Shown here piece after piece: positions 1 to 64,000 of a DNA stretch of 64,000 nucleotides. Every line of letters starts with the position of its first letter. Within the stretch, counting starts at the first letter, position 1. This DNA is from Lytechinus pictus. Taxonomy: Eukaryota. Position numbers and translations under genes: made by a program. The stretch spans positions 39,184,001 through 39,248,000 of the forward strand of contig NC_087249.1 in assembly GCF_037042905.1 (NCBI RefSeq), in the 5' to 3' direction. Under the pieces are notes generated by a model, which saw only the letters and a program-made list of their open reading frames with translations, had not been told where the DNA came from and made no database searches.

Positions 1-993
1 ACGTACATGTATGACTTTCATACAAAGCATTATCCAAGGTAGAGTTATGATTCACGGTAGATACATAGAATTAAAGCCAAAACAATAGCAGATTTGTAAT
101 TTTTTAAATCATGCATTCGGTGTAGTATTTTCAGTCAGTTTGTAACAATTAATGCTTATCAATCATACCATACTACCTGCATAATGATACATTTACAAAC
201 AGTGTGTAGGGTTTAAAGAAAAGGTATACACTGTGACAAATATACATAACTTCTCTTCACTTCCATGATCTACCACATGGTAAAGGAAATGCCTCTCTTG
301 TAACTCATATAGCCTGCATGTATTATGAAATTTGTTGAAATACTTTCAATTATTTCATTGCATAATTCTAGCTCTATTTATCATTTTACTAACATTGGTA
401 CATATCTCAGAAAACAGTAGACTCTTATCTACATTTTATTCATTCAAGGGGTGAGAGTTTTTTTTTTACTTTTGGGTAGGTGGTATCAGATAATAGTTAC
501 AAATCTCAATATACTTGTAATATATACATGGATACACGTACAAACATGAAATACCAGAATTTGGATTCTGTAATAATGATAATAAAAAGATAATGTCAAA
601 ACATTTTATTTTAAAAATATGAAAATAGACAGTGTCAGTGAAATATTTACAGCTTGCTTTTTAATGATATTTATAAAAACAAGCACGTACATGTATGACT
701 TTCATACAAAGCACTATCCAAGGTAGACTTATGATTCATGGTAGATACATAGAATTAAAGCCAAAACAATAATAGCTGATTTGTAATTTGTAAAATCATC
801 ATGCATTCAGTGTAGTATTTTCAGTCAGTTTCTAACAATTGACGCTTATCAATCATTATACCATAATACCTGCATTTTGATACATTTACAAACAGTGTGT
901 AGGGTTTAAAGAAAAGGTAAACACTGTGACAAGTATACATAACTTCTCTTCACTTCCATGATCTACCACATGGTAAAGATAATGCCTCTCCTT
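1..993. repeat. Direct repeat with ~684-bp period in the 3' non-coding region of the Helentron
   Basis: 1-300 (acgtacatgtatgactttc...atgcctctcttg) recurs almost identically at 685-993. Confidence 0.85.
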
Positions 994-1136
994 GATAAAT
1001 TTCTTTCCAATCAAACAAACATTATTGTACTCTTTGTTTTTCTGTTATCTGATTTACCAATTATTTCACTCTCACTGTATAAAAGTTTGTACTTAGAAAC
1101 ACTTTGTTTTAAACTAGTCTTCTTTACCATACAAGA

Positions 1137-4100
1137 TTATGTATTACTTGAAAGTTGTACACAGGATGAAGGGATAGCTACATATACCATCTTATGGTAA
1201 CTGTAATGGCTTTCTAATGTCCCACTTGACAGTTTGTTTTCCTCAATATTTGTAAATACCAAGTCAATTGTTGTACATCCATTTGTTGTGAATTCACAAA
1301 TAAGTTGTGTACATTTGAATAACTGTGTCATTGCATTCACAAGCTTTTGTTTGTTTGGAGTAGAAGTAAGCATATTGATATTGAAATCTCCCATGATAAC
1401 AAGTGGTTCATTTGGGTTAATATAATTACCCAAGTGTTGTAGTGCTCTGTGAATTTTTCTCCAATTTTCTTTAGGACGACAATACATAGAAACCACTTGC
1501 AACTTAGGACTATGAGAAGGAAGCTGAACTACTGTCATTTCAATTGACTGGAAATTACATGGAACAACTGTACATTGCAAGCCTTTCCTGTGGTATACAG
1601 CACTTCCATAGTGTGTACGTTGTGAGCTAAAGTCATTTCTTGACATCTTGAAATTATCCATTTCATACTCACATGCTTTATCCATAGAACACAGTTTTGT
1701 TTCAACAAATAAATTGATATCGGATACCTGTAAGTTGAAGTATTTTTGTATGTCTTTCATATGAAGGTGCAATGACTGGCAGTTGTGGAAAGCTATTTTG
1801 ACACAATCTTTTGGATAGTCATACAATGGCTTGTAGCAAAGAGTCATTGATTTAGACTGTCTCAAACGTTCCATTTCTGTCATCACATCATCTGAAACTT
1901 TGATATGAGCCAGGTTTAGAGGACCAATGATATGCAAATTTTGTAATGATGGCACTCTACTGAAAGCAACATAATGAAGATGGACAGCCTTTCTGTCAGG
2001 TAATTGGACAACTGCTCTATCTAGAGTGCTTCCTTGAGCTCTGTGTATTGTTTTAGCACATGCTAATTGGAGGGGGAATTGTTTTCTTGATACTTTCACT
2101 GCTTTGTATCTCCCAATTGCAAACTCTCTGGCTATTGGTTTAATTGGTGTCCAGGACTGATGAATCGCATTGTTGGTATGTTTTGGATATTCATGTCTCA
2201 GTTTGAGCCCTGTTTCTTCTGTCTCAAAAAGTACCCATACTATTTCCACATTCCCACTCTTGTCATATTGGAAATATTTTGAAACACATGCTGCTCCATT
2301 AACTAATCCATCTGCTGTGTCTATGTTGACAGTTAGTTCAGCTTTGAGCTCTAAAGCAAGATTGCATGTTTTAGATAGCCCCATTTCTTTGGCTTTGGCA
2401 CATGACAAAACTTTTTGCTTGACTTCATCTGTGATATCACCAATAACTATGTCATGAGATGCCAAGACAGCTTGGTTTGCTACACTACTGTGTAATTGCT
2501 TGTTATGTGCATCAACAGCCTCATTGTGATACAACAAATGAGTGACATCAACTGGGTAATTCTCATCTTCTTTAGAGATTATTCTACCTTTTAGTAATTT
2601 AATGTCTTCTTTGGTTTGCTTGCCTTCTCTCATTCTGTTCAACAATGCTGCATAAGCTACATCTTCTTTTTGTCTCATAATGTCTGTTAATTCAAACAGC
2701 TCGAAGTTGTTGGTCCATACATTTGGTGCCAGAACTTCTGTACTTGATGTAGTAGTTGGATTTTTAAAAATCCAAGTGTCCATTACTGGCTGCAATTGGA
2801 AAAGATCGCCAATAGCTATAATACTGACACCTCCAAATGGTTTTGATACATTCATTACTTCTTGTAATCGTTGGTTTATGAAGCAAAACATCTTTGTTCC
2901 AACCATAGATATTTCGTCGATGAATACAAGCTTCAATTCACCAAGTTGGGTTCTGAGGGTGTTGCGTTTGTCATGTGATAAAGGTTTATAGCTAAAACCT
3001 TGGTTAGCAGGAATGCAAAATGCAGAATGGAGGGTTTGACCCCTGATCAAATAGGCTGCTTTACCAGTAGGTGCTGTGAGGAGTACCTTAATTACATCTG
3101 GATTACTACCAGATTCTGTGTTATAATGCCTCACAAGTGCCTGGTATAGTGACTTGATTACTCTTGTCTTTCCAACTCCTGCACCTCCACTCAAGAAGAG
3201 GAGTAACTGTTCATCTGAAGTTTTCACTTTGTTTAGTACATGATTAAAGAATTCAGATTGCTTTTGATTAAGAGAAGAAACAATTTCCCTGAATTTACTA
3301 TCAGACAATCTATTTCTGATTCTCTCTTCTTGCATGTCTGTTCCAGTCGATTGTATACCCAATTCAGAAGCAATATCATAGCTAGTGAAGAGATCTTCAC
3401 CTTCTATAGCATTTCTATCTTTGCCAAACTTATTTGCATTTATCTCATTAATATGTTCATTGCAAGGAGCTACATTATGAAGGTTTTCTTCATTTGAGTC
3501 ATTAAGCAGTTTTTGTTCAGCCATATCTAACTCTTCAGCATACTGGTTGTACTCTTTCTGTTTTTCTTCTATTACTTGTTTTACCATTTGGTATCTTTCT
3601 TCATATGTTTGGCAGTTTCCAATGATTTCACTCTCACTGATGTAAGGGTAAAAGAGCATCAAATTTTCTCTGTAGTAATTTTCTGGATCTTTTTCTTTGT
3701 CATATCTCACATAGCGTATCACTTTTTGCTTTTTCCTTTGTTTCATAATCACTGTGTTTGAGATTTTCAATTCACCAAGACATGTTTGTTTATTTTGATA
3801 TAGATCAGAGTCATCAGGTTCATCTTCTTTGTTATCATCACTGTCTGTTTCAGGCAGTTCTAATTCATGCACTTTTCTCTTCTTCTTGAACTGTACTTTT
3901 TTCATATCATACCATGCAATGAAATCTGCTAAGCACATGTCCCGGGCCTTCCTTGGCCGTTCTGAGTATCTCTTGATGTTATTGCTGCACTGAATGTCGT
4001 CACTATCAGCAGGCAAAGCATCAAGTTGCTCTGAAGGTTTGAGTATAAAAGGTCTCTGATCTGGAGGTGAAGTGTTAACAAATGCATGCCCACATGATGA

Positions 4101-5152
4101 ATGCTTTAGTGGCATTTGTAGAGAGAGATATATTGCTTCAGGTGCACTAATCTCAACATTTTTAAGAAATTTGTTTCCAATCAAACGAACTTGATCTTTG
4201 ATATCAGTTGATCCTTTTCTAGCTTCATCACATGTTCGTCTCAAGAGTTCACTCATGCCTCTTTGGCCTTTAGAAACATAGTTCACAACATACATTGCAC
4301 AAGCATAAGCATTGGTAATGAATTGTATGTCTGTATTTGCTTGCCATGCCTGGAGTACAGCAGGGTTATACGCATTCACACGTACATTGCATGGTTCTCG
4401 TTTGAGAAACACCTTTGAAGCTGAAATAGAACTTCTGATTGCAAGCTCATAATCATCAGGTGAAATGCCAAAATGGTCAAGAAACAGTTGAAGAGTAAGT
4501 TGCTGGATTTCAGGTTTGTTTAGTTCAATTTGTATTTCTTTCCATTTCTGTTTATGTAACTGCTTTTCTTTGTCTTCCATTTCAACTGGCAGAGGTTGTA
4601 AGATCTTTGTAGACTCCATAGGAGGCAATGGGAAATTGAACCTGCACACTTTACCCTTTTTTCGACAAGTATGTGTGTGTCTGTGACATTGCAGTTTTTT
4701 CAAGTTCTCATTTACACCCAAACTTTGTCCGTCTGTTTCAATGAAGTTGTCAATGTAATTTTCAATGTCTGAATTTGAATCTATCTCAAATTTAGGGGCC
4801 CCATTCACCCACAGAAGACTGTGCAGATGGGCTGATCCTCTATGTTGGAACTCTATCCTGTAGAAATGTTCTGAAATTTTCCCAAGTGGCTCACATGAAC
4901 CTTGAAGGAAATTTTGATAGAATTTTTTCACTCTGTGATCAAAATATCTTGTGACAGTGACAGGATCTGATCGAATAAGTCTATTTTTTGTTTCCCAAGT
5001 GAAACTTGAAACATCTTCCGCACTATACTGTTTGTTGTCAACAAGTTTACCCAAAGATATTAAGAGATCAGTCCAATGTGACTCAGCAGAAGACAAAGAA
5101 ATAAACCATGTTGGTAATCCTAACTGTCTAATCATTGCAAACAGATCCTTTT
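1137..5152 (-). CDS. Helentron RepHel protein, C-terminal part: HUH Rep catalytic motifs, PIF1-family SF1 helicase, exonuclease-endonuclease-phosphatase (AP endonuclease) domain
   Basis: ORF 1137..5282. Rep motifs [51 protein letters not shown]. Helicase motifs GGAGVGKT, PTGKAA, FIDEISM, GDLFQLQPV, FPLQLACAKTIHRAQGSTL, YVAFSRV. EEP motifs HNCQSL, ETK, GDFN, TIDLVF, SYH. The first 44 aa of the called ORF come from the inserted element. Confidence 0.93.
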
Positions 5153-6236
5153 CAGTCAGTCCGCAAGCCCCTGTGTTAATGAGCAAATGAGCAAGATTTA
5201 TCCAAGTCCTCTCGTGGCTGAATTCATGTCCCTGCAAAATCTCGTGAATTATGAGACTTTTTTTATCAAAGAATTTAACCACTTTCTCCTTGAATAATAT
5301 TGATTATTTTTGTACCATGGGCAAGAGTAAATGTTACTCTTTTATATTGGTCATTTCTTTTGAATGAAATATCTTAATAAATAAGTGTATTTTTTACCTG
5401 AAAAGATGCATCAAACAGAATTTTCTTCCTCTGTTTTCACTTGCAAATTGTGCAACATTTTGTGTTTTAGGCACCAACATTATTTATATGATCAGAAAGC
5501 TCAAACTCTATACTTTCTTACAATGTCACTCTTGATATGTGGCATCTTTTAGATGGGTCAGCAGCCAGCTTGTTCCATCAAGATGCAAGACGAGATTTCT
5601 GAAATTTCTGAGTAACATACAATCCAGAGTTCTGATTGGCTCAATACTGTTTTCAAAACAAACAGGCGCGGGTAATTTGAAGAGATTACCACATGGTGAG
5701 TGTGACCTTGCAGAGGCCCAGTGTGGGGAACATTGGAATTTGAGTGGGTGTGTGGTCCCTTTGACCAATCAGAGCGCAGTATTCTTGTTTTTGAGCTGCA
5801 AAATGTACTTGGCCTATGAAAAGCTGGCTGCTGACCCATCTAAAATACATCTTCTTATAAAAATTATATCATATTAAAGCTTAGATCTTCAGCTTTATCA
5901 TGATTTAAAAATCATTTGTGCCCAAACAGAAATTAAGTGTGAAAACAACAACTTTTGTTGCATGAAAAAAAATATTTTGTTTCATGTTTTAGATCAAAAG
6001 TTTTTCCTATATTACAACATTCTTTTAAAAATCCAAACACATGACCTGAAAGAATGATTCTTCTTCTTTACAAAGATACCAAAAACATGAAATTTGGTCA
6101 ATATTTAGAGCAGCAATGGCCGAATAAAAAGAGGTGTTTTGGTTCGCACCAAGCTCATTAACTATGCAAAAACCCTCTAGTCATGAATATCACTTGGATA
6201 AAAGAAGCTACCTTTTCAGGGCTTGCGGACTGACTG
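5153..6236. mobile_element. Non-autonomous TIR DNA transposon (MITE) inserted in the Helentron ORF
   Basis: Perfect 18-bp TIRs CAGTCAGTCCGCAAGCCC (5153-5170) and GGGCTTGCGGACTGACTG (6219-6236). Flanked by T4 and T5 where the uninterrupted codons need only T5, implying a 4-bp TTTT duplication. No transposase ORF. Superfamily not assigned. Confidence 0.92.
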
Positions 6237-9200
6237 TTTTTGGCTGTTTCCCAGTATGGTGGAGATCCTCTTAAAGTTCTGAAAATTCTATATCCTTCAT
6301 CTAATTTGACCATGGAGTCAACAACATCTTGTTGTTTGACATCTCCTGCAGTATATGACTTGCCTGATGTTTTAACCCGCCTTAGTGAAAGCCATATCTT
6401 ATCTTTGATCTGTTTCATTTGGAGTTTCTTGCATTTGAAAAAGATGTTTGTTACAGATTTTGCTGCTCTTCGATCAGAATGTCGTAATTCTAATTTGCAG
6501 ATATCACTGTACTTGAGAGGTATTTCTCTATCTTTGTTACTTGGCCTTCGTTCCCCACAAAATATAGTTGGAAATGATAATTCCTCAATATCAGCCTGTA
6601 ATGAACTAATTGGTATATTTCCCTCACTGGGTGCAAAAGAGAGAATGTTTTGTTGATCATCAACATTTTGTGGATACAACATAGTGTCCAAACTTCCAAC
6701 AGGTTCTTTTTCATCAATTTCACTCCAATCAGAGTCACTATCTTTTTCTTTCTCCTCGGTTTGGGAAGCAGAAACATTAACTGCAGTAGGTACTATGTTA
6801 TCTTCACAAGTGCTCTCTTCGAGAAACTCTTTCCATTGAGTTTTATGCATTTCTGCAACATGAGTTGGCCAAAATTCATCTAAACCGTCTGTAACATATT
6901 GTTTAAACAGAGGCTGTTTCACTAAGTATTTTGTTGCTTCAAAACACTTCTGTGGTCTGATGTTTTCAAACATGTAATGACTTTTGTACCGAAGACGTTT
7001 CTTTAGTTTTACAGGGATGGTATGTGAATCATTAATAGAGCGAGGCAGTGAATTTACAATTGAAATATTGTTGGCAGGAACATTAACAACATTCCCACGG
7101 ATTCCAACTTGTCCACCACTTGGCAACTCACGAAGTTGGAAAAATGTATTTACTGGGGAAACCAGCCTCTCTTCAAGTGGGTTTAGTTGTAGCTCTGTTG
7201 GACAATGAGGAAATCCAGTTCTATTAGCTGATGAAAGTGGGGGGAGTTTATTCTTTAGCATCCAACTTTGACAAGTGTGGCAAATCCATTCTTTGCCTTC
7301 AACACTTAATGTTCCAGTGATACACTTTGAGTGAAGAGATTTATCAGTATTCCTAACAACAAACACATCATTAACAGACTGTTTAAACCATAGCTGCTTG
7401 CAGCATGTGCATATATACTCACATGCTACTGATACTGCTTCTTTAAAGTGCTCCACAAGTTCATCAATTGTATTGGAGGGAAATCTGTTGCTTTGTTTAC
7501 GTAAAGCGTCATCTTTAGATTCTTTCTCTCTGTATGCTGGATTGCTTCTCCTTTGTTTGTTGATGTTTCTCTCAAATTCTTGGAATGACGGAGCTCTTCT
7601 TCTCTTTCTATTGTTTCTTTTTTCAATTTCTTTATATTCCGGATCTTGTCGTCTTCTCTTCTTGAGGTTACTCTCAAACTCTTGGAAGGATAGATCTCTT
7701 CTTCTTGTTTTGTTTTTTCTTTGTTCATTATCTTTGTATTCCGGATCTTGTCTTCTACTCTTCTTGAGGTTACTCTCAAACTCTTGGAAGGATGGATCTT
7801 TTCTTCTTCTTTTGTTTTTTCTTTGTTCATTTTCTTTGTATTCCGGATCTTGTCGTCTTCTCTTCTTGAGGTTACTCTCAAACTCTTGGAAGGATAGATC
7901 TTTTCTTCTTCTTTTGTTTTTTCTTTGTTCATTTTCTTTGTATTCCGGATCTTGTCGTCTTCTCTTATTGAGGTTACTCTCAAACTCTTGGAAGGATAGA
8001 TCTTTTCTTCTTCTTTTGTTTTCTCTTTGTTCATTTTCTCTGTATTCCGGATCTTGTCGTCTTCTCTTATTGAGGTTACTCTCAAACTCTTGGAAGGATG
8101 GATCTTTTCTTCTTCTTTTGTTTTTTCTTTGTTCATTTTCTTTGTATTCCGGATCTTGTCGTCTTCTCTTCTTGAGGTTACTCTCAAACTCTTGGAAGGT
8201 TAGATCTTTTCTTCTTCTTTTGTTTTTTCTTTGTTCATTTTCTTTGTATTCTGGATCTTGTCGTCTTCTCTTATTGAGGTTACTCTCAAACTCTTGGAAT
8301 GACTGATCTCTTCTTCTCTTTCTATTGTTTCTTTTTTCATTTTCTTTGTATTCTGGATCTTGTCTTCTACTCTTTTTGAGGTTTTTCTCAAATTCTTTGA
8401 AGGACAAATCTCTTCTCCTCTTTCTGTTTGCACTTTGTTCACTTTCCTTATATTGTGGGTCTCTTCTTTTCTCCTTTCTGAGTGTCCTTTCTAATTTTGT
8501 ATAGGAAGAATTCTGTCTTTGCTTACGCTTGTATTCCATCATATAGGTCTTTCTTAGGTTTTGAGACAAGTGTGTATTAGCAACAATTTGTCCAATTGAC
8601 CTTGATAGCTCTTGAAAGTTTGCTTGAGAAACAAAGTATGAACTGAGAGTGTCTAATCTTTCAGTTGGGAATGGTATAACTTTGCCTTGCTGTAAGCACA
8701 ATTTGAGATGTTGTCTGATTTGTGAATTGTCAAATCTTTGAGTTTGTGGTGGCACATTGAACAGACAGCTAAATGCAGCAGCTATTGCAAAAGCTCCACA
8801 AGCTGGTTCAGTTTGTTGGGTTATTGGAATGTACTCTATATGCACAGCTGTTCCATACAATAGATTGATTTGAGGCATTAAATGCTTAATTCTGTCCTGT
8901 GAAGACAATGAATCATACACAGATACTCGATTGGTGGAAGGGTCATATGAGGATGTGACCCAATGGTTATCAACATGATGGAAGTTGATACAATGTTTAT
9001 CTCTAGGAATATCAATAGAAACTCCTTTAGAAAGAAGAACTTTCATGGCTGCAGGTGTCACTTGTCCAATGTATTGATCTAGTTGTGGACTATGATTTTT
9101 CATAATTGATACAGCTTGTTGTATGACATCATCAGGGATGTATGCTGCGTATTCATCCACTGAACTCATAGATTCTTTATTTAGATTCGACAAGGATAAG

Positions 9201-9871
9201 TGTTTTTTGTGAGTATTATTATTACTGATTGCAGTCAGTTCTTCTTTCCGTTGCTGAGTATTCACACTGCCAATATTACTCTGACCATGAGCACTTGATA
9301 AAATGCTATGACTCGGGGTTTTATCATTCTTGTTCACAGTGGTAGTGCATTTGTGACTTTTGAACTTTTGATAAGTACTAAACCTTAGGTTGCAAGCATG
9401 ACAGTATGAGCATTTATGCTGAAGAAGTCTTTTCTGGGTTGAAAAGCTTTTACAGCAGTTAGTACATTTACAACTTCTTAATTCGTCACAGAGATCTTGA
9501 TCATTAGAAGGTACTTGTTTAATGCACTTATGTAAGCTTATTTTTTGCTTGGAAGGAAAAATATTTCCACATTGTTGACATAAACAACATTTGTGTAGTT
9601 TCATCTTTTGCTTGGTGGAGAAATCTTGCCCACATTGTTTACACAAAGTGCATGTATGACTTCTGAAAGCTTTCAAATACTTGTAAGTTTGAGTGCATTC
9701 ATTGCATGTGAATATGTTGCCATTGTATATATGGCTCCCTCTATTTCCTACAAGAAAATGATCTTCGTGGAATCTTTGTGTCAGTGAGGAAATAATACAA
9801 GTGACATTGTTAAAAGAAATATAACAGAACGCGAACAGCGTCAGGGTAAACATGTAAACAAAATAAGACAT
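6237..9871 (-). CDS. Helentron RepHel protein, N-terminal part: C-x2-C-x12-H-x-C finger repeats, Ulp1/C48-like cysteine protease, 34-aa charged repeats, Cys-rich domain and start of Rep
   Basis: ORF 6158..9871 ends with ...[19 protein letters not shown], which joins in frame to [11 protein letters not shown] once the 5153-6236 insertion and one TTTT copy are removed (7647 nt, 2548 aa). The true start may be on a spliced upstream exon (candidate acceptor ttttcttgtag at ~9748-9758). Confidence 0.88.
7560..8460 (-). repeat. Coding tandem repeat with 102-bp unit (2 x 17 aa; RRRQDPEYKENEQRKNK / RRRKDLSFQEFESNLKK), about 8 units
   Basis: The c(c/t)ggatcttgtc motif recurs every 102 bp from ~7639 to ~8353. 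Confidence 0.95.
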
Positions 9872-12825
9872 CCTTATATATAGTCAAGGTTATAATTGAG
9901 TATCAGGAGAATCTAGTTGAGATTACAAATGAGAAACCTCTGGAAAGTGACTTTGTTCATTTCTCCTTTACAGATGCCTTTCAGTAGTATCCATATACCG
10001 CAAGCAAAGTACTGTCGAGTGTAAGATTCTTTCTGTTTCAGTCAGTGCATTGAAGTGTTGCCCACGCAAAAAAAACTTGGAATACTTTGTATCCTGCAGT
10101 CTGAGGTAAAAAAAAGAAAATCATTGACTTTTAACACTGTACAATGTGTCTGTTCATACAAGGCCAAGGCTAAATATCTACTTTTGAGAGATTTTGAGTA
10201 GGTGTAATTCTATACTGATTAGCAATGAATTGATAAGTAATTCTGTTAAATGCCATTAATTATGATTATCCTCATTAACATCATCTCCATCTTTTTAATC
10301 AATTATTTCTTGAGTATTTATGATATAAATTGATATTATTGGGGTTATCATTCTTTTTTATCACCATTATTACATTATTCATGTATTATTAATTTGTTTG
10401 TGTATGAAATGATAATAATTGCTTTTTATTTAAATAAGCGGTAATTTTAAAACGAAATTCAATCTTTGTCATAAAATGATGTGTCAAAGTGAAAGAAAAT
10501 AAGAAAAGAGAATAGTGAAAGTTTAGCTTATATTTGGCCGTAATAATAAAATTCATCAAATGTGATTGAAACTGTCTTTTTGTTACCGTCACTGCATTTT
10601 TAAACTAAATGTAATTATACTGACAAAGATTTTGTTAATGATATAAATTTGTTCAATCCTTGGCCCAATAACTTTTGAACATTTTGTATCCTGCAATTGA
10701 GAATAGAAGACTGTTCATACTGAAACACTATAATGCCTTTATATACACCAAATGGTTATTTGCAGTTTGCATAAAGATATAGACAAATCCTGATGCTTTT
10801 GAAGTATATTGTATTTCTAAGAAAAGAATAAAGTACCAAAATAATGCAAAGTTTGATGTATTCAAATTTCTTACCAAATTGATTTGATTCTACAGAAAAT
10901 TTTCCCCTTTATTTTGCACATTACACATGTTTTTTTGTGTCTAATGTTGAGATTTGATGTAATCTTTATGTAAATGCAAAATCTATTTAGCTTAAAGTTT
11001 TGAGTACTCTTGATCTCATTGATAAGTACATACATGTATTTAGTCATGTGCTCGTACATCAGATCAATGTACTCGAATTCACAGTTGAATACCTACATGT
11101 AATTGTAATTAAACTCTCGTTTTTCATCTTATTTTGACATACTTTTGCAAATTGAATTCCATCTAATTTTATCTTATGATACTAAATAATGAAGGTATAG
11201 TATAATTCATTATCATTTTAATAACACACTGAAGTTTAGATTAAAACCTTCATTCATTTAGTAGCTTTCTCAATTATAATTTTAAACTGGAAAAGTGTTT
11301 ACCATATGATTAGTGATGAAAAGATTTTTCAAACTTGAATTTGCTTCAAATCAACCTCATCAAACAGATCACCTGTAATTCAAAATACAGAAGAAAAAAA
11401 TTTGTCAAAATTAGAATACTCATTCACTGTCAATTCAAATGATTGTTTGCTTTTTGCATACAGATTATAAAAATTAAGACCTAGTATTCTATAATAGAAA
11501 TACATATTGTTTTAATTTCCAGTTTAAATATGCAATCTAACTATCTAAGTTTGTTTTATTAGTATTTCAATTTTCAAAACAGTTAATGTTCACTATTGGA
11601 AAAAATGATATAATAAATCACACATTCAAAATTTTTATAGAAAATTAATACAAAAATTTCATAGACAACCATTTTCATTTCTTTCATTTATATTACAAAG
11701 CAAAATTGAATATAGTTTATACACTATTTTGCCTAACAAATTCCATATTGTATTATTGCCAATAATAAATTAAATTCAATTCTTTACCCAAAATCAAAAT
11801 TTGACAAACTTATCAAATAAATAAAAGAATAATTTTGAAATAAATTGAATTCTGTATATAAATGCATTGAATGACTTTCTTTCATGAGATACCAAAAATA
11901 TATCACCTACAAAGCCAGCTTATTATAGCACCAAGTCAAGTATATTAGATAATTTTTGATATCTCATTATAAAAGCATCCAATATGGTTAGAACTACTGT
12001 ATATATTTTCTGTTTAATCCTATCATTATGTGTATGCAAAATATCCATGCTTTCTTGAGTGCATCATACAGTCCTTAAGACTCTGCATAAAATCATACTA
12101 TATAAAGAGAAAATGAATTGTACTGGAAGTACATGTAACGCATAATTGGTAGACAAGAATAAAGAAAATAGATGGAAGATATTATTTGATAGAAAGAATG
12201 AAGCTGTATACAGTAACATCCAGAACTGTTCACCTTCTCTTTTTAGAGTATGATTTCAATGCAATGTCTACACATGTATGATTCTTTGAGCACCCATTAT
12301 CTAGAATGCAAGATAATTTGCTTTTCCTAAATCCTATATTTAAGTATATTGTTAGTTTCCCTTTCCTAGTGCCGTTCTATAGGGAGTATAAGCGACTTAT
12401 TTACTGTTGAGGCTTTCCTCGATCGCACCACCATACTCCAATACTAGGCACCGTGTTTCTTTATTTCAATTGTGTATGACCGAAATTCTGTATTCATACG
12501 CCCTATTAGGACTGTTGGACTTCAGCCACTGGCTTCGGCACGTACTAGCCCAGAATTTTTCTAACAGGTCATATTCACAAGGGTACACTTAATACATCAA
12601 TTTAAAATAAATCCAAACCTAATGTAGTAAAGAGAGCAATCAAATTCTGGATTAAATTTCCAACTTATAGAATTGTTTTTAAATCTCAAAAATTTTGAAA
12701 TTTAAAATTAAATCTATAAGTGTCAAAATAAATCCAGTATTTAACTGTTTCTAACTACAGTCAGTTTGGATTAATTTCAAATCCATGCAATGTAGTGTGT
12801 CTACTAACAATTCTTCAAGATGAAA

Positions 12826-12952
12826 ATAATCTATTGAAGAATGAAGATAATCTATTGAAGAACGAAGATAATCTATTGAAGAATGAAGATAATCTATTGA
12901 AGAACGAAGATAATCTATTGAAGAATGAAGATAATCTATTGAAGAACGAAGA
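12826..12952. repeat. 21-bp tandem minisatellite (taatctattgaagaa(t/c)gaaga), about 6 copies
   Basis: Read directly. It lies just downstream of the predicted Helentron TSS on the minus strand. Confidence 0.92.
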
Positions 12953-12979
12953 ATACATGTAACTTCTGCTACTATTGGC

Positions 12980-13605
12980 GTCAATGAAATATCTGTCAAA
13001 TTTCACTCCTATTTATACATTTTACAGAGACCCTCTGCACCAAGTTTTCATCCAATCAAATTGTCTTCCTACAAACAACCAATCACCTTTAAAGACAAAA
13101 AAAAGAACCAATCAAAATCAAGATCCAAATGTTCATTAAGCTCATTTGAATATGCAAAATTTATTCATGGCCACTCCTCAGGTGTTTATCTCGAATTAGC
13201 AGCTGTTTTTAACTGAAAAACAACTTTTACAATGAACAAACAAGAAATGTACATTCAAACAAACAACATTTCTAATGTATTACATTTTTAGGTCAGTGCA
13301 CTTGTACTTTCATGACCACAACATTCCCAAAGGTCAGCTAACCCAAACTTTAACATAATCTATACAAAACAGGACCCTAACCTCACACTTTCAACCAATC
13401 ACTGTTCTTGAGATTTGCCTATAATGCAAATAAGGATCCTAAGCACACTTGTGTCAACCAATCACTAAACATATATATCATCCAATCCCTTCACAGCAAA
13501 GTCCACCAATTGCATTGCTTATCTATTCTGCACTGACTAATTGGAAATGACACTAAATAATAAAGATAACTATTTGCATATAATTTGTATATTATGCAAA
13601 TAATG
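12980..13605 (-). promoter_or_regulatory. Putative Pol II promoter of the Helentron: TATA box, Inr, clustered CCAAT boxes and octamer motifs
   Basis: Minus-strand TATAAATA at 13010-13017 and Inr-like TCATT with +1 at ~12985, 32 bp downstream. CCAAT at ~13052, 13079, 13108, 13395, 13458, 13482 and 13506. Octamer ATGCAAAT/ATTTGCAT at ~13424, 13572 and 13594. Confidence 0.55.
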
Positions 13606-13621
13606 ATTTAGTTTTATGCCA

Positions 13622-13658
13622 ACCTAGAAGGAATCTTCAAAACAGATTCCTTCTAGGT
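13622..13658. other. Perfect 14-bp stem-loop, candidate Helentron terminal/subterminal palindrome
   Basis: ACCTAGAAGGAATC (13622-13635), 9-nt loop, GATTCCTTCTAGGT (13645-13658). Confidence 0.7.
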
Positions 13659-13799
13659 CTGCATACAATTCAACTTTTTCATGCCTTTACCCACCATACA
13701 TTTATGTGACCCTATTCTCATTAAAATCCTAAAACTAGTTTAGTCCAAACTACTGTAATAAAGGTGCACTAATGTGAATTAGCAATCTTCCAAACCAAT

Positions 13800-15688
13800 T
13801 TCAAATGCACCATCCCAAGAAGCCAATTGATTTTGAGGTCAAATTAATAGATTTAAATTTTTTTTTGGTGTGTCGATAGATGACACCAAAATACACGCCA
13901 AGTTTAGAGTCCGCAGGTCAAAGGTCAGACCTCATTAAATATGCGAGATGGTTTCCGCATGATAATTTATAAAATACCCAACAGATTTAAAAAGTTTGTG
14001 GTATGCAGGTTGATCAAACCAAAATACAGGCTTAACTTCAAATTCAGAGTCCGCAGGTCAAAGGTCACAGCTCATTAAATATGCAAGTTGGTTTCTGCAT
14101 AACTTATGAAATATTCAAGAGATAGAAAAAAAAATTGGTGTGTAAATAGATGACACCAAAATACAGGCTTAAGTTTTAATTCGGAGTCCGCAGGTCCAAG
14201 GTCGCAGCTCGTAAAACTTGCAAGTTGGTTTCCGCATGATCACTTCTGAAATATTCAACAGATTTAAAAAGTTTTTAAGGGGAAGGTTGATGACCCCAAA
14301 ATACAGGCTAAGTTTGAATTCAGAGTCCGCAGGTCAAAGGTCACAGCTCATTATATATCCAAGTTAACTTTCGAAATATTCACCAGATTTAAAAAATGTT
14401 TAGTGTCTCAATAGATGACATCAAATGACCTGACTTTCATATCTTCTATTAGAGATTATTATACAAAGGGCGAGCGAGTCTTTAGGTCAAAGATCTAAAT
14501 TTCTTCATTATACAGTGCGTATCAAAAAAAAGTTTACACTTAGAAAATTATACATTTGTCATATCCTGAAGATTTTTCCACATTTTAACATTTGTACAGA
14601 TCCATTTAAGCAAATGACTATATAACTGTCAAAAAACATTTCCACTTGAGTGAGCACCACTTACTTTTCAAAAGTTAGTCAATAATGATTCGCACAGAAC
14701 TTTCAAATAGTTATGCGAATAAAAGTAGACCTTTAATAATCATGAATAACACGTCGAATTTAGCTAGTAAAATTGATTGTAAGATATATTTTACCTTTTG
14801 TATTTTGTTTCCTTTCCCAAACTACTTCAAGGTGTGCATTGCACCCCACCCCACACACCGAGGCCATTGTGACAATATTTGCTTTACACTTACATGTAGC
14901 TGTGATTTACATAAAATGGCTTAGGCTTGATTTTCATTTTGTCAATCATTGTCAAGCTTGGGAAAAGTGTGGAGAAACATGTATTTAATAAAAAATGAAA
15001 TGTAAACCCACTATAAATGATAAAAACTTAGTGAAAAAATACTACAGATATCTGGTATAAACTTTTGTTCAGATTCACTTATGTCCTCAGATCCAGCTGA
15101 CACAAAAAGAGTAAAGGTTGTGTTAATTAAGTGTTAAAATTTCAATTTGAGTGGTAAAATGGTTAGAAAATGCTTGAATGTATCCGATTTATTTCAATTG
15201 ACTTAAAGTGCAAGGAAAATGTAGGAGAAATGTTTCGCAGGGTAAGTTTGATTTCGCCCTTTCCCCTTGACACAGCGTACAAACAAGCATTTCTGTGCAA
15301 ACAGATTTCTGCGAGCTTTACAAATCGGACAGTGCTCACTCAAGTGTAACATTCTGTCAAAACTTTTACTTTCATTGGATAGATGAGACCCAAACCCATG
15401 ATTATATGTCAAAAAATTACCCACATGGTGTATATTTTTTACTTCCCAGGGCGTTTTCAAAGTGTAAACTTTTTTTGATACGCACTGTATATATGCATAT
15501 TGGTTTCTACATGATTTTAAGTTCAATCATATTGAATGAATTTGTGATTACATTAAGCGAGGGCGTCTGTATCCTTTAGACAGGTCATATTTCTAGTTCA
15601 ATTATTCAATACCCGTTTTCAAACTCAGCACTGCTGCTTGCTCTGATCGCGCAATGCAGGCGAGACAGCCAGAGGCGTTCCACTTGTT
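13800..15688 (+). mobile_element. HINE-like (non-autonomous Helentron) fragments with ~139-bp internal tandem repeats, ending in the family 3' terminus
   Basis: gagtccgcaggtc(a/c)aaggtc recurs at ~13907, 14047, 14184 and 14322. The 3' end ...tgcaggcgagac..ccagaggcgttccacttgtt (15655-15688) is shared with 25732-25765. Confidence 0.55.
14513..15487. mobile_element. Tc1/mariner-type MITE
   Basis: ~29-bp TIRs CAGTGCGTATCAAAAAAAAGTTTACACTT and its reverse complement, flanked by TA (14511-12 and 15488-89). Confidence 0.9.
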
Positions 15689-15805
15689 ATTTTGTTCAAT
15701 TTATTTTTCTAATTTTTGTATTATTCTGCATGTAATTAGTAATATCATGTTTATTTGTTAAGTTATTTTCAAAAGTTTGTATTATTCTGCATGTACAGTA
15801 ATTGG

Positions 15806-16465
15806 CAGAGCCCTGGGAACAATTTTTGAGTGGGGGTGCTCAGTGAATTTAAAAAGGAAAAAAAAGTTTTCACTACAAAATGGAGATAATGTTGGTCCCG
15901 AAAAAAAAAGAAAAAAAGGGGTTTTCTCTAAAAAATTGAGATCACATTGTTCCTGAGAAATCTGAAATAGGGTTTTCACCTACAAATTGGAGATGATATT
16001 GGTCCCGAGAAGTTTGAAGAGCAAAAAAAAAAGGAAAAAGGTTTCACTACGAAATGAAGGTCATTTTGGTTAAATTTTTACACATCTTCCAGAATACCTG
16101 GGGTGCTGCCTACATGTACATGTAGATGGAGAATAATACACGCAGCACCCCAAGGTAATTTTGGTGGGGGCGTCGTGGTAAAGACTCTTGTCTTTCAATC
16201 TGAAGGACGTGGGTTCGATTCCCAGCCAAGGCTTGTTTTCCTTCAGCAAGAAATTTACCCGCATTGTGCTGCACTCAACCCAGGTGAGGTAAACAGGTAC
16301 CGGCAGGAAGTAATTCCTCAAAAAGCTGTGTGCACCGGAATCGGTAGACTAGCTAAGCTGGGGTAATATAGGAGGGCCTTGAGCACCTAGCACTTAGGTG
16401 GATTATGGATACATGCACTATACAAATCCTATATTATTATTATGGCCCTGCTTCCCAGGGCCATG
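15806..16465. mobile_element. hAT-like MITE containing a nested SINE
   Basis: Imperfect TIRs cagagccctgggaa / ttcccagggccatg. 8-bp flanks gtaattgg and ataattgg (one mismatch). Confidence 0.55.
16166..16443 (+). mobile_element. tRNA-derived SINE; partial copies at ~31115-31290 and ~44262-44450
   Basis: tRNA-like head with B box GGGTTCGATTCCC, conserved body gcaagaaatttaccc..attgtgctg..ctc.ac.caggtgaggt shared by three loci, and a (TAT)n tail. Confidence 0.8.
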
Positions 16466-17104
16466 ATAATTGGTGAGGGGGGGGGGGGGGCACTTACATT
16501 GACGAGTGGATACTGGATACCATGTTTGACCTCAAAAACATGTAAAAAGGATCTGTTTTTGCAAGAAGATGTTACGTATGTAACGTAGTAAGGGTGTAAA
16601 AAACACTAAAAAAATGAAAAAGGGTATATATTTCGCTAGGAAACTATGTGTTTACAGTCCAATTTGCGAGGGTACAAAAAGAGTAAAATACTTTATAAAG
16701 GATGTTCTTTTTGCCCCAACACTGCATGTTTAGGGTTCGCTTTGAGCGAGGTGTGTGGGGTTGTACTCAACCCAATGAAAGTAAAGGTAAAGCCGACGTC
16801 CGTGACATAACAATTAAGATATAGTTGTACTTGTTTTAATGGGGGGTTAATTCAGGGAATATACTGTCAAGGGTACCATTTAAATTAGATGTTGATGTTG
16901 CTGGCCATCCATAGTTGTGGTTGATCGGATCAATCGCAGCTCTTTGTAAGACAGGGCCCTGCACTTGATTTTTTAAAATGCAACCCTTTCTGCAATCTCC
17001 CCTAGCTAGGCCTCTTAATTAAAGTTTTTTTTTTTATAAATTTCCATGGATCTATGACAAACTCCTCACTCTTTGCATCATTTCTCTTTTGTATGTGTAT
17101 CCAG

Positions 17105-20100
17105 ACCTCAGTCAACAATGTCACAACTCCGGCCCCAGCCACAGGACCGGTCACCCAGCTGGTCAGTGCACCAGTGGCCCCGGCCGCCACCGTTCGACCA
17201 GCTACGGCAAGTGAGGTCATCCAGCAGCTGGTCCAGAAGGAACAGCAGAAGCAGCTCCAGAACAAGACCATTGCCCAGTTGGCACTGATACTGCAGTTAC
17301 AGCAACAACAGCAACAGCAGCAGGTTCAGCAACAGTCTCAACAGCCCTTGGTCATGTCTACTCTGCAGGTACAGTACACAAATAATGAATGTTTATGAGT
17401 GCAATGGACAGAATACTTCATGAGGTGAAAGATGAAATGATCCATTCAACGAGGCGTAGCCGAGTTGAATGGATCATACATTTCATCTTTCACTGAATGA
17501 AGTATTGTGTCCATTGCAAGAATGATAAGAACATTCATTATTTGGTTTACATGTATATGACACCTAAAATAGATGCTTTTTCATATGACATTTATGAATT
17601 TCGATGCAAAACATGTTAATGCAGTGCGAGCTCCGTCTGTTGATTGTCGCGTACAGCGAGTATGCAGCAGTCTCGGTGCGCGCGTGCAATGGATCCAAAA
17701 TTGCACGGTTGATGACGTCATTGTAAAATGGGCTGAATGATCGATGTCAAACAACCAATCAAATGACAAGGATCTATCTAGGTGTCATATGATACAAGAC
17801 GATCCTTCTTTTTAAATACATGCACATGTTGGTACCAGTTGAGCCTTTTTAGTGAGTTCTCAGGGAGGGCAGGCAAATTTGCTTTATCTTTTGGTAATTG
17901 GGTCATTTTGATGGCAGTTAGCACTGGTCAAATTGAACATGGCAGGGAAAGAATGGTAAATTGTAAATGGTGGTGATTTTTTACCTGATTGCTAACAAAG
18001 CATGCAACCGTTGCAACCAGATTACTGATGGCTTAAGGTCCTCTCCAAGGGACCTGGTAATGAGGATTAATGCCTTACCAAAGGGCACTAGCGCACCAAG
18101 TGGGAGGATTAGGCAGGCAAGGGGCTAATTTAGCCCCAAAGAGAGCTGTATGGAAACTAAAAAAAGTCACCTGAAATTCCTATAGGGTCCAATGAAAACT
18201 GTAGGCCTACATAGAAAAATTTAGCTGGTTAGCTAAAAAAGAAGCCCTGGAAAGTTCTTGCATGAATTTTTCACATGAAACATGATATTGGGTTTGAAAA
18301 GTAAAAAAAAAAAAAAAATCTTTATTACAGACTACTACACAACCACAGATCACAAACCAGTTGCAGCAGCAGAAGGTCGCATCTGTTTCCCAACAGCGAC
18401 AGCCTATGCAGCAGAAGGTCATTCCGTTGTCCCTTCAGAAAACGACCATCCCGAATGTCCAAGTAATCAAACAGGAGACCAAACCCACTGTCACCACAGT
18501 CCCACAGGTAAGGAGATTTGTTATATAACTTGACAACCTACAACGAAATTATGAATTAAAAAACAAAAATGTCTGGATACGGAAGTGATGATTTGGTCGA
18601 GTATTATGAAAGGGATTTAAAATTTCAGAAAACAAGTATGTGTATATTGGATCAAGGTGGTTTTTCTCAAAGATTTTTTTTGTTACTTATTATCTTGGTT
18701 AAATTCCCAGTTGTATACGGTATGTATAACACATCACTGCATGCATCAGATCATGCTCAGGGGATGTGTACACAGAACAATGTACCATCACGAATATTAC
18801 ATGTAGGTCCACAGTATAGATGTTGGTTGGAGTGTTCTGTGATTAATCCAGATTCATATCGAGTCCTTATCAACATGAATATCATTAAATACAATTTATT
18901 TGATACATCTAATGAAGACTCTTTTTATGCAGCAAATCATTCCAGAGTATGGACCAAACATTTTTTTTTTTGGGGGGGGCTATTATTTTTTGCATAGTCG
19001 AATGCCATTAAGAGCCAGGATTTGCCTTTTTTTAACACCCCCTTCCCCCAATCTCTGTTTTTCTCTTTTCAGCTGGTCATCCAAACTTCACAAAATGGCA
19101 ACGTTGGGAACGTTGCCATTGTTGGCTCCACCATGGCAACCGTCTCCAGTCCGATGATTAAGTCCACAGAGTCCACCACCACCACGAACTCCGTGTCCAA
19201 GATTGCCATCCCACCTCTCTCCTCCTCGCCTAATGGGGGCGCCATGCATATGGGAAAGAAGCCTGAGAAACGCAAGTCCCACAATGCCATCGAACAACGC
19301 TACCGGAAGAGCATCAATGGCAGGATTGAGGATCTCAAAGTCATGCTATTCAAAGAGAATAAGAAGGTGAGGAAATTGTGTTGACAATTACAAAATGGTA
19401 TTGGAAAAAATTTTGAGGCAGCACTGAACTTGTGCAAATGATGCATTGACCCCTCTCAAGCAGTTGAGATTTATCTTTTGTACAATCAGTTTATATTTTT
19501 ACTATCCTACCAGGTATCAAAGTCACACACTTCAGAAGGCCATATATCATCTGATTGGTCTGAGGAAGATGTGTATCACTCAAGCAGTTGAAACTCATCT
19601 TTGATAATTGGTTTATATTTATAACTATCCTACCAGGTATCAAAATCCCATATATGTTACGTTGCAATCACTCAAATCAACTGAGATTCCTCTTTTATAT
19701 TCAGTTTATATTTATGACTATCCTACCAGGTGTCAAAGTCACACACACACTTCAAAAGACCATAGATCATCTAGTTGGTCTGAGGAAGATGTGTATCACT
19801 CAAGCAGTTGAGATTCTTATTTGATAATCAGTGTATATTTATGACTATCCTACCAGGTATCAAAGTCACACACACTTCAGAAGGCAATAGATCATCTAGT
19901 TGGTCTGAGGAAGATGTGTCAGACTCTCAAGCAGGAAAACATCAATCTTAAAGCAGAACTTGACAAATACAAAGGAATAACCACAGGTAAATTGACAATT
20001 GCTTTTCTGTTTTGTTCACAATTCAGCCTTGAAACTATCCTATGAAAAAAACTTAACTTATTTTGTGGAAACTGTTGAGTAAAGTGTTTAAATATACTTT

Positions 20101-23100
20101 ATTTCTGTGTTCTCAGGGTACTTAATATATACCTACAAGCAAATAAATATTGACTTCTCTTTACAAAAACTGTGACATTATTTTTCATTAACAAACTACT
20201 TGCAGTATGCATTTATTAGTTTTTAGATCAAGTTTGAATATAACTATTTGTGTGTGTGAAAGGATAAATGTATGTATCATGATTATATTAATACACATGT
20301 CCATGTCAGATTCACTGTGTGAAAAGATGTGTTAAAGGAAAATCATTGTACACTCTAAATTGGCAACATAATTTTTTTACAGCTATTTGAGCACATGAAA
20401 ATAATTTATAGTAGTTGCCAATTTGAGGAATGAAAACATGCTCTCTACCTCTATGAATTGAGAATAGTAAATATCTTGCTCTCTTTGATAAACAGTAACC
20501 GATGTGAAGGAGCCTCTGACCCCACCATCATCCTTCACAAACTCACCCGACCACTGCTACGTCTCAGGCAGCGAGCCCGACTCTCCATACTCCGCTCCAG
20601 ACTCACCCATGGACATGTCGCCACCAAGTCCGGTCCACTCCGCTCCGTCAGGGGGTCTGCTTGATAGGACGAGACTAGTCCTCTGTGTGTTCATGTTCTC
20701 TATCCTTGCCTTCAATCCGTTTGGATTCCTCATCAACAAGGGCTTTGAGAGCTTTGTGGTTGGCAGCGGGACTGGGTTCGGAGGCGACTCCATGGTCGCA
20801 GGAGGCAGGAAGCTGATGGGAGGTAAGATCTCATGCCTAGGGGGGAGGGTTGGGAGGGGGTGGCACGACATTTGCTCTTGCGACAATTTCTCTTGCAACA
20901 ATTTCTCTTGTGACAATTTCATCTCCGGCTTAATTTCATCTAAGATGTAGGGTTACAATAGGGTTTTACATTAGGTTTAGGGTGAGGTTGAGTGTAGGCT
21001 ATAGCATTAAACCCAGGGTTGAAGTTGGTAATTTGATTAGTGTGTGGAATTAAGAGCGGAGCAATTGTCGCCAGAGCAAAAGATCATGGAGCCTGGGAGG
21101 GGGGTGCGTAGTCTGCAGGCACAGACCATGATTTAGAGTTTGATTAACAAGTGGATCTTCACACAAGACTAGCATAAATTCAACTTGAATGAGAGGGGTC
21201 TTTTTTACACAATTCATTGGTAGGGACTTTGGGCTGTATATTCAGACTACTCAGGGGGAGGTCGCTAGTTTACAAATCTCAACTATTCTTATGATTCATA
21301 TGAATGAGAAGGCCCGGTATAAAATTGAAATGCCTGTATCCTTGTTATTTCAAATATTTTGAACTGCTTTAAATGAATAAGCCAGTACATAGCTAAAGCA
21401 TTTCTTCAATCTCCTTCAGATATTTTAAAACATGTATAGAGGTTCATTTGTGTGCACTTGATAATCTCTCCCAAAGGTGATGAGATGTCTCATGAATGGC
21501 TTTTACACTTGGGTGTTGTAGAATACACTTGAGCAAGTAATAAATTTACACTGACTTGTAAGAATGGTTATGATCAAAAGTTATGTACATCAAGTGTCTG
21601 GAGATATGATTAATATAAATATATACATAGATATTACTAGTCATGCTTGTTGCTATTTCAGGCAAGCTCTAACAGTTTTAATGTCAGTGGTTGTAAATTT
21701 GGTTGGCAATGTTCTTTGATCAAAAGTTATGTACATCAAGTGCCTGGAGATATGACCAATATAATAGATATGTAGATATTATTATTCATGCTTGTTGCTA
21801 TTTCAGGCAAGCTCTAACTGTCTTCTTGTCAGTGGTTGTAGATTTGGACGGCAGTGTTGTTTATGTGCACAGATTGTATCTATGAACTGCCTTATTGGTG
21901 ACACTTTTTTGCGCTTTTCCCTATTTTGGGGGAGTTTCAGGATTAGCATTAATGTTTGATAAATGTTGCAAGTTCATAATTCTTTTCTCATGAAACTTTT
22001 CTCATTAGTGAGAAGGCATGATGTAAACAGAAATATCAATGCCCTTTGTATTTTGATAATTTTGATCCACTTCATTTAATAACTATTGATGATATTTATT
22101 GGTCCCTTACAGAAGAAGGAGGGAGTGGCGTTGAGACAAGGGTCCTCTCCTTGATCTGGCAGGTTGTACCTTCTCTCTTGGTTTGGTTGATGAACGGAAC
22201 CATCATAGCGACGGTCCTCATAACAATGCTGTATGGCGACAAGACGGCCAAGAGTTCATCAGTCAATATCACAGCCTATTGGAGATACAGGACTCAGGCT
22301 GAGCAGGAGATAATGAAGGTAGGTTCAGTCTCTGCCCATGATGGGTGTCTCGGGTAGGATCCTGATCTCAAACGGAATGATCTTGGCCTTGTTTGTAATC
22401 TCAGACCTTCGGATCTCGGACCATATACCGCTTTCTGCTTCTTAGATTCATACTCTCAGAAAGGATCGATAGCCATTCCAACATCAATGTGATTGGAATA
22501 GAGTAATTAGGGAAAATCCAACATACTTAACTCTGAAATTGTCATCAAAATCATACTTGATTTATAAAGAAATGTGTAGTATGGCATTTTCAAGTCTGAT
22601 TATTTTTTTCATACGCCAATGAGATACATGTCATGTTTGTGTGTGCACAAGAGATAGCTGATGATGTCACATGTCGCTTAGTAGAAATCGGTAGTGCCGT
22701 ATCTGGCAGGCCTCCTGTCAGTAGTTCTTTGAATCAAAGTGCTTTTTGACAGAAATGCACCATGTCAACAGAGATTCTATGAGGGTATACAGGGTCTAAG
22801 TTCTTCACACTGAAGCACAAGTGTAAGAAACAGAGATGCCAACCATTACGGATTCGCCGTATTTGTTCCGATTTTATTCCTCCAATTACGGTGTTACGGC
22901 AACAATAAAAAGGTTACGGAAAAAACAACTACAATACATGTGTATTGTGTATTGCTTTGCTGTGCATGTGTATATATGCGTGTATTGTGTATTGTGCATG
23001 TATATGCGTGTATTGTGTATACATGTATCGTGCATGCAGCGTGTGTGTGGCCAACGGTAAACCAACAGGAGTTTCTCTACTGAGATTTCTATTGCAAGCG

Positions 23101-26100
23101 CCTCCGCGCGCTGCTGCTGAATACACAGCGGAGTGCAAGCCGCGGTTCATGCATGCACAATGTCAATGGCGATTGGGTGGTTGAGCGTATAAACGATGCT
23201 ACTTCGCGGGATGTTCCTGAGAAACTCCCATTTGTTCCTGACAAATATGGTAAATATTCCTGACAACCATCCCTTTAGGTTGGCATCTCTGAAGAAATAA
23301 TAGCAAGAAATTACCCCCCCCCCCTCTCTAACATCAGGGTAATGGGTGCTTTGTAGCTCTTGGTTTCAAGCATCCTCTGGGTATGCTGGAGTACTATGCC
23401 ACCTTTGTCTGGAATATTCTTTGCTTCCATCCCAATCTTATCTTCAATATCTTTCTTTTTCTTCACCATCAGGGTAACATTGCCCAGGCTCTGAATCAGC
23501 TCTTCCACTGCTTTGCTGCTCTCGGTCGCAACCATCCTCTGGGGATGCTGGAGTACTACACCTCTTTCGTCTGGAACCTCCTCAGCTTCCCTCTCAACCT
23601 CATCTTCAAGGGCCGTGGGATCGGTGCCCGGCTCTCCAGGCCGAAGGCGGACAAGCAGAAGGATGGGGAATACCCCGTTGGGCAGACCACTGCAAGAGAC
23701 ATTGCCAAGACATACCACCACATTGTCCAGCTCTTCTTGACAGGTGTGTACATTCAAGCCAAATATAACACAATCTTTTATACAAATGCCATATGAAAAA
23801 GTGGTCATATTTCTATAATAGCTTAAATGTTTTTTTGGGAAACGTAATGCTAGAAAATAATCCAGATTGTTTGGAGGATAAAAAGGGGTTGTGGTTATAC
23901 AGATAGCAATGGGAAGGAGGAGGAGGATAAAAATTATAGAGGAAGAAATATGAGAAGGAAAAGGAGGAGCAGAAGAAGAATAGGAATATCACCAAGGGAA
24001 AAAGGGAAAGGGGGGGGGGAAGAAGTACAGTAGCAAGTAGAGGTTGAACATTTTTTAATGGCAGTGGTGGAAGTATTGATTTTGCAGAGGAGTGACCATT
24101 TAATTCTCATTGAATTGAATTGAATTAAATTGAAACTTTACTCATTAACAACTGTTGTACAAAATCCCGTTATATGATAGAGCAAGAATTGTGCTACATT
24201 TCTTTCCATTCCTTTCAGTGATGCGTTTGACGAGGACCACCTAATCATCCTGAGTTTTGGGATAATTAGGCTTGGTGGGTCCGCAGATGGCTGATCAGGC
24301 CAATCTGTGCCTAATAGTCTTTGTCATTGTGGACAGGGAATACTGGCAGGTGTTACAGGGTAGTAGTCCTTACCTTCCTAGCCCCCCTGTATTCTACAGC
24401 CACTGCAATTCTGTTGGACCTGCATACTTTGGCACTCTTTTGAACAGCTGTTCACCATGCTGCTCTGTTCTTCTTGGAGTAGTGTGAGCCTTTTGAATGT
24501 GAGACCATCTAGTTTTTATTAACAGCTATGGAACAAGTTCCTTTTTGTAACGATTGCTCTTTTATTCCCCTCCATGTGCAGCTAATTTTTCTCTTGGTGT
24601 ACCGCGAGCCTTCTACATGGGTATGTGCAGCATCAACCACGCTGAGAGGGCCAGGGATGCTATGAGTGCGATAGAACGGGCTGAGATCTATGCCACCGTA
24701 GGGGTGCTGATCAGAACCAAGTTCTCTAAATCACTCCAATGGCTGGCGGTAAGTCCCCTTTCTGTTCAATGGCCCATATTCTGAAGTCAGGTTTAACTTA
24801 GGTCTTGGTTTACATGTAACTCAGTGCTAAAATTATGGGAAGCCACAAATTACAAAAAAAATCTTAACCGAAGGTTAAGTTTTTGAAATGACATCATAAC
24901 TTAGAAAGTATATGGACCTAGTTCATGAAACTTGGGCATAAGGTTAATCAAGTATTAGTGAACATCCTGCTCGAGTTTCAGGTCACGTGACCAAGGTCAA
25001 AGGTCATTTAGGGTCAATGAACTTTGGTCAAGTTGGGGGTATTTGTTGAATTACTATCATAACTTTGAAAATTTATGGATCTAGTCCATGAAACTTGAAC
25101 ATAAGGTTAATCAAGTATTAGTGAACATCCTGCCTGAGTTTCAGGTTACATGACCAAGGTCAAAGGTCATTTAGGGTCAATGAACTTTGGCCAAGTTGGG
25201 GGTATTTGTTGAATTACCATCATAACTTTGAAAATTTATGGATTTAGTTCATGAAACTTAGACATTAGGTTAATCAAGTACCACTGAATATCCTGTGCGA
25301 GTTTCAGGTCACATGACCTGATGACCATGGTCAATGGTCATTTAAGGTCAATGAACTTTGGCCGTGTTGGGGGTATATGTTAAATTACCATCCTAACTCT
25401 GAAAGTGTATGGATCTAGTTCATAAAACTTGGACATAAGAGTAATCAAGCATCACTGAACATCCCCTGTGAGTTTCAGGTCACAAAACCAAGTCAAAGGT
25501 CAGTTAAGGTCAATAAACTTAGGCCATGTTGGGGTAATTGTTGAAGTGCCATCATAACTTTGAAAGTTTATGGATAGAGTGAATGAAATGTGGACATGGG
25601 TGTAGTTGACAGTCTTAAGTCTCTGTTCAAATGTCATTTATGGTCAATGAACGTGGTATTATGTCATTATATGAATGATTATTTTATAGTAGTTTTCAAA
25701 GTTAGCACTGCTGCTATATTAAATTGCGTAATGCAGGCGAGACTGCCAGAGGCGTTCCACTTGTTCTTCAATTATCTAGATGAAACAAAAATAAGAAAAA
25801 GAAGTTTGCTCAATCGAAAGTAAAAGAACCCTTGATTTGAATCATGATATGTAGTTTACAATGATGTAAACAACCTTCAGCTTAACCCAGTGAGCCCTTT
25901 GCATGAGATAAATTGGACTGGGGTATGTGGGAAATGCATATTGTGTGGAAATCATGTAGTGTTCATTGGGTTAAACTCAAATTTCAACTAGATTATTATT
26001 TTTTAATTCTTGACAGAGCCCAGTGTTCTATCGAGTGCGGTTCATCCTGAATCGATCCAAGAGCCCCACTCCACCTATTCTGAATTGGACCTTGGTTGCT

Positions 26101-29100
26101 TTCTCCCATCACTTCAGACACCATGATACCGTCCCAACCTCTTGGCAGGGACCAAGCTACTTTACCTCCATCACAGAGAAACGTAAGAAACATTCTTTGT
26201 AAGCATACCCATTAGTAGTTCAGGCCAGGCTTGAGTCCACATTTTGCCGGCCTTGACCTCGGCATCGACCCGAGTCACGTGTGCAAAGTCTATTGGAGTA
26301 GATTTTCTCCAGCGGCCTTGTGACTATGAGCCGAGACTACATTGGATCCTCATACAAACTTTCTGTATAAACATAAACTTGGTGTGGCAAGTGTTCCTAT
26401 GAAATAGAAATATTCTTATTTTCAGAAAAAAAGAAAATTGCCATTTTAACATGTGTGTAACTATACATGTTAAACATTTTAAGAAGTATTGAATACGAAA
26501 ATTGAAGTGTGTTCCTGTTTTGGGGTAAATTTCTTGGTAATTTGTACCTATTTCTTGGCTGTCAGGGTTGGCAGGTATGCATTGGGATCGTTTCCTCTTG
26601 GTCTACTAGCAGGTGGTATCATTTTGGGGTCATCTGACACAATCGTGTCGAAACCCACTTCGGGGTGTTGCAAGAAAATATTTGCAATCAATTGCAAATA
26701 TTATGTTGCAATTTTACAACTGATTGACCAATTTAAGCTGTAGCCAATCAGATAACACTCCTTGCTGCAGTAAGCAGACCAGCAATCATTTGCTAATTTA
26801 CAAGTAATTGCAAGACCTATGATTGATTGCGGGACTAAAATATAAACTTGCAAATTGATTGTAAAAATGGTCTAGTTATGGTTTGGCCCAAGTATCACTT
26901 AGTACACCAGGTTTAACCTTAACCCTAAAGAGATGGGGTGTAGAATTTGTTGAATTATTCCAGCATTAGACAGTATGGCATGAATTCACAAAGATGGTTT
27001 TTAAAACCATCGGTTGAACCCATGGTTTATGCAGATTTCCTGTATAAATTACGCTTATTTACCGCTTATATTAAAAAATGTCCAATGCTGATGCGCGCTT
27101 TTGTCACAGTGCACCAAATTGACGCCTGATGCCGTGGTTATCCACACTATTTTGTTCATGAGTCCACTGTTTTGAATTAATGAGTCCACTCTTCAAAAAT
27201 TAATAAAATAGCGTTCTTATCCATGGCAACAAGCGTCAATTTGGCACACTGTGACAAAAGCGTGCATCGACATTGGACATTTTTTAATATACACAATAAA
27301 TAAACATAATTTATACAGGAAATCTGCATAAACGATGGGTTTAGCTGATGGTTTTAAAAATCACCTTTCTGAATTAGGGCCCATGTCTTTTTATTTAGTT
27401 CTTGATAAAGCTTTAACTATAAGAAACAGTATTCTTGCATCATTCTTTTGATTTGTCATCTCTTGGTTGTATATATTTATGCTCTTTTTGTGTCTTCTTT
27501 CAATGTCTCTGCCTTTAGGTAACCCATTGGTAGTAGTATCCCAGCACCTGAGGGAGCATATGATACACAATGCACTCCGAGGTATCTTAGCCCTGCAACC
27601 AGTACATGACTCACACAAGACCAAGACAAGGTATAGTATACATATCTTGCTTTGCCTATTCCCTTTTGGTTGCTATTACTCAAGAATTTATTTTGCTTAT
27701 ATAGTTTGCCACTGCATTTGTTTTTCACTACTTTGTCTTATCCTTAAATTTTATTCATGTCTAAATTTTGTTATGACACTGTTAAAAATTTGTCACATTG
27801 CAATGTACTTTAATTTCATACTACGATTATGTTTATGATTTATTTTGACTTTACAATAAATGCAGAAACTCCTGCAAAAAAAAGATCTTGCTTTGTTGGA
27901 AAATGCAAATGCATGTTTGTTTGTTTTTTCATCACAATTTTGAGAGTTGTCCCTACTAATTTTCACAATCTTCTCACCAAAGTTGGTGGTTAAGTCTGGG
28001 ACTGCATTTTATAGAATGTTTGAATTTTTTTCATGTGCTAAGAAGTAGTAGCCTGAGCCTGGAAAAGGAAAGATAGGGTGTTAAAAGTGATATCATGAGA
28101 CACAGATACTAACAGATATGTTTTTTTCTTTTAATAAGATGCATAGTGTTTTTATTATATTCACTTCACAGTCTTGAATCAATTCTCATTATCTATTCAC
28201 AGAATTTTGTTCTTTTCACAGTGTTTTTTTTTTTTTTTATTGTTCTACTCGCGTATTATTCTTTTCACATGGTTATTGTTGAACATACAGTGTCAATGAA
28301 GATTTCCTGATGCAGCTGAACAGGCTGAGCATTTCTCTTGACGAGGCTTCCAGCTTCTATCAGCAGAATGTAGATATGACCTCCAACCTTCAGGCCAGGA
28401 ATGGTGAGTCCGCCCTCTATAGTCAGAGATTTGTACATGCTTTTTGTCGGTAACCAAGGTATAAACCAAGGTCAGTTGTCGCTATCATGAAATCATGAAA
28501 TCTAAGCTTGAATAAGAATCGTAATGAAGGTCACCAACACAGACATGCTCATGTGGGACAGTGTATTATAATTGCTTGGAAAAAGACCTGACATATCACT
28601 GGAATGCCATGCCAATATTGCTTATATCTCAGCAGTTGCACACACTCTACCATAATCATTTGGTTCATATTTTTTTCTTCATACATACAAACACTTAGCT
28701 GGTCATTTTATTAGATACTGTTCCAACTCATTTTGAGATATTTACCACAACTGGCATTTTTCCTCAAGCTCAAGCTACTACTGCTTTAGCAGCACTTGGT
28801 ACATTCATGGGCCTGTATTCTGAAGTCGGGTTTAACTTAAACTCAGGTTTAAAGTTGTGGTTTAAGTATGGATAGCCAATTGTTACATAAATCACTAACA
28901 GTAGAGATATCATATTTCAGCTCATTTGGCTCTCAAATCAATCATAATTGTCTAGGAAGTATAAATAGATGATTGTCCTTACCATCGATGAATCAGGAAA
29001 GAGCACAGTAAACATAAGAAACATATAACTTAATAAAAAATGTTACACTTTTGGCTCCCCACAATTTTAGCACAAAGTTAGACCATTTATCCTGTCAGGT

Positions 29101-32100
29101 ACTCCTTCGCCTCATCGGGATTAAGTGCAGCACTTTAATTTTAGACCAAGAGGAACTAGGATTCATTCATAAACTGAAAAATACCAAAAGTTTGAACTTG
29201 TCATGACTCTACTCTTGAGTTCCAATCTTCATGTTCTGTATTGGTAAGATACATGGTAACAATGGATTTTGTTCTCATTAATTTGCAGAGTATGATCCAG
29301 TCGCTCGTTGGTGGGTTAACCTGCTTTTTGCGGCAGCCTACTGGCACATTGGTGAGGAAGACAAGGCGGAGACATACATAAACTGCATCGACTCTCTGCC
29401 TCCCCAGCTCCAGAAAGAATGGTAAACAATGCATCTGTGTTATCTCGACCACACAAACTTCTCTGCAGCGTATTTGGAAGTTTGTCTTGGACTTTTATGA
29501 ATACTTGTGATGGTAGTAATAATGATGATGATAACAATATTCCGCTTTTATATAGTGCGTGATACTTGGAAAGATTTCTGGGGAGCACGACAGCAAGAGT
29601 TTTGAAACCGATCTGGTTGGGATCCATGGCATTTGCTCCGCCGACAATTGCTCCGCTGTAAATTCAACACACGAATGGAATGACCAACTTCAACCCTGGA
29701 TTTTACTCTGTACCTTATCCTAAACCTGAGATAAAGCCCTATTGCAACCCTAACCCTATATCTTAGACAAAATAAAGCCCCGAGCAATTGTCGCAGGAGC
29801 AAATGTCTTGTCACCATCTGGTTGATATGACACTTGTTGCACTCCACCATTAGTGCATAGTATTTTGAAATGAAGGGTCAGTGGCTTTTCCCTTCATTTT
29901 GGGTTACAAGGTATACAACACATCTAGGCCATTACTCCCCCTCCCCTTCCAATTCAGCCACATATTTAAACCTTCATGGACTGATTCCCTCCAAACTTGG
30001 GTTGTGCATGTTTTTCATCATATTCTGCTGAGATATGGTTTTAAAAACGCTTAAATGCAAAAAAAAAAGTTTGTGGTGTCATCGCTTCAGGCCAGTTGTA
30101 TTTTATCATTTACAGCTTCCCTCTGGCAGCCCTGCAAGCCTGCAAGGCGCGACTTGCCTTCCTCTCAGCTGCTCACAACGACATACCTGATGATTGTATG
30201 AGGATGTCTGACCTAGCAAGCAGCAACCTTGTACGGAGCTTGGATGCCTGCTACTCAGCGGATAGCTCCATCATGGTGAGTATCAATCTCATATTTTTAT
30301 CATTATAGTTAGTATCGTTGTAAAGATGTCTCCAACCTTGGTTAGGGGGAAGACAGATAGGAGGAAAACATGAAATGCAGATTGGAAAGAACCAACCGAT
30401 TTAGTTTCACTGTACTTGATTTGCTTTAATTGCTGTCAATGATAGGTCATTGTTAGATAATCGGTGTTAGGCCAGTGTAAGGTCACTGTTTGGTCGGTGA
30501 TTAGTCTTTGGTAGGACTTCGTCAGTGTTAGCTTAGTATTGGAGCAGTGTTAGCTTAGTGTTGGATCAAGATTAGCTCAGTATTAGGTTGGTTGTAGGTC
30601 AGTGGTAAATCAGTGTTAGATCAGTGTTGAATCGGTGTTTTGTAGTTCTCCAGAGGACATGGATGATCATCACAATGACCACACGACTGACAAGGATTCC
30701 TTTCTTGAAGCCATGGTGCATTGTAGTTGCATTGCATGTTTTTCTCTAGCAAATGTAGTGCAAACACAGTGCAAAATGGAGGCAAGATTCACAGCACCTA
30801 TCAACAGCAGTGGTCTTAAACTATTTACTCTTTGAAAATTACATGTTATCATTATAATACTAGGATAAATCACTTATGGATTTCATTATAATGATAATAA
30901 TGCAGATTATCTAGTTGCCTAGTCAGTGGTGCTCTATGTACTGTGTATGGATATTCAAACTTTTGCTATTGCTATTCCTATCATAAACAATATGAAATTG
31001 ATTGATGGGAATCATTTAAAGTAACATACATGAATTTGGGCTAGAAATAGAATTTGTACATTAGATTTCAATCACATTTTAAACATTTAGACCATAATCG
31101 CAGGAAATCGCAATCGCAAGAAATTTACCCATATTGTGCTGTGCTCTACCCAGGTGAGGTGAAGAAGTACACGTCGGGATTAATTCCTTGAGTGCACTGA
31201 GCGCTGAAAATGGCAGCATAGCTAAAGTTGCAGTCGTATAATAATAGTACGCCTTGAAGTAGATTATAATCTAGATTGATGGCACTACACAAATGCATAA
31301 TTTCTTCTCCTTTTCATTCTACATGTTCGATCGCAGACCTATAATATTTGCTTTCAAATCTGTGTATGTTATCTAGCTCGTCCAGCTCCTGGTCGTCGAC
31401 TGGCTGCTGTCGACCCGCTCTGCGATGTGGCAGAGACGCCAGCAGGGCTCCCCGTCCACCGTTACAGCTACAAAGAATGAATTGTCATCCTTCCACCAAG
31501 ACCTCACCACACTCAGGAAGCTGGCCAGTGAACTGCCGGACGTCGGGTCAAAGGTTACCCTGTATGAAGCCATCGGCCGGTTGATGGCAGGCGCCAACCC
31601 CGTCCGGACGCAGGTCCTTCTTGACCAGAACCTGAGAAAGAGGAACACAGATCCCAAACAAAGAGGTGAGAATCAATTCAAATTTCCACCTTCTATAAGA
31701 GGAGACCAATATTGAAGATGAATACTAGAAGCATCTTTTTCAGGACCCCATTGCATAGCAGTTGCTTTTATGGTAACTGTGCCATGCAATGCCAACTACC
31801 TGTTGTATTCACAATGAAATTCAAACTACCATGATAGTTTTGTATTATGGGGCCCTGGTCATCAGTCTCTGTCTATCTGTTTTCTAGTGTTTTTTTTTTT
31901 TTTTTTTTTACTCTGCCCTCTGTAATTGGATGCCAGAGACAATGATTTGAATAGATTATGGGGTTGAAGGTCACAGGTCGATATATACCCCAAAATATCT
32001 TCTTTTGATAAAGAAAGAACTGTTTTGAAGACTCGACCTGAAATTCAGTTTAGGTATGCACAAGGAAGTGACAATAATGTGAAAGATATTGCGTCACAAG

Positions 32101-32537
32101 GTCAAAGGCCACAGTGATCAGTAATTCTATGTTTGTTTTATTTTCTTTTGATGAAATTGGTAATTAGTTAGTGTCTAATACCACTTAATGTGTGAATCAA
32201 CAGGACACAAATAGAATTGTATAGTGCATCTCACATTAGAGTTAAGTCTCCTTAAATTCTCTTTTTCTTTCCTTCTTCCCACCCAGATTTGGAGGTAGAG
32301 AGCAGGACGACGGAGCACGACCGTGCCCAGTCACTACTGATGAAGAGCTGTTACCTCTACTCCACCATGCCATCTGATACCGCAGAGCGTAAGAACCTCC
32401 TCAACGACGCGGTGCGCTCACTCGAGAAGATCGGCGATCACCGTGGCATGCAGTGCTGTCAGCAAATGCTACAGTCGTTGCAGAAGTCCGGCCCAGCGCA
32501 ACCCACGAATACTTCAGTCACAACGGCTTGTTGTTAA
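17105..32537 (+). CDS. SREBP: Sterol regulatory element-binding protein (SREBP), 5'-partial; 15 exons giving 1019 aa in the window
   Basis: Exons 17105-17368, 18331-18507, 19073-19366, 19857-19986, 20496-20822, 22113-22318, 23473-23743, 24582-24748, 26017-26182, 27519-27630, 28291-28403, 29289-29421, 30116-30275, 31377-31665, 32287-32537; all GT-AG and phase-compatible (3060 nt). bHLH basic region with the SREBP-diagnostic Tyr (HNAIEQRYRKSIN), phosphodegron LTPPS, SEPDSP, DRTR plus TM1 with NP (S2P site), luminal R-x-L motifs, TM2, and C-terminal LYEAIGRLMAGANPVRT and AVRSLEKIGD. Confidence 0.95.
17379..17790. repeat. Palindromic non-autonomous repeat: ~165-nt hairpin (17379-17544) plus a second 12-bp inverted pair (17555-17566 / 17779-17790)
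   Basis: Arms caaataatgaatgtt..tgcaatggacagaatacttcat..gtgaaagatgaaatgatccattcaac and gttgaatggatcat..atttcatctttcac..atgaagtattgtgtccattgca..aacattcattatttg around the loop gaggcgtagccga. Confidence 0.75.
19453..19856 (+). repeat. Tandem partial duplications of the acceptor and 5' part of the SREBP helix-2 exon
   Basis: ctatcctaccag|gt(a/g)tcaaa occurs four times (AG at 19512, 19635, 19728 and 19855). Copies 1 and 3 continue with ...ggtctgaggaagatgtgt. Confidence 0.9.
20858..21093. mobile_element. Short MITE family with gcgacaattgctcc-type TIRs and degenerate TTAGGG interior; other copies at ~29620-29816 and ~46235-46432
   Basis: Shared termini gg(t)gacacgacat(t)tgctc..gcgac(a)att and ggagcaattgtcgcc..agca.a.gtcatgga.cc at three loci. 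Confidence 0.7.
22831..23291. mobile_element. hAT-type MITE with 6-bp TSD
   Basis: TIRs CAGAGATGCCAACC / GGTTGGCATCTCTG. Exact TSD AAGAAA at 22825-22830 and 23292-23297. Confidence 0.9.
24860..25765 (+). mobile_element. 5'-truncated HINE-like element with ~163-bp internal tandem repeats
   Basis: The atcataactttgaaa unit recurs at ~24893, 25056, 25218, 25388 and 25550. It ends with subterminal TGCAGGCGAGAC followed by ccagaggcgttccacttgtt. The reverse complement TCTCGCCTGCA starts a 5'-end fragment at 60784. Confidence 0.65.
26977..27382. mobile_element. Foldback/palindromic MITE with ~190-bp arms
   Basis: Left arm ...ttttaaaaccatc..aacccat.gtttatgcagatttcctgtataaatta..tattaaaaaatgtccaatg..cgcttttgtcacagtg..ccaaattgacgc is the near reverse complement of ~27225-27360. 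Confidence 0.85.
30703..30787 (+). ncRNA. mir-33: pre-miR-33 hairpin (mature 5p 30716-30736 GUGCAUUGUAGUUGCAUUGCA)
   Basis: Matches the conserved miR-33 mature sequence. The 5' arm ccatggtgcattgtagttgcattgca pairs with the 3' arm tgtagtgcaaacacagtgcaaaatgg (30754-30779) at 22 of 26 positions including GU pairs. It lies in an SREBP intron in sense orientation. Confidence 0.95.
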
Positions 32538-35040
32538 AACCTTAAACTTACTCCTTTTGTACATGTGGTACTTCTGTCATACCCATGAAGCAGACGCCAG
32601 ACCGATCAAAGATATTACATTATCATCTATATAGAGTGTTCTAGCGATGCATCAAACACGTGTATTTTGGTCAGCATCAATTGCACATGCAGTATCACAG
32701 CGTATCCCTAAAAAGGACCGATATCCGACGAATATCCCATAGACTCCTGTACAAAATTTGCTATTGAATATGAGAGCTTATTCAACAGTTTGGGGCGCGT
32801 ACGCGAATGCGTGAAATATACAACGCATACAACAATGAAAGCAATGCGGTGTGCAGCTAGAGCACAACTACGCTCAATGACGTCATAATGAACTACATGC
32901 AAGTTGCATGTCAACGATCAAATTTGATCTTATGAAGTGATGATGCCATTATGTGATAAGTGATATGACTTGTTTAATCAAATTTCTCCCTCTTTTTGAT
33001 TGCCAGGGGTGGGATAGATGATAATAATTATATTGGATGGCGTTATTTCATGAAATACCAGAAATATTCCACTTGTTAGGGCCAATATTTTCCCGAACTC
33101 TTGGAATATTTCTTTTATTCCATTCTGAGCCATCCAATATAATATAATTATTTTGAAAGGCATATCAATCGTTGGTTTGGAGTCAGCTTCATTGATGGGA
33201 CTGTAACATAAATGCAGATGCTCAATATAAAAATGTTTCAAACTTCAATCTGTTTGCAGTTAATTGTATTTATCGAAAATGATGTGGCTATTGCTTCGCT
33301 CGTGTTTCAAACTTTGTCACCCTGTTATGCATGAGCCAGCAGTCTGCCAGCCACATACAGCGAGTATGCCTATCATAAGATCTTTTTAATGGTATGATGG
33401 TATGTTAAAACCTTTAACGTGGATAGCTCAATGTATGAACATCCGCTTTATCTGTAAAGCTCAGCCAATTCCTATTTTACCTAAAGCAGGCCTTCTTTAT
33501 TTGTAGGAAAGATTAAAAAGTAGCTGGAACACTATAGTGATCTTGTCTTTAACAGTGATCGATGTCTAAAGCACAGTAGCATTCATATCCTTTGTTTTGT
33601 TCACTGTAATCATAAACGTCAAATTTATGAGGTGAAAAAAGTATAAATAAACATATATATCTGGAATGACAAGCATTTTAATTCATGCTTTGATTGGATA
33701 AAAGTCAAATCTTTTGATTAAGGATTGTTGTGAATAGTTATATATTTTGTAATATATTTTGATCTTTCATTCACTTATCTGTAAAATTCCAAGGAGTTAT
33801 TTCATGAAGCTGTTTCATAAGTCATGCTTGAGTTAAAGGAGAATGAATCCTTCAGAACAAGATAGCTTGTGTGAAAACAGAAAATCAAAGAAACAGATCA
33901 ACGAAAGTTTGAGAAAAATCGGAAAAATAATGAGAAGGTTATGAGCATTTGAATATTGCGATCACTAATGCTATGGAGATCCTCAAATTGGCAATGCGAC
34001 AAAGATGTGTGATGTCACTTGTGAACATCTCTCCCCATTACATTAGTATATATTTATCATATGACGTATGATGGTGCTGCTCACATCTGACTCTCCGTAT
34101 CAAAACTTCATCTTATCAATCTATAGCCCTAGTATTCTTTGAAGCATTCTACCAAAATGTGTATGTTTCTCTTTTTTTCCACTCTTTAATTATAATCGAC
34201 CTTGGTCATGGACTCAAGGTTAACTTCTCCTTTGCTACCAGTATTGCAAAATTTTATTCAAACTGTTATAAATTCCATATTCATTTTCACTGTACAAGTG
34301 AAATTAAGTTTTGGGGCAAGCAAGATAATATTATTTTGTAGAGCCATGAATTGTACACAAAATCATGTTGGAGTAATTGGTCTCAAATTATGTTAGAGAT
34401 TCAAGTAAATAGGTCATGAAATGTATACTGTTAAGTGTTATGCAGTTAATGTTATTTGTAATACCCTTGCCCTTACGGTGAAATTAAATGTAAGTTCATA
34501 ATAAAACCTTATGTAAATATGTATATAATATGTATAAATTGACTTTGCATTCATCATATATAATTTTTCAAAAGTTATGATTTTTAATGGGAGAACCAAA
34601 TATCCTTGTATATCAAACAGTTAAATTGCAGGAAATGCATGATAATTCACATTTTGTTTCCTTCATGGAGAAAGAAACCAGGGGGAAAGTCACTTTAATA
34701 TAGTTTATTTTACCATTTATCCTGAAATAGTTATTTTGTGGTCAAGAAAGTTTTAGTCATAGCATATTGATAGTGTTCCTTTATAGTTATATTTTAGCAA
34801 TGCATGTAAATAAGTAATCAGCATAATTTAATCAAGTTTTGTAAAGCGGGTTAATATTCTCATAAATGTGTGTTTCTTTGAATAAAGTAATCTGTAAAAT
34901 TATCAAATGCTTTAATTTTTATCCTAATTGCTGTTTTCAACTGACTACTGCATTGAGCAAGTGGAAGAGTTCAATAACCTAGCAATAACGTAATTCCTCG
35001 TAAGAGCAAGCAGAAAAGACAAAATTTAAAATTCCTTTAA

Positions 35041-37982
35041 GGACGTTCCACTGTTATGTTTGTGCGCATCATGATCTGCGCATATTTTACACTCTGCGCG
35101 CTGACGTCACAATGGATGAACTGGCGATTTAATCAGCTGTAGGTAATGTGAGCTGATTTTTTTTCCTTATCTGCATGCACTAACTGCAGATCTGATGTGT
35201 TATTTTATGAAGCTAATAAACTGGAATTATTCCATGGACCATTTTTTCTATTCCTCTACAATTTCAAAATAGTTTCTCTGTAGTGCTGCAAAGTATGATG
35301 AATATGATCCCGAGTTTTGAATAAATGGAAAAGTGGTTCGGAATTTTCCCTCACATAGATACTGCTTTTGGCGCGTTTTCGGGTGTTTTAAGAAGCAAAT
35401 TTTCTCTAATAAGAGTGCTGATAGAAATCAAGCACATGAACACATATTTTTTAATGTTTGCCCCTCTTAGGTATACCTTCCTGTACATCTTTGCAAAGTT
35501 TGGTGAAAATGACATGGGTTTTGAATAAAGTGCAGCATTTCTTTTACTTCTCAAGTTTGTTATTGAAATTTGAAATTTTTGAGGTTGAGTATCTTTCCCG
35601 CAATTTCTGTGAACTGAGAGTGTTGTTAGACTTAAATGAGCAAACAATTGACAGCAATATAGATAGATTATCCATCTCACGGATACAATTATTAATCATA
35701 TTGCAAATTTGATGAAATTTTCATGGATTTTGACTGACTAATAGGGCTTTAAACTCATTGTTGTGATCTCGTGAGGTCTAAAAATGCCAAATTCTTTTGG
35801 ATGCGCAATTCTTAAGAACATCATCCATTTTGGGTAAGTTTGAAGCTCTATAGCAAAAAATCAAGCACATGGACCCATGTTAAATTTTGCATATTTGGAA
35901 TATTCAGGTGCTAAAGTATCTATGTGCAAAGTATGATGAAAATGACATGGATTTTCAATGTTTGAGAGCTAGACTACGGAACCACTCGCATTTTAGACGG
36001 TATTAACAGACTTTTAATCTTGTTTTCGGCGCATTTTGGGCTGTTTTAAGCCAACACGCAATACTGATAATTTGAAAACGAGCACATGGACCCCATAGTT
36101 TAAATGTCTTAACTTCTTTAAAATATATTCCCCTACTAATCTAGAGAGTATGATGAAAATGACATGGATTTTGAATGTTTGGGAGCAGGACTAAGGAACC
36201 ATTCGTATTTTAGACATTTGGGACGGTATTAAACTTTTGCCCGTTTTAGCCGTATTATAGATTGTTTCAAGCCAACTGACTTTGGACACTGATAGTTTAA
36301 AAACGAGCACATGGACCCCATATTTTTAATATTCTAACGTCTTCAGAATATATTCCTCTACAAATCTAGAGAGTATGATGAAAATGACATGGATTTTGAA
36401 TGTTTGGGAGCAAAACTACGGAATCATTCGTATTTTGGACATTTTGGACGGTATTATCAGACTTGTTTTCGGCGCATTTTTGGGCTGTTTCAAGCCAACT
36501 CGCAACCGTTTAGACACTGGTAGTTTAAAAACGAGCACATGGACCCCATAGTTTAAATGTCTTAACTTTTTCAGAATATACTTCTCTACTAATATAGAGA
36601 GTATGATGAAAATGACATGGATTTTGAATGTTTGGGAGCAGCACTAAGGAATCATTCATATTTTAGACATTTTGGACGGTATTATCAGACTTTTGTTTTC
36701 GGCGCATTTTTGGGCTGTTTCAAGCCAACTCGCAACAGTTTAGACACTGATAGTTTAAAAACAAGCACATGGACCCCATGTTTTTAATATTCTAACGTCA
36801 TCAGAATATATTCTTCTGCAAATCTAGAGAGTATAATGAAAATGACATGGATTTTGAGTGTTTGGGAGCAGCACTAAGGAATCATTCGTATTTTAGAAAT
36901 TTCGGACGGTATTATGAGACTTTTGCTTGTTTTCGGCGCATTTGGGGCTGTTCGATCAAGCCAACTCGCAACCGTTTAGACACTAATAGTTAAAAAACGA
37001 GCACATGGACCCCATATTTTCAATATTTTAATGCCTTTAGAATATATTCCTTTACAAATTTAGAGAGTATGATGAAAATGACATGGATTTTAAATGTTTG
37101 GGAGCGAAATATGGAACCATGTGCATTTTAGAGGGTATTAAGAGACTTTTGCATGTTTTTGGCACTTTTTAGGCGATTTTCAAGCCAACTTGTCACACTT
37201 GGGACACCAATAGTTTAAAAACGAGCACATGGACCCCATATTTTTAATATTTATGTCTTTAGAATATATTTTTCTACAAATCTGGAGAGTATGATGAAAA
37301 TGACATGGATTTTAAATGTTTAGGGGCAAAACTACGGAACCATTCGTATTTTAGACGGCATTATTAGACTTTTGCACGTTTTGGGCGCATTTTCATGCCA
37401 ACTCGCATCACTTTGGACACTCATAGTTAAAAAACGAGCACATGGACCCCAAATTTTTAAATTCCCTACACCTTAGATATACATTCCTCTACAATTTAGC
37501 CGAATTTGATGAAAATGACATGGATTTTGAAAAAAGTGCAGCTTACAAAATACTTTTTTAATTTTTGAGTAGATTCACGTCTTTGAAGATTTGTTTTTCC
37601 GAGTTTTTGCACCATTCTTGCCAAATGAAGGCGCTGCTGACTCCAACTAGATATAGTTTTACCAATTAAAAGACTTTCTCTTACTTTGGTATACACTTTG
37701 TTATATATCTAGAAAATTTGATGAAGTTTGATGCGGTATCCACTGAGTAAAGATAATTTTAACTCAATTTGGTGAATTCGTGAGGTCTAAGAGAGGCATA
37801 ATTCTCTTGATTGCGCAAGATTGCATATCATTCAAATGCGGCGACTTTGAAGACCCGTAGAAAAAAAATAAGCACATGAACCTATATCATTTTTTGCATT
37901 TTCATAATGCATAGATACCAAAGTAACTCTCTGCAAAATTTGGTGAAAATGACATGGACTTCATTTTAACTGTGGAACGTCC
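35041..37982. mobile_element. Kolobok-like non-autonomous element with an internal ~230-bp tandem array
   Basis: TTAA flanks (35037-40 and 37983-86). 16-bp TIRs GGACGTTCCAC(T/A)GTTA starting with RR. gaaaatgacatgg and gagcacatggacccca repeat about every 220-235 bp over ~35930-37530. Confidence 0.85.
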
Positions 37983-39077
37983 TTAAATGAGCCATTATAC
38001 CCAAATTATCTGATGTGTATTGAAATTTTAACCAAATTTTGACTTTTGACTTACCGGTAAATGTGGATTTATGAATTGGCTTGCAACAAAATGATGTTTA
38101 AAAAAATGTGATTGTCAAAATGAGGTCCCACCCTCCAGCTATTTATATTTAAAGAGATTGGGAGAAAATGAGAGGAAAGCTAATGAGAACAGAAGTAGAG
38201 GAGAGAGAGAAAAAGTAAAAATATAAGGTTAAGTTTCCAATTTGTAGGAATTTCCTTATTGTAGGCAGGATTAAGGATTCATCATCTTAACACCACAAAG
38301 GGTGATCTAAGAAAATATTTTGCAATCAATTGCAAATTTCTGTCGGCTAATTTTGAAGTGATAGCAAATTTATTTTAATTGCTTGTTGGAAGAGGCAGAC
38401 CAGTAATCAAGTGTGATTTGCAAATTACCAGACTTATAATTGATTTTTGTTGACCAAAAATTGACTTACAATTGATTGGACGTATCATGCAACTTACCAT
38501 AAGGTTATACACTAGCGAAACATTCCACAGCAATGGCAGAAAGTATCATCAATGCTAAAAATACAATAACTGTATAATGCTCTCAGAATCTGTGCTTCTC
38601 TGTAATGACATTTTCAAGTTAATGCACAATTTTTTAAAAACAAAATTTGCATGCCTCGTATATAGTCTGGAAACACATACTCAAATTGACATTAACAAAT
38701 TCTACCTCTTCTTGGGTGGAGGCTAGAATTCAAACCCTCTGTCCAGGGAATTGTAAGTCTCACTAAAAATTTCTTCCTCTATGTTTATGGGGGTCGTGGA
38801 TTTAAAACTTTAGTCGCAATTGAGGAATTTTAACATGATTGAACTGTAAGTGCATTTTAGATAATCAGCATCAATCCAGGCCACAGGCTCACTTTATTGA
38901 AACAACTGAGCCCTCCCATAAAAAGTTTGATTAACGATGATAAATCTATTTAAAAATATATAAAATAAGAAAAGAATATCGCAAGAGAATAATGAAAATA
39001 ATAGAAAACAAAACCCCTACTTTATTCAGATTCAAAACATGCATGTGCATAAAATTTTGCATGTATGTGGCCTTTGC

Positions 39078-39765
39078 CAGGGGCGTCGATCCATTTTTCA
39101 GATTGGGGGGGCAAAATCATTAACGTTCCAAAGGNNNNNNNNNNNNNNNNNNNNNNNNNNNNNNNNNNNNNNNNNNNNNNNNNNNNNNNNNNNNNNNNNN
39201 NNNNNNNNNNNNNNNNNNNNNNNNNNNNNNNNNNNNNNNNNNNNNNNNNNNNNNNNNNNNNNNNNNNNNNNNNNNNNNNNNNNNNACAGACACGTATCTC
39301 ACTACACAGATAGTACGAGTGCCGAGAGTGAGCTCAAATTTCTTTATATTCTGAGCTGAAAAAATGACAGTTTACTGGACGTTTTTGATAAAGAACAAGC
39401 TATATATCCAAGAAAAGATGATTGCAAATTGAAGCAGTTCTTTTGAGGCTTAGAACTGAAAATGGGACATTTACATTCACCAATTCAATCATGAAAAGTA
39501 TGGGTTTTTGCTACAGAAATGATGCGAGCGCGAAGCGCGAGCTGAAAATTTTTATATTCCAATCTGAAAAGCGCACATTTTGAGCACGATTTTAAATAAA
39601 GAACGAGTTGTTTATCTCAATCTCGCTTGCTGAACATTACAATCTTGTTTTTTTTTAATGCATATCCGGAATTATTGGGGGGGGCAAAATGATATGTTTG
39701 CCCCCCCAATATTTTCATTGGTGGGGCGATCGCCCCCCCCTGCCCCCCCAGGATCGACGCCTCTG
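39078..39765. mobile_element. hAT-type MITE with 8-bp TSD, spanning an assembly gap
   Basis: TIRs CAG(G/A)GGCGTCGATCC. Exact TSD GCCTTTGC at 39070-39077 and 39766-39773. Confidence 0.85.
39135..39285. other. Assembly gap (151 N)
   Basis: Run of N. Confidence 1.
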
Positions 39766-40049
39766 GCCTTTGCAATATATACAGGGGCGCCGCTACTGGA
39801 GGGGGGTAAGGGCAGCAGCCTACCCCCCCCCCCAATAATACCGTTCTGACAACAATAAGGCAAAAAAAATACTGTACTTTCTACCAGGACCTTCTATTCT
39901 CTTTTTTTTCCTCCATACACATGTCTTTATTTTGTACTCGTATTTTTTAATGTTTATTTTCAGAATGCATTAAAATGTAATTTAAAAAATCTATACAAAC
40001 AAATATAAATGGGTGTTTTGTCATAATTTATCAATAAACTTCGTGAAAA

Positions 40050-40335
40050 AAGACAGAGGTATAGCGCCAGCTAGTGTTGATATACGGTAGACGTTGTCCT
40101 GAACGACCGATGTACACACGAAGATTGCTGCTGCATTTAGCGGCAGTCCCAACTTTGCTAGCCCTGCCGCGCCCCGACTTCTAGTCTGGCAGCGCCGGCG
40201 ACACCCGATCACGCCCTGATATCCAGATATCCAATCGTCTACGCCTACGCTACGGTACAATTTTCGAGTAGCGAAGTTTCTGACATTGATGGCTTTCCAA
40301 CGTTAAATTAAAGTATTGAATTCCAAAGGTATGTA
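40050..40335 (+). promoter_or_regulatory. CpG-rich putative promoter and non-coding first exon of LRRC51
   Basis: Local CpG enrichment, donor-like AAG|gtatgt at 40328/40329, and an acceptor at 41260-61 just upstream of the ATG. Confidence 0.45.
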
Positions 40336-41285
40336 CCATGCATGCAGTAGATCCAGATACTAACAGGATGGAATTATATCTCTTTTGAATGATTGAATCA
40401 ATTGATAATTAGGCCTAAATGATAACTTTGTCTTTGAAAAGTTTGATAAACATGAAAATCCGACATGTCAAAGAGCGTTGCTGTGTTGTTAAGCCTGAGA
40501 CTGAATGAGTTGGGTGTCTGTCTTTGGTTGGAGTTTTTTGGTCATTTTATTGTTGATAAATCCCCCAAGGCCCCCCAAGTGGGTAAATAACCAATGCAGT
40601 TCCTTACCGGATCGAGATTATTGAATGTGTTCACCCTGAAATTATGATGTGAATGGTATCAAATGGAAATAAGTTTTTCAGGATGGAAATAAGTTTTTCA
40701 GGATTGAAATGTGATCTGAGTGAGTGTGAGTGTGAAGGTTTTTTCCCCCTTTGGTTTTGAATTTGATAGGTGTAACATTTATACTAAGGCCTTAGTTAAT
40801 TGTAAGTTAAGTTCTGAGGCTGAAATGGGCTGAAAATTGCAGGATATAATCTTTTCCTTAATTACCCTGTAATTAAAGTTCGCTCTTTTTATATCTGTTC
40901 TAAGATAATTGCTCAATAACCTCTTAAAAAGTTTTAAAGAAATATAAAAACATTGCCAATATATCTGTAAAGGTGCTTAGATTTTGTTCTGATGTATGAA
41001 GCACTATGAAAAAGCAGAATATTAATTATTATTAAGTGAGTGGAATGTTAAATGATACATTATTGACCATTTATCAAAACGTTAGCTTGAGCTTGGCAAG
41101 TAATACTAGTTATAATAGCTTGAAACCAATTAAAATTCAGTGGATGTTCAATTAGTTTTGTCTTTTGATTGCTTTTTTATTTTACTCTGTTATTACGGCC
41201 TGATCTGATCGAATAATATCTCTGCATGTTGAATCGAAGAAATTCCTTTCTCTAATTTCAGTGACCATCTTTTGTTGGCCCAGCC

Positions 41286-43589
41286 ATGACGAGTGGAGTG
41301 AAATCCCCCCGGAACGTCAACAACGATCCTGGCCCTATGGTAGATTTCTCCTTTGCAAACCTCACATCGCTTCTAGGTAAGTATTTCATTTGAAAGGTTG
41401 ATTTGATTTCAGAGTGCATCTCAAAGGCCCGGTAACGTAAAGCTTAGTGATTGATCATAGGGCTGGTTTCTACGATTGATTGCATTTATTATTGTGTATG
41501 ACCAATCATAAAAATCAGCCATACAATCGATCACTATCCAGGGGCCTGTTTCATAAATATTAGCTACTGAAATCCTTCAATCTGATTGGCTGATAGTAAA
41601 TTTGTTATAGAAATTGTGCAAAACAAGACCCAGAATTACTTTCCATTGATTACATGCTCTATAGGTAAAATTGCAAATATTTATGATTGAAAAAAGCCTA
41701 TTATGTTTGGCTGCCAATGCTTGTTGTGCTATGCCATATGCCTGTCCATGTTCATAAGGGTTGGAATAAGATGAGGGTGTTTTAGAAGCTATTGTTTAAA
41801 ATTCAGGTTTAGCTATGTTTGACCACATTCTTGGGGGTACAATTTCACTCATTACTTGGTCAAATGACAGACAATTGACCTAGGTAGTGTTTCACAGAAG
41901 GACTTGTCAGACGTTTTATCCGACAGCGCTGACTTATTAGCCAATCAAAATCAAGTTGTTAGAGCAAAAGAGAAAAAGAGTCATCAAAAGTAAAGAAAAA
42001 GGAAAAGAAAAAAAGAAGTCATCACTATAAAAAAATATCACTCCAGTAGAAAATTGACATGCCCTCCCCCCAAAAATAGAAAAACAAAAAAATATAAAAG
42101 GTCATCACTCCAATTACATCGAATCTTATGGGCATTTCAGGGGCAAATTCAACCTGCGCCTTGTGAAACTTTTCCCTTTAATAGGTGACAAAGTGAATCA
42201 GACATATTTTGCTTGTTTATAAGAAAATTTTACTTAAAAACATTCTGGCCTCAATCCTTTTTGTGAAAAGTAGATTCATCTCACCTCTGCTTTTTAAATC
42301 TCTCTTTTTAGAAATTGATGGTGAAGTGCCGAGGAACAAGACTTCGTGCAAAACCTTGAATGGAAAGTTCAGAAGTACCTCACTCAAGTTTAATAATAAC
42401 AAGTTGGCAGACTTGGAAGGGCTTGAGAAAGCAGTTGATCTGCTAGAGAGTCCGTCTGATCTCGAGTTCCTGGACCTCTCATTCAATGAGATCTTAAAGC
42501 TGGACAATGTAAGTATTCACATGACATAGACACAGTGTGTGACATTTGGTCTAATCACCATTTATAGGTAGAAGAAGTTGAATTAGCTACCTGGGGCTCG
42601 TTGCATAAAACTTATACCATAAAAAAACTCTGGCAAATAAACAAAAACTCTGGCAAACAAAATTATGCCATTGAAAATTACACATTCAAAAAATTTTTTT
42701 TATGGCAAAAGTTTTATGCAACGGGCCCCTGGGCTTTTGAGTAGTTGGATTAAGTGGGTATTAGACCAAGAGCTGTGTAGACCAAATGGCATTTAGGCCA
42801 AATGATAATAGACCAAATGGGTTTGGCCCATGTGATTAGACTCTCTTGAGTCTGAGAAATATATGTAGACCAACTTACAAACTTCTAATCTGAGGTTACA
42901 TAAGTGATCCAGATCACATTATTGATAGCTCACCCCAAGTGAGATTTGTCCCAAGACTTATTAAGTTATTTTCACTTTGTTGCTGCGCTGAAATAATTAC
43001 CCGCCCAACACCAGTACCAAATGATTAACACCAAACTTGAAATGGATTTTGTTTTCTATGCTCAAAATACATTGGCCTCATCATTGCACCGCCATCTTAA
43101 AGGCTGAAGCCATTCCCTTGTATGCATTGCTCATCTTCAACAACTGTTAAGTGTGTATTCCTATATCCTCTGAGGGAGGGCGCTATGAGATTATGATGTC
43201 ATATGCATAAAGGGCTATATTCTTCCCATTTTCGTCCCCTCTCATTTTTCCTAACAAACTACATGTCATTCTTTCTCTCACTATCTATCTCTCTCTAGGA
43301 CATTCTGCAATATCCAAAATTAAAGATACTCTATCTCCATGGCAACATGATCAGCAAGCTGGAAGAAATCAACAAGCTGGCTGCGCTACCGAACCTGTAC
43401 AACCTGGCGATCCACGGGAATCCCATCGAAAACGAACCGGAGTTCCGTCCATACATCCTCTCCCACTTGCCACACCTCAAGAAATTGAACTCCGCCCCGA
43501 TCACCAAGGCAGACCACAAAGACGCGGAGAGGTGGAAAACTATTTGTGGATCCAAGAAGAAAAGGAGAAGACGGAAGGATACTGATTAG
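41286..43589 (+). CDS. LRRC51: Leucine-rich repeat-containing protein 51 (192 aa, 3 coding exons)
   Basis: Exons 41286-41376, 42312-42508, 43299-43589 (579 nt). Motifs VDFSF, SLKFNNNKL, LDLSFNEI, ILYLHGNMISKLEEINKLAALP, IHGNPIE and ITKADHKDAERW match the LRRC51 pattern. Confidence 0.9.
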
Positions 43590-44754
43590 AGATTTTTTTT
43601 TCGAAGGTCTCTGTAATATTCACTCTAACACTGACACCTTGGCTATCGGGATGTACATATTATCAGGAATCTCACATTATTTTTATAATTCTGAATATTT
43701 TTTTAAAATTATCATTATTAATTTAATTTGTTTGGAGTCACCTGTGCCTGGGGGGTGAACAGCAGACTGAATCACTGTGACCCGCTGGTATGTGTGATAT
43801 GGAGTGTAACTCATTGAAAAAAAATACATGTACATCTATAATACTCCAAAGGTTTCAGTATGTGGGGCAAGTGGGTATGCAGGCATTTTGTGAATTTACA
43901 ACATTGTGCAAAAAGCTTTTGGCAAGCCTCAGGGTTCTTGCACCATTGTAAAATACCTGCGAGCATGCTGCATAGTCACAGACACATTTACAACTGTGCA
44001 TTATTTGTATTATAACACATTTTATAGCATAAATTGTATTATCCTCTGCACAATTATAGATTTCATTGTATTGCTTGGAAATGTATTGTTCAAGTTTTTA
44101 TAAACTTTGTTGTAGTTTTGTGGTTTTTTTTGTCTGTGTGTTAATTTTGCCAACTTGCACATGTGTTTTTTTATGCTTGAGAAGAATATAAACAGATAAA
44201 CTGAATAATTAGTATGACACAATCACACTGGTACATTATTTGTACAGTAATAGTAATTCCTGCAGCAAGAAATTTACCCACATTGTGCTGCACTCAAACC
44301 AGGTGAGGTGAATGGGTTCCTGGCAGGATGAATTCCTTGAATGCACCAAGCACCTTTTGAAGCTGGAGCTAGAGTTGGGGTGAAATATAGTGCACCATTG
44401 AATAGGTAACTAGGTAACCGGTGCCTCATAATGCTATATGATATTATCATTAATACATTTGAAGTAATTAGCATAATTTGCATATTTTTTGTTAGCCTCT
44501 ACACAATATATAGATTTTATTATATTGCTTGGAAATATATTGTTCTTAGCCAGGTTTTTTTTGTCTTTGTATGCCATCTTGCAAGTGTATGTATTGTAAT
44601 TGTTTATTTTATGCTTGAGAAGAATTTAGACAAATAATGTAACCTAACTGTATTGTTTGTTTAGACATGCTGAATATATGTATCAGTAGATGAACCATTA
44701 AGAAGGATCTTTGATGTAATAACATAATTAACATCATGTATACAGTATATTGTA

Positions 44755-45142
44755 TTCAGCCTAATTAGCATATTTATGAAAAATACATATTCAGTATATC
44801 GTACGAAGCCTTATTAGCATAATTATGAAATCCAATACATATTCAGTATATTGTAGGAAGCCTAATTAGCATATTTATGAAAAATACTTATTCATTATAT
44901 CATAGGAAGCCTAATTAGCATATTTATGAAATCCAATACATTTTCAGTATATTGTAGGAAGCCTAATTAGCATATTTATGAAATCCAATACATATTCAGT
45001 ATATTGTTACCTAGCATATATTTATGAGCAACTGATATAGAGAATAATGTAATCAGCCTAATTAGCATATTTATGAAAAGAAAAAAAATGATACATAAAT
45101 ATACAGTATAATTTAATCAGCTTGATTAACATATTTATGCAA
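44755..45142. repeat. ~51-bp tandem array with core gcctaattagcatatttatgaaa, about 8 copies
   Basis: Cores at ~44759, 44808, 44859, 44909, 44961, 45010, 45056 and 45120. Confidence 0.85.
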
Positions 45143-45488
45143 AAAAGTCAACCTTATCCTCGTCAACAACACTGGGAGCTTTTCATTAAACAAATAGTGT
45201 TTTTTCACTGACAAATTTGGTCTGAGCCAATCAGATGCAAGGCTTTCAGTAGCTTATAACAAATAGTGAGAATTACCATTTGCTGTGAATATGAAATACT
45301 CCCTCTGTAGACATGTAGAAATTGTAAACAACTTTCAGAATTTTTGGTAAAATGATTTTGTTAAAAAGAATGGATTTATGTCATTTATGGATGAGGAAGT
45401 ACAGTGAGCTTGTTGGATACTTTATCATGGGCAAACTTCTTTTATTAGTCTAATTATCATGACAATCAAATTTCACTTGAATGTATTA

Positions 45489-45858
45489 AGGCCACCGCAC
45501 ACCTTATGACTGTTCGCAATCCGATTTTGGAACAAATCGGAGTTTGCTCATTTTCTGAAAATGTGAATGGAACATATCATTTTATTTGAGGTTAAAATTA
45601 ATTGAAAGAATACTAATATAACCATTTTGTAAGATTGTAAGCCTTTGTTTTGGAGTAAAGGCCAAATTAGTTTCAAATCGTAGCCAATCGTACGACTGCT
45701 ATGACCTCATTACGACTAGATATTAAATTTGCTTTTATTCTATGATGATTTCGAACATTACACAGTAAGATATTCCAAGTCTCAATATTAGCATCAAATT
45801 CTACTAGGTTTTATTCCAAAATTGAGTCGCAGACCGATCGTAAGGTGTGCGGTCACCT
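45489..45858. mobile_element. PIF/Harbinger-like MITE
   Basis: Imperfect TIRs aggccaccgcacacctta / taaggtgtgcggtcacct, flanked by TTA. Confidence 0.75.
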
Positions 45859-48332
45859 TTAATTTCTGTTAAAAAAAAACAAAATCAAGACATTACATAC
45901 AAATATAACATAATAAAATCAATAAGCCATATACCTTAGATGTAGATATCATGTAATTGTTGAAAGTAGTTCTTTTAAAATTGAAATTGGATGCCCATTA
46001 AAGCAGACTGATTGTGACATTTGGTCACCCAGGAAAAAAAGAAAGAAGTGATCGAACATAAGATAATTTGTAGAACTAATATATCATAAATGAAAAAATA
46101 AAACCTTCCAGCAGTTTGAATAGCAATATCATAGGTGAATGGCCACTAGGTCTACTCCTGCTTTGTCTGTTTTGTGCTTAGTCTCACCCCTCATGGTCTA
46201 ATCCTTTGTTCATCTTCAACCAGTTTGTCTAATTGGTGACACGACATCTTCTCCAGCGACGATTGCTCCGAGCTTCATTTTGTCAAAGATATCGGGTTAG
46301 GGTTTGCGATAGGGTTATATGTTTGGTTTAGGATAGGGTATAGTGTTCATTCCAGGTTTGAAGTTGGTCATTCCATCCATGTGTGGAATTTGCAGCGGAG
46401 CTATTGTCGCCGAAGCACATGTCATGGAACCCTCTACCTATTTGGTCTACCCTTAGTTTGTCTAATTTCCAGTTAGGCTATACCTATTTCGTCTAATATC
46501 CACTTGGTCTAATGCAACTTAGCCTAAATGGTTAGATGAACCATTTATGAACCAAATTTTCAGTTAACAAAGTAAAATATAATAAGGAGATTAAGTGGAA
46601 ATCAGACCAATTAACAGTGTCATATAATGAGAATAAGACTAAGTGGATATTACACAAGTATAGACCGAATGGCAGTTGGCTGAAATTGATAATAGACCAA
46701 ATGGGTTTAGCCCATATTAGACCTATCTGAGAAGTAGAACAGCTGCATGTAAACCAGGTGAGAATAAACTTTAACAAGGACCCCGATGAAGATCAGATAA
46801 GATAAGAAGTTTATTTCAAGCGGGCTATCCTAACAATCTAAATTTGTTCAAATTTAGTATAATATTTTTTGTATTTCAATAGTGTTATATCATTCTTTGA
46901 TTATGTATTGTTCTATTTGTATTTTGTATTTTTGATTGTGAATAAAACCAATCGACCAAGCAAGCTAGTCATTTGTGTAATTCAGGGGACTTCAAGTAAA
47001 TTACATTTGGTATTATATATCTATAAGCAATGCAAATGTCTTTGATAAATATCCCTATTTTTAGCATGCATAACATTTTGTAAATTTTATTTTGTTATCA
47101 CTGCCATTTTATACTTGGATCACCTAAAAAGATGGACGATTTTTAAGACATTCAATTCTTTTTGGAATGATTAGAACAAGTCCACCCCAACGTAGTAGAT
47201 TTGAAATATACGAAAATCGCATAATTTCATTTAAGGATGTAAAAATAATAAAGTAATATAACATTTTTTCACAAACCACTTATTTGTATGTGAAAAAATC
47301 TGTGAAAGGTAGTGAGCAAACAAAGCGTACGTGAGTGAAAAATATGATCTTTTAAAAATGAAAATCTTATTTTGTGATAGATCTTGACAGGCTATTACAA
47401 ATAATTACATTTCACCCCTTTCCTTTTCACCTTTTTTTCTTTTGTGTTCATGGTTGTTTAACTTTTTCTTCAGGGGTAGGGGGGGGGGGGGGCAGAGCCC
47501 CAATTAGGAATAATTGACTCCAGCCTATTTAAGGAACTAAGAAAATAGTCAGGCAAATGCATTCACTGACTTCTCAGAATGTTTAATATAAAAGTTTAGG
47601 GGAACTTTAAAATGTTATAAATTTCTTATTTTACATTTTATTTTGATGAAACGTTCAGCATCATGTGATGATTTGATTTGATTATTCTCCTCTAGACCTG
47701 TTTTTTTTTTTTTTTTTATTCATTTTTTTAAATCGACTTATAGAAGCATAGACTTACCGGCATTTTTTTAATCGGGGGGAGGGGGGGGGGGGGGTAGAGG
47801 AATGAAAAAATGGAAAAAGCAATTGCATAGCCAACCTGAATGATTCCTATTAGACCTCCTCTACCATTTTGGCTAATACTTTTGATTATGTTTTATAATA
47901 AACTTTGAAAGAAAAGTTGCAGATAAACATTTTTTTTCAAGTAAAATTTGCCTAATTCCTTCTCGATAAGTGCTGTTACAGTGTTACTCCCATTTTTGTG
48001 AGTTTTGTACTTTAGTATCCTACATTGAAAACCTCTAAAATTTACCCAACAATGATAAAAAAATAACGAAATAATATGGCAATAATTTATTCCATTTCAA
48101 TTCCTGAGTTGGAATGCAGTGTTAATTGCAAAGTCATGTTATTTTTCATTCAATCAATTCAAGCAAGCAAAAGCAAGAAAATGGATGGCGCCCTCTACAT
48201 GCCTCAAAACTAACATACCTTCACGCAAAATTTTTGGACGGACCGACAGCCAAGAAGTGTCTGAAGCTTATAAGGTCTACGATTCAACTATTTGTTAAGG
48301 AAAAGGCAGAGTAGGTCTACTAAAAAGCTGAT

Positions 48333-51300
48333 ATGAAGGTAAGTCAGTAATGAAGGTTTTAGTGACTTTTGTAATGAAACGATAGTGAAAATAACAATGT
48401 AATTCTGCCGGTCCGGTTGAGCAGTGCAACACTGCACTCCCAACGGATCTCTCGCGGTGGGCTGGTGGGGTAGCAACGGTAAACAACTCGTCCATGTCCG
48501 TGTTATCGCCATTGGCATTGGACGTGGAGGGGGTGTTTGGACACTTTTGTCTTTTGTCTTGGACTTGGCCCAAATCAGATTTGGGAGGCATAGCGTAGGG
48601 CATATAGGCCACACACCCCCAAACAGCTCGAGCTAACGTTATAGGATTGCTAGTATTTAGTAATGCTATCTCAGTCAATTCACTCGCAATACATGTGAGT
48701 GGATTGATGCATGATCATGATGTCATTGTCAAACTAAGTCAAACTTTTTAATTATTCCACTGTTCCAATGTTCGATGAATCAATTCAATGACTCTCAGCT
48801 GGCACCGGGGGGGGGGGGGGGGGGGGCGGCACAGGGCATTGTTGTAGACAGCTGACAGCCGTCTGTTTCGAGGAGTTTTTTAAGTTTTTAACATTAATTT
48901 TTTTTTATATTTCTCCTCGTACACAAACGGCTCACGATCGTGCAGCCGCCATTAGGGGGTTAGCAATGCAAACTCCCCCTGATGGGGCTCATCAATTTTT
49001 TTCTTTATTTCATAAAAATATATAAAAAGAACTCGACCAAAATAAAGGTTATTTATCCGTTTTAGCCTGAAATGCACCAAAACGGGAATTAAAAAGGGGA
49101 AAAACAGAGACTTGTTTCGGCTGTCGTGCAACTCCCACTTTCCTTGTTTATCCGAACTGAATACATGAACATATGGCCATTGCGTCCCTGTACAGATCGA
49201 GTTAGAACTTCGATCTCTGTAATTGGTGAGTGGAGCCAACGGAGTTCAGCGAAACAACCAATATAACAGAGACCGAAGCTTTAGGTCTAAGGACATTGTA
49301 ACTTAGCCCCTGCTGGGTGGGCATGCCATAATGGAAATAAATTTCATCATTATTAAAGCCATGATATATATAGGAAATATGTTTCATTCTTTTTTCTTAA
49401 ACTTTAACAATCAGTTTGTTCATAGATCTAACTGTTAAAATAAAAAATTATCAACTTCGTTTGGGGGGGCTGAGGGGATCAGGGCCGGGGACATGACAAT
49501 TCAATGTATATTTAATAACTTGTACTTGTATATTTCCTTCCTCCGGTCTTCGGAGATCGGCGGCAAGCCGCAGAGTTCAGGTCCTTTCTTGATGGTGCTG
49601 TCGACATTGATGGATTTTTAAGATGTATCTTAGGCAGTGACATGTCAGAGAGGAAGCAGAGGTGGAGGGCAGGGAGTGTGAGGGAAAGAGGATGCAAGGA
49701 TGAGGGGGTCATTTCCAGTGAAATCATTTAGGATGTGTGCAGGCAAGTCAAGGTTCCAGACGCTGCGTCAAGAGGACTGGACATGAGGCAAGAAAGTGGG
49801 TAGTGGTTTCTTCCTCTAGAGAGCTGAGCTTGCAGGTTGGGTCTGTGCTCTTCCCGATGGTGACTAGGCGTTGTTGTGTGGGATAAGTGGACGTAAGCAG
49901 CTGAGCGCGTAAAATCACAGCTGATCGAAGATGTGTCGGTAGTGAAGAAGGGTAAAGTGACGATATCTTGGGGAGCATTGAGAGGTTACTCCATAGGCTG
50001 AGGGATGAGAATTTCTCAATGCACACTCTGGCTTCTTCCATTTGGGCATCATACACTTTACTCCTGCACAGAGTTTTCCAGCGGTGGTATGAGAAATCTT
50101 CAGATAGGAGAGAGGTGAGTGAGGGAAGGTTGTACTTAGAGAGCAGTTTATTCCAATAGATGATAGTAGGAGTCTTGGTGGAGAGGGCATGGAGGAATGA
50201 GCGAAATTCAAATCTACTATGGTCGATGTTGAAGAGCTGTCCTATCAGAAGGAAAGTGTTCAGTTCAATCTCGCGGGAGAGGTGAAGTAGGTCGGTTAAC
50301 AGGAAGATAGAGATATTGGGGGCAGATCTCGGTAGACCCAAGAATTTCTGGAAAGGGAGTGTTGGGCAGAATCAAGTTTGTTGAGTGAGGATTGAGTGAA
50401 ACACAGGAGCTGTGAGCCATAGGTTATTTCGGGGTAGGCAGAAAGTTTTCCAGAGCTTCGCAAGGGTGTGGGGGAGGAAGAGGTTATTGCTGCTGTTGCA
50501 GAGATGCCAACCCTCCCGATTTCATCGGGAGGCTCCCGAAAATTAATCCCAACTCCCGCCCTTACGATTACCATCCTTTTCCTCCCGAAATTACAATTTT
50601 TTTGCATTGATCAAATTGGATTGGAAGTACATGTATCGTCTGCTAACTTTAGCATGTAGTAACTTCATTACGTTCGCTGCTACTAAATTCTGTGTGAAAG
50701 GCAGACAAATAAGGAGCAGCGAAAAGCTGGTGCATGTGATATGCCCAACGGGAATCCACTGTGCACCAGGCCGGTAGGCCCGGCTAGCTTTGCGAGGCGT
50801 GTGCGCTCGCGGCCGCTGGATTTGTCGAGTCGTGCGGTGGAATATCGGTGTGTGATTTCGGCGTATTGATGGGTTGATATTGACACGAAATGGCGGAAAA
50901 TCAACAAAAGAAGACCAAGAAATGGTCTCAGAAGTATAAGACTGAATACAGTCTCCAGTACCCGTGTAATCCGAAGTCGGAAAGAGGAATTTACCATGCA
51001 TTTTGCACAATTTGCAGCGTGGACATTTCAGTTGAGCACGGAGGTCGTGATGATATTCGGAAGCACGTAGGGAGCAAACGGCATACGGACATTGCGAAGA
51101 CGAGATCTTCGAGCTCCATTAGTACCCTGTTGGCTCATTTCACCAAGCAAGGGACCAGCGAGGAGGAAGACGTTACCCGCACTTTAATAATAATAAAGAG
51201 GATAATTCCTCATTATTATTGTTGAACAGGTACTTTTCTTCTATTGTCCCCTCATTTTTTTTTACATGTAAAAATGCATATTTGATATTTTTATGTTAAA

Positions 51301-54300
51301 AAAGTGGGAACAATGTTTTTTTTAAAACATGTGAAATGCTCCAAAATAAGGGTCAGATTGCACCAGAGAGCATCTAGAAACCCAGAGCTTCCAGGGCCCT
51401 AAGGCGGGCCCTAGACCCCGGCCGCAAGGGTCGAGCGCTCCGCGCTCGAGATGTGCACTGTGCGCACATAATTTGGTGTCGGTTGCAAATCCTCCCTAAT
51501 TCTGATTTCCAAAAGTTGGCATCTCTGCTGTTGCTACCGATGATGGCGAAGAGGATGTTGTATCCCTTGGTGATTATGTGTTGAGTGTGGTCATACGGGA
51601 TGGTTGATTTGGTGATGCCAAGGTGGGGATGATGAGAAACCTCTCTGATTCTGTAACCGTCAATGAAGAATTGGCAGGATGGGTGGATGCTGCCCTTTGA
51701 CTTGAAGATGAGGATGGCACTTTTGGAGGGATTCATCTGTGACATTCAGCATTTGCTGAAGTTCAGTGGGAGAACTTGCAAGAAGGGCAACATCATCAGC
51801 AAGGATTATTACACCTGCGTGTCTATTCTGGAAGGTGCAGCCAAGCCCCTTGTCCTGGAGAGTCTTGATGAGGCCATCAACGAATACGTTGTACAGCGTG
51901 GGAGAGAGTATTCCTCCTTGTCTGACACCCTTGTTTAGTGGGATGAAGGAACTGACAGAACCTTTCCAGGTGACACGGCTTGAAGCACCTTGGTAGAGGG
52001 CGTTCAAAGTAGATTGTACAGAGGATGGAATTGGTGTGTCTTTTGAGAAGAGGGCACTATGAGAAACCGAGTCGAAGGCTTTATTTGCATCCAGAAGGGC
52101 AAGATAGGTAGTGTTCATAGCAGATATGTTGAGTTCAATTGAGAGTTGGAGGGTGAGAGAAGTAAAGCCTAACTTAGAATCATCTGAATGTGAATGACCA
52201 CAAATAGGTTTTTTTAAAGATGATTTTTGTGATTTTACATGAAAATTCATTCGATTTGTGTATTTTTTATGTTTATAAAATTTTGAAATTACTTCATATA
52301 AAGCATGAAAATGGGTTGCGAATTTCAGGATGCAATCTTTTCAGTAGGCAGCTTCCTGATATCCAATCACTAAATTTTATAGAGTTGTACTCAAAGGCCC
52401 ATTTTAAAGAGAAATGAAAAACTTTTTTTTTCACATCCCCATTCATCTCACCTCAGTTGAGTGTGACTTAATATGGTTGAATTTCTTGCTGAAGAAAATT
52501 AATGCCTGTGACCTGTTGCATAAAATTTTTGCCATAAAAAAACTCTGGCAAATAACAAAAAAACTGAAACTGACAAAAAAAAAATCAAAATTCTGCAATT
52601 GACACTAAACACTAAACGTGTATTGAAAAACTCTTGAAAAAAAATGCCATGGGGCCTAGTTTTTTTTTTATACAATTCAAACCCACAACCCTCTCACTAA
52701 AAGAAAGGAATCAGAACCAAAGCACCATGATGCAGGCAAAAAAAAACTGAAATAAGTAAAAATCATTTTTCATTTTTTTGGGCTACTTTACACAACCTCC
52801 TGCCAAAATCTGCAACACTGAATAAGCTTTAACATTGCAATGAATGAGTTTCTGTATTTTTTCACGTCTCTTTTGAGTATTTCAGAGCTGAAATTGCCAC
52901 TAGTTTCCATGTATTTCTCCCCTCTATAGCTGAATGTAGCTTTAGCTTTGAATCATGATGATGAATGTAATAATTCCCAACCTTTTATTATCTTGTGTTG
53001 TAGAGAGTGTTTCAGCTGTCAGACAAGACCCATGGTCCGGGTCCTGTCAGGTTCTGTTGGCAAACAACTCTTGGTAATTACCTCGCCACCTATGGCGCTG
53101 ATCACAACGTTCATATTTACGATCGTCATGGTGAACGTAGAGATGAAATCAACCTACCCGGGTGAGTGAAGTACATCAACAGTCTCCCTTTTTGGTCTTG
53201 CCCTTTGAGGGAAAGGCAAGACGGAACGATCCAAATCAGGCAAAAAAAGAATATATATTTTTGTTTGTTTTCGGGACCTACTTCTTAAAAAGAACCTACT
53301 GCGTAAATGTGCAACATTGGATAAGCTTTAACTTTGCAGTGAATGGGGTTTTCCAGGGCTCTTTTGAGCATTTCAGGGTCGAAAAATGCCCGAGTGCCCA
53401 TGTATCAATTTTCCGTGATCCAAATAGTGTCCCTCATGATTGTTAAATTTACCTGCAAGACCACAGTTATGTTGTACCAAAAAATGCGAAATGATAAGAT
53501 TTCATTAACTGTCCAATGCCTATCATCATAGATTTGTGGTTGTGGTAATTTAATTATTTCAGCAATGTCAATCGTGTCAAGGAAAAACAAATAATGTGCT
53601 TTTCCAGGACATTCCTTTTAATAGTAGTAATACAAGAATTATTATACAGTATGGTATGTCTTCTTTTGGTATTATTTCCACTGTAGAGAGTGGGAATTTT
53701 AGTAACTTTGTTACCACCTTTGCTCTAACATTTTTTTTTACATGAACCTCTGTTAAATTGTGTATGGATTTCAAGAATTGTCTCTTAACATTGTAATTTA
53801 AAAAAATGACAGTTTTATTGTTATTTTCATAATCATCATTGTTTATGTATTTTTTAAATAATGATAATGATTATTTCTACCTTTTCATCCATTCCGTGGC
53901 TTGATCAGATCCTGCACAGGCATCGGGTGGGACAGAGATGGAGACACCTTAGCCCTGATATGTGACAAAAGCAGCGTGGTGTTTCTCTGGGACGCCAACA
54001 GCCATCGCAAGTCTCAGGTCGACAGTGGTTTCAAGGATTCATTGACCTATTTGCTTTGGTCAAAGTCTGGCCCACAGCTAGCCATCGGGACAACAAAGGG
54101 CAATCTTCTTATCTACAATCATCAGACTTCAAGGTATTTTGTTACATTTTTACAATTTGAAAAAGATTGAAATCAACTGTGTGGGGTTTTATGCTATGTT
54201 ATGTTGATTAATGAATAGTGATATATACTCTGGATCTAATAAGAGGAATAACATTCTCTACTTAATGAATATAGCATAGGTTTTATACGAAACATCTACA

Positions 54301-57300
54301 TGTAAACGTCACTTTTTCAGAGCTCCTTTATCAGTTAGAACATTTTACCAAACCAAAACTCTTAATTACTTCATACCTTTTATATTTAGAAATAAGAACT
54401 TGATATTTTCACTGGCAAGATAATCAATATTTTGGGGGCAGGAATTAAAAGTGCAAGGTCAACATGAGTGACTTTAGATTTGACATTGTGGATCTCAAAC
54501 CAGAATTACAGTTCTCAATTAGAGCCTGAAAACCTTAGTGAATATAAATGAACACAGCTTTTGTTTTAATGGACGACATAAATTTTATTTTATATTTCTT
54601 TAACTCGACTAAAGAATAACTGCACTGATTACACGTTCATCAAATTTTTTAAATGAAAAATGTCTTTTTTGTGTGTCCGTCTTATTTTTGAGTGAATTTT
54701 TATTTTTCTTGAACATTTTAGGAAAGTGCCCATCCTCGGCAAGCACACAAAGAAGATAATCTGTGGTGCATGGAGTGCTCAGAACCTTCTTGCGTTGGGA
54801 AGTGAGGACAGAACTATTACAGTTAGCAATGAAGATGGTGACACCATAGCAACGGCAAGTTTACAAGATCGATAGTTTCAGAGCTGCCGAACTTTAGAAC
54901 AGCAAATGAGCATTTTTATCTCCAAAATGAATATTTTTACATAAAAAAATAACATTTTCATTTATTAGATGTTTTTTCAGTATAAGATTTATGAAATAAT
55001 AATTTATTGACTTCAAACCTTGTTTTCTTTATTTTGCATTGTTGTTAATGTTTAATCAATCCTGCTCGTCTTACATTCTTGTGTATCACGATGGCCTTTC
55101 ATCAACATTAATCGTCTGATAAATTTCCTTGGTTTTGATTGGCTAACAAATAGCAGACGTCTCAATATTTGTATGATAACTGTCAGTTAGTTTTATGAAA
55201 TGGCCCGGGTATTATATAGCTGTCTACCCTCCATGCTTGATTTCAACTTTCTCTTCAATCTCATGCAAAACCTTTATGAATCATAGTTTTTATCATAGAG
55301 TTGTCATTCAACATTATGTGTAGCTACGTGATGTTAAGATTGTTTTCTTGAATCCATTAATCAGAAAACGTTTTTCTTGTTTCGTTTTCAGACTGGAGTG
55401 CGGTTAGATCCATCCGACATTCAGTTCTCAGAGATGAAGGTTGATGAGAGGACATCTTCGGGAGAGTCAACGGTAGGTTGTACTTTATGTTAACATGATC
55501 AAAACCCCTTGTTCAAAACTGAAGCCTCACTTTGGTAAGTGTTCAGTGATAGACAGATGTTGACTGCTGCAGGGAAGTTTCCATCCTAAAAATAAGTATT
55601 CAAAATGAACTGATATCTACCGTGCTTTGTGAATCCCTTTCAGATAAGCGTCATCGTTGGAAAGAAAACATTATTCCTGTACAACTTGGATGACAGAGAC
55701 AATCCGATAGAGCTTGCCTTTCAGCAGAGATATGGTTCAGTGGTTGCATACACATGGTGAGTCTTTACATGGATTCAAAAACATTATTTGTTTTATTTTA
55801 GACCCTTTCTATCTAGGTACACTCTAGCTAGTAGTTTTGATCATTTAATCTTATATATCTTTGCTGCTGTTCTCACAAAGAAAATGCATGGGATGTTTCC
55901 CTTATGCAATCAAAACATATTCTTAAGTGGTATTTTAAGCCATTAAATACAAATTTGACCTGATTCTTCCTCCAAATCTCAACCTTTTTTTTACAAAAAG
56001 ATTGCATTGTATATTTTGGGTCTGCTTAAAAATAAAAAAATGCAGTTTGTCAGATGCGGGCAAAAAGTTTTATTTTAGGCCTAAGCTATGAACTATGAAC
56101 AATATTTAGTGCATCCCAGAAAAAAGGAAACCGGGATTCCCACATCTTTTTCTTCAAAGGCAAATTAGTTATGATAATTCATTTTCATCATCATACAAAT
56201 CAATTATTCCTCTGCATTTTCATACCTAATATGTGACGAACACTTCACGCATTAATGAGCAAGACGAGTTTGAAATTTTAATGTCAGAATCAGGTTGCGC
56301 AGAAAAATTGGAAGAGATCGGTTTGGGATAGGACAACCGTGCGTATTTGATGATTGGCTCATTAGCATTTCTTTTATATTTGTTAAGTTTTTCTAACTGA
56401 TCCCTGAAATGAGAGTGGATTCAGATTAACGTGTGAGTTTCGGCGCAAATCGTTTCTGATAGGTCGCCATATTTATTGATTGTTATATGCCATGCGTGAA
56501 TGATTTGCTGTCATAATGCTGTTGTTTTCAAGTTAAAGATGAGATTCCACTCTTACCATTAGTATCAAGTTCATAGTAGAAACGTGTTTAATAATTGTGA
56601 AATCTATCTCAGAAAAAGGGTTTCCTTTTTTGTGGGATACCATGATTTATGTATGCACAGGTATGGAGATGTTTGCATTTCACTATAAATTAATGAATTA
56701 TGAAAAGAGATACTTTGATTTATTAATGCACAATGAATGAATGAATTATAAATCTGATTTACGTACACACAGGTATGGAGATGGCTACATCATGCTCGGG
56801 TTCTCCAACGGTTATTTCATCGTTATCTCAACTCATATGAAGGAGATTGGTCAGGAACTATTCCAAGCCAGGGACCATAAAGACTCCTTGACTGGTATCG
56901 CTATCTCGCTTTCACTCAATAAAGCGGCATCATGCGGCGATAATTGGTAAGACTACTTAATCACACAATATCATTCTGTATTTCATGGTTTGGTTTCTAA
57001 TTACTTTTCCAGAGAATAATTTTCCTGGCATGGCATCGCAATTTGCTACACATTATTGAAAGACAGCGACACAAAATTGTTGTGAATAGGACTTTTACAT
57101 ATGACTGTACATAACTTAGTTGAGAACTTGTCTCTTATGACCCAAATTGCTTATCAAGTTCGATAAGAATTATTTCCTGATTTTTGTGGTTGATTAATAA
57201 GATGTTGGAAGTCTGATCTACCTGCAGATGTTTGTGACGTGGATATACAAATAAGTGTAAATTTAGGGTTACAAGTCGGTGCCTTTTTTTTAGAAGCAAA

Positions 57301-60300
57301 GTTCTTATCTATTCCTTTGCCCTTGTTCTCCCTTTCACTGTAGAATATATGTATGAGGCATTGAAAATGTATCATTAACCCTTAACGTGCCAAGAACACA
57401 TATCTGTGCATCCACTGGAGTGCAATGGTCATACAGCTATTGTTATGCCTATTGCATTTTGAGGAGTGCATTGCATGCATGAGTGATTCCATTGTTCAGT
57501 ATACCATATGGTCAAGAGGTTTAACATTACTCTCAGGAGTGATTCCTTTTTTTATTAATAACAAAATTAAATATAGACTCTTTGAAAAAAATGGCACTCG
57601 CTGATTACAGTGAATGGCACATTAAGAGTTAATGGCCTGAATTGCTTTAGAGGTACGACAATACAATAGATTTGAAAAGCATTGGATTTCAATATAATAA
57701 TGGGCCAATAAAAATTTAGTATAGATTTCCTGAATTGAAATAGGGATATGATGGGTATAGTAATCTGTAAACACATAGAATTTCATTGTGATGATTGGTC
57801 AATTCATACATGTATAGTAACTGTGCTATATAAATGGACCATGTTATTATTATTATTAGTTTGAAAATTTAGTATGAATGTCTTTAATTGCTTTACAGTA
57901 CCATGTTGTTATATCAATCATAGACGTTCAATTTATTTTGAATAATGGCCAGTGGAAATTTATATTTGATATAAAGTACCCCAATCCAACCCAATTCAAT
58001 CTTATGAAGAATGATGAATTTTAACTTTCACAAACCCCAGCATCAAGATCCATGACCTCTCTGACCTGAAGGAACTCTATGCCATTATCAACCTGGAAGA
58101 GGAGACCAAGGGACTAACCGGGATCGATTGGACACAGGACGGTCAGCTACTGGCCATTGGGACCCAGAGAGGTTTTATGCATGTATATCTGACCAAGCTG
58201 CCTATCCTTGGCGATGCCCATGGTACCAGGCTTGCCTATCTGACCTCTCTACTAGAGGTCACAGTGGTCAATCCTATTGAACAGGTGAGAGTCACACTAC
58301 TCAATACTTTTTCATCATTCGTGGAGTACCGCAAGGGTCCTTGGGTCCAATATTATGTTCTCAGTTGTATATAAAGTGGTCTACCTAGTTCATTCCAATC
58401 GTAGGTGGAGTACCTCAGGGGTCCATGTAAGGTCCAACATTTTTTCACTTTCATCAATCCTTTAGAACATAAAGCAATGACCTACTCAGTTCATTGTTAT
58501 TACTGGAGTACCTCAAGGGTCCAACTTAGGTCTAACATGCACATTAAGATAAAACTTCTCAAAATATTTTGTCTAGAGTTGCTCAAATTGAATATTGAAA
58601 AGTGTTTATCTTTTTTACTACCACAAAAAGAGTTGTTGTTTTTTGCTTGCTTCAAATGGAGGTGAATTGAAAATTTGTTATTATAACCACAAAAATTAGG
58701 TCCTAAAAATTGCATTTCAAAAGAGAATTTTTGTTCATCATTATCTGAGCGTGGCATGTTCTCCCAGATCCTTGCTCCAGGTGGCCGTTCATTAAAAAGG
58801 TAGACCCATTAAGATGTTGACTGATCAACATATTAATATCATAGGCTGTGTGTTATTGGATGAAGCCTGTTTCAAATGATGTGTCTGAGAGCGTTTGTGT
58901 GTGTTTGATAACTGGGGACGAAATGTGACACTTTACTATCAAAATGGGGATGTCTCCTAATATGGGGAAGGTCCCCATTTTTATAGCTCAAATGGCTCCA
59001 AATGGCTCCAAATCGAATGTAGATATTGCTGAACTACATAAGAAAATTGTGTAAGATTTGCTTGCATCCCTAATGTCCCCATTTACCCATGAATGCCATA
59101 CACAAACACACAATTGTCTCCACATGCATGATGCAATCAAAGTGTGTGGGTGTGAACAATTTTTCAAAGGGGATTTAATGATGCATTGTACATGTACTTG
59201 TTTGATATTTCACTTGTAATTCACATTTGCACCCATCGTTACGGTCCCGTCACGATCACTCTCACTGATATCTTTTTTTGTGAACCTTAACATATCAGAG
59301 ACGAGTGGGTCGCATGAAGGCAAGTACCTTTCTCTCTCTTCCATTCAACATCCTTTCCCGAGCAACTTTCATTTATTAGATTTATGATTTCTGGTCAATT
59401 CTTCTTAATTTCCTATAGCATTTCTTGAAAAAAGCCTTGACTAGTCTACAGAGCACGATATAGGTCCAATTTATTTTCAATATTATTATTTATGATTATT
59501 AATATTATTGTTTTTATTATTGTTATTATTATTCTAATTTTTTTTATTTTTATTATTACAATTATGAATATTATTTTAAATATTCTTATCATTATTATTA
59601 TTTTCATTATTTTATTATTATGTTATTATTTTTCATTATCATTATTATTGCTTGATGGTGTTTGGGAAATTGAATCAAACGCCATGGCTGTGCATATCCT
59701 TATGATTAGCCTCAATGCCCCTCTTGGTTGCTTTGAGATTTTTGTGCCCTTTTTTCATTTTCTTCTATTTGTGCCGTAATATAGAGTTGTTCCCTTTTAA
59801 AAAGTTACCCTGCCTCTAAAAATTACCAACATTTTAGGCCTGCATTTGATTTGTTTAAATTTCTATTTATTTTGGAGTTAAGGAAACACTTACATGTATA
59901 TAAGATATTCTATTGATTGATTTTTTAATGATTCTTTCAAATAATGGGGGGGGGGTCTTACTCTCGTGCAACCTTCAATGTAGGATGTGGAGCACTAAAT
60001 ATCATGAAAATACATTAAGAGTATAAATTTCTACATATTTTGTGCCCAATTTTATTTCTATTGCTTAAATAAAACTATAATCTTTTTGCTTTTTCTTTCA
60101 TATGACCGCTCTTTCAATGTTTTTTTTTACCCTTTTTTTTATTCATAGAAATTTTCTTTTCCTTCACTTAATTTTACATTTCCTTTTAGAATTTTATACT
60201 CGCCACATAAAAATATTTTTTCTGAATTTACTCAGGTTTATGTAGCATGCTGCCTGCTACGCTTTGCAAATTTAATTTGCAATTCATTTATTTTTTTTGT

Positions 60301-61158
60301 TTTTATTTGTTTCATCGGAATGCATATGTAGTTATTATTTGATAGATGAAAGTGGCATGCTTGTGGATGGATGTTTGTTTTATGTTACAGATAAATTGAA
60401 TATGTTGTTAATTGGTCTTGGAGTAAAGACAAGCAAAACGAATATTCAAAAATGTTTCTGGCCCTGCATTGCCATGGTAACAACATTATGGCAATATTGA
60501 AACCAGGGAAAAATACTAAAGCTATTATATTCATTTTTTCATCTCAACTTTTTTTTGTTAAGTTTTTCTAAGCATTTTTACCTATTTCTGTGTAGCTTAT
60601 TTTGTGAATGTTTTGGACTCATTCTCATTGTCACAACTCTTGTTGATTCTCTCCAATCTGAATTATATCAAATGATTCTTTTGTTTTAGTCTTATTCCTG
60701 TGATCACCTTTTTTTTCTTTACCAATGACGTTAACAGTAAAGTGGCAAAACAATTAGCATCTATTTTTTTTTGCTTATCATTATCTCGCCTGCAGAGCAG
60801 AATGAGATTATAGGCGCTGCTTTTATGACGCCGACATAAATTGGTTTCATTTGTACCTTACATGTAGTACAAACCGTGGACTAATTTGACAGTGTATGCA
60901 ATGAAAAAAATCTGCGTAGTCCACGGTTTTGTACCATGGTACAATTGAAACCACCTTTGTGAACTAGGGCCATTAAAGTTATGTAGTCATTTAGAGAATA
61001 AGTTTCGATGTGAAAGATATTGTTAAACTTTACCGTACAACAGGAGCCTGCTATACCCATTGCTATCGAAGTAGAGCCGACATTTGTTGCCCTTGGACCG
61101 TACCATTTGGCTGCGGGGATGAACAACAGAGCATGGTTTTATGTACTCAGTGACAAAG
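48333..61158 (+). CDS. WDR19: WD repeat-containing protein 19 / IFT144, 3'-partial (first 9 coding exons, about 416 aa)
   Basis: Exons 48333-48338 (MK), 53004-53161, 53909-54133, 54722-54854 (GC donor), 55392-55472, 55644-55756, 56773-56946, 58041-58284, 61044-61158. Peptides [73 protein letters not shown] and [24 protein letters not shown] match IFT144. The 6-nt first exon is less certain than the others. Confidence 0.94.
49519..52170 (-). mobile_element. Decayed, 5'-truncated non-LTR retrotransposon (RT pseudogene, RTE/RTEX-like) in WDR19 intron 1
   Basis: RT motifs [45 protein letters not shown], and a degenerate C-terminal knuckle [15 protein letters not shown]. Several frameshifts. 3' tail (TACAAG)2 at ~49519-49530. 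Clade assignment is an inference. Confidence 0.88.
50499..51527 (+). mobile_element. Internally deleted hAT-type transposon with 6-bp TSD, keeping the transposase N-terminal zinc finger (ORF 50890-51225)
   Basis: TIRs CAGAGATGCCAAC / GTTGGCATCTCTG. TSD CTGTTG at 50493-98 and 51528-33. Peptide [29 protein letters not shown]. Confidence 0.88.
56109..56642. mobile_element. Tc1-like MITE with degenerate TIRs
   Basis: gcatcccagaaaaaaggaaacc and ggtttccttttttgtgggatac are imperfect inverted repeats. Confidence 0.6.
59480..59650. repeat. Degenerate (ATT)n microsatellite
   Basis: Read directly. Confidence 0.9.
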
Positions 61159-61637
61159 GTAAGTTCTCACATTTAACTCTCATAAAATCAGTGTTACTTT
61201 ATTTTTCTGAGCAAATTATTTGTCTAATTTTGTGGCCTTGATTAAAGTACAGTATATTGGAAAAAATTAATGCACAATATTTGTTATTTGATTGTTAACC
61301 TATTCCTGAAATCATTTACTTCATTATTTCCAGGAATGAAAAAGATGAATGTGCATATTAAATAATTATTGTTCATGTGTCCTAAAATAGTTTTTAAATG
61401 AGTATTGATATCTTTTCAATGAGGGAATGTTATACAGAACTTTCTTTGAGAAAGTGTCTAGCTCAAGTTCTTAATGGTGTTTTTTGTGTATAGCAAATTG
61501 AAAAATATTCTTTCAAAAATAATTGAAAAATCTATGAAACACATTAGGATACTTCAAATAAAAACAAGAAATGAGTTTCATTCAGCACTGTGCATCTGTA
61601 GGAATCACCTAGAACTTCTATTGCAAGGGTCCTTTAA

Positions 61638-62045
61638 AGCCCAGCTCACACTATGCGATCCAATGCCGCACGATTTTTTGATAAATAGTATTTTGCATTA
61701 AATATGAAAGTTCCAAGAAGTACGATTATTTCATTTTAAGTTCCGCATAACGTTAGGAATAATAAAATCATAATTTTACTTTGCTGCAAGCCCTGTGATC
61801 AGAATAAAGTCCGAATTGGCTTCAAGTCGCTGCCGATGATGACATCATTAGTACGATTTGGGTTTGAATTTGTTTGAATTATTCCTACAGGGAAGCTCGA
61901 ACTAGACTGAATTTCGATTTCAGTAGTCCTACCACTATAATACTCTGATTGGTAAGATTTTATTGGTTGGAATGTCCGTATCAAATAGTATTACAATTTC
62001 TTTGAAATTGGGATCGCAAGGAATCGCATAGTGTGCGCCAGGGCT
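61638..62045. mobile_element. PIF/Harbinger-like MITE
   Basis: TIRs agcccagctcacactatgcgat / atcgcatagtgtgcgccagggct, flanked by TAA (61635-37 and 62046-48). Confidence 0.75.
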
Positions 62046-64000
62046 TAACAACCAAATAGTGGACTTGATCGCACAGTAAGGATCTCTGTGTACCAACCTT
62101 GAATCACCTTCAATGCAGTAAACTTGTACTAATCAGAGAATTCTGGCAATATTTTAGATTATTACAGCATACAGTCCATGCAGACAGGATGGTGTAAGTT
62201 ATACAAATGATAATTGTTTTTTCACCTTTCCATGTACATCCCCATTCATACATGTATTTTTACACCTATACCATAAAGCATCTATACTGACCACGCTTCC
62301 CAAATTGTACTATCCTGATATTATCGTAATACATCTGAATATCATACAGAATATATTTGCTAACCTATACTGCAGAAGCGGATCCACGATTAACTAGGGA
62401 TTGGGTTCACTTTTTCTTCCAAAAGTTTTATGAGCAAAAAATATAGAAACAAATTATTACTACAATGACCCCCCCCCAAAAAAAAAAAAGAAGAAAAGAA
62501 CTACTACTAAGAAAATGATCATAATTTGAGAATGATCCATTTGCATATTTTATTAATGAGAATAATAGTATTAGTGATAATAATGATAGTACTTGTATTT
62601 AAGAAACGCTAAATTCACATTTTCATCATAGCGCTTTACAAATTAAGATTACATTTTTAACACAACTATAGATACATGTAGAATTAACATAATTATAAAC
62701 CATACAAAATAGTAATAGATAGAATTAATGTAACTATAAACCATACCAAAAAAAAATGTATTATAGTGGAATGGGGGCTTATTGACTCATTTTAAATCAG
62801 AATATCTCAAAAGAGCAACCTCTTATACCACTGGCTAATAAAGACATCTTAGCCAATCATATATCATCATGATTTCATAGGCTTTTATAAAATGGTGAAG
62901 TATATGGAAAGTTTAGAATGGTTATCATTTTGGAGTGAGGGATGAAATGTCTATGAAGTTTTTTTGAAGGTGTGGTATTTATAGTAAAACGGTACTTGGT
63001 CAACACTCACTTTGTCTACTTTCCATTTGGTCTCTTCCCAATTGGTCTTGGTCTTGTTCATTTGCCAAAAAACACTTCTGACTGTTTTGTCCAGTTGCTA
63101 TTTAGACCATTTACCATTTTGTCTTATTTCCAGTTTAATACCAGTTCTATGTTTTGTCTAATATCCTCGTGGTCTAACAGCAGTCTATAAGTACATGTAG
63201 ATGAGCTTCTTACGAACTAAATTTTCATTTGACGAAGTACAAAGTAATAATAAGACAAGTAGAAATGGAACCATCTGGGCTTTAGACTAAATGACACTTA
63301 GACCAGGTATTGGTTGGACCAAATGGTAATTAGACCAACTGCTAGTAGACCAAGTGGGTATTTACTGATCACAGGAGCATTTGGTGGGTGTTGTGTTTGG
63401 GAGAACAGTGTTAACTTCAATTTTTTAGGGGGACATTTAGGATGAGTTTTCATTTTTCACAAAATGTGTATGGGAGAGTTTTCTGCTGCATATTGATTGT
63501 AATGAGTTTCACATCAGACATGTACATTATCTTTGTTCCCTAAAATTTGAGACCACTGCAACAAAAGCTCCAACAAAATAAACAAAAAGTTTATTTGAAG
63601 AAGTATGGATTCAGAAAGCATTACACATGGGCTTCTTGATCCTTCCTGAGTTCCCAACTCCTGTCTTTCCCAAAATCTCTCTCTCTCTCTCTGCTTTCAC
63701 CCTTTGAGCCTTTGGTTACTATTTTTTCTTTTCCTGAACATCTTAGTCGGCTTTCTGTTCAGAGTGTCTTCTTCACTTAGGAAGGGACAGGGGGGGGGGG
63801 GGGGCTCCAACTGTGCCCTGTGCATGACATCGGATAGGAGCCTATGCCTGATTCCCAGTTTTCCTATGTAGGACAATTCTATGTCTGACTCCTTATATGT
63901 GGGATGTTCTTGAAGTGATTCGTCCTGTGTTTTGAAGTTAATGAAAAAGGAAATTTTGTTGGATTGAGCAGTTCATGACATGAAGTAAAGATGGAAGTTG

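What the first reader, a model, noticed from the sequence alone, without database searches (positions are those of the whole stretch)
1137..9871. Reconstructable ~2548-aa Helentron polyprotein with one lesion
Seen: the two large ORFs are one gene. Removing 5153-6236 plus one TTTT copy gives ...[22 protein letters not shown]... and an unbroken 7647-nt frame with no other stop or frameshift. Established: Rep plus PIF1 plus AP endonuclease defines Helentrons. Inference: this is a young, recently active autonomous family, and uninterrupted sister copies could still transpose and mobilise the HINE-like elements in this window.
Basis: partly seen in the sequence, partly recalled or inferred. Interest (0 to 1): 0.7.

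Follow-up and report, generated by a model that had tools for sequence, protein, structure and literature searches.

The report
Young rolling-circle transposon split by MITE
The two big reading frames are one gene of a very young, 17.6-kb rolling-circle transposon (a Helentron) that a small 1,084-bp transposon has cut in two. Four near-identical sister copies elsewhere in the genome lack that insertion and two of them still carry the whole gene, so this is a well-preserved but ordinary member of a known transposon class.

Summary
On the minus strand, 6237-9871 and 1137-5148 are one 7,647-nt frame. It is interrupted only by a 1,084-bp TIR element (5153-6236; 18-bp perfect TIRs; AAAA target-site duplication) from a family with at least 1,969 candidate matches.

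The protein has zinc fingers, a C48-like protease, 34-aa basic repeats, DUF6570, a HUH Rep with the Helentron-type motif 2, a PIF1 helicase and a C-terminal AP endonuclease.

The whole element is about 18.7 kb and runs from 2,975 bp left of the window to 15688. It has 13-bp subterminal inverted repeats, a terminal hairpin, a (GGC)n microsatellite, 160-190-bp central repeats and T-run flanks, with no target-site duplication.

Four sister copies differ from it by 0.15-0.8% and sit in unrelated flanks. All have the empty site:
- Two have uninterrupted ORFs (2,582 and 2,650 aa).
- One has a 2-bp frameshift.
- One carries a different transposon.

Differences between copies give dN/dS of about 0.28. 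At least 541 candidate matches to the terminal 99 nt, the fetched ones being 0.6-1.2-kb HINEs, share its ends. The two HINE pieces in this window are truncated.

Current activity is inferred, not shown. This is a new member of a known kind. The scan had already noted HINEs elsewhere in this genome.

The parts
1..15688 (-). Window part of one full-length Helentron copy. The element runs from window -2975 (G000:C5:39181025, outside the window, read as L009:2025) to 15688. It is 18,664 bp with the nested insert and about 17.6 kb without it.
   Evidence: Similarity at 98.8-99.7% to four copies on C1, C2, C4 and C5 starts and stops at these points, with unrelated flanks beyond them.
6237..9871 (-). 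Upstream piece of the Rep/helicase/endonuclease ORF (aa 1-1211 plus two bases of the next codon).
   Evidence: Open frame from ATG 9871 to the insert.
5153..6236 (.). Nested 1,084-bp non-autonomous TIR transposon (MITE-like). This is the only ORF-breaking lesion. Its target-site duplication AAAA lies at 5149-5152 and 6237-6240.
   Evidence: 18-bp perfect TIRs. At least 1,969 candidate matches in the genome; the 39 other full-length copies scored are 97-98% identical. 4-bp duplications in 11 of 11 other copies. Absent from all sister Helentron copies.
1137..5148 (-). Downstream piece of the ORF (1,336 aa plus stop): the rest of Rep, the PIF1 helicase and the AP endonuclease.
   Evidence: It matches the C1 and C2 sister proteins at 1,329 and 1,331 of 1,336 residues.
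9347..9712 (-). N-terminal cluster of C2H2/C2HC-type zinc fingers.
   Evidence: Pfam zf-C2H2_4, E = 1.7e-5, four stretches. Zinc-finger-like motifs at the N terminus are described for Helentrons (PMC4067079).
8660..9080 (-). Probable Ulp1/C48-like cysteine protease domain (His at 8960-8980, Cys at 8774-8800).
   Evidence: Pfam Peptidase_C48, E = 0.024, below the curated cutoff. Atlas feature search: 21 of 30 hits are C48 clusters, score 0.93. The AF2 single-sequence model was too poor to use.
7560..8454 (-). In-frame tandem array of 102-bp (34-aa, Lys/Arg-rich) units, 8.8 copies here. Sister copies have one or three more units.
   Evidence: TRF. ORF lengths of 2,548, 2,582 and 2,650 aa differ by multiples of 34. 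Similar basic repeats occur in homologues P0001, P0002 and P0021.
6905..7255 (-). DUF6570 domain.
   Evidence: Pfam E = 2.7e-13. Listed as an almost exclusively HLE2 (Helentron-group) add-on domain in PMC11417382.
4812..5148 (-). Rep (HUH) domain, C-terminal part. Helentron-type motif 2 ([15 protein letters not shown]) is at 4821-4865. The N-terminal part of the domain is at 6237-6481, and the YxxxY motif (MYVVNYVSK) is further downstream at 4269-4295.
   Evidence: Helitron_like_N profile positions 100-191 match here. In the intact sister copy the profile matches 7-191 of 191 as one contiguous stretch. Motifs located.
2607..3272 (-). PIF1-like SF1 helicase core (Walker A GGAGVGKT at 3165-3188; Walker B VFIDEISM at 2904-2927).
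   Evidence: Pfam PIF1, E = 2.2e-27. PDB Pif1 helicases at E = 1e-25 and Helraiser 7lcc at E = 5.5e-19.
1188..1631 (-). C-terminal apurinic/apyrimidinic-type endonuclease (EEP fold).
   Evidence: Pfam Exo_endo_phos_2, 31.5 bits against a cutoff of 27.4, and Exo_endo_phos.
15654..15666 (-). 13-bp subterminal inverted repeat at the ORF-upstream end, 22 nt inside the terminus. Its partner lies outside the window at L009:2030-2042.
14513..15487 (.). Older nested element with TA target-site duplication and TIRs beginning CAGTGCG (Tc1/mariner-like MITE). All Helentron copies share it, so it is now part of the family.
   Evidence: Genomic copies of this MITE are 88-89% identical to it.
121..998 (.). 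Internal duplicated block of about 680 bp downstream of the ORF (its partner is at -559..303). The 162-192-bp central tandem repeats, the (GGC)n microsatellite and the terminal hairpin lie further left, outside the window (L009:2025-2805).
24859..25765 (-). Truncated HINE-like relative. It has the ORF-upstream terminus (first 40 nt with one mismatch) and about 180-bp central repeats, but no microsatellite or hairpin end.
60781..60833 (+). Degenerate 53-bp fragment of a hairpin end (subTIR + IR) from a related element.

Best explanation
This is one copy of an autonomous Helentron (Helitron-like element group 2) in an unnamed 811-Mb animal genome.

**The gene.** One minus-strand gene of 2,548 codons encodes a single protein. 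From the N terminus it has zinc fingers, a probable C48-type protease, basic 34-aa repeats, DUF6570, a HUH/two-tyrosine Rep nuclease, a PIF1-type helicase and an AP-type endonuclease.

**The element.** The gene sits in a roughly 17.6-kb element. The element is bounded by 13-bp subterminal inverted repeats. At the ORF-downstream end it has an 11-bp-stem hairpin, a (GGC)n microsatellite and 160-190-bp central repeats. T-runs flank it and there is no target-site duplication.

**Likely mechanism (inferred from Helitron biochemistry, not shown here).** Rep nicks one strand at a terminus and becomes covalently joined to it through tyrosine. The helicase peels that strand off until the hairpin end signals termination. 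The strand is circularised and pasted into a T-rich target. The endonuclease may make the target nick.

**History of this copy.** After insertion, a 1,084-bp non-autonomous TIR transposon landed in the Rep domain and duplicated AAAA. That is its only frame-breaking lesion.

**The family.** The family is very young. It has five copies in unrelated sites, and two of them have unbroken ORFs. It also has short non-autonomous relatives (HINEs) with the same ends.
For: **Shown**
- Frame continuity and the exact insert borders.
- The empty site in all four sister copies and in an older 94% copy.
- Intact ORFs of 2,582 and 2,650 aa.
- Domain set.
- A contiguous Helitron_like_N match and homologue alignment across the junction, plus the Helentron-type motif 2 and YxxxY.
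- 863 homologues, many carrying EN, OTU, Herpes_teg_N or DUF6570.
- Termini, subTIRs and unrelated flanks with no duplication.
- Hairpin with dG -11.2 kcal/mol and z -2.8 to -3.3, and three pairs with compensatory changes among 21 copies.
- 0.15-0.8% substitution divergence between copies.
- 24 nonsynonymous against 22 synonymous differences, dN/dS about 0.28, p = 3e-5.
- The six private missense changes of the window copy all fall at columns that vary among homologues.
- A HINE family with at least 541 candidate matches sharing both ends.

**From the literature**
- The definition and structure of Helentrons and HINEs, and an autonomous Helentron whose ORF lies in minus orientation (PMC4067079).
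- T|T targets and add-on domains including Peptidase_C48 and DUF6570 (PMC11417382).
Against: - There is no direct evidence of present-day activity.
- I found no paralogous empty site for the Helentron itself. The exact termini within the T-runs, and the absence of target modification, therefore rest on comparing flanks of a few copies.
- No tree with named Helentron, Helitron2 and Helitron references was built.
- One of the two intact-ORF copies (C2) is separated from its ORF-upstream 4 kb by about 54 kb of clustered partial copies. It may not be a complete element.
- The HINEs are only 86-90% identical at one end and 72-85% identical in the repeats. They are not direct deletion derivatives of this young family.
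- The endonuclease matches Pfam only modestly and matches no PDB sequence.
Confidence: 0.9

Rival explanations
1. The family is already dead or fully silenced. On this view the intact ORFs are simply too young to have decayed, and nothing transposes today.
For: - Only five young copies exist, and three are already broken by independent lesions: a MITE, a 2-bp frameshift and a Tc1/mariner-like insert.
- The best HINE matches are only 86-90% identical at the ORF-upstream end. This suggests that the HINE burst was older or was driven by a relative.
- No expression data could be obtained.
Against: - Substitution divergence is 0.15-0.8%.
- Two ORFs of more than 2,580 aa remain open.
- dN/dS of about 0.28 among copies shows that selection for function operated during the very recent spread.
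- At least one intact-ORF copy keeps both termini.
Confidence: 0.4
2. The five copies arose by segmental duplication or assembly redundancy, not by transposition.
For: The C2 locus is a cluster of full and partial copies. Some matches there are spaced exactly 5,000 bp apart, which could be local duplication or an assembly artefact.
Against: - The copies on C1, C4, C5 (37.67 Mb) and the window copy lose similarity at the same two terminal nucleotides and have unrelated flanks.
- They lie on different contigs.
- More than 500 candidate matches to the terminal 99 nt; in the 15 complete short derivatives recovered both ends fall at the same nucleotides as the autonomous element.
Confidence: 0.03
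3. 5153-6236 is an intron, or the two ORFs are separate genes rather than one gene disrupted by a transposon.
For: Nothing beyond the presence of two ORFs.
Against: - The stretch has perfect 18-bp TIRs and a 4-bp duplication.
- The genome holds at least 1,969 candidate matches to it.
- It is absent from every sister copy.
- The Rep domain is split in mid-profile.
Confidence: 0.01
4. It is a domesticated, host-retained Rep/helicase gene rather than a mobile element.
For: dN/dS below 1.
Against: - It is multicopy at unrelated loci and has Helentron termini, a hairpin and HINE derivatives.
- Three of the five copies are broken.
Confidence: 0.02

Closest known systems
Helentrons / HLE2 (Rep-Hel-endonuclease rolling-circle transposons; Poulter 2003; Thomas et al. 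2014, PMC4067079; HELIANO, PMC11417382)
   Same: - A single ORF with N-terminal zinc fingers, a HUH Rep with the Helentron-type motif 2 (FYR...QxRGS.HxH), a PIF1 helicase and a fused C-terminal AP endonuclease.
- 13-bp subTIRs, an IR/hairpin, a microsatellite and central repeats.
- T-run flanks without a target-site duplication.
- HINE derivatives.
- Add-on domains DUF6570 and Peptidase_C48, both already listed for HLEs.
   Different: - It is large, at about 17.6 kb with about 10 kb of non-coding sequence.
- Motif 2 reads GSAHLH rather than GSPHxH.
- No RPA or OTU ORF was seen.
- It carries a variable array of 34-aa basic repeats.
Helentron-Da-40 / DINE-1 of Drosophila ananassae (PMC4067079)
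   Same: It has a subTIR + IR hairpin + microsatellite + central-repeat layout. The Rep/Hel/EN ORF lies on the strand opposite to the T-flanked, IR-first orientation. The paper reports this 'minus orientation' as the exception.
   Different: The host lineage differs, there is no sequence similarity in the non-coding parts, and this element is much longer.
Bivalve HINEs (pearl, Cg_HINE, DTC84, MgE; PMC7492417)
   Same: They are short elements made of subTIR/IR + microsatellite + roughly 160-170-bp satellite-like central repeats + subTIR. The closest protein relatives of this ORF are from bivalves (Mytilus 62%, Pinctada 57%).
   Different: The Cg_HINE study could not link its elements to any autonomous Helentron. 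Here an autonomous element carries the same module and the same ends as the HINE family. The host of this window is not identified, so I did not test whether these HINEs are homologous to the bivalve ones.
Helraiser / canonical Helitrons (HLE1; PDB 7lcc)
   Same: A HUH Rep + Pif1-like helicase transposase, a terminal hairpin and no target-site duplication. The helicase region matches 7lcc at E = 5.5e-19.
   Different: There are no 5'-TC...CTRR-3' ends and no A|T target. This element has subTIRs and a fused endonuclease, and its Rep region is too divergent to match 7lcc by phmmer.

Membership tests
Helentron (HLE2) | Rep (HUH, two-Tyr) domain with the Helentron-type motif 2: F/Y-x-R preceding (V/I)ExQxRG-S-x-HxH | tested here: met
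   [15 protein letters not shown] at 4821-4865 and YVVNY at 4269-4295. Helitron_like_N E = 1.9e-23 in the intact sister copy. Criterion taken from PMC4067079.
Helentron (HLE2) | PIF1-family SF1 helicase fused downstream of Rep | tested here: met
   Pfam PIF1 E = 2.2e-27. PDB Pif1 hits at E = 1e-25. Walker A and B motifs are present.
Helentron (HLE2) | AP endonuclease fused to the C terminus in the same ORF | tested here: met
   Exo_endo_phos_2 at 31.5 bits, above the 27.4 cutoff, in the last 150 aa of the same frame. Catalytic residues were not checked individually, and there was no PDB sequence match.
Helentron (HLE2) | Subterminal inverted repeats of about 11-13 bp | tested here: met
   A 13-mer at 15654-15666(-) and its complement next to the other terminus. 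Only 0.02 matches are expected by chance in the window.
Helentron (HLE2) | Terminal palindrome / IR forming a stem-loop | tested here: met
   An 11-bp stem with one bulge, dG -11.2 kcal/mol, z -2.8 to -3.3. 93.5% of cells are paired and three pairs have compensatory changes in 21 copies. The other end has no significant hairpin.
Helentron (HLE2) | Insertion into T-rich/TT targets without a target-site duplication | tested here: inconclusive
   In all copies and 15 HINEs the plus strand reads T(2-5)-element-TT. The flanks show no duplication. No empty site for the Helentron was found.
Helentron (HLE2) | Placement in the Helentron clade of a Rep/Hel tree with named references | not tested
   No named Repbase references were available. 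Indirect support: the top 120 homologues carry the HLE2-type add-ons EN, OTU, Herpes_teg_N and DUF6570 (PMC11417382).
Autonomous partner of a HINE family | Non-autonomous elements share both termini and the internal modules of the autonomous element | tested here: met
   At least 541 candidate matches. In the 15 complete elements examined (0.6-1.2 kb), about 95% is covered by the autonomous element's first 89 nt (86-90% identical) and last 800 nt (72-85%; terminal 60 nt 88-100%). No near-identical (above 95%) deletion derivative was seen.
Currently active transposon | Insertion polymorphism, transcripts, or extrachromosomal circles | not testable with these tools
Ulp1 / Peptidase C48 domain | Significant profile match and a His-Asp-Cys triad in the C48 fold | tested here: inconclusive
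   Pfam E = 0.024, 14.9 bits, below the 20.7 cutoff. Atlas features favour C48 at 0.93. The AF2 model has pLDDT 40. There was no PDB sequence hit.
Nested insert: TIR DNA transposon with 4-bp target-site duplication (superfamily unresolved) | TIRs plus a target-site duplication of constant length in independent copies | tested here: met
   18-bp perfect TIRs. 4-bp duplications of varied sequence in 12 of 12 copies. No transposase was found, so the superfamily (Sola, Ginger, Academ and Chapaev all make 3-4-bp duplications) was not assigned.

The most novel reading that the evidence does not exclude
The family may be transposing now, and may be the living autonomous driver of the abundant satellite-carrying HINE family of this genome. 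If so, it would supply an autonomous-to-HINE link that a published oyster study could not establish. It would also give a natural, uninterrupted Helentron in which to ask what the fused AP endonuclease and the antisense ORF orientation do in rolling-circle transposition.
Probability: 0.4. Interest if true: 0.55.

Novelty: new member of a known kind. Interest (0 to 1): 0.35.

Why it matters
In the papers I searched I found no experimental Helentron transposition system, and the role of the fused endonuclease is still a hypothesis (PMC4067079).

This family offers several things together:
- naturally intact ORFs of 2,582-2,650 aa;
- defined ends;
- a conserved and co-varying terminal hairpin;
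- evidence of recent purifying selection;
- hundreds of short derivatives with the same ends.

That makes it a practical starting point for such work. It also bears on how satellite-like repeats are spread by HINEs. For genome annotation, it explains 18.7 kb of this locus and flags two very young, high-copy MITE families.

Tried and rejected
- **Sequencing runs.** I did not seek reads by any other route and did not use read laying.
- **Empty site.** A search with the right flank found only unrelated repeats starting more than 110 bp from the junction.
- **Rfam.** No match on 1-16000.
- **Other genes in the element.** No ORF of 110 aa or more lies in the 5.8 kb upstream of the ORF, so no RPA or OTU gene was found.
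- **C48-like region.** PDB phmmer gave nothing. The single-sequence AF2 model had pLDDT 40.5, so I ran no fold search on it.
- **Endonuclease.** PDB phmmer gave nothing.
- **Alignment.** A full-length MAFFT alignment of 46 proteins timed out. I replaced it with pairwise BLASTP columns.
- **Host.** I did not identify the host species. The exons in the window are too short for the length-filtered protein search. Neither settles the host.
- **Joined sequences.** I never built the joined window ORF. Continuity was checked by coordinates and against natural sister copies. In one search the two halves of the C5 (37.67 Mb) copy were placed side by side around its foreign insert, inside a script, only to count substitutions.
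- **Rejected readings.** Intron, two separate genes, segmental duplication and a domesticated gene (see the rival explanations).


Full report
**1. Observation**

The window holds two large minus-strand ORFs, 6158-9871 (1,237 aa) and 1137-5282 (1,381 aa). Between them lies a 1,084-bp stretch (5153-6236). It has perfect 18-bp inverted repeats at its ends and AAAA on both sides.

By coordinate arithmetic, removing 5153-6236 and one AAAA keeps GCC-AAA-AAG-GAT in a single frame. That gives 3,635 + 4,012 = 7,647 nt, or 2,548 codons plus a stop. I did not build the joined sequence. The check rests on the coordinates and on natural sister copies, which read ...[19 protein letters not shown]....

**2. 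The insert**

The 1,084-bp stretch belongs to a very abundant young family. The genome search found at least 1,969 candidate matches, and the 39 other full-length copies scored are 97-98% identical to it. Eleven of eleven other copies fetched have 4-bp target-site duplications of varied sequence. I did not assign its superfamily.

**3. The gene**

- Pfam finds DUF6570, the C-terminal half of Helitron_like_N, PIF1 and Exo_endo_phos_2 in the two pieces.
- In an uninterrupted sister copy (L016:896-8641:-) Helitron_like_N matches profile positions 7-191 as one stretch. That stretch spans the junction.
- The word search found 863 homologues. The best is 71% identical (unnamed ENA protein), followed by Mytilus at 62% and Pinctada at 57%. 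Further homologues at about 50% come from Saccostrea, corals, a hemichordate and a holothurian. Most carry EN, OTU or Herpes_teg_N, and DUF6570.
- Ten of these align without a gap across WETAK|KDLF.
- The Rep motif 2 reads [15 protein letters not shown]. This fits the diagnostic Helentron signature of Thomas et al. 2014 (PMC4067079): F/Y-x-R, and S after G.
- The YxxxY, Walker A and Walker B motifs are present.
- The helicase matches Pif1 structures and Helraiser 7lcc.
- Upstream lie C2H2-type zinc fingers, a probable C48-like protease and 8.8 in-frame 34-aa basic repeats. The protease rests on a weak Pfam hit (E = 0.024) and on Atlas features (0.93), so it is not proven.
- Peptidase_C48 and DUF6570 are already listed among domains stably carried by Helitron-like elements (PMC11417382).

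**4. The element**

Similarity to four other loci runs from window -2975 (outside the window) to 15688 and stops there, with unrelated flanks beyond.

On the window's plus strand the element reads, in order:
- a T5 run;
- a 13-bp subTIR;
- an IR that pairs with the subTIR to form an 11-bp-stem hairpin;
- a (GGC)n microsatellite;
- central repeats of 162-192 bp;
- the antisense ORF;
- 5.8 kb without a long ORF, containing an older shared nested MITE with a TA duplication at 14513-14587 to 15487 (full span 14513-15487);
- the complementary subTIR;
- 22 nt ending in TT.

The hairpin folds at -11.2 kcal/mol with z of -2.8 to -3.3. Among 21 copies it shows three base pairs with compensatory changes.

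This is the published Helentron/HINE layout. Having the ORF on the strand opposite to the T-flanked, IR-first orientation is reported for Helentron-Da-40 (PMC4067079). No flank duplication is visible in any copy. I found no true empty site for the Helentron itself.

**5. The family and its age**

Five full-length or near-full-length copies exist. All four sisters, and an older 94% copy, have the empty site at the insert position.

| Copy | State of the ORF |
|---|---|
| Window (C5, 39.18 Mb) | Broken by the 1,084-bp insert |
| C1 | Open, 2,582 aa; both termini present |
| C2 | Open, 2,650 aa; its ORF-upstream 4 kb lies about 54 kb away, behind a cluster of partial copies |
| C4 | 2-bp insertion causing a frameshift |
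| C5 (37.67 Mb) | 1,818-bp insert with TA duplication and 51-bp TIRs in the protease-like region |

The ORF lengths differ only by whole 34-aa repeat units.

Substitution divergence from the window copy is 0.15-0.8%, depending on segment. Outside the repeat array the copies differ at 24 nonsynonymous and 22 synonymous sites, against an expected nonsynonymous share of 0.80. That gives dN/dS of about 0.28, p = 3e-5. So part of this small divergence arose under selection for a working protein, that is, in transposing lineages.

The window copy's six private missense changes all fall at columns that vary among homologues. The insert is therefore its only evident disabling lesion.

**6. Non-autonomous relatives**

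The terminal 99 nt at the ORF-upstream end finds at least 541 candidate matches. Fifteen complete elements of 0.6-1.2 kb are about 95% covered by two parts of the autonomous element. These are its first 89 nt (86-90% identical) and its last 800 nt or so (72-85% identical, with the terminal 60 nt at 88-100%).

They are HINEs of a related lineage, not fresh deletion derivatives of the 99% family.

In the window itself, 24859-25765 keeps the ORF-upstream end and the repeats but lacks the hairpin end. The stretch 60781-60833 is a 53-bp remnant of a hairpin end.

Earlier notes of this scan (s1-322081, s1-329265) describe abundant HINEs with roughly 157-bp repeats in the same genome. The repeats seen here are of that kind.

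**7. Mechanism**

The following is inferred from Helitron biochemistry and the Helentron literature, and is not shown here:
- The HUH Rep nicks one strand and attaches to it through tyrosine.
- The PIF1 helicase unwinds that strand.
- The hairpin end terminates the process.
- A circular intermediate integrates into a T-run without a duplication.
- The endonuclease may nick the T-rich target (a hypothesis of PMC4067079).

**8. Verdict**

Helentrons, their HINEs, their add-on domains and their presence in marine invertebrates are all known, so this is a new member of a known kind. The same genome also holds many other Helentron-like frames of 3,100-3,500 aa without stops. Intact elements of this class are therefore not rare here.

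Three things make the locus of some value:
- the direct pairing of an autonomous element with a HINE family that carries satellite-like repeats;
- naturally intact copies;
- the signal of selection.

Noticed in passing
G000:C10, C11, C12, C14, C16, C9, C13, C18, C129, C142, C186 (for example C11:24753342-24757679): A second, more numerous Helentron-like family. More than 20 loci match Rep, helicase and endonuclease at 32-37% identity and lie inside open frames of 3,100-3,525 aa without stops. The first look found 954 candidates.
   Followed up: no
G000:C2:41971103-42040500: A cluster of full and partial copies of this Helentron spread over about 70 kb. It includes 94%-identical partial copies whose matches are spaced exactly 5,000 bp apart (42003555, 42008562, 42013562, 42018562). 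This could be a real tandem array or an assembly artefact. The ORF-upstream 4 kb of the C2 intact-ORF copy lies at 41.971-41.976 Mb.
   Followed up: partly
window 8660-9080 (-): A probable Ulp1/C48-like cysteine protease domain inside the transposase ORF, at the position where most relatives carry OTU or Herpes_teg_N. None of the 120 fetched homologues shares it apart from a weak 25% match (P0082). The evidence is suggestive only.
   Followed up: partly
window 7560-8454 (-): A 102-bp in-frame tandem repeat encoding Lys/Arg-rich 34-aa units with KRRRK-like motifs. The number of units differs among otherwise 99.5%-identical copies (8.8, 9.8 and 11.8). Related repeats occur in bivalve homologues.
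   Followed up: partly
window 5547-5571 / 5821-5845: A perfect 25-bp inverted repeat 249 bp apart inside the 1,084-bp insert. The insert may itself contain a smaller nested palindromic element.
   Followed up: no
window 14513-15487, and L005/L006 (G000:C5, about 37.672-37.674 Mb): Two families of non-autonomous elements with TA duplications and TIRs beginning CAGTGCG (Tc1/mariner-like). One is an old insertion (88-89% identical to its genomic copies) now carried by every Helentron copy. The other is a 1,818-bp element with 51-bp perfect TIRs that recently broke the C5 (37.67 Mb) copy.
   Followed up: partly
L009:2119-2805 and window 24859-25600: The central repeats of the Helentron and of its HINEs contain clustered TGACCT/AGGTCA-type half-sites. 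This is the feature that earlier notes of this scan flagged as nuclear-receptor-like boxes.
   Followed up: no
window 12820-12952: A 21-bp tandem repeat (6.3 copies, 94% matches) in the non-coding part upstream of the ORF, shared by the sister copies.
   Followed up: no

Follow-up and report, generated by a model that had tools for sequence, protein, structure and literature searches.

A putative Ulp1/SENP-type cysteine protease module in the polyprotein of a recently active Helentron of Lytechinus pictus

The window analysed here is a stretch of 64,000 nt from the genome of Lytechinus pictus (assembly GCF_037042905.1, NC_087249.1, positions 39,184,001–39,248,000), and it contains part of a Helentron whose features are listed in Table 1. 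The 3' part of the element, in which tandem repeats of ~450 bp occupy positions 1–998, continues beyond the left end of the window, and the copy on chromosome 1 extends over about 17.4 kb. The encoded modules occur in the order C2HC zinc fingers, Ulp-like protease, basic repeats, DUF6570, Rep, PIF1 helicase and AP endonuclease, and DUF6570 is the domain that is conserved at the N-terminus of Helentron (HLE2) transposases. The ordered series Helitron_like_N, PIF1 and Exo_endo_phos(_2), by which the HLE2 group is recognised, was found both within sister ORFs of 2582 and 2650 aa and across the two ORFs of the window.

Table 1. Features of the Helentron copy, with positions counted from the first nucleotide of the window
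Feature	Position	Strand	Remarks
Helentron copy, extent within window	1..15712	-	blastn to three sister copies; ends approximate, by copy-to-copy homology
C-terminal polyprotein part	1137..5152	-	Remaining Rep/HUH, PIF1 helicase, AP endonuclease
AP endonuclease (Exo_endo_phos_2)	1188-1631	-	Pfam 31.5 bits
PIF1 helicase	2607-3272	-	Pfam 96.5 bits
Rest of Rep/HUH domain (Helitron_like_N)	4812-5150	-	Pfam 68 bits
Secondary insertion, 1084 bp	5153..6236	.	Splits Rep (Helitron_like_N) region; 18-bp TIR CAGTCAGTCCGCAAGCCC; TTTT duplication
N-terminal ORF of Helentron polyprotein	6158..9871	-	Helentron-derived coding stops at 6237; last 26 codons run into insertion
DUF6570 (PF20209)	6905..7255	-	aa 873-989; Pfam 50.9 bits
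Tandem array, 102-bp unit (34-aa basic Arg/Lys-rich repeat), 8.8 copies	7560..8454	-	TRF; between protease and DUF6570
Ulp1/SENP-like (clan CE) protease domain	8642..9166	-	aa 236-410 of ORF 6158..9871
Gly359 codon (C-G motif)	8795-8797	-	
Catalytic Cys358 codon	8798-8800	-	
Oxyanion Gln353 codon	8813-8815	-	
Catalytic Asp320 codon	8912-8914	-	Asp320-Ser321 is the D-S motif
Trp304 codon (H-W motif)	8960-8962	-	
Catalytic His303 codon	8963-8965	-	
Five tandem C-x2-C-x12-H-x-C (C2HC) zinc fingers	9347..9706	-	aa 56-175, N-terminal to protease; regex on translation
5' non-coding leader	9872 to ~15712	-	

The insertion that splits the gene in the window is missing from copies L015 and L016, and two sister copies, which are >99% identical, carry all of the modules in one continuous ORF (2582 and 2650 aa). 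Thus, the fusion of the protease to a rolling-circle transposase, as described in the initial annotation, holds for these sister copies, whereas the copy in the window is interrupted at 5153–6236. Copies of the element differ in the number of 102-bp repeats, as is apparent from the lengths of the sister ORFs and from offset repeats in the blastn alignments. Copies of the element within the genome are 98–100% identical in the protease domain, too alike for selection to be measured, and the family is young or recently active. A search for a second protease gene, of the OTU type, turned up nothing: positions 9872–15200 contain no further ORF of 90 aa or more, and the rest of the chromosome-1 copy lacks any of 100 aa or more. 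The finger region also precedes the protease in the relatives P0003, P0016, P0023 and P0072, and for P0003 Pfam yielded just a weak zf-C2H2_6 match.

In two rRNA-depleted RNA-seq runs from the same species, of which about 6% of the reads were sampled, zero reads fell on the Helentron ORF; reads were confined to the inserted 1084-bp repeat and broke off with loose ends precisely at the junctions 5152/5153 and 6236/6237. The inserted repeat is abundant, and copies elsewhere are transcribed. The element is also covered by the low-depth contig sets X1 and X5, which, being of unspecified library type, have no bearing on transcription.

The motif stretch of the protease corresponds to aa 298–366 of the minus-strand ORF 6158..9871, and the three motifs quoted in the initial annotation are present as read and with their residues intact. 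HHVDNHWVTSS starts at aa 298 (8948–8980), Asp320 sits within VSVYDSL, and QQTEPACGAFAIAAA starts at aa 352 (8774–8818). Together they provide the clan CE order, His303-Trp304, Asp320-Ser321, Gln353 and Cys358-Gly359, rather than that of OTU proteases, in which Cys precedes His; VTD proteases carry an Asp-x-His motif. The match is more than chance because each catalytic column is either invariant or conserved in at least 90% of 71 relatives (19–58% identity), and because in alignments these columns coincide with the active-site residues of SENP1 and Ulp1-like structures.

As a single sequence the domain scores 14.1 bits against Pfam Peptidase_C48 (PF02902), below the gathering cutoff of 20.7 (E 0.044), and relatives L011, P0002, P0055 and P0005 are likewise sub-threshold; P0009 passes with 49.3 bits. 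A phmmer search of the PDB with the single sequence returned chance matches to ribosomal L21 only. Membership of clan CE rests, therefore, on profile and fold evidence. With a profile of the 71-member family, all 36 PDB matches were to clan CE chains, including 6dg4 Ulp1-like (9.7e-11), SENP1 (4e-10), Ulp1 (5.5e-9) and NEDP1 (SENP8; 1.8e-7), as well as ChlaDub1, RickCE and ASFV S273R, and an earlier profile built from 4 sequences had already reached 5.5e-7. The AlphaFold (AF2) model of the domain (pLDDT 91.2, pTM 0.86) gave a Foldseek E value of 1.7e-8 to SENP5, with the top 45 or so matches all in clan CE, and the leading matches by Foldseek and VIA were SENP5/3/1/2, NEDP1 and Ulp1. VIA superposed SENP5 with Z 16.7 (rmsd 2.6 A over 163 aa), followed by SENP3 (Z 16.0), NEDP1 (Z 15.7), the SUMO/ubiquitin dual enzymes XopD and NopD (Z 15.2) and Ulp1 (Z 15.1); Z values across SENP, NEDP1, Ulp1 and XopD range from 16.7 to 14, consistent with the clan CE alpha/beta fold. 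An ESM-Atlas feature search led to Peptidase_C48 or C5 clusters, and to clusters that carry no Pfam family.

An OTU identity (PF02338) was rejected, given that His precedes Cys and that Pfam, the PDB profile search and the fold searches yielded no match, and a VTD/Herpes_teg_N identity (PF04843) was rejected because neither the window nor the sister-copy protein matches PF04843. We consider the Ulp1/SENP fold settled because the profile matches are exclusively to clan CE, the AF2 model superposes on clan CE structures and no OTU match was found. The evidence of sequence and predicted structure supports a divergent clan CE/C48-like cysteine protease, of Ulp1/SENP/NEDP1 fold and with its catalytic tetrad intact, in agreement with the earlier assignment to C48 and not to OTU.

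A word-index protein search with the protease domain alone found 1 relative, and an exhaustive profile search recovered 6908 representatives. In a tree of the family, Helentron-borne copies from an echinoderm, a bivalve and a sand fly lie on one side of a well-supported split (SH-aLRT 94), and small PHD-linked proteins form the sister clade of the Helentron protease. Conservation of the catalytic residues in sister elements, on which the initial annotation had made its reading depend, extends to other phyla: all 29 rows of the Helentron-side clade retain His, Asp and Gln, and 28 of them Cys. The domain has a conserved C-terminal signature of its own, M-R-x-H-L and F-P. In one relative, a protein with fingers and Ulp domain (P0003) is encoded 92 bp upstream of a DUF6570-Rep-PIF1-EN protein (P0166), and the architecture is also present in P0014, P0163 (Mya arenaria) and P0021/P0069 (Lutzomyia). 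The Lutzomyia elements retain the tetrad in both of two tandem protease domains, and in their proteins the Ulp-like domain coexists with a VTD as a separate region. Placement of the Ulp-like domain varies among the polyproteins, and it can precede DUF6570, lie between DUF6570 and Rep, or follow the endonuclease.

Of the 120 relatives closest in Rep/helicase, 28 have an OTU and 37 a VTD; the Ulp-like domain occurs in none, and 55 gene models lack a recognisable protease. The earlier statement that Helentron proteases are usually of OTU type is incomplete, herpes-tegument-like (VTD) deubiquitinases being as common in close relatives (PMC9741609). The OTU and VTD occupy the equivalent place upstream of DUF6570, and protease type switches 8–10 times each on the Rep/helicase tree, as expected for interchangeable modules. 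The Ulp-like protease fills the N-terminal slot that is held by OTU or VTD in closely related Helentrons. It shares with them the position upstream of DUF6570-Rep-PIF1-EN (Thomas 2014, PMC4067079; Erven 2022, PMC9741609) and catalytic residues conserved in autonomous elements, and differs in its unrelated fold and its His-Asp-Cys catalytic order of clan CE. Helentron VTDs are experimentally ubiquitin/NEDD8 proteases, those of zebrafish showing no SUMO cleavage (Erven 2022, PMC9741609), whereas the present domain is known from sequence and predicted fold.

With Ulp1/SENP/NEDP1 (MEROPS clan CE, C48, PF02902) the domain shares the fold (rmsd 2.6–3.3 A over ~165 aa), the His-Asp-Gln-Cys order with the H-W, D-S and C-G motifs, and an N-terminal L-x-D-x-x-I helix motif. 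It differs in being compact, about 170 aa as against about 220, with an identity of just 11–18%, in carrying Tyr at the 'WLND' position, where the first tunnel Trp would stand, and in being embedded in a transposase. Ulp1-type domains linked to transposases, sometimes with a PHD finger, have also been described for Ginger1 (PMC2836005) and Mutator-like elements (KI-MULEs), which recalls the PHD-linked sister clade of the present domain. However, those are cut-and-paste DDE elements with a C-terminal protease detectable by Pfam/CDD, whereas the protease described here is N-terminal, belongs to a rolling-circle element and falls in a separate clade. Peptidase_C48 is already known from Helitron-like elements, being listed among 20 domains 'stably included' in them in the HELIANO survey of 2024 (PMC11417382). 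The passages of that paper which concern these domains place C48 among those 'encoded in different ORFs' from RepHel, without further analysis, whereas the present domain lies inside the RepHel ORF and below the Pfam threshold. Compared with what those passages describe, it is a variant and not a new kind, and since it is sub-threshold in Pfam, a Pfam-based survey may have missed the clade.

We give a probability of roughly 0.7 to the reading that this compact clan CE protease (~170 aa), catalytically competent as judged by sequence and fold, is an integral module of the polyprotein of a recently active Helentron and that it would most likely serve as an isopeptidase in trans. Beyond the fold, the catalytic residues, the position in the ORF, the conservation across phyla and the modularity with OTU and VTD, we infer an enzymatic activity on a modifier and a benefit to the element. 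The protease would detach a ubiquitin-like modifier, be it SUMO, NEDD8 or ubiquitin, either from the transposase or from chromatin or repair factors of the host, and such removal, where the fingers and Rep/helicase engage DNA, could favour transposition. That the sister clade consists of small PHD-linked proteins is easier to reconcile with an enzyme acting in trans and linked to chromatin than with one that processes in cis. Cleavage in cis, raised by the initial annotation as an alternative and proposed earlier for the Helentron OTU (PMC4067079), would release the fingers, the Rep/helicase and the endonuclease from the 2500-aa protein in the manner of adenain, ASFV pS273R or poxvirus I7L. 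Viral CE polyprotein proteases do occur among the structural matches (ASFV S273R Z 13.8, adenain, I7L) and the protein is very long and multidomain. Nevertheless, Gly-Gly sites, the one site type examined from those of adenain (C5), ASFV S273R (C63) and I7L (C57), are absent from the linkers of the 2582-aa protein; its three Gly-Gly pairs all lie in folded domains (DUF6570 and two helicase motifs) and that in DUF6570 is kept in just 6 of 10 relatives. The PHD-linked paralogues have nothing to process, and the variable placement of the domain also speaks against this role, which we consider very unlikely. The earlier interpretation gains no support on this point and stands in its main part, a clan CE protease in a Helentron polyprotein beside zinc fingers. 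Least probable of the readings considered is that of an inert passenger, either a captured fragment of a host gene or a pseudo-enzyme with no role in transposition. Helitron-like elements often capture host fragments, the HELIANO paper, where it deals with extra domains, treats them as captures that may be dispensable (PMC11417382), and there are the 55 close relatives whose gene models show no protease. But the whole domain and its tetrad are maintained in frame across echinoderm, bivalve and insect elements at 20–58% identity, and the grouping of the Helentron-borne copies in the tree indicates long retention within the transposon lineage.

As to which modifier the putative isopeptidase would remove, SENP, NEDP1 and XopD/NopD tie within 1.5 Z units in VIA, and scores of structural similarity fail to tell apart the CE enzymes specific for SUMO, NEDD8 or ubiquitin. 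Removal of SUMO, by which the element would counter silencing of its locus through SUMO-dependent heterochromatin or piRNA pathways, the anti-silencing role raised in the initial annotation, is a possibility that we entertain tentatively. The best structural and profile matches are to the SUMO proteases SENP5, SENP3, SENP1 and Ulp1, the protease adjoins zinc fingers, and the coexistence with a VTD in sand flies suggests a different, added specificity, given that zebrafish VTDs cut ubiquitin/NEDD8 and not SUMO (PMC9741609). Against this, NEDP1 and the dual XopD/NopD score level with the SENPs, many CE enzymes are deubiquitinases, and the Helentron ORF drew zero reads in the two sampled runs. 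A stronger version, which we think unlikely, is that the dedicated, compact and previously unrecognised Helentron clade, sub-threshold in Pfam, is a locus-targeted deSUMOylase. Guided to the DNA of the element by the C2HC fingers and the basic repeats, it would strip SUMO from the heterochromatin/piRNA silencing machinery or from repair factors. If true, this would be a transposon-encoded anti-silencing enzyme, complementing the ubiquitin/NEDD8-specific VTD and OTU modules that it can accompany. A deubiquitinase or deNEDDylase, analogous to OTU or VTD and shielding the proteins of transposition against turnover by the proteasome or restriction by cullins, may also be entertained, likewise tentatively. 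The N-terminal slot is the one that OTU and VTD occupy among the nearest relatives by Rep/helicase, protease type has switched frequently, Ginger1 transposases carry either OTU or Ulp1 but never both (Bao 2010, PMC2836005), and matches to NEDP1 and OtDUB/ChlaDub are strong; yet the coexistence with a VTD in Lutzomyia argues against simple redundancy, and the best matches are to SUMO proteases.

The case bears on the role of cysteine proteases in Helentron, Ginger and Mutator transposons and, to our knowledge, only the VTD type among them has been tested biochemically so far. A family profile would permit a survey of domains that are missed by Pfam-based pipelines, and this young family, whose copies are >99% identical and include two uninterrupted ORFs of about 2600 aa, is a convenient starting point for a recombinant assay of which modifier is removed. 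A third unrelated fold, that of clan CE, can fill the protease slot of the Helentron polyprotein, and this suggests that the removal of ubiquitin-like modifiers is a function under selection in rolling-circle transposition.

Assignment of the Ulp-like domain (aa 236-410 of ORF 6158..9871) to the clan CE proteases is well supported by profile and predicted-fold comparisons, although the single sequence falls under the Pfam cutoff, matching Peptidase_C48 in its His...Asp region at 14.1 bits (E 0.044) against a gathering score of 20.7 bits. A phmmer search of the domain against PDB sequences gave no meaningful match. A four-sequence profile, built from the domain, two distant paralogues in the same genome (L011 and L012, 30-32% identity) and P0001, the single foreign relative found by word search (48% identity), matched 6dg4, a Chaetomium Ulp1-like SUMO protease, at 5.5e-7, and its remaining matches were all to SENP1/2/3/5 or bacterial CE deubiquitinases. 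Exhaustive profile searching yielded 6908 cluster representatives at E <= 1e-3 (2597 at E <= 1e-10), and 71 of these, 19-58% identical to the domain, constitute the family alignment A2. The A2 profile matched 36 PDB sequences, all 36 of clan CE, including 6dg4 (9.7e-11), SENP1 (4e-10), Ulp1 (5.5e-9) and SENP8/NEDP1 (1.8e-7), together with SENP5, SENP2, SENP3, ChlaDub1, RickCE, OtDUB, ASFV pS273R and XopD/NopD. One relative, P0009 from Xenopus, exceeds the Pfam C48 threshold (49.3 bits), and an ESM-Atlas feature search returned Peptidase_C48 or C5 clusters plus clusters without a Pfam family.

The order His-Trp, Asp-Ser, Gln, Cys-Gly, read from the sequence in the initial annotation, is present, with the codons of His303, Asp320, Gln353 and Cys358 all lying within 8660-9080. 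In the ORF, aa 298 is the first residue of the His-Trp stretch and aa 352 that of the Gln-Gln...Cys-Gly stretch, with Asp-Ser between them at aa 320-321. In A2 the His is invariant and Trp, Asp, Ser, Gln, Cys and Gly are each at least 90% conserved. Profile alignments place H-W, D-S and Q...C-G onto the SENP1 catalytic residues, and the N-terminal L-x-D-x-x-I motif aligns to the 'WLNDEIIN' helix. An AlphaFold2 model made with A2 (pLDDT 91.2, pTM 0.86) found only clan CE structures among its first ~45 Foldseek matches in the PDB, with SENP5 best (1.7e-8). VIA-align gave Z 16.7 for SENP5 (rmsd 2.6 A over 163 aa), 16.0 for SENP3, 15.7 for NEDP1, 15.2 for XopD/NopD, 15.1 for Ulp1 and about 15 for SENP1 and SENP2. 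The annotated choice of a Ulp1/C48-like over an OTU-type protease is therefore borne out by profile and fold, and neither OTU nor Herpes_teg_N similarity appeared in any search (Pfam, PDB profile or fold).

The window ORFs encode DUF6570, the end of Helitron_like_N (Rep), a PIF1 helicase and Exo_endo_phos. The protease region is present in the genome in six nearly identical copies, and in two of these, on contigs C1 and C2, a single unbroken ORF of 2582 and 2650 aa encodes five C2HC fingers, the Ulp-like domain, 34-aa basic repeats, DUF6570, Rep, PIF1 helicase and AP endonuclease, in that order. Outside the repeat array both match the window copy at 99.3-99.7% identity; the number of 102-bp repeats differs between copies (window copy about 2548 codons). 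The annotated fusion to the transposase thus holds for the C1 and C2 copies, whereas the window copy is cut in its Rep domain by an inserted high-copy repeat. Many RNA-seq reads cover this repeat on both strands, with loose read ends exactly at its borders; in a sample of about 6% of the reads from two runs of this species, none mapped to the Helentron. The element extends from past the window's left edge to about 15712, and the C1 copy spans about 17.4 kb; no second gene was found in either, so no separate OTU or RPA gene is carried. The finger region gave no Pfam family above threshold and is common to P0003, P0016, P0023 and P0072. The region of P0001 equivalent to the 34-aa repeat matches STPRs weakly, and hence a DNA-binding role of the repeat is possible. 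Repeat arrays like those of the 3' region and 5' leader are typical internal arrays of Helentrons and HINEs.

Features of the element, its copies and the paralogous loci
Feature	Position	Strand	Remarks
N-terminal ORF	6158-9871	minus	1237 aa; holds all quoted protease residues
His303 codon	8963-8965	minus	coordinates checked
Asp320 codon	8912-8914	minus	coordinates checked
Gln353 codon	8813-8815	minus	coordinates checked
Cys358 codon	8798-8800	minus	coordinates checked
Five C-x2-C-x12-H-x-C fingers	9347-9706		regular spacing; C2HC, not classical C2H2
102-bp (34-aa) tandem repeat	7560-8454		8.8 units, Arg/Lys/Glu-rich; inside ORF
Gly-Gly, motif L-P-S-G-G-Q	about 7012-7017		aa 953-954, DUF6570; only Gly-Gly outside helicase; kept in 6/10 aligned Helentron proteins
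Non-autonomous TIR element	5153-6236		1084 bp; 18-bp inverted ends CAGTCAGTCCGCAAGCCC; TTTT duplication; interrupts Rep domain
3' region tandem repeats	1-998		about 450 bp, about 90% identity
5' leader stretch	12864-12910		47 bp; repeat number varies between copies
L005, partial second element copy	C2 42024443-42025015		open frame of 529 aa over protease; about 7 kb upstream of intact C2 copy (L016), same orientation
L008-L010	C10 13037755-13045146		three ~40-aa matches, 67-68% identical, to domain's C-terminal helix/PFP part; spacing 3.3-3.9 kb; appearance of tandemly repeated fragment
L011	C21 1219-2817	minus	paralogous gene; Ulp-like domain, then PHD finger
L012	C21 349-2103	plus	paralogous gene; Ulp-like domain, then PHD finger

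Among the best 150 of the 6908 representatives, the domain recurs in Helentron proteins, or in N-terminal pieces that share the finger region, from Lutzomyia longipalpis (P0021, P0069), Mya arenaria (P0039, P0163) and further elements (P0001; P0014, P0151; P0038; P0044), and in finger-linked fragments (P0003, P0016, P0023, P0041, P0072). P0003 (58% identical to the window domain) is followed after 92 bp, on the same strand, by P0166, which has the order DUF6570-Rep-PIF1-EN and shares 67% identity with the Rep/helicase of the window. In the sand-fly proteins P0021, P0069, P0153 and P0154 an N-terminal Herpes_teg_N deubiquitinase (VTD) is combined with a pair of Ulp-like domains, each of which retains the full tetrad. 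The pair lies in tandem between DUF6570 and Rep, or only one member does and the other follows the endonuclease.

About 45 of the same 150 representatives are instead small proteins with a C-terminal PHD finger, and those of sea urchins have an additional N-terminal ALS2CR8 domain. L011 and L012 are 76% identical to Strongylocentrotus purpuratus LOC115925466, a protein that carries an ALS2CR8/CARF domain at its N-terminus as well; in the Diadema relatives P0005 and P0007, Ser replaces the catalytic Cys. The maximum-likelihood tree of A2 divides into two sides (SH-aLRT 94), one with all Helentron- and finger-linked sequences (29 rows) and one with all PHD-linked sequences (42 rows), a bipartition of an unrooted tree rather than a proven clade. 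This large PHD-linked family may represent host or domesticated transposon genes. On the Helentron side, all 29 rows retain His, Asp and Gln and 28 of the 29 retain Cys, so the annotated tetrad is conserved in sister elements.

The 120 closest Rep/helicase relatives included 28 with OTU and 37 with VTD, which take the N-terminal place ahead of DUF6570 that the Ulp-like domain has here, and none with a Pfam C48 or A2-profile match. Protease type switches many times on the Rep/helicase tree, where Ulp-bearing elements are scattered over at least three places; two of these elements are long branches of unsure placement.

The domain is a well-folded CE domain, with its tetrad intact, kept in-frame across phyla, and we infer that it acts as an isopeptidase on a ubiquitin-like modifier. 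The fold scores do not single out one modifier, since enzymes for SUMO, for NEDD8 and for both SUMO and ubiquitin tied in Z against the model, and two indirect arguments disagree. That OTU and VTD can stand in the same place points to ubiquitin or NEDD8, both of which, unlike SUMO, are cleaved by the VTDs of zebrafish Helentrons (PMC9741609); the presence of a VTD alongside the Ulp-like domain in the sand-fly elements suggests a specificity different from that of the VTD, such as SUMO. The annotated alternative of a protease that processes its own polyprotein finds no support: Gly-Gly occurs just three times in the 2582-aa protein, each time within DUF6570 or a helicase motif, the paralogues are small proteins, and the domain's place within the polyprotein varies.

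Helentrons have been described with OTU (PMC4067079; PMC6431247) and VTD (PMC9741609). In Ginger1 transposases the protease is either OTU or Ulp1, and a PHD may or may not accompany it; Mutator-like elements have Ulp1 (PMC2836005). Peptidase_C48 is one of 20 domains that HELIANO names as stably included in Helitron-like elements, grouped with domains in ORFs separate from RepHel and not analysed there (PMC11417382), whereas the present module is in-frame and below the Pfam threshold; our literature search found a link between Helentrons and SUMO proteases nowhere beyond that listing. Given these precedents the module is not categorically new; what is new is a CE-clade protease module that Helentrons carry in-frame and that scores below the Pfam threshold. 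It is old within Helentrons but patchy, and the overall picture is of a modular 'protease slot' open to three unrelated folds.
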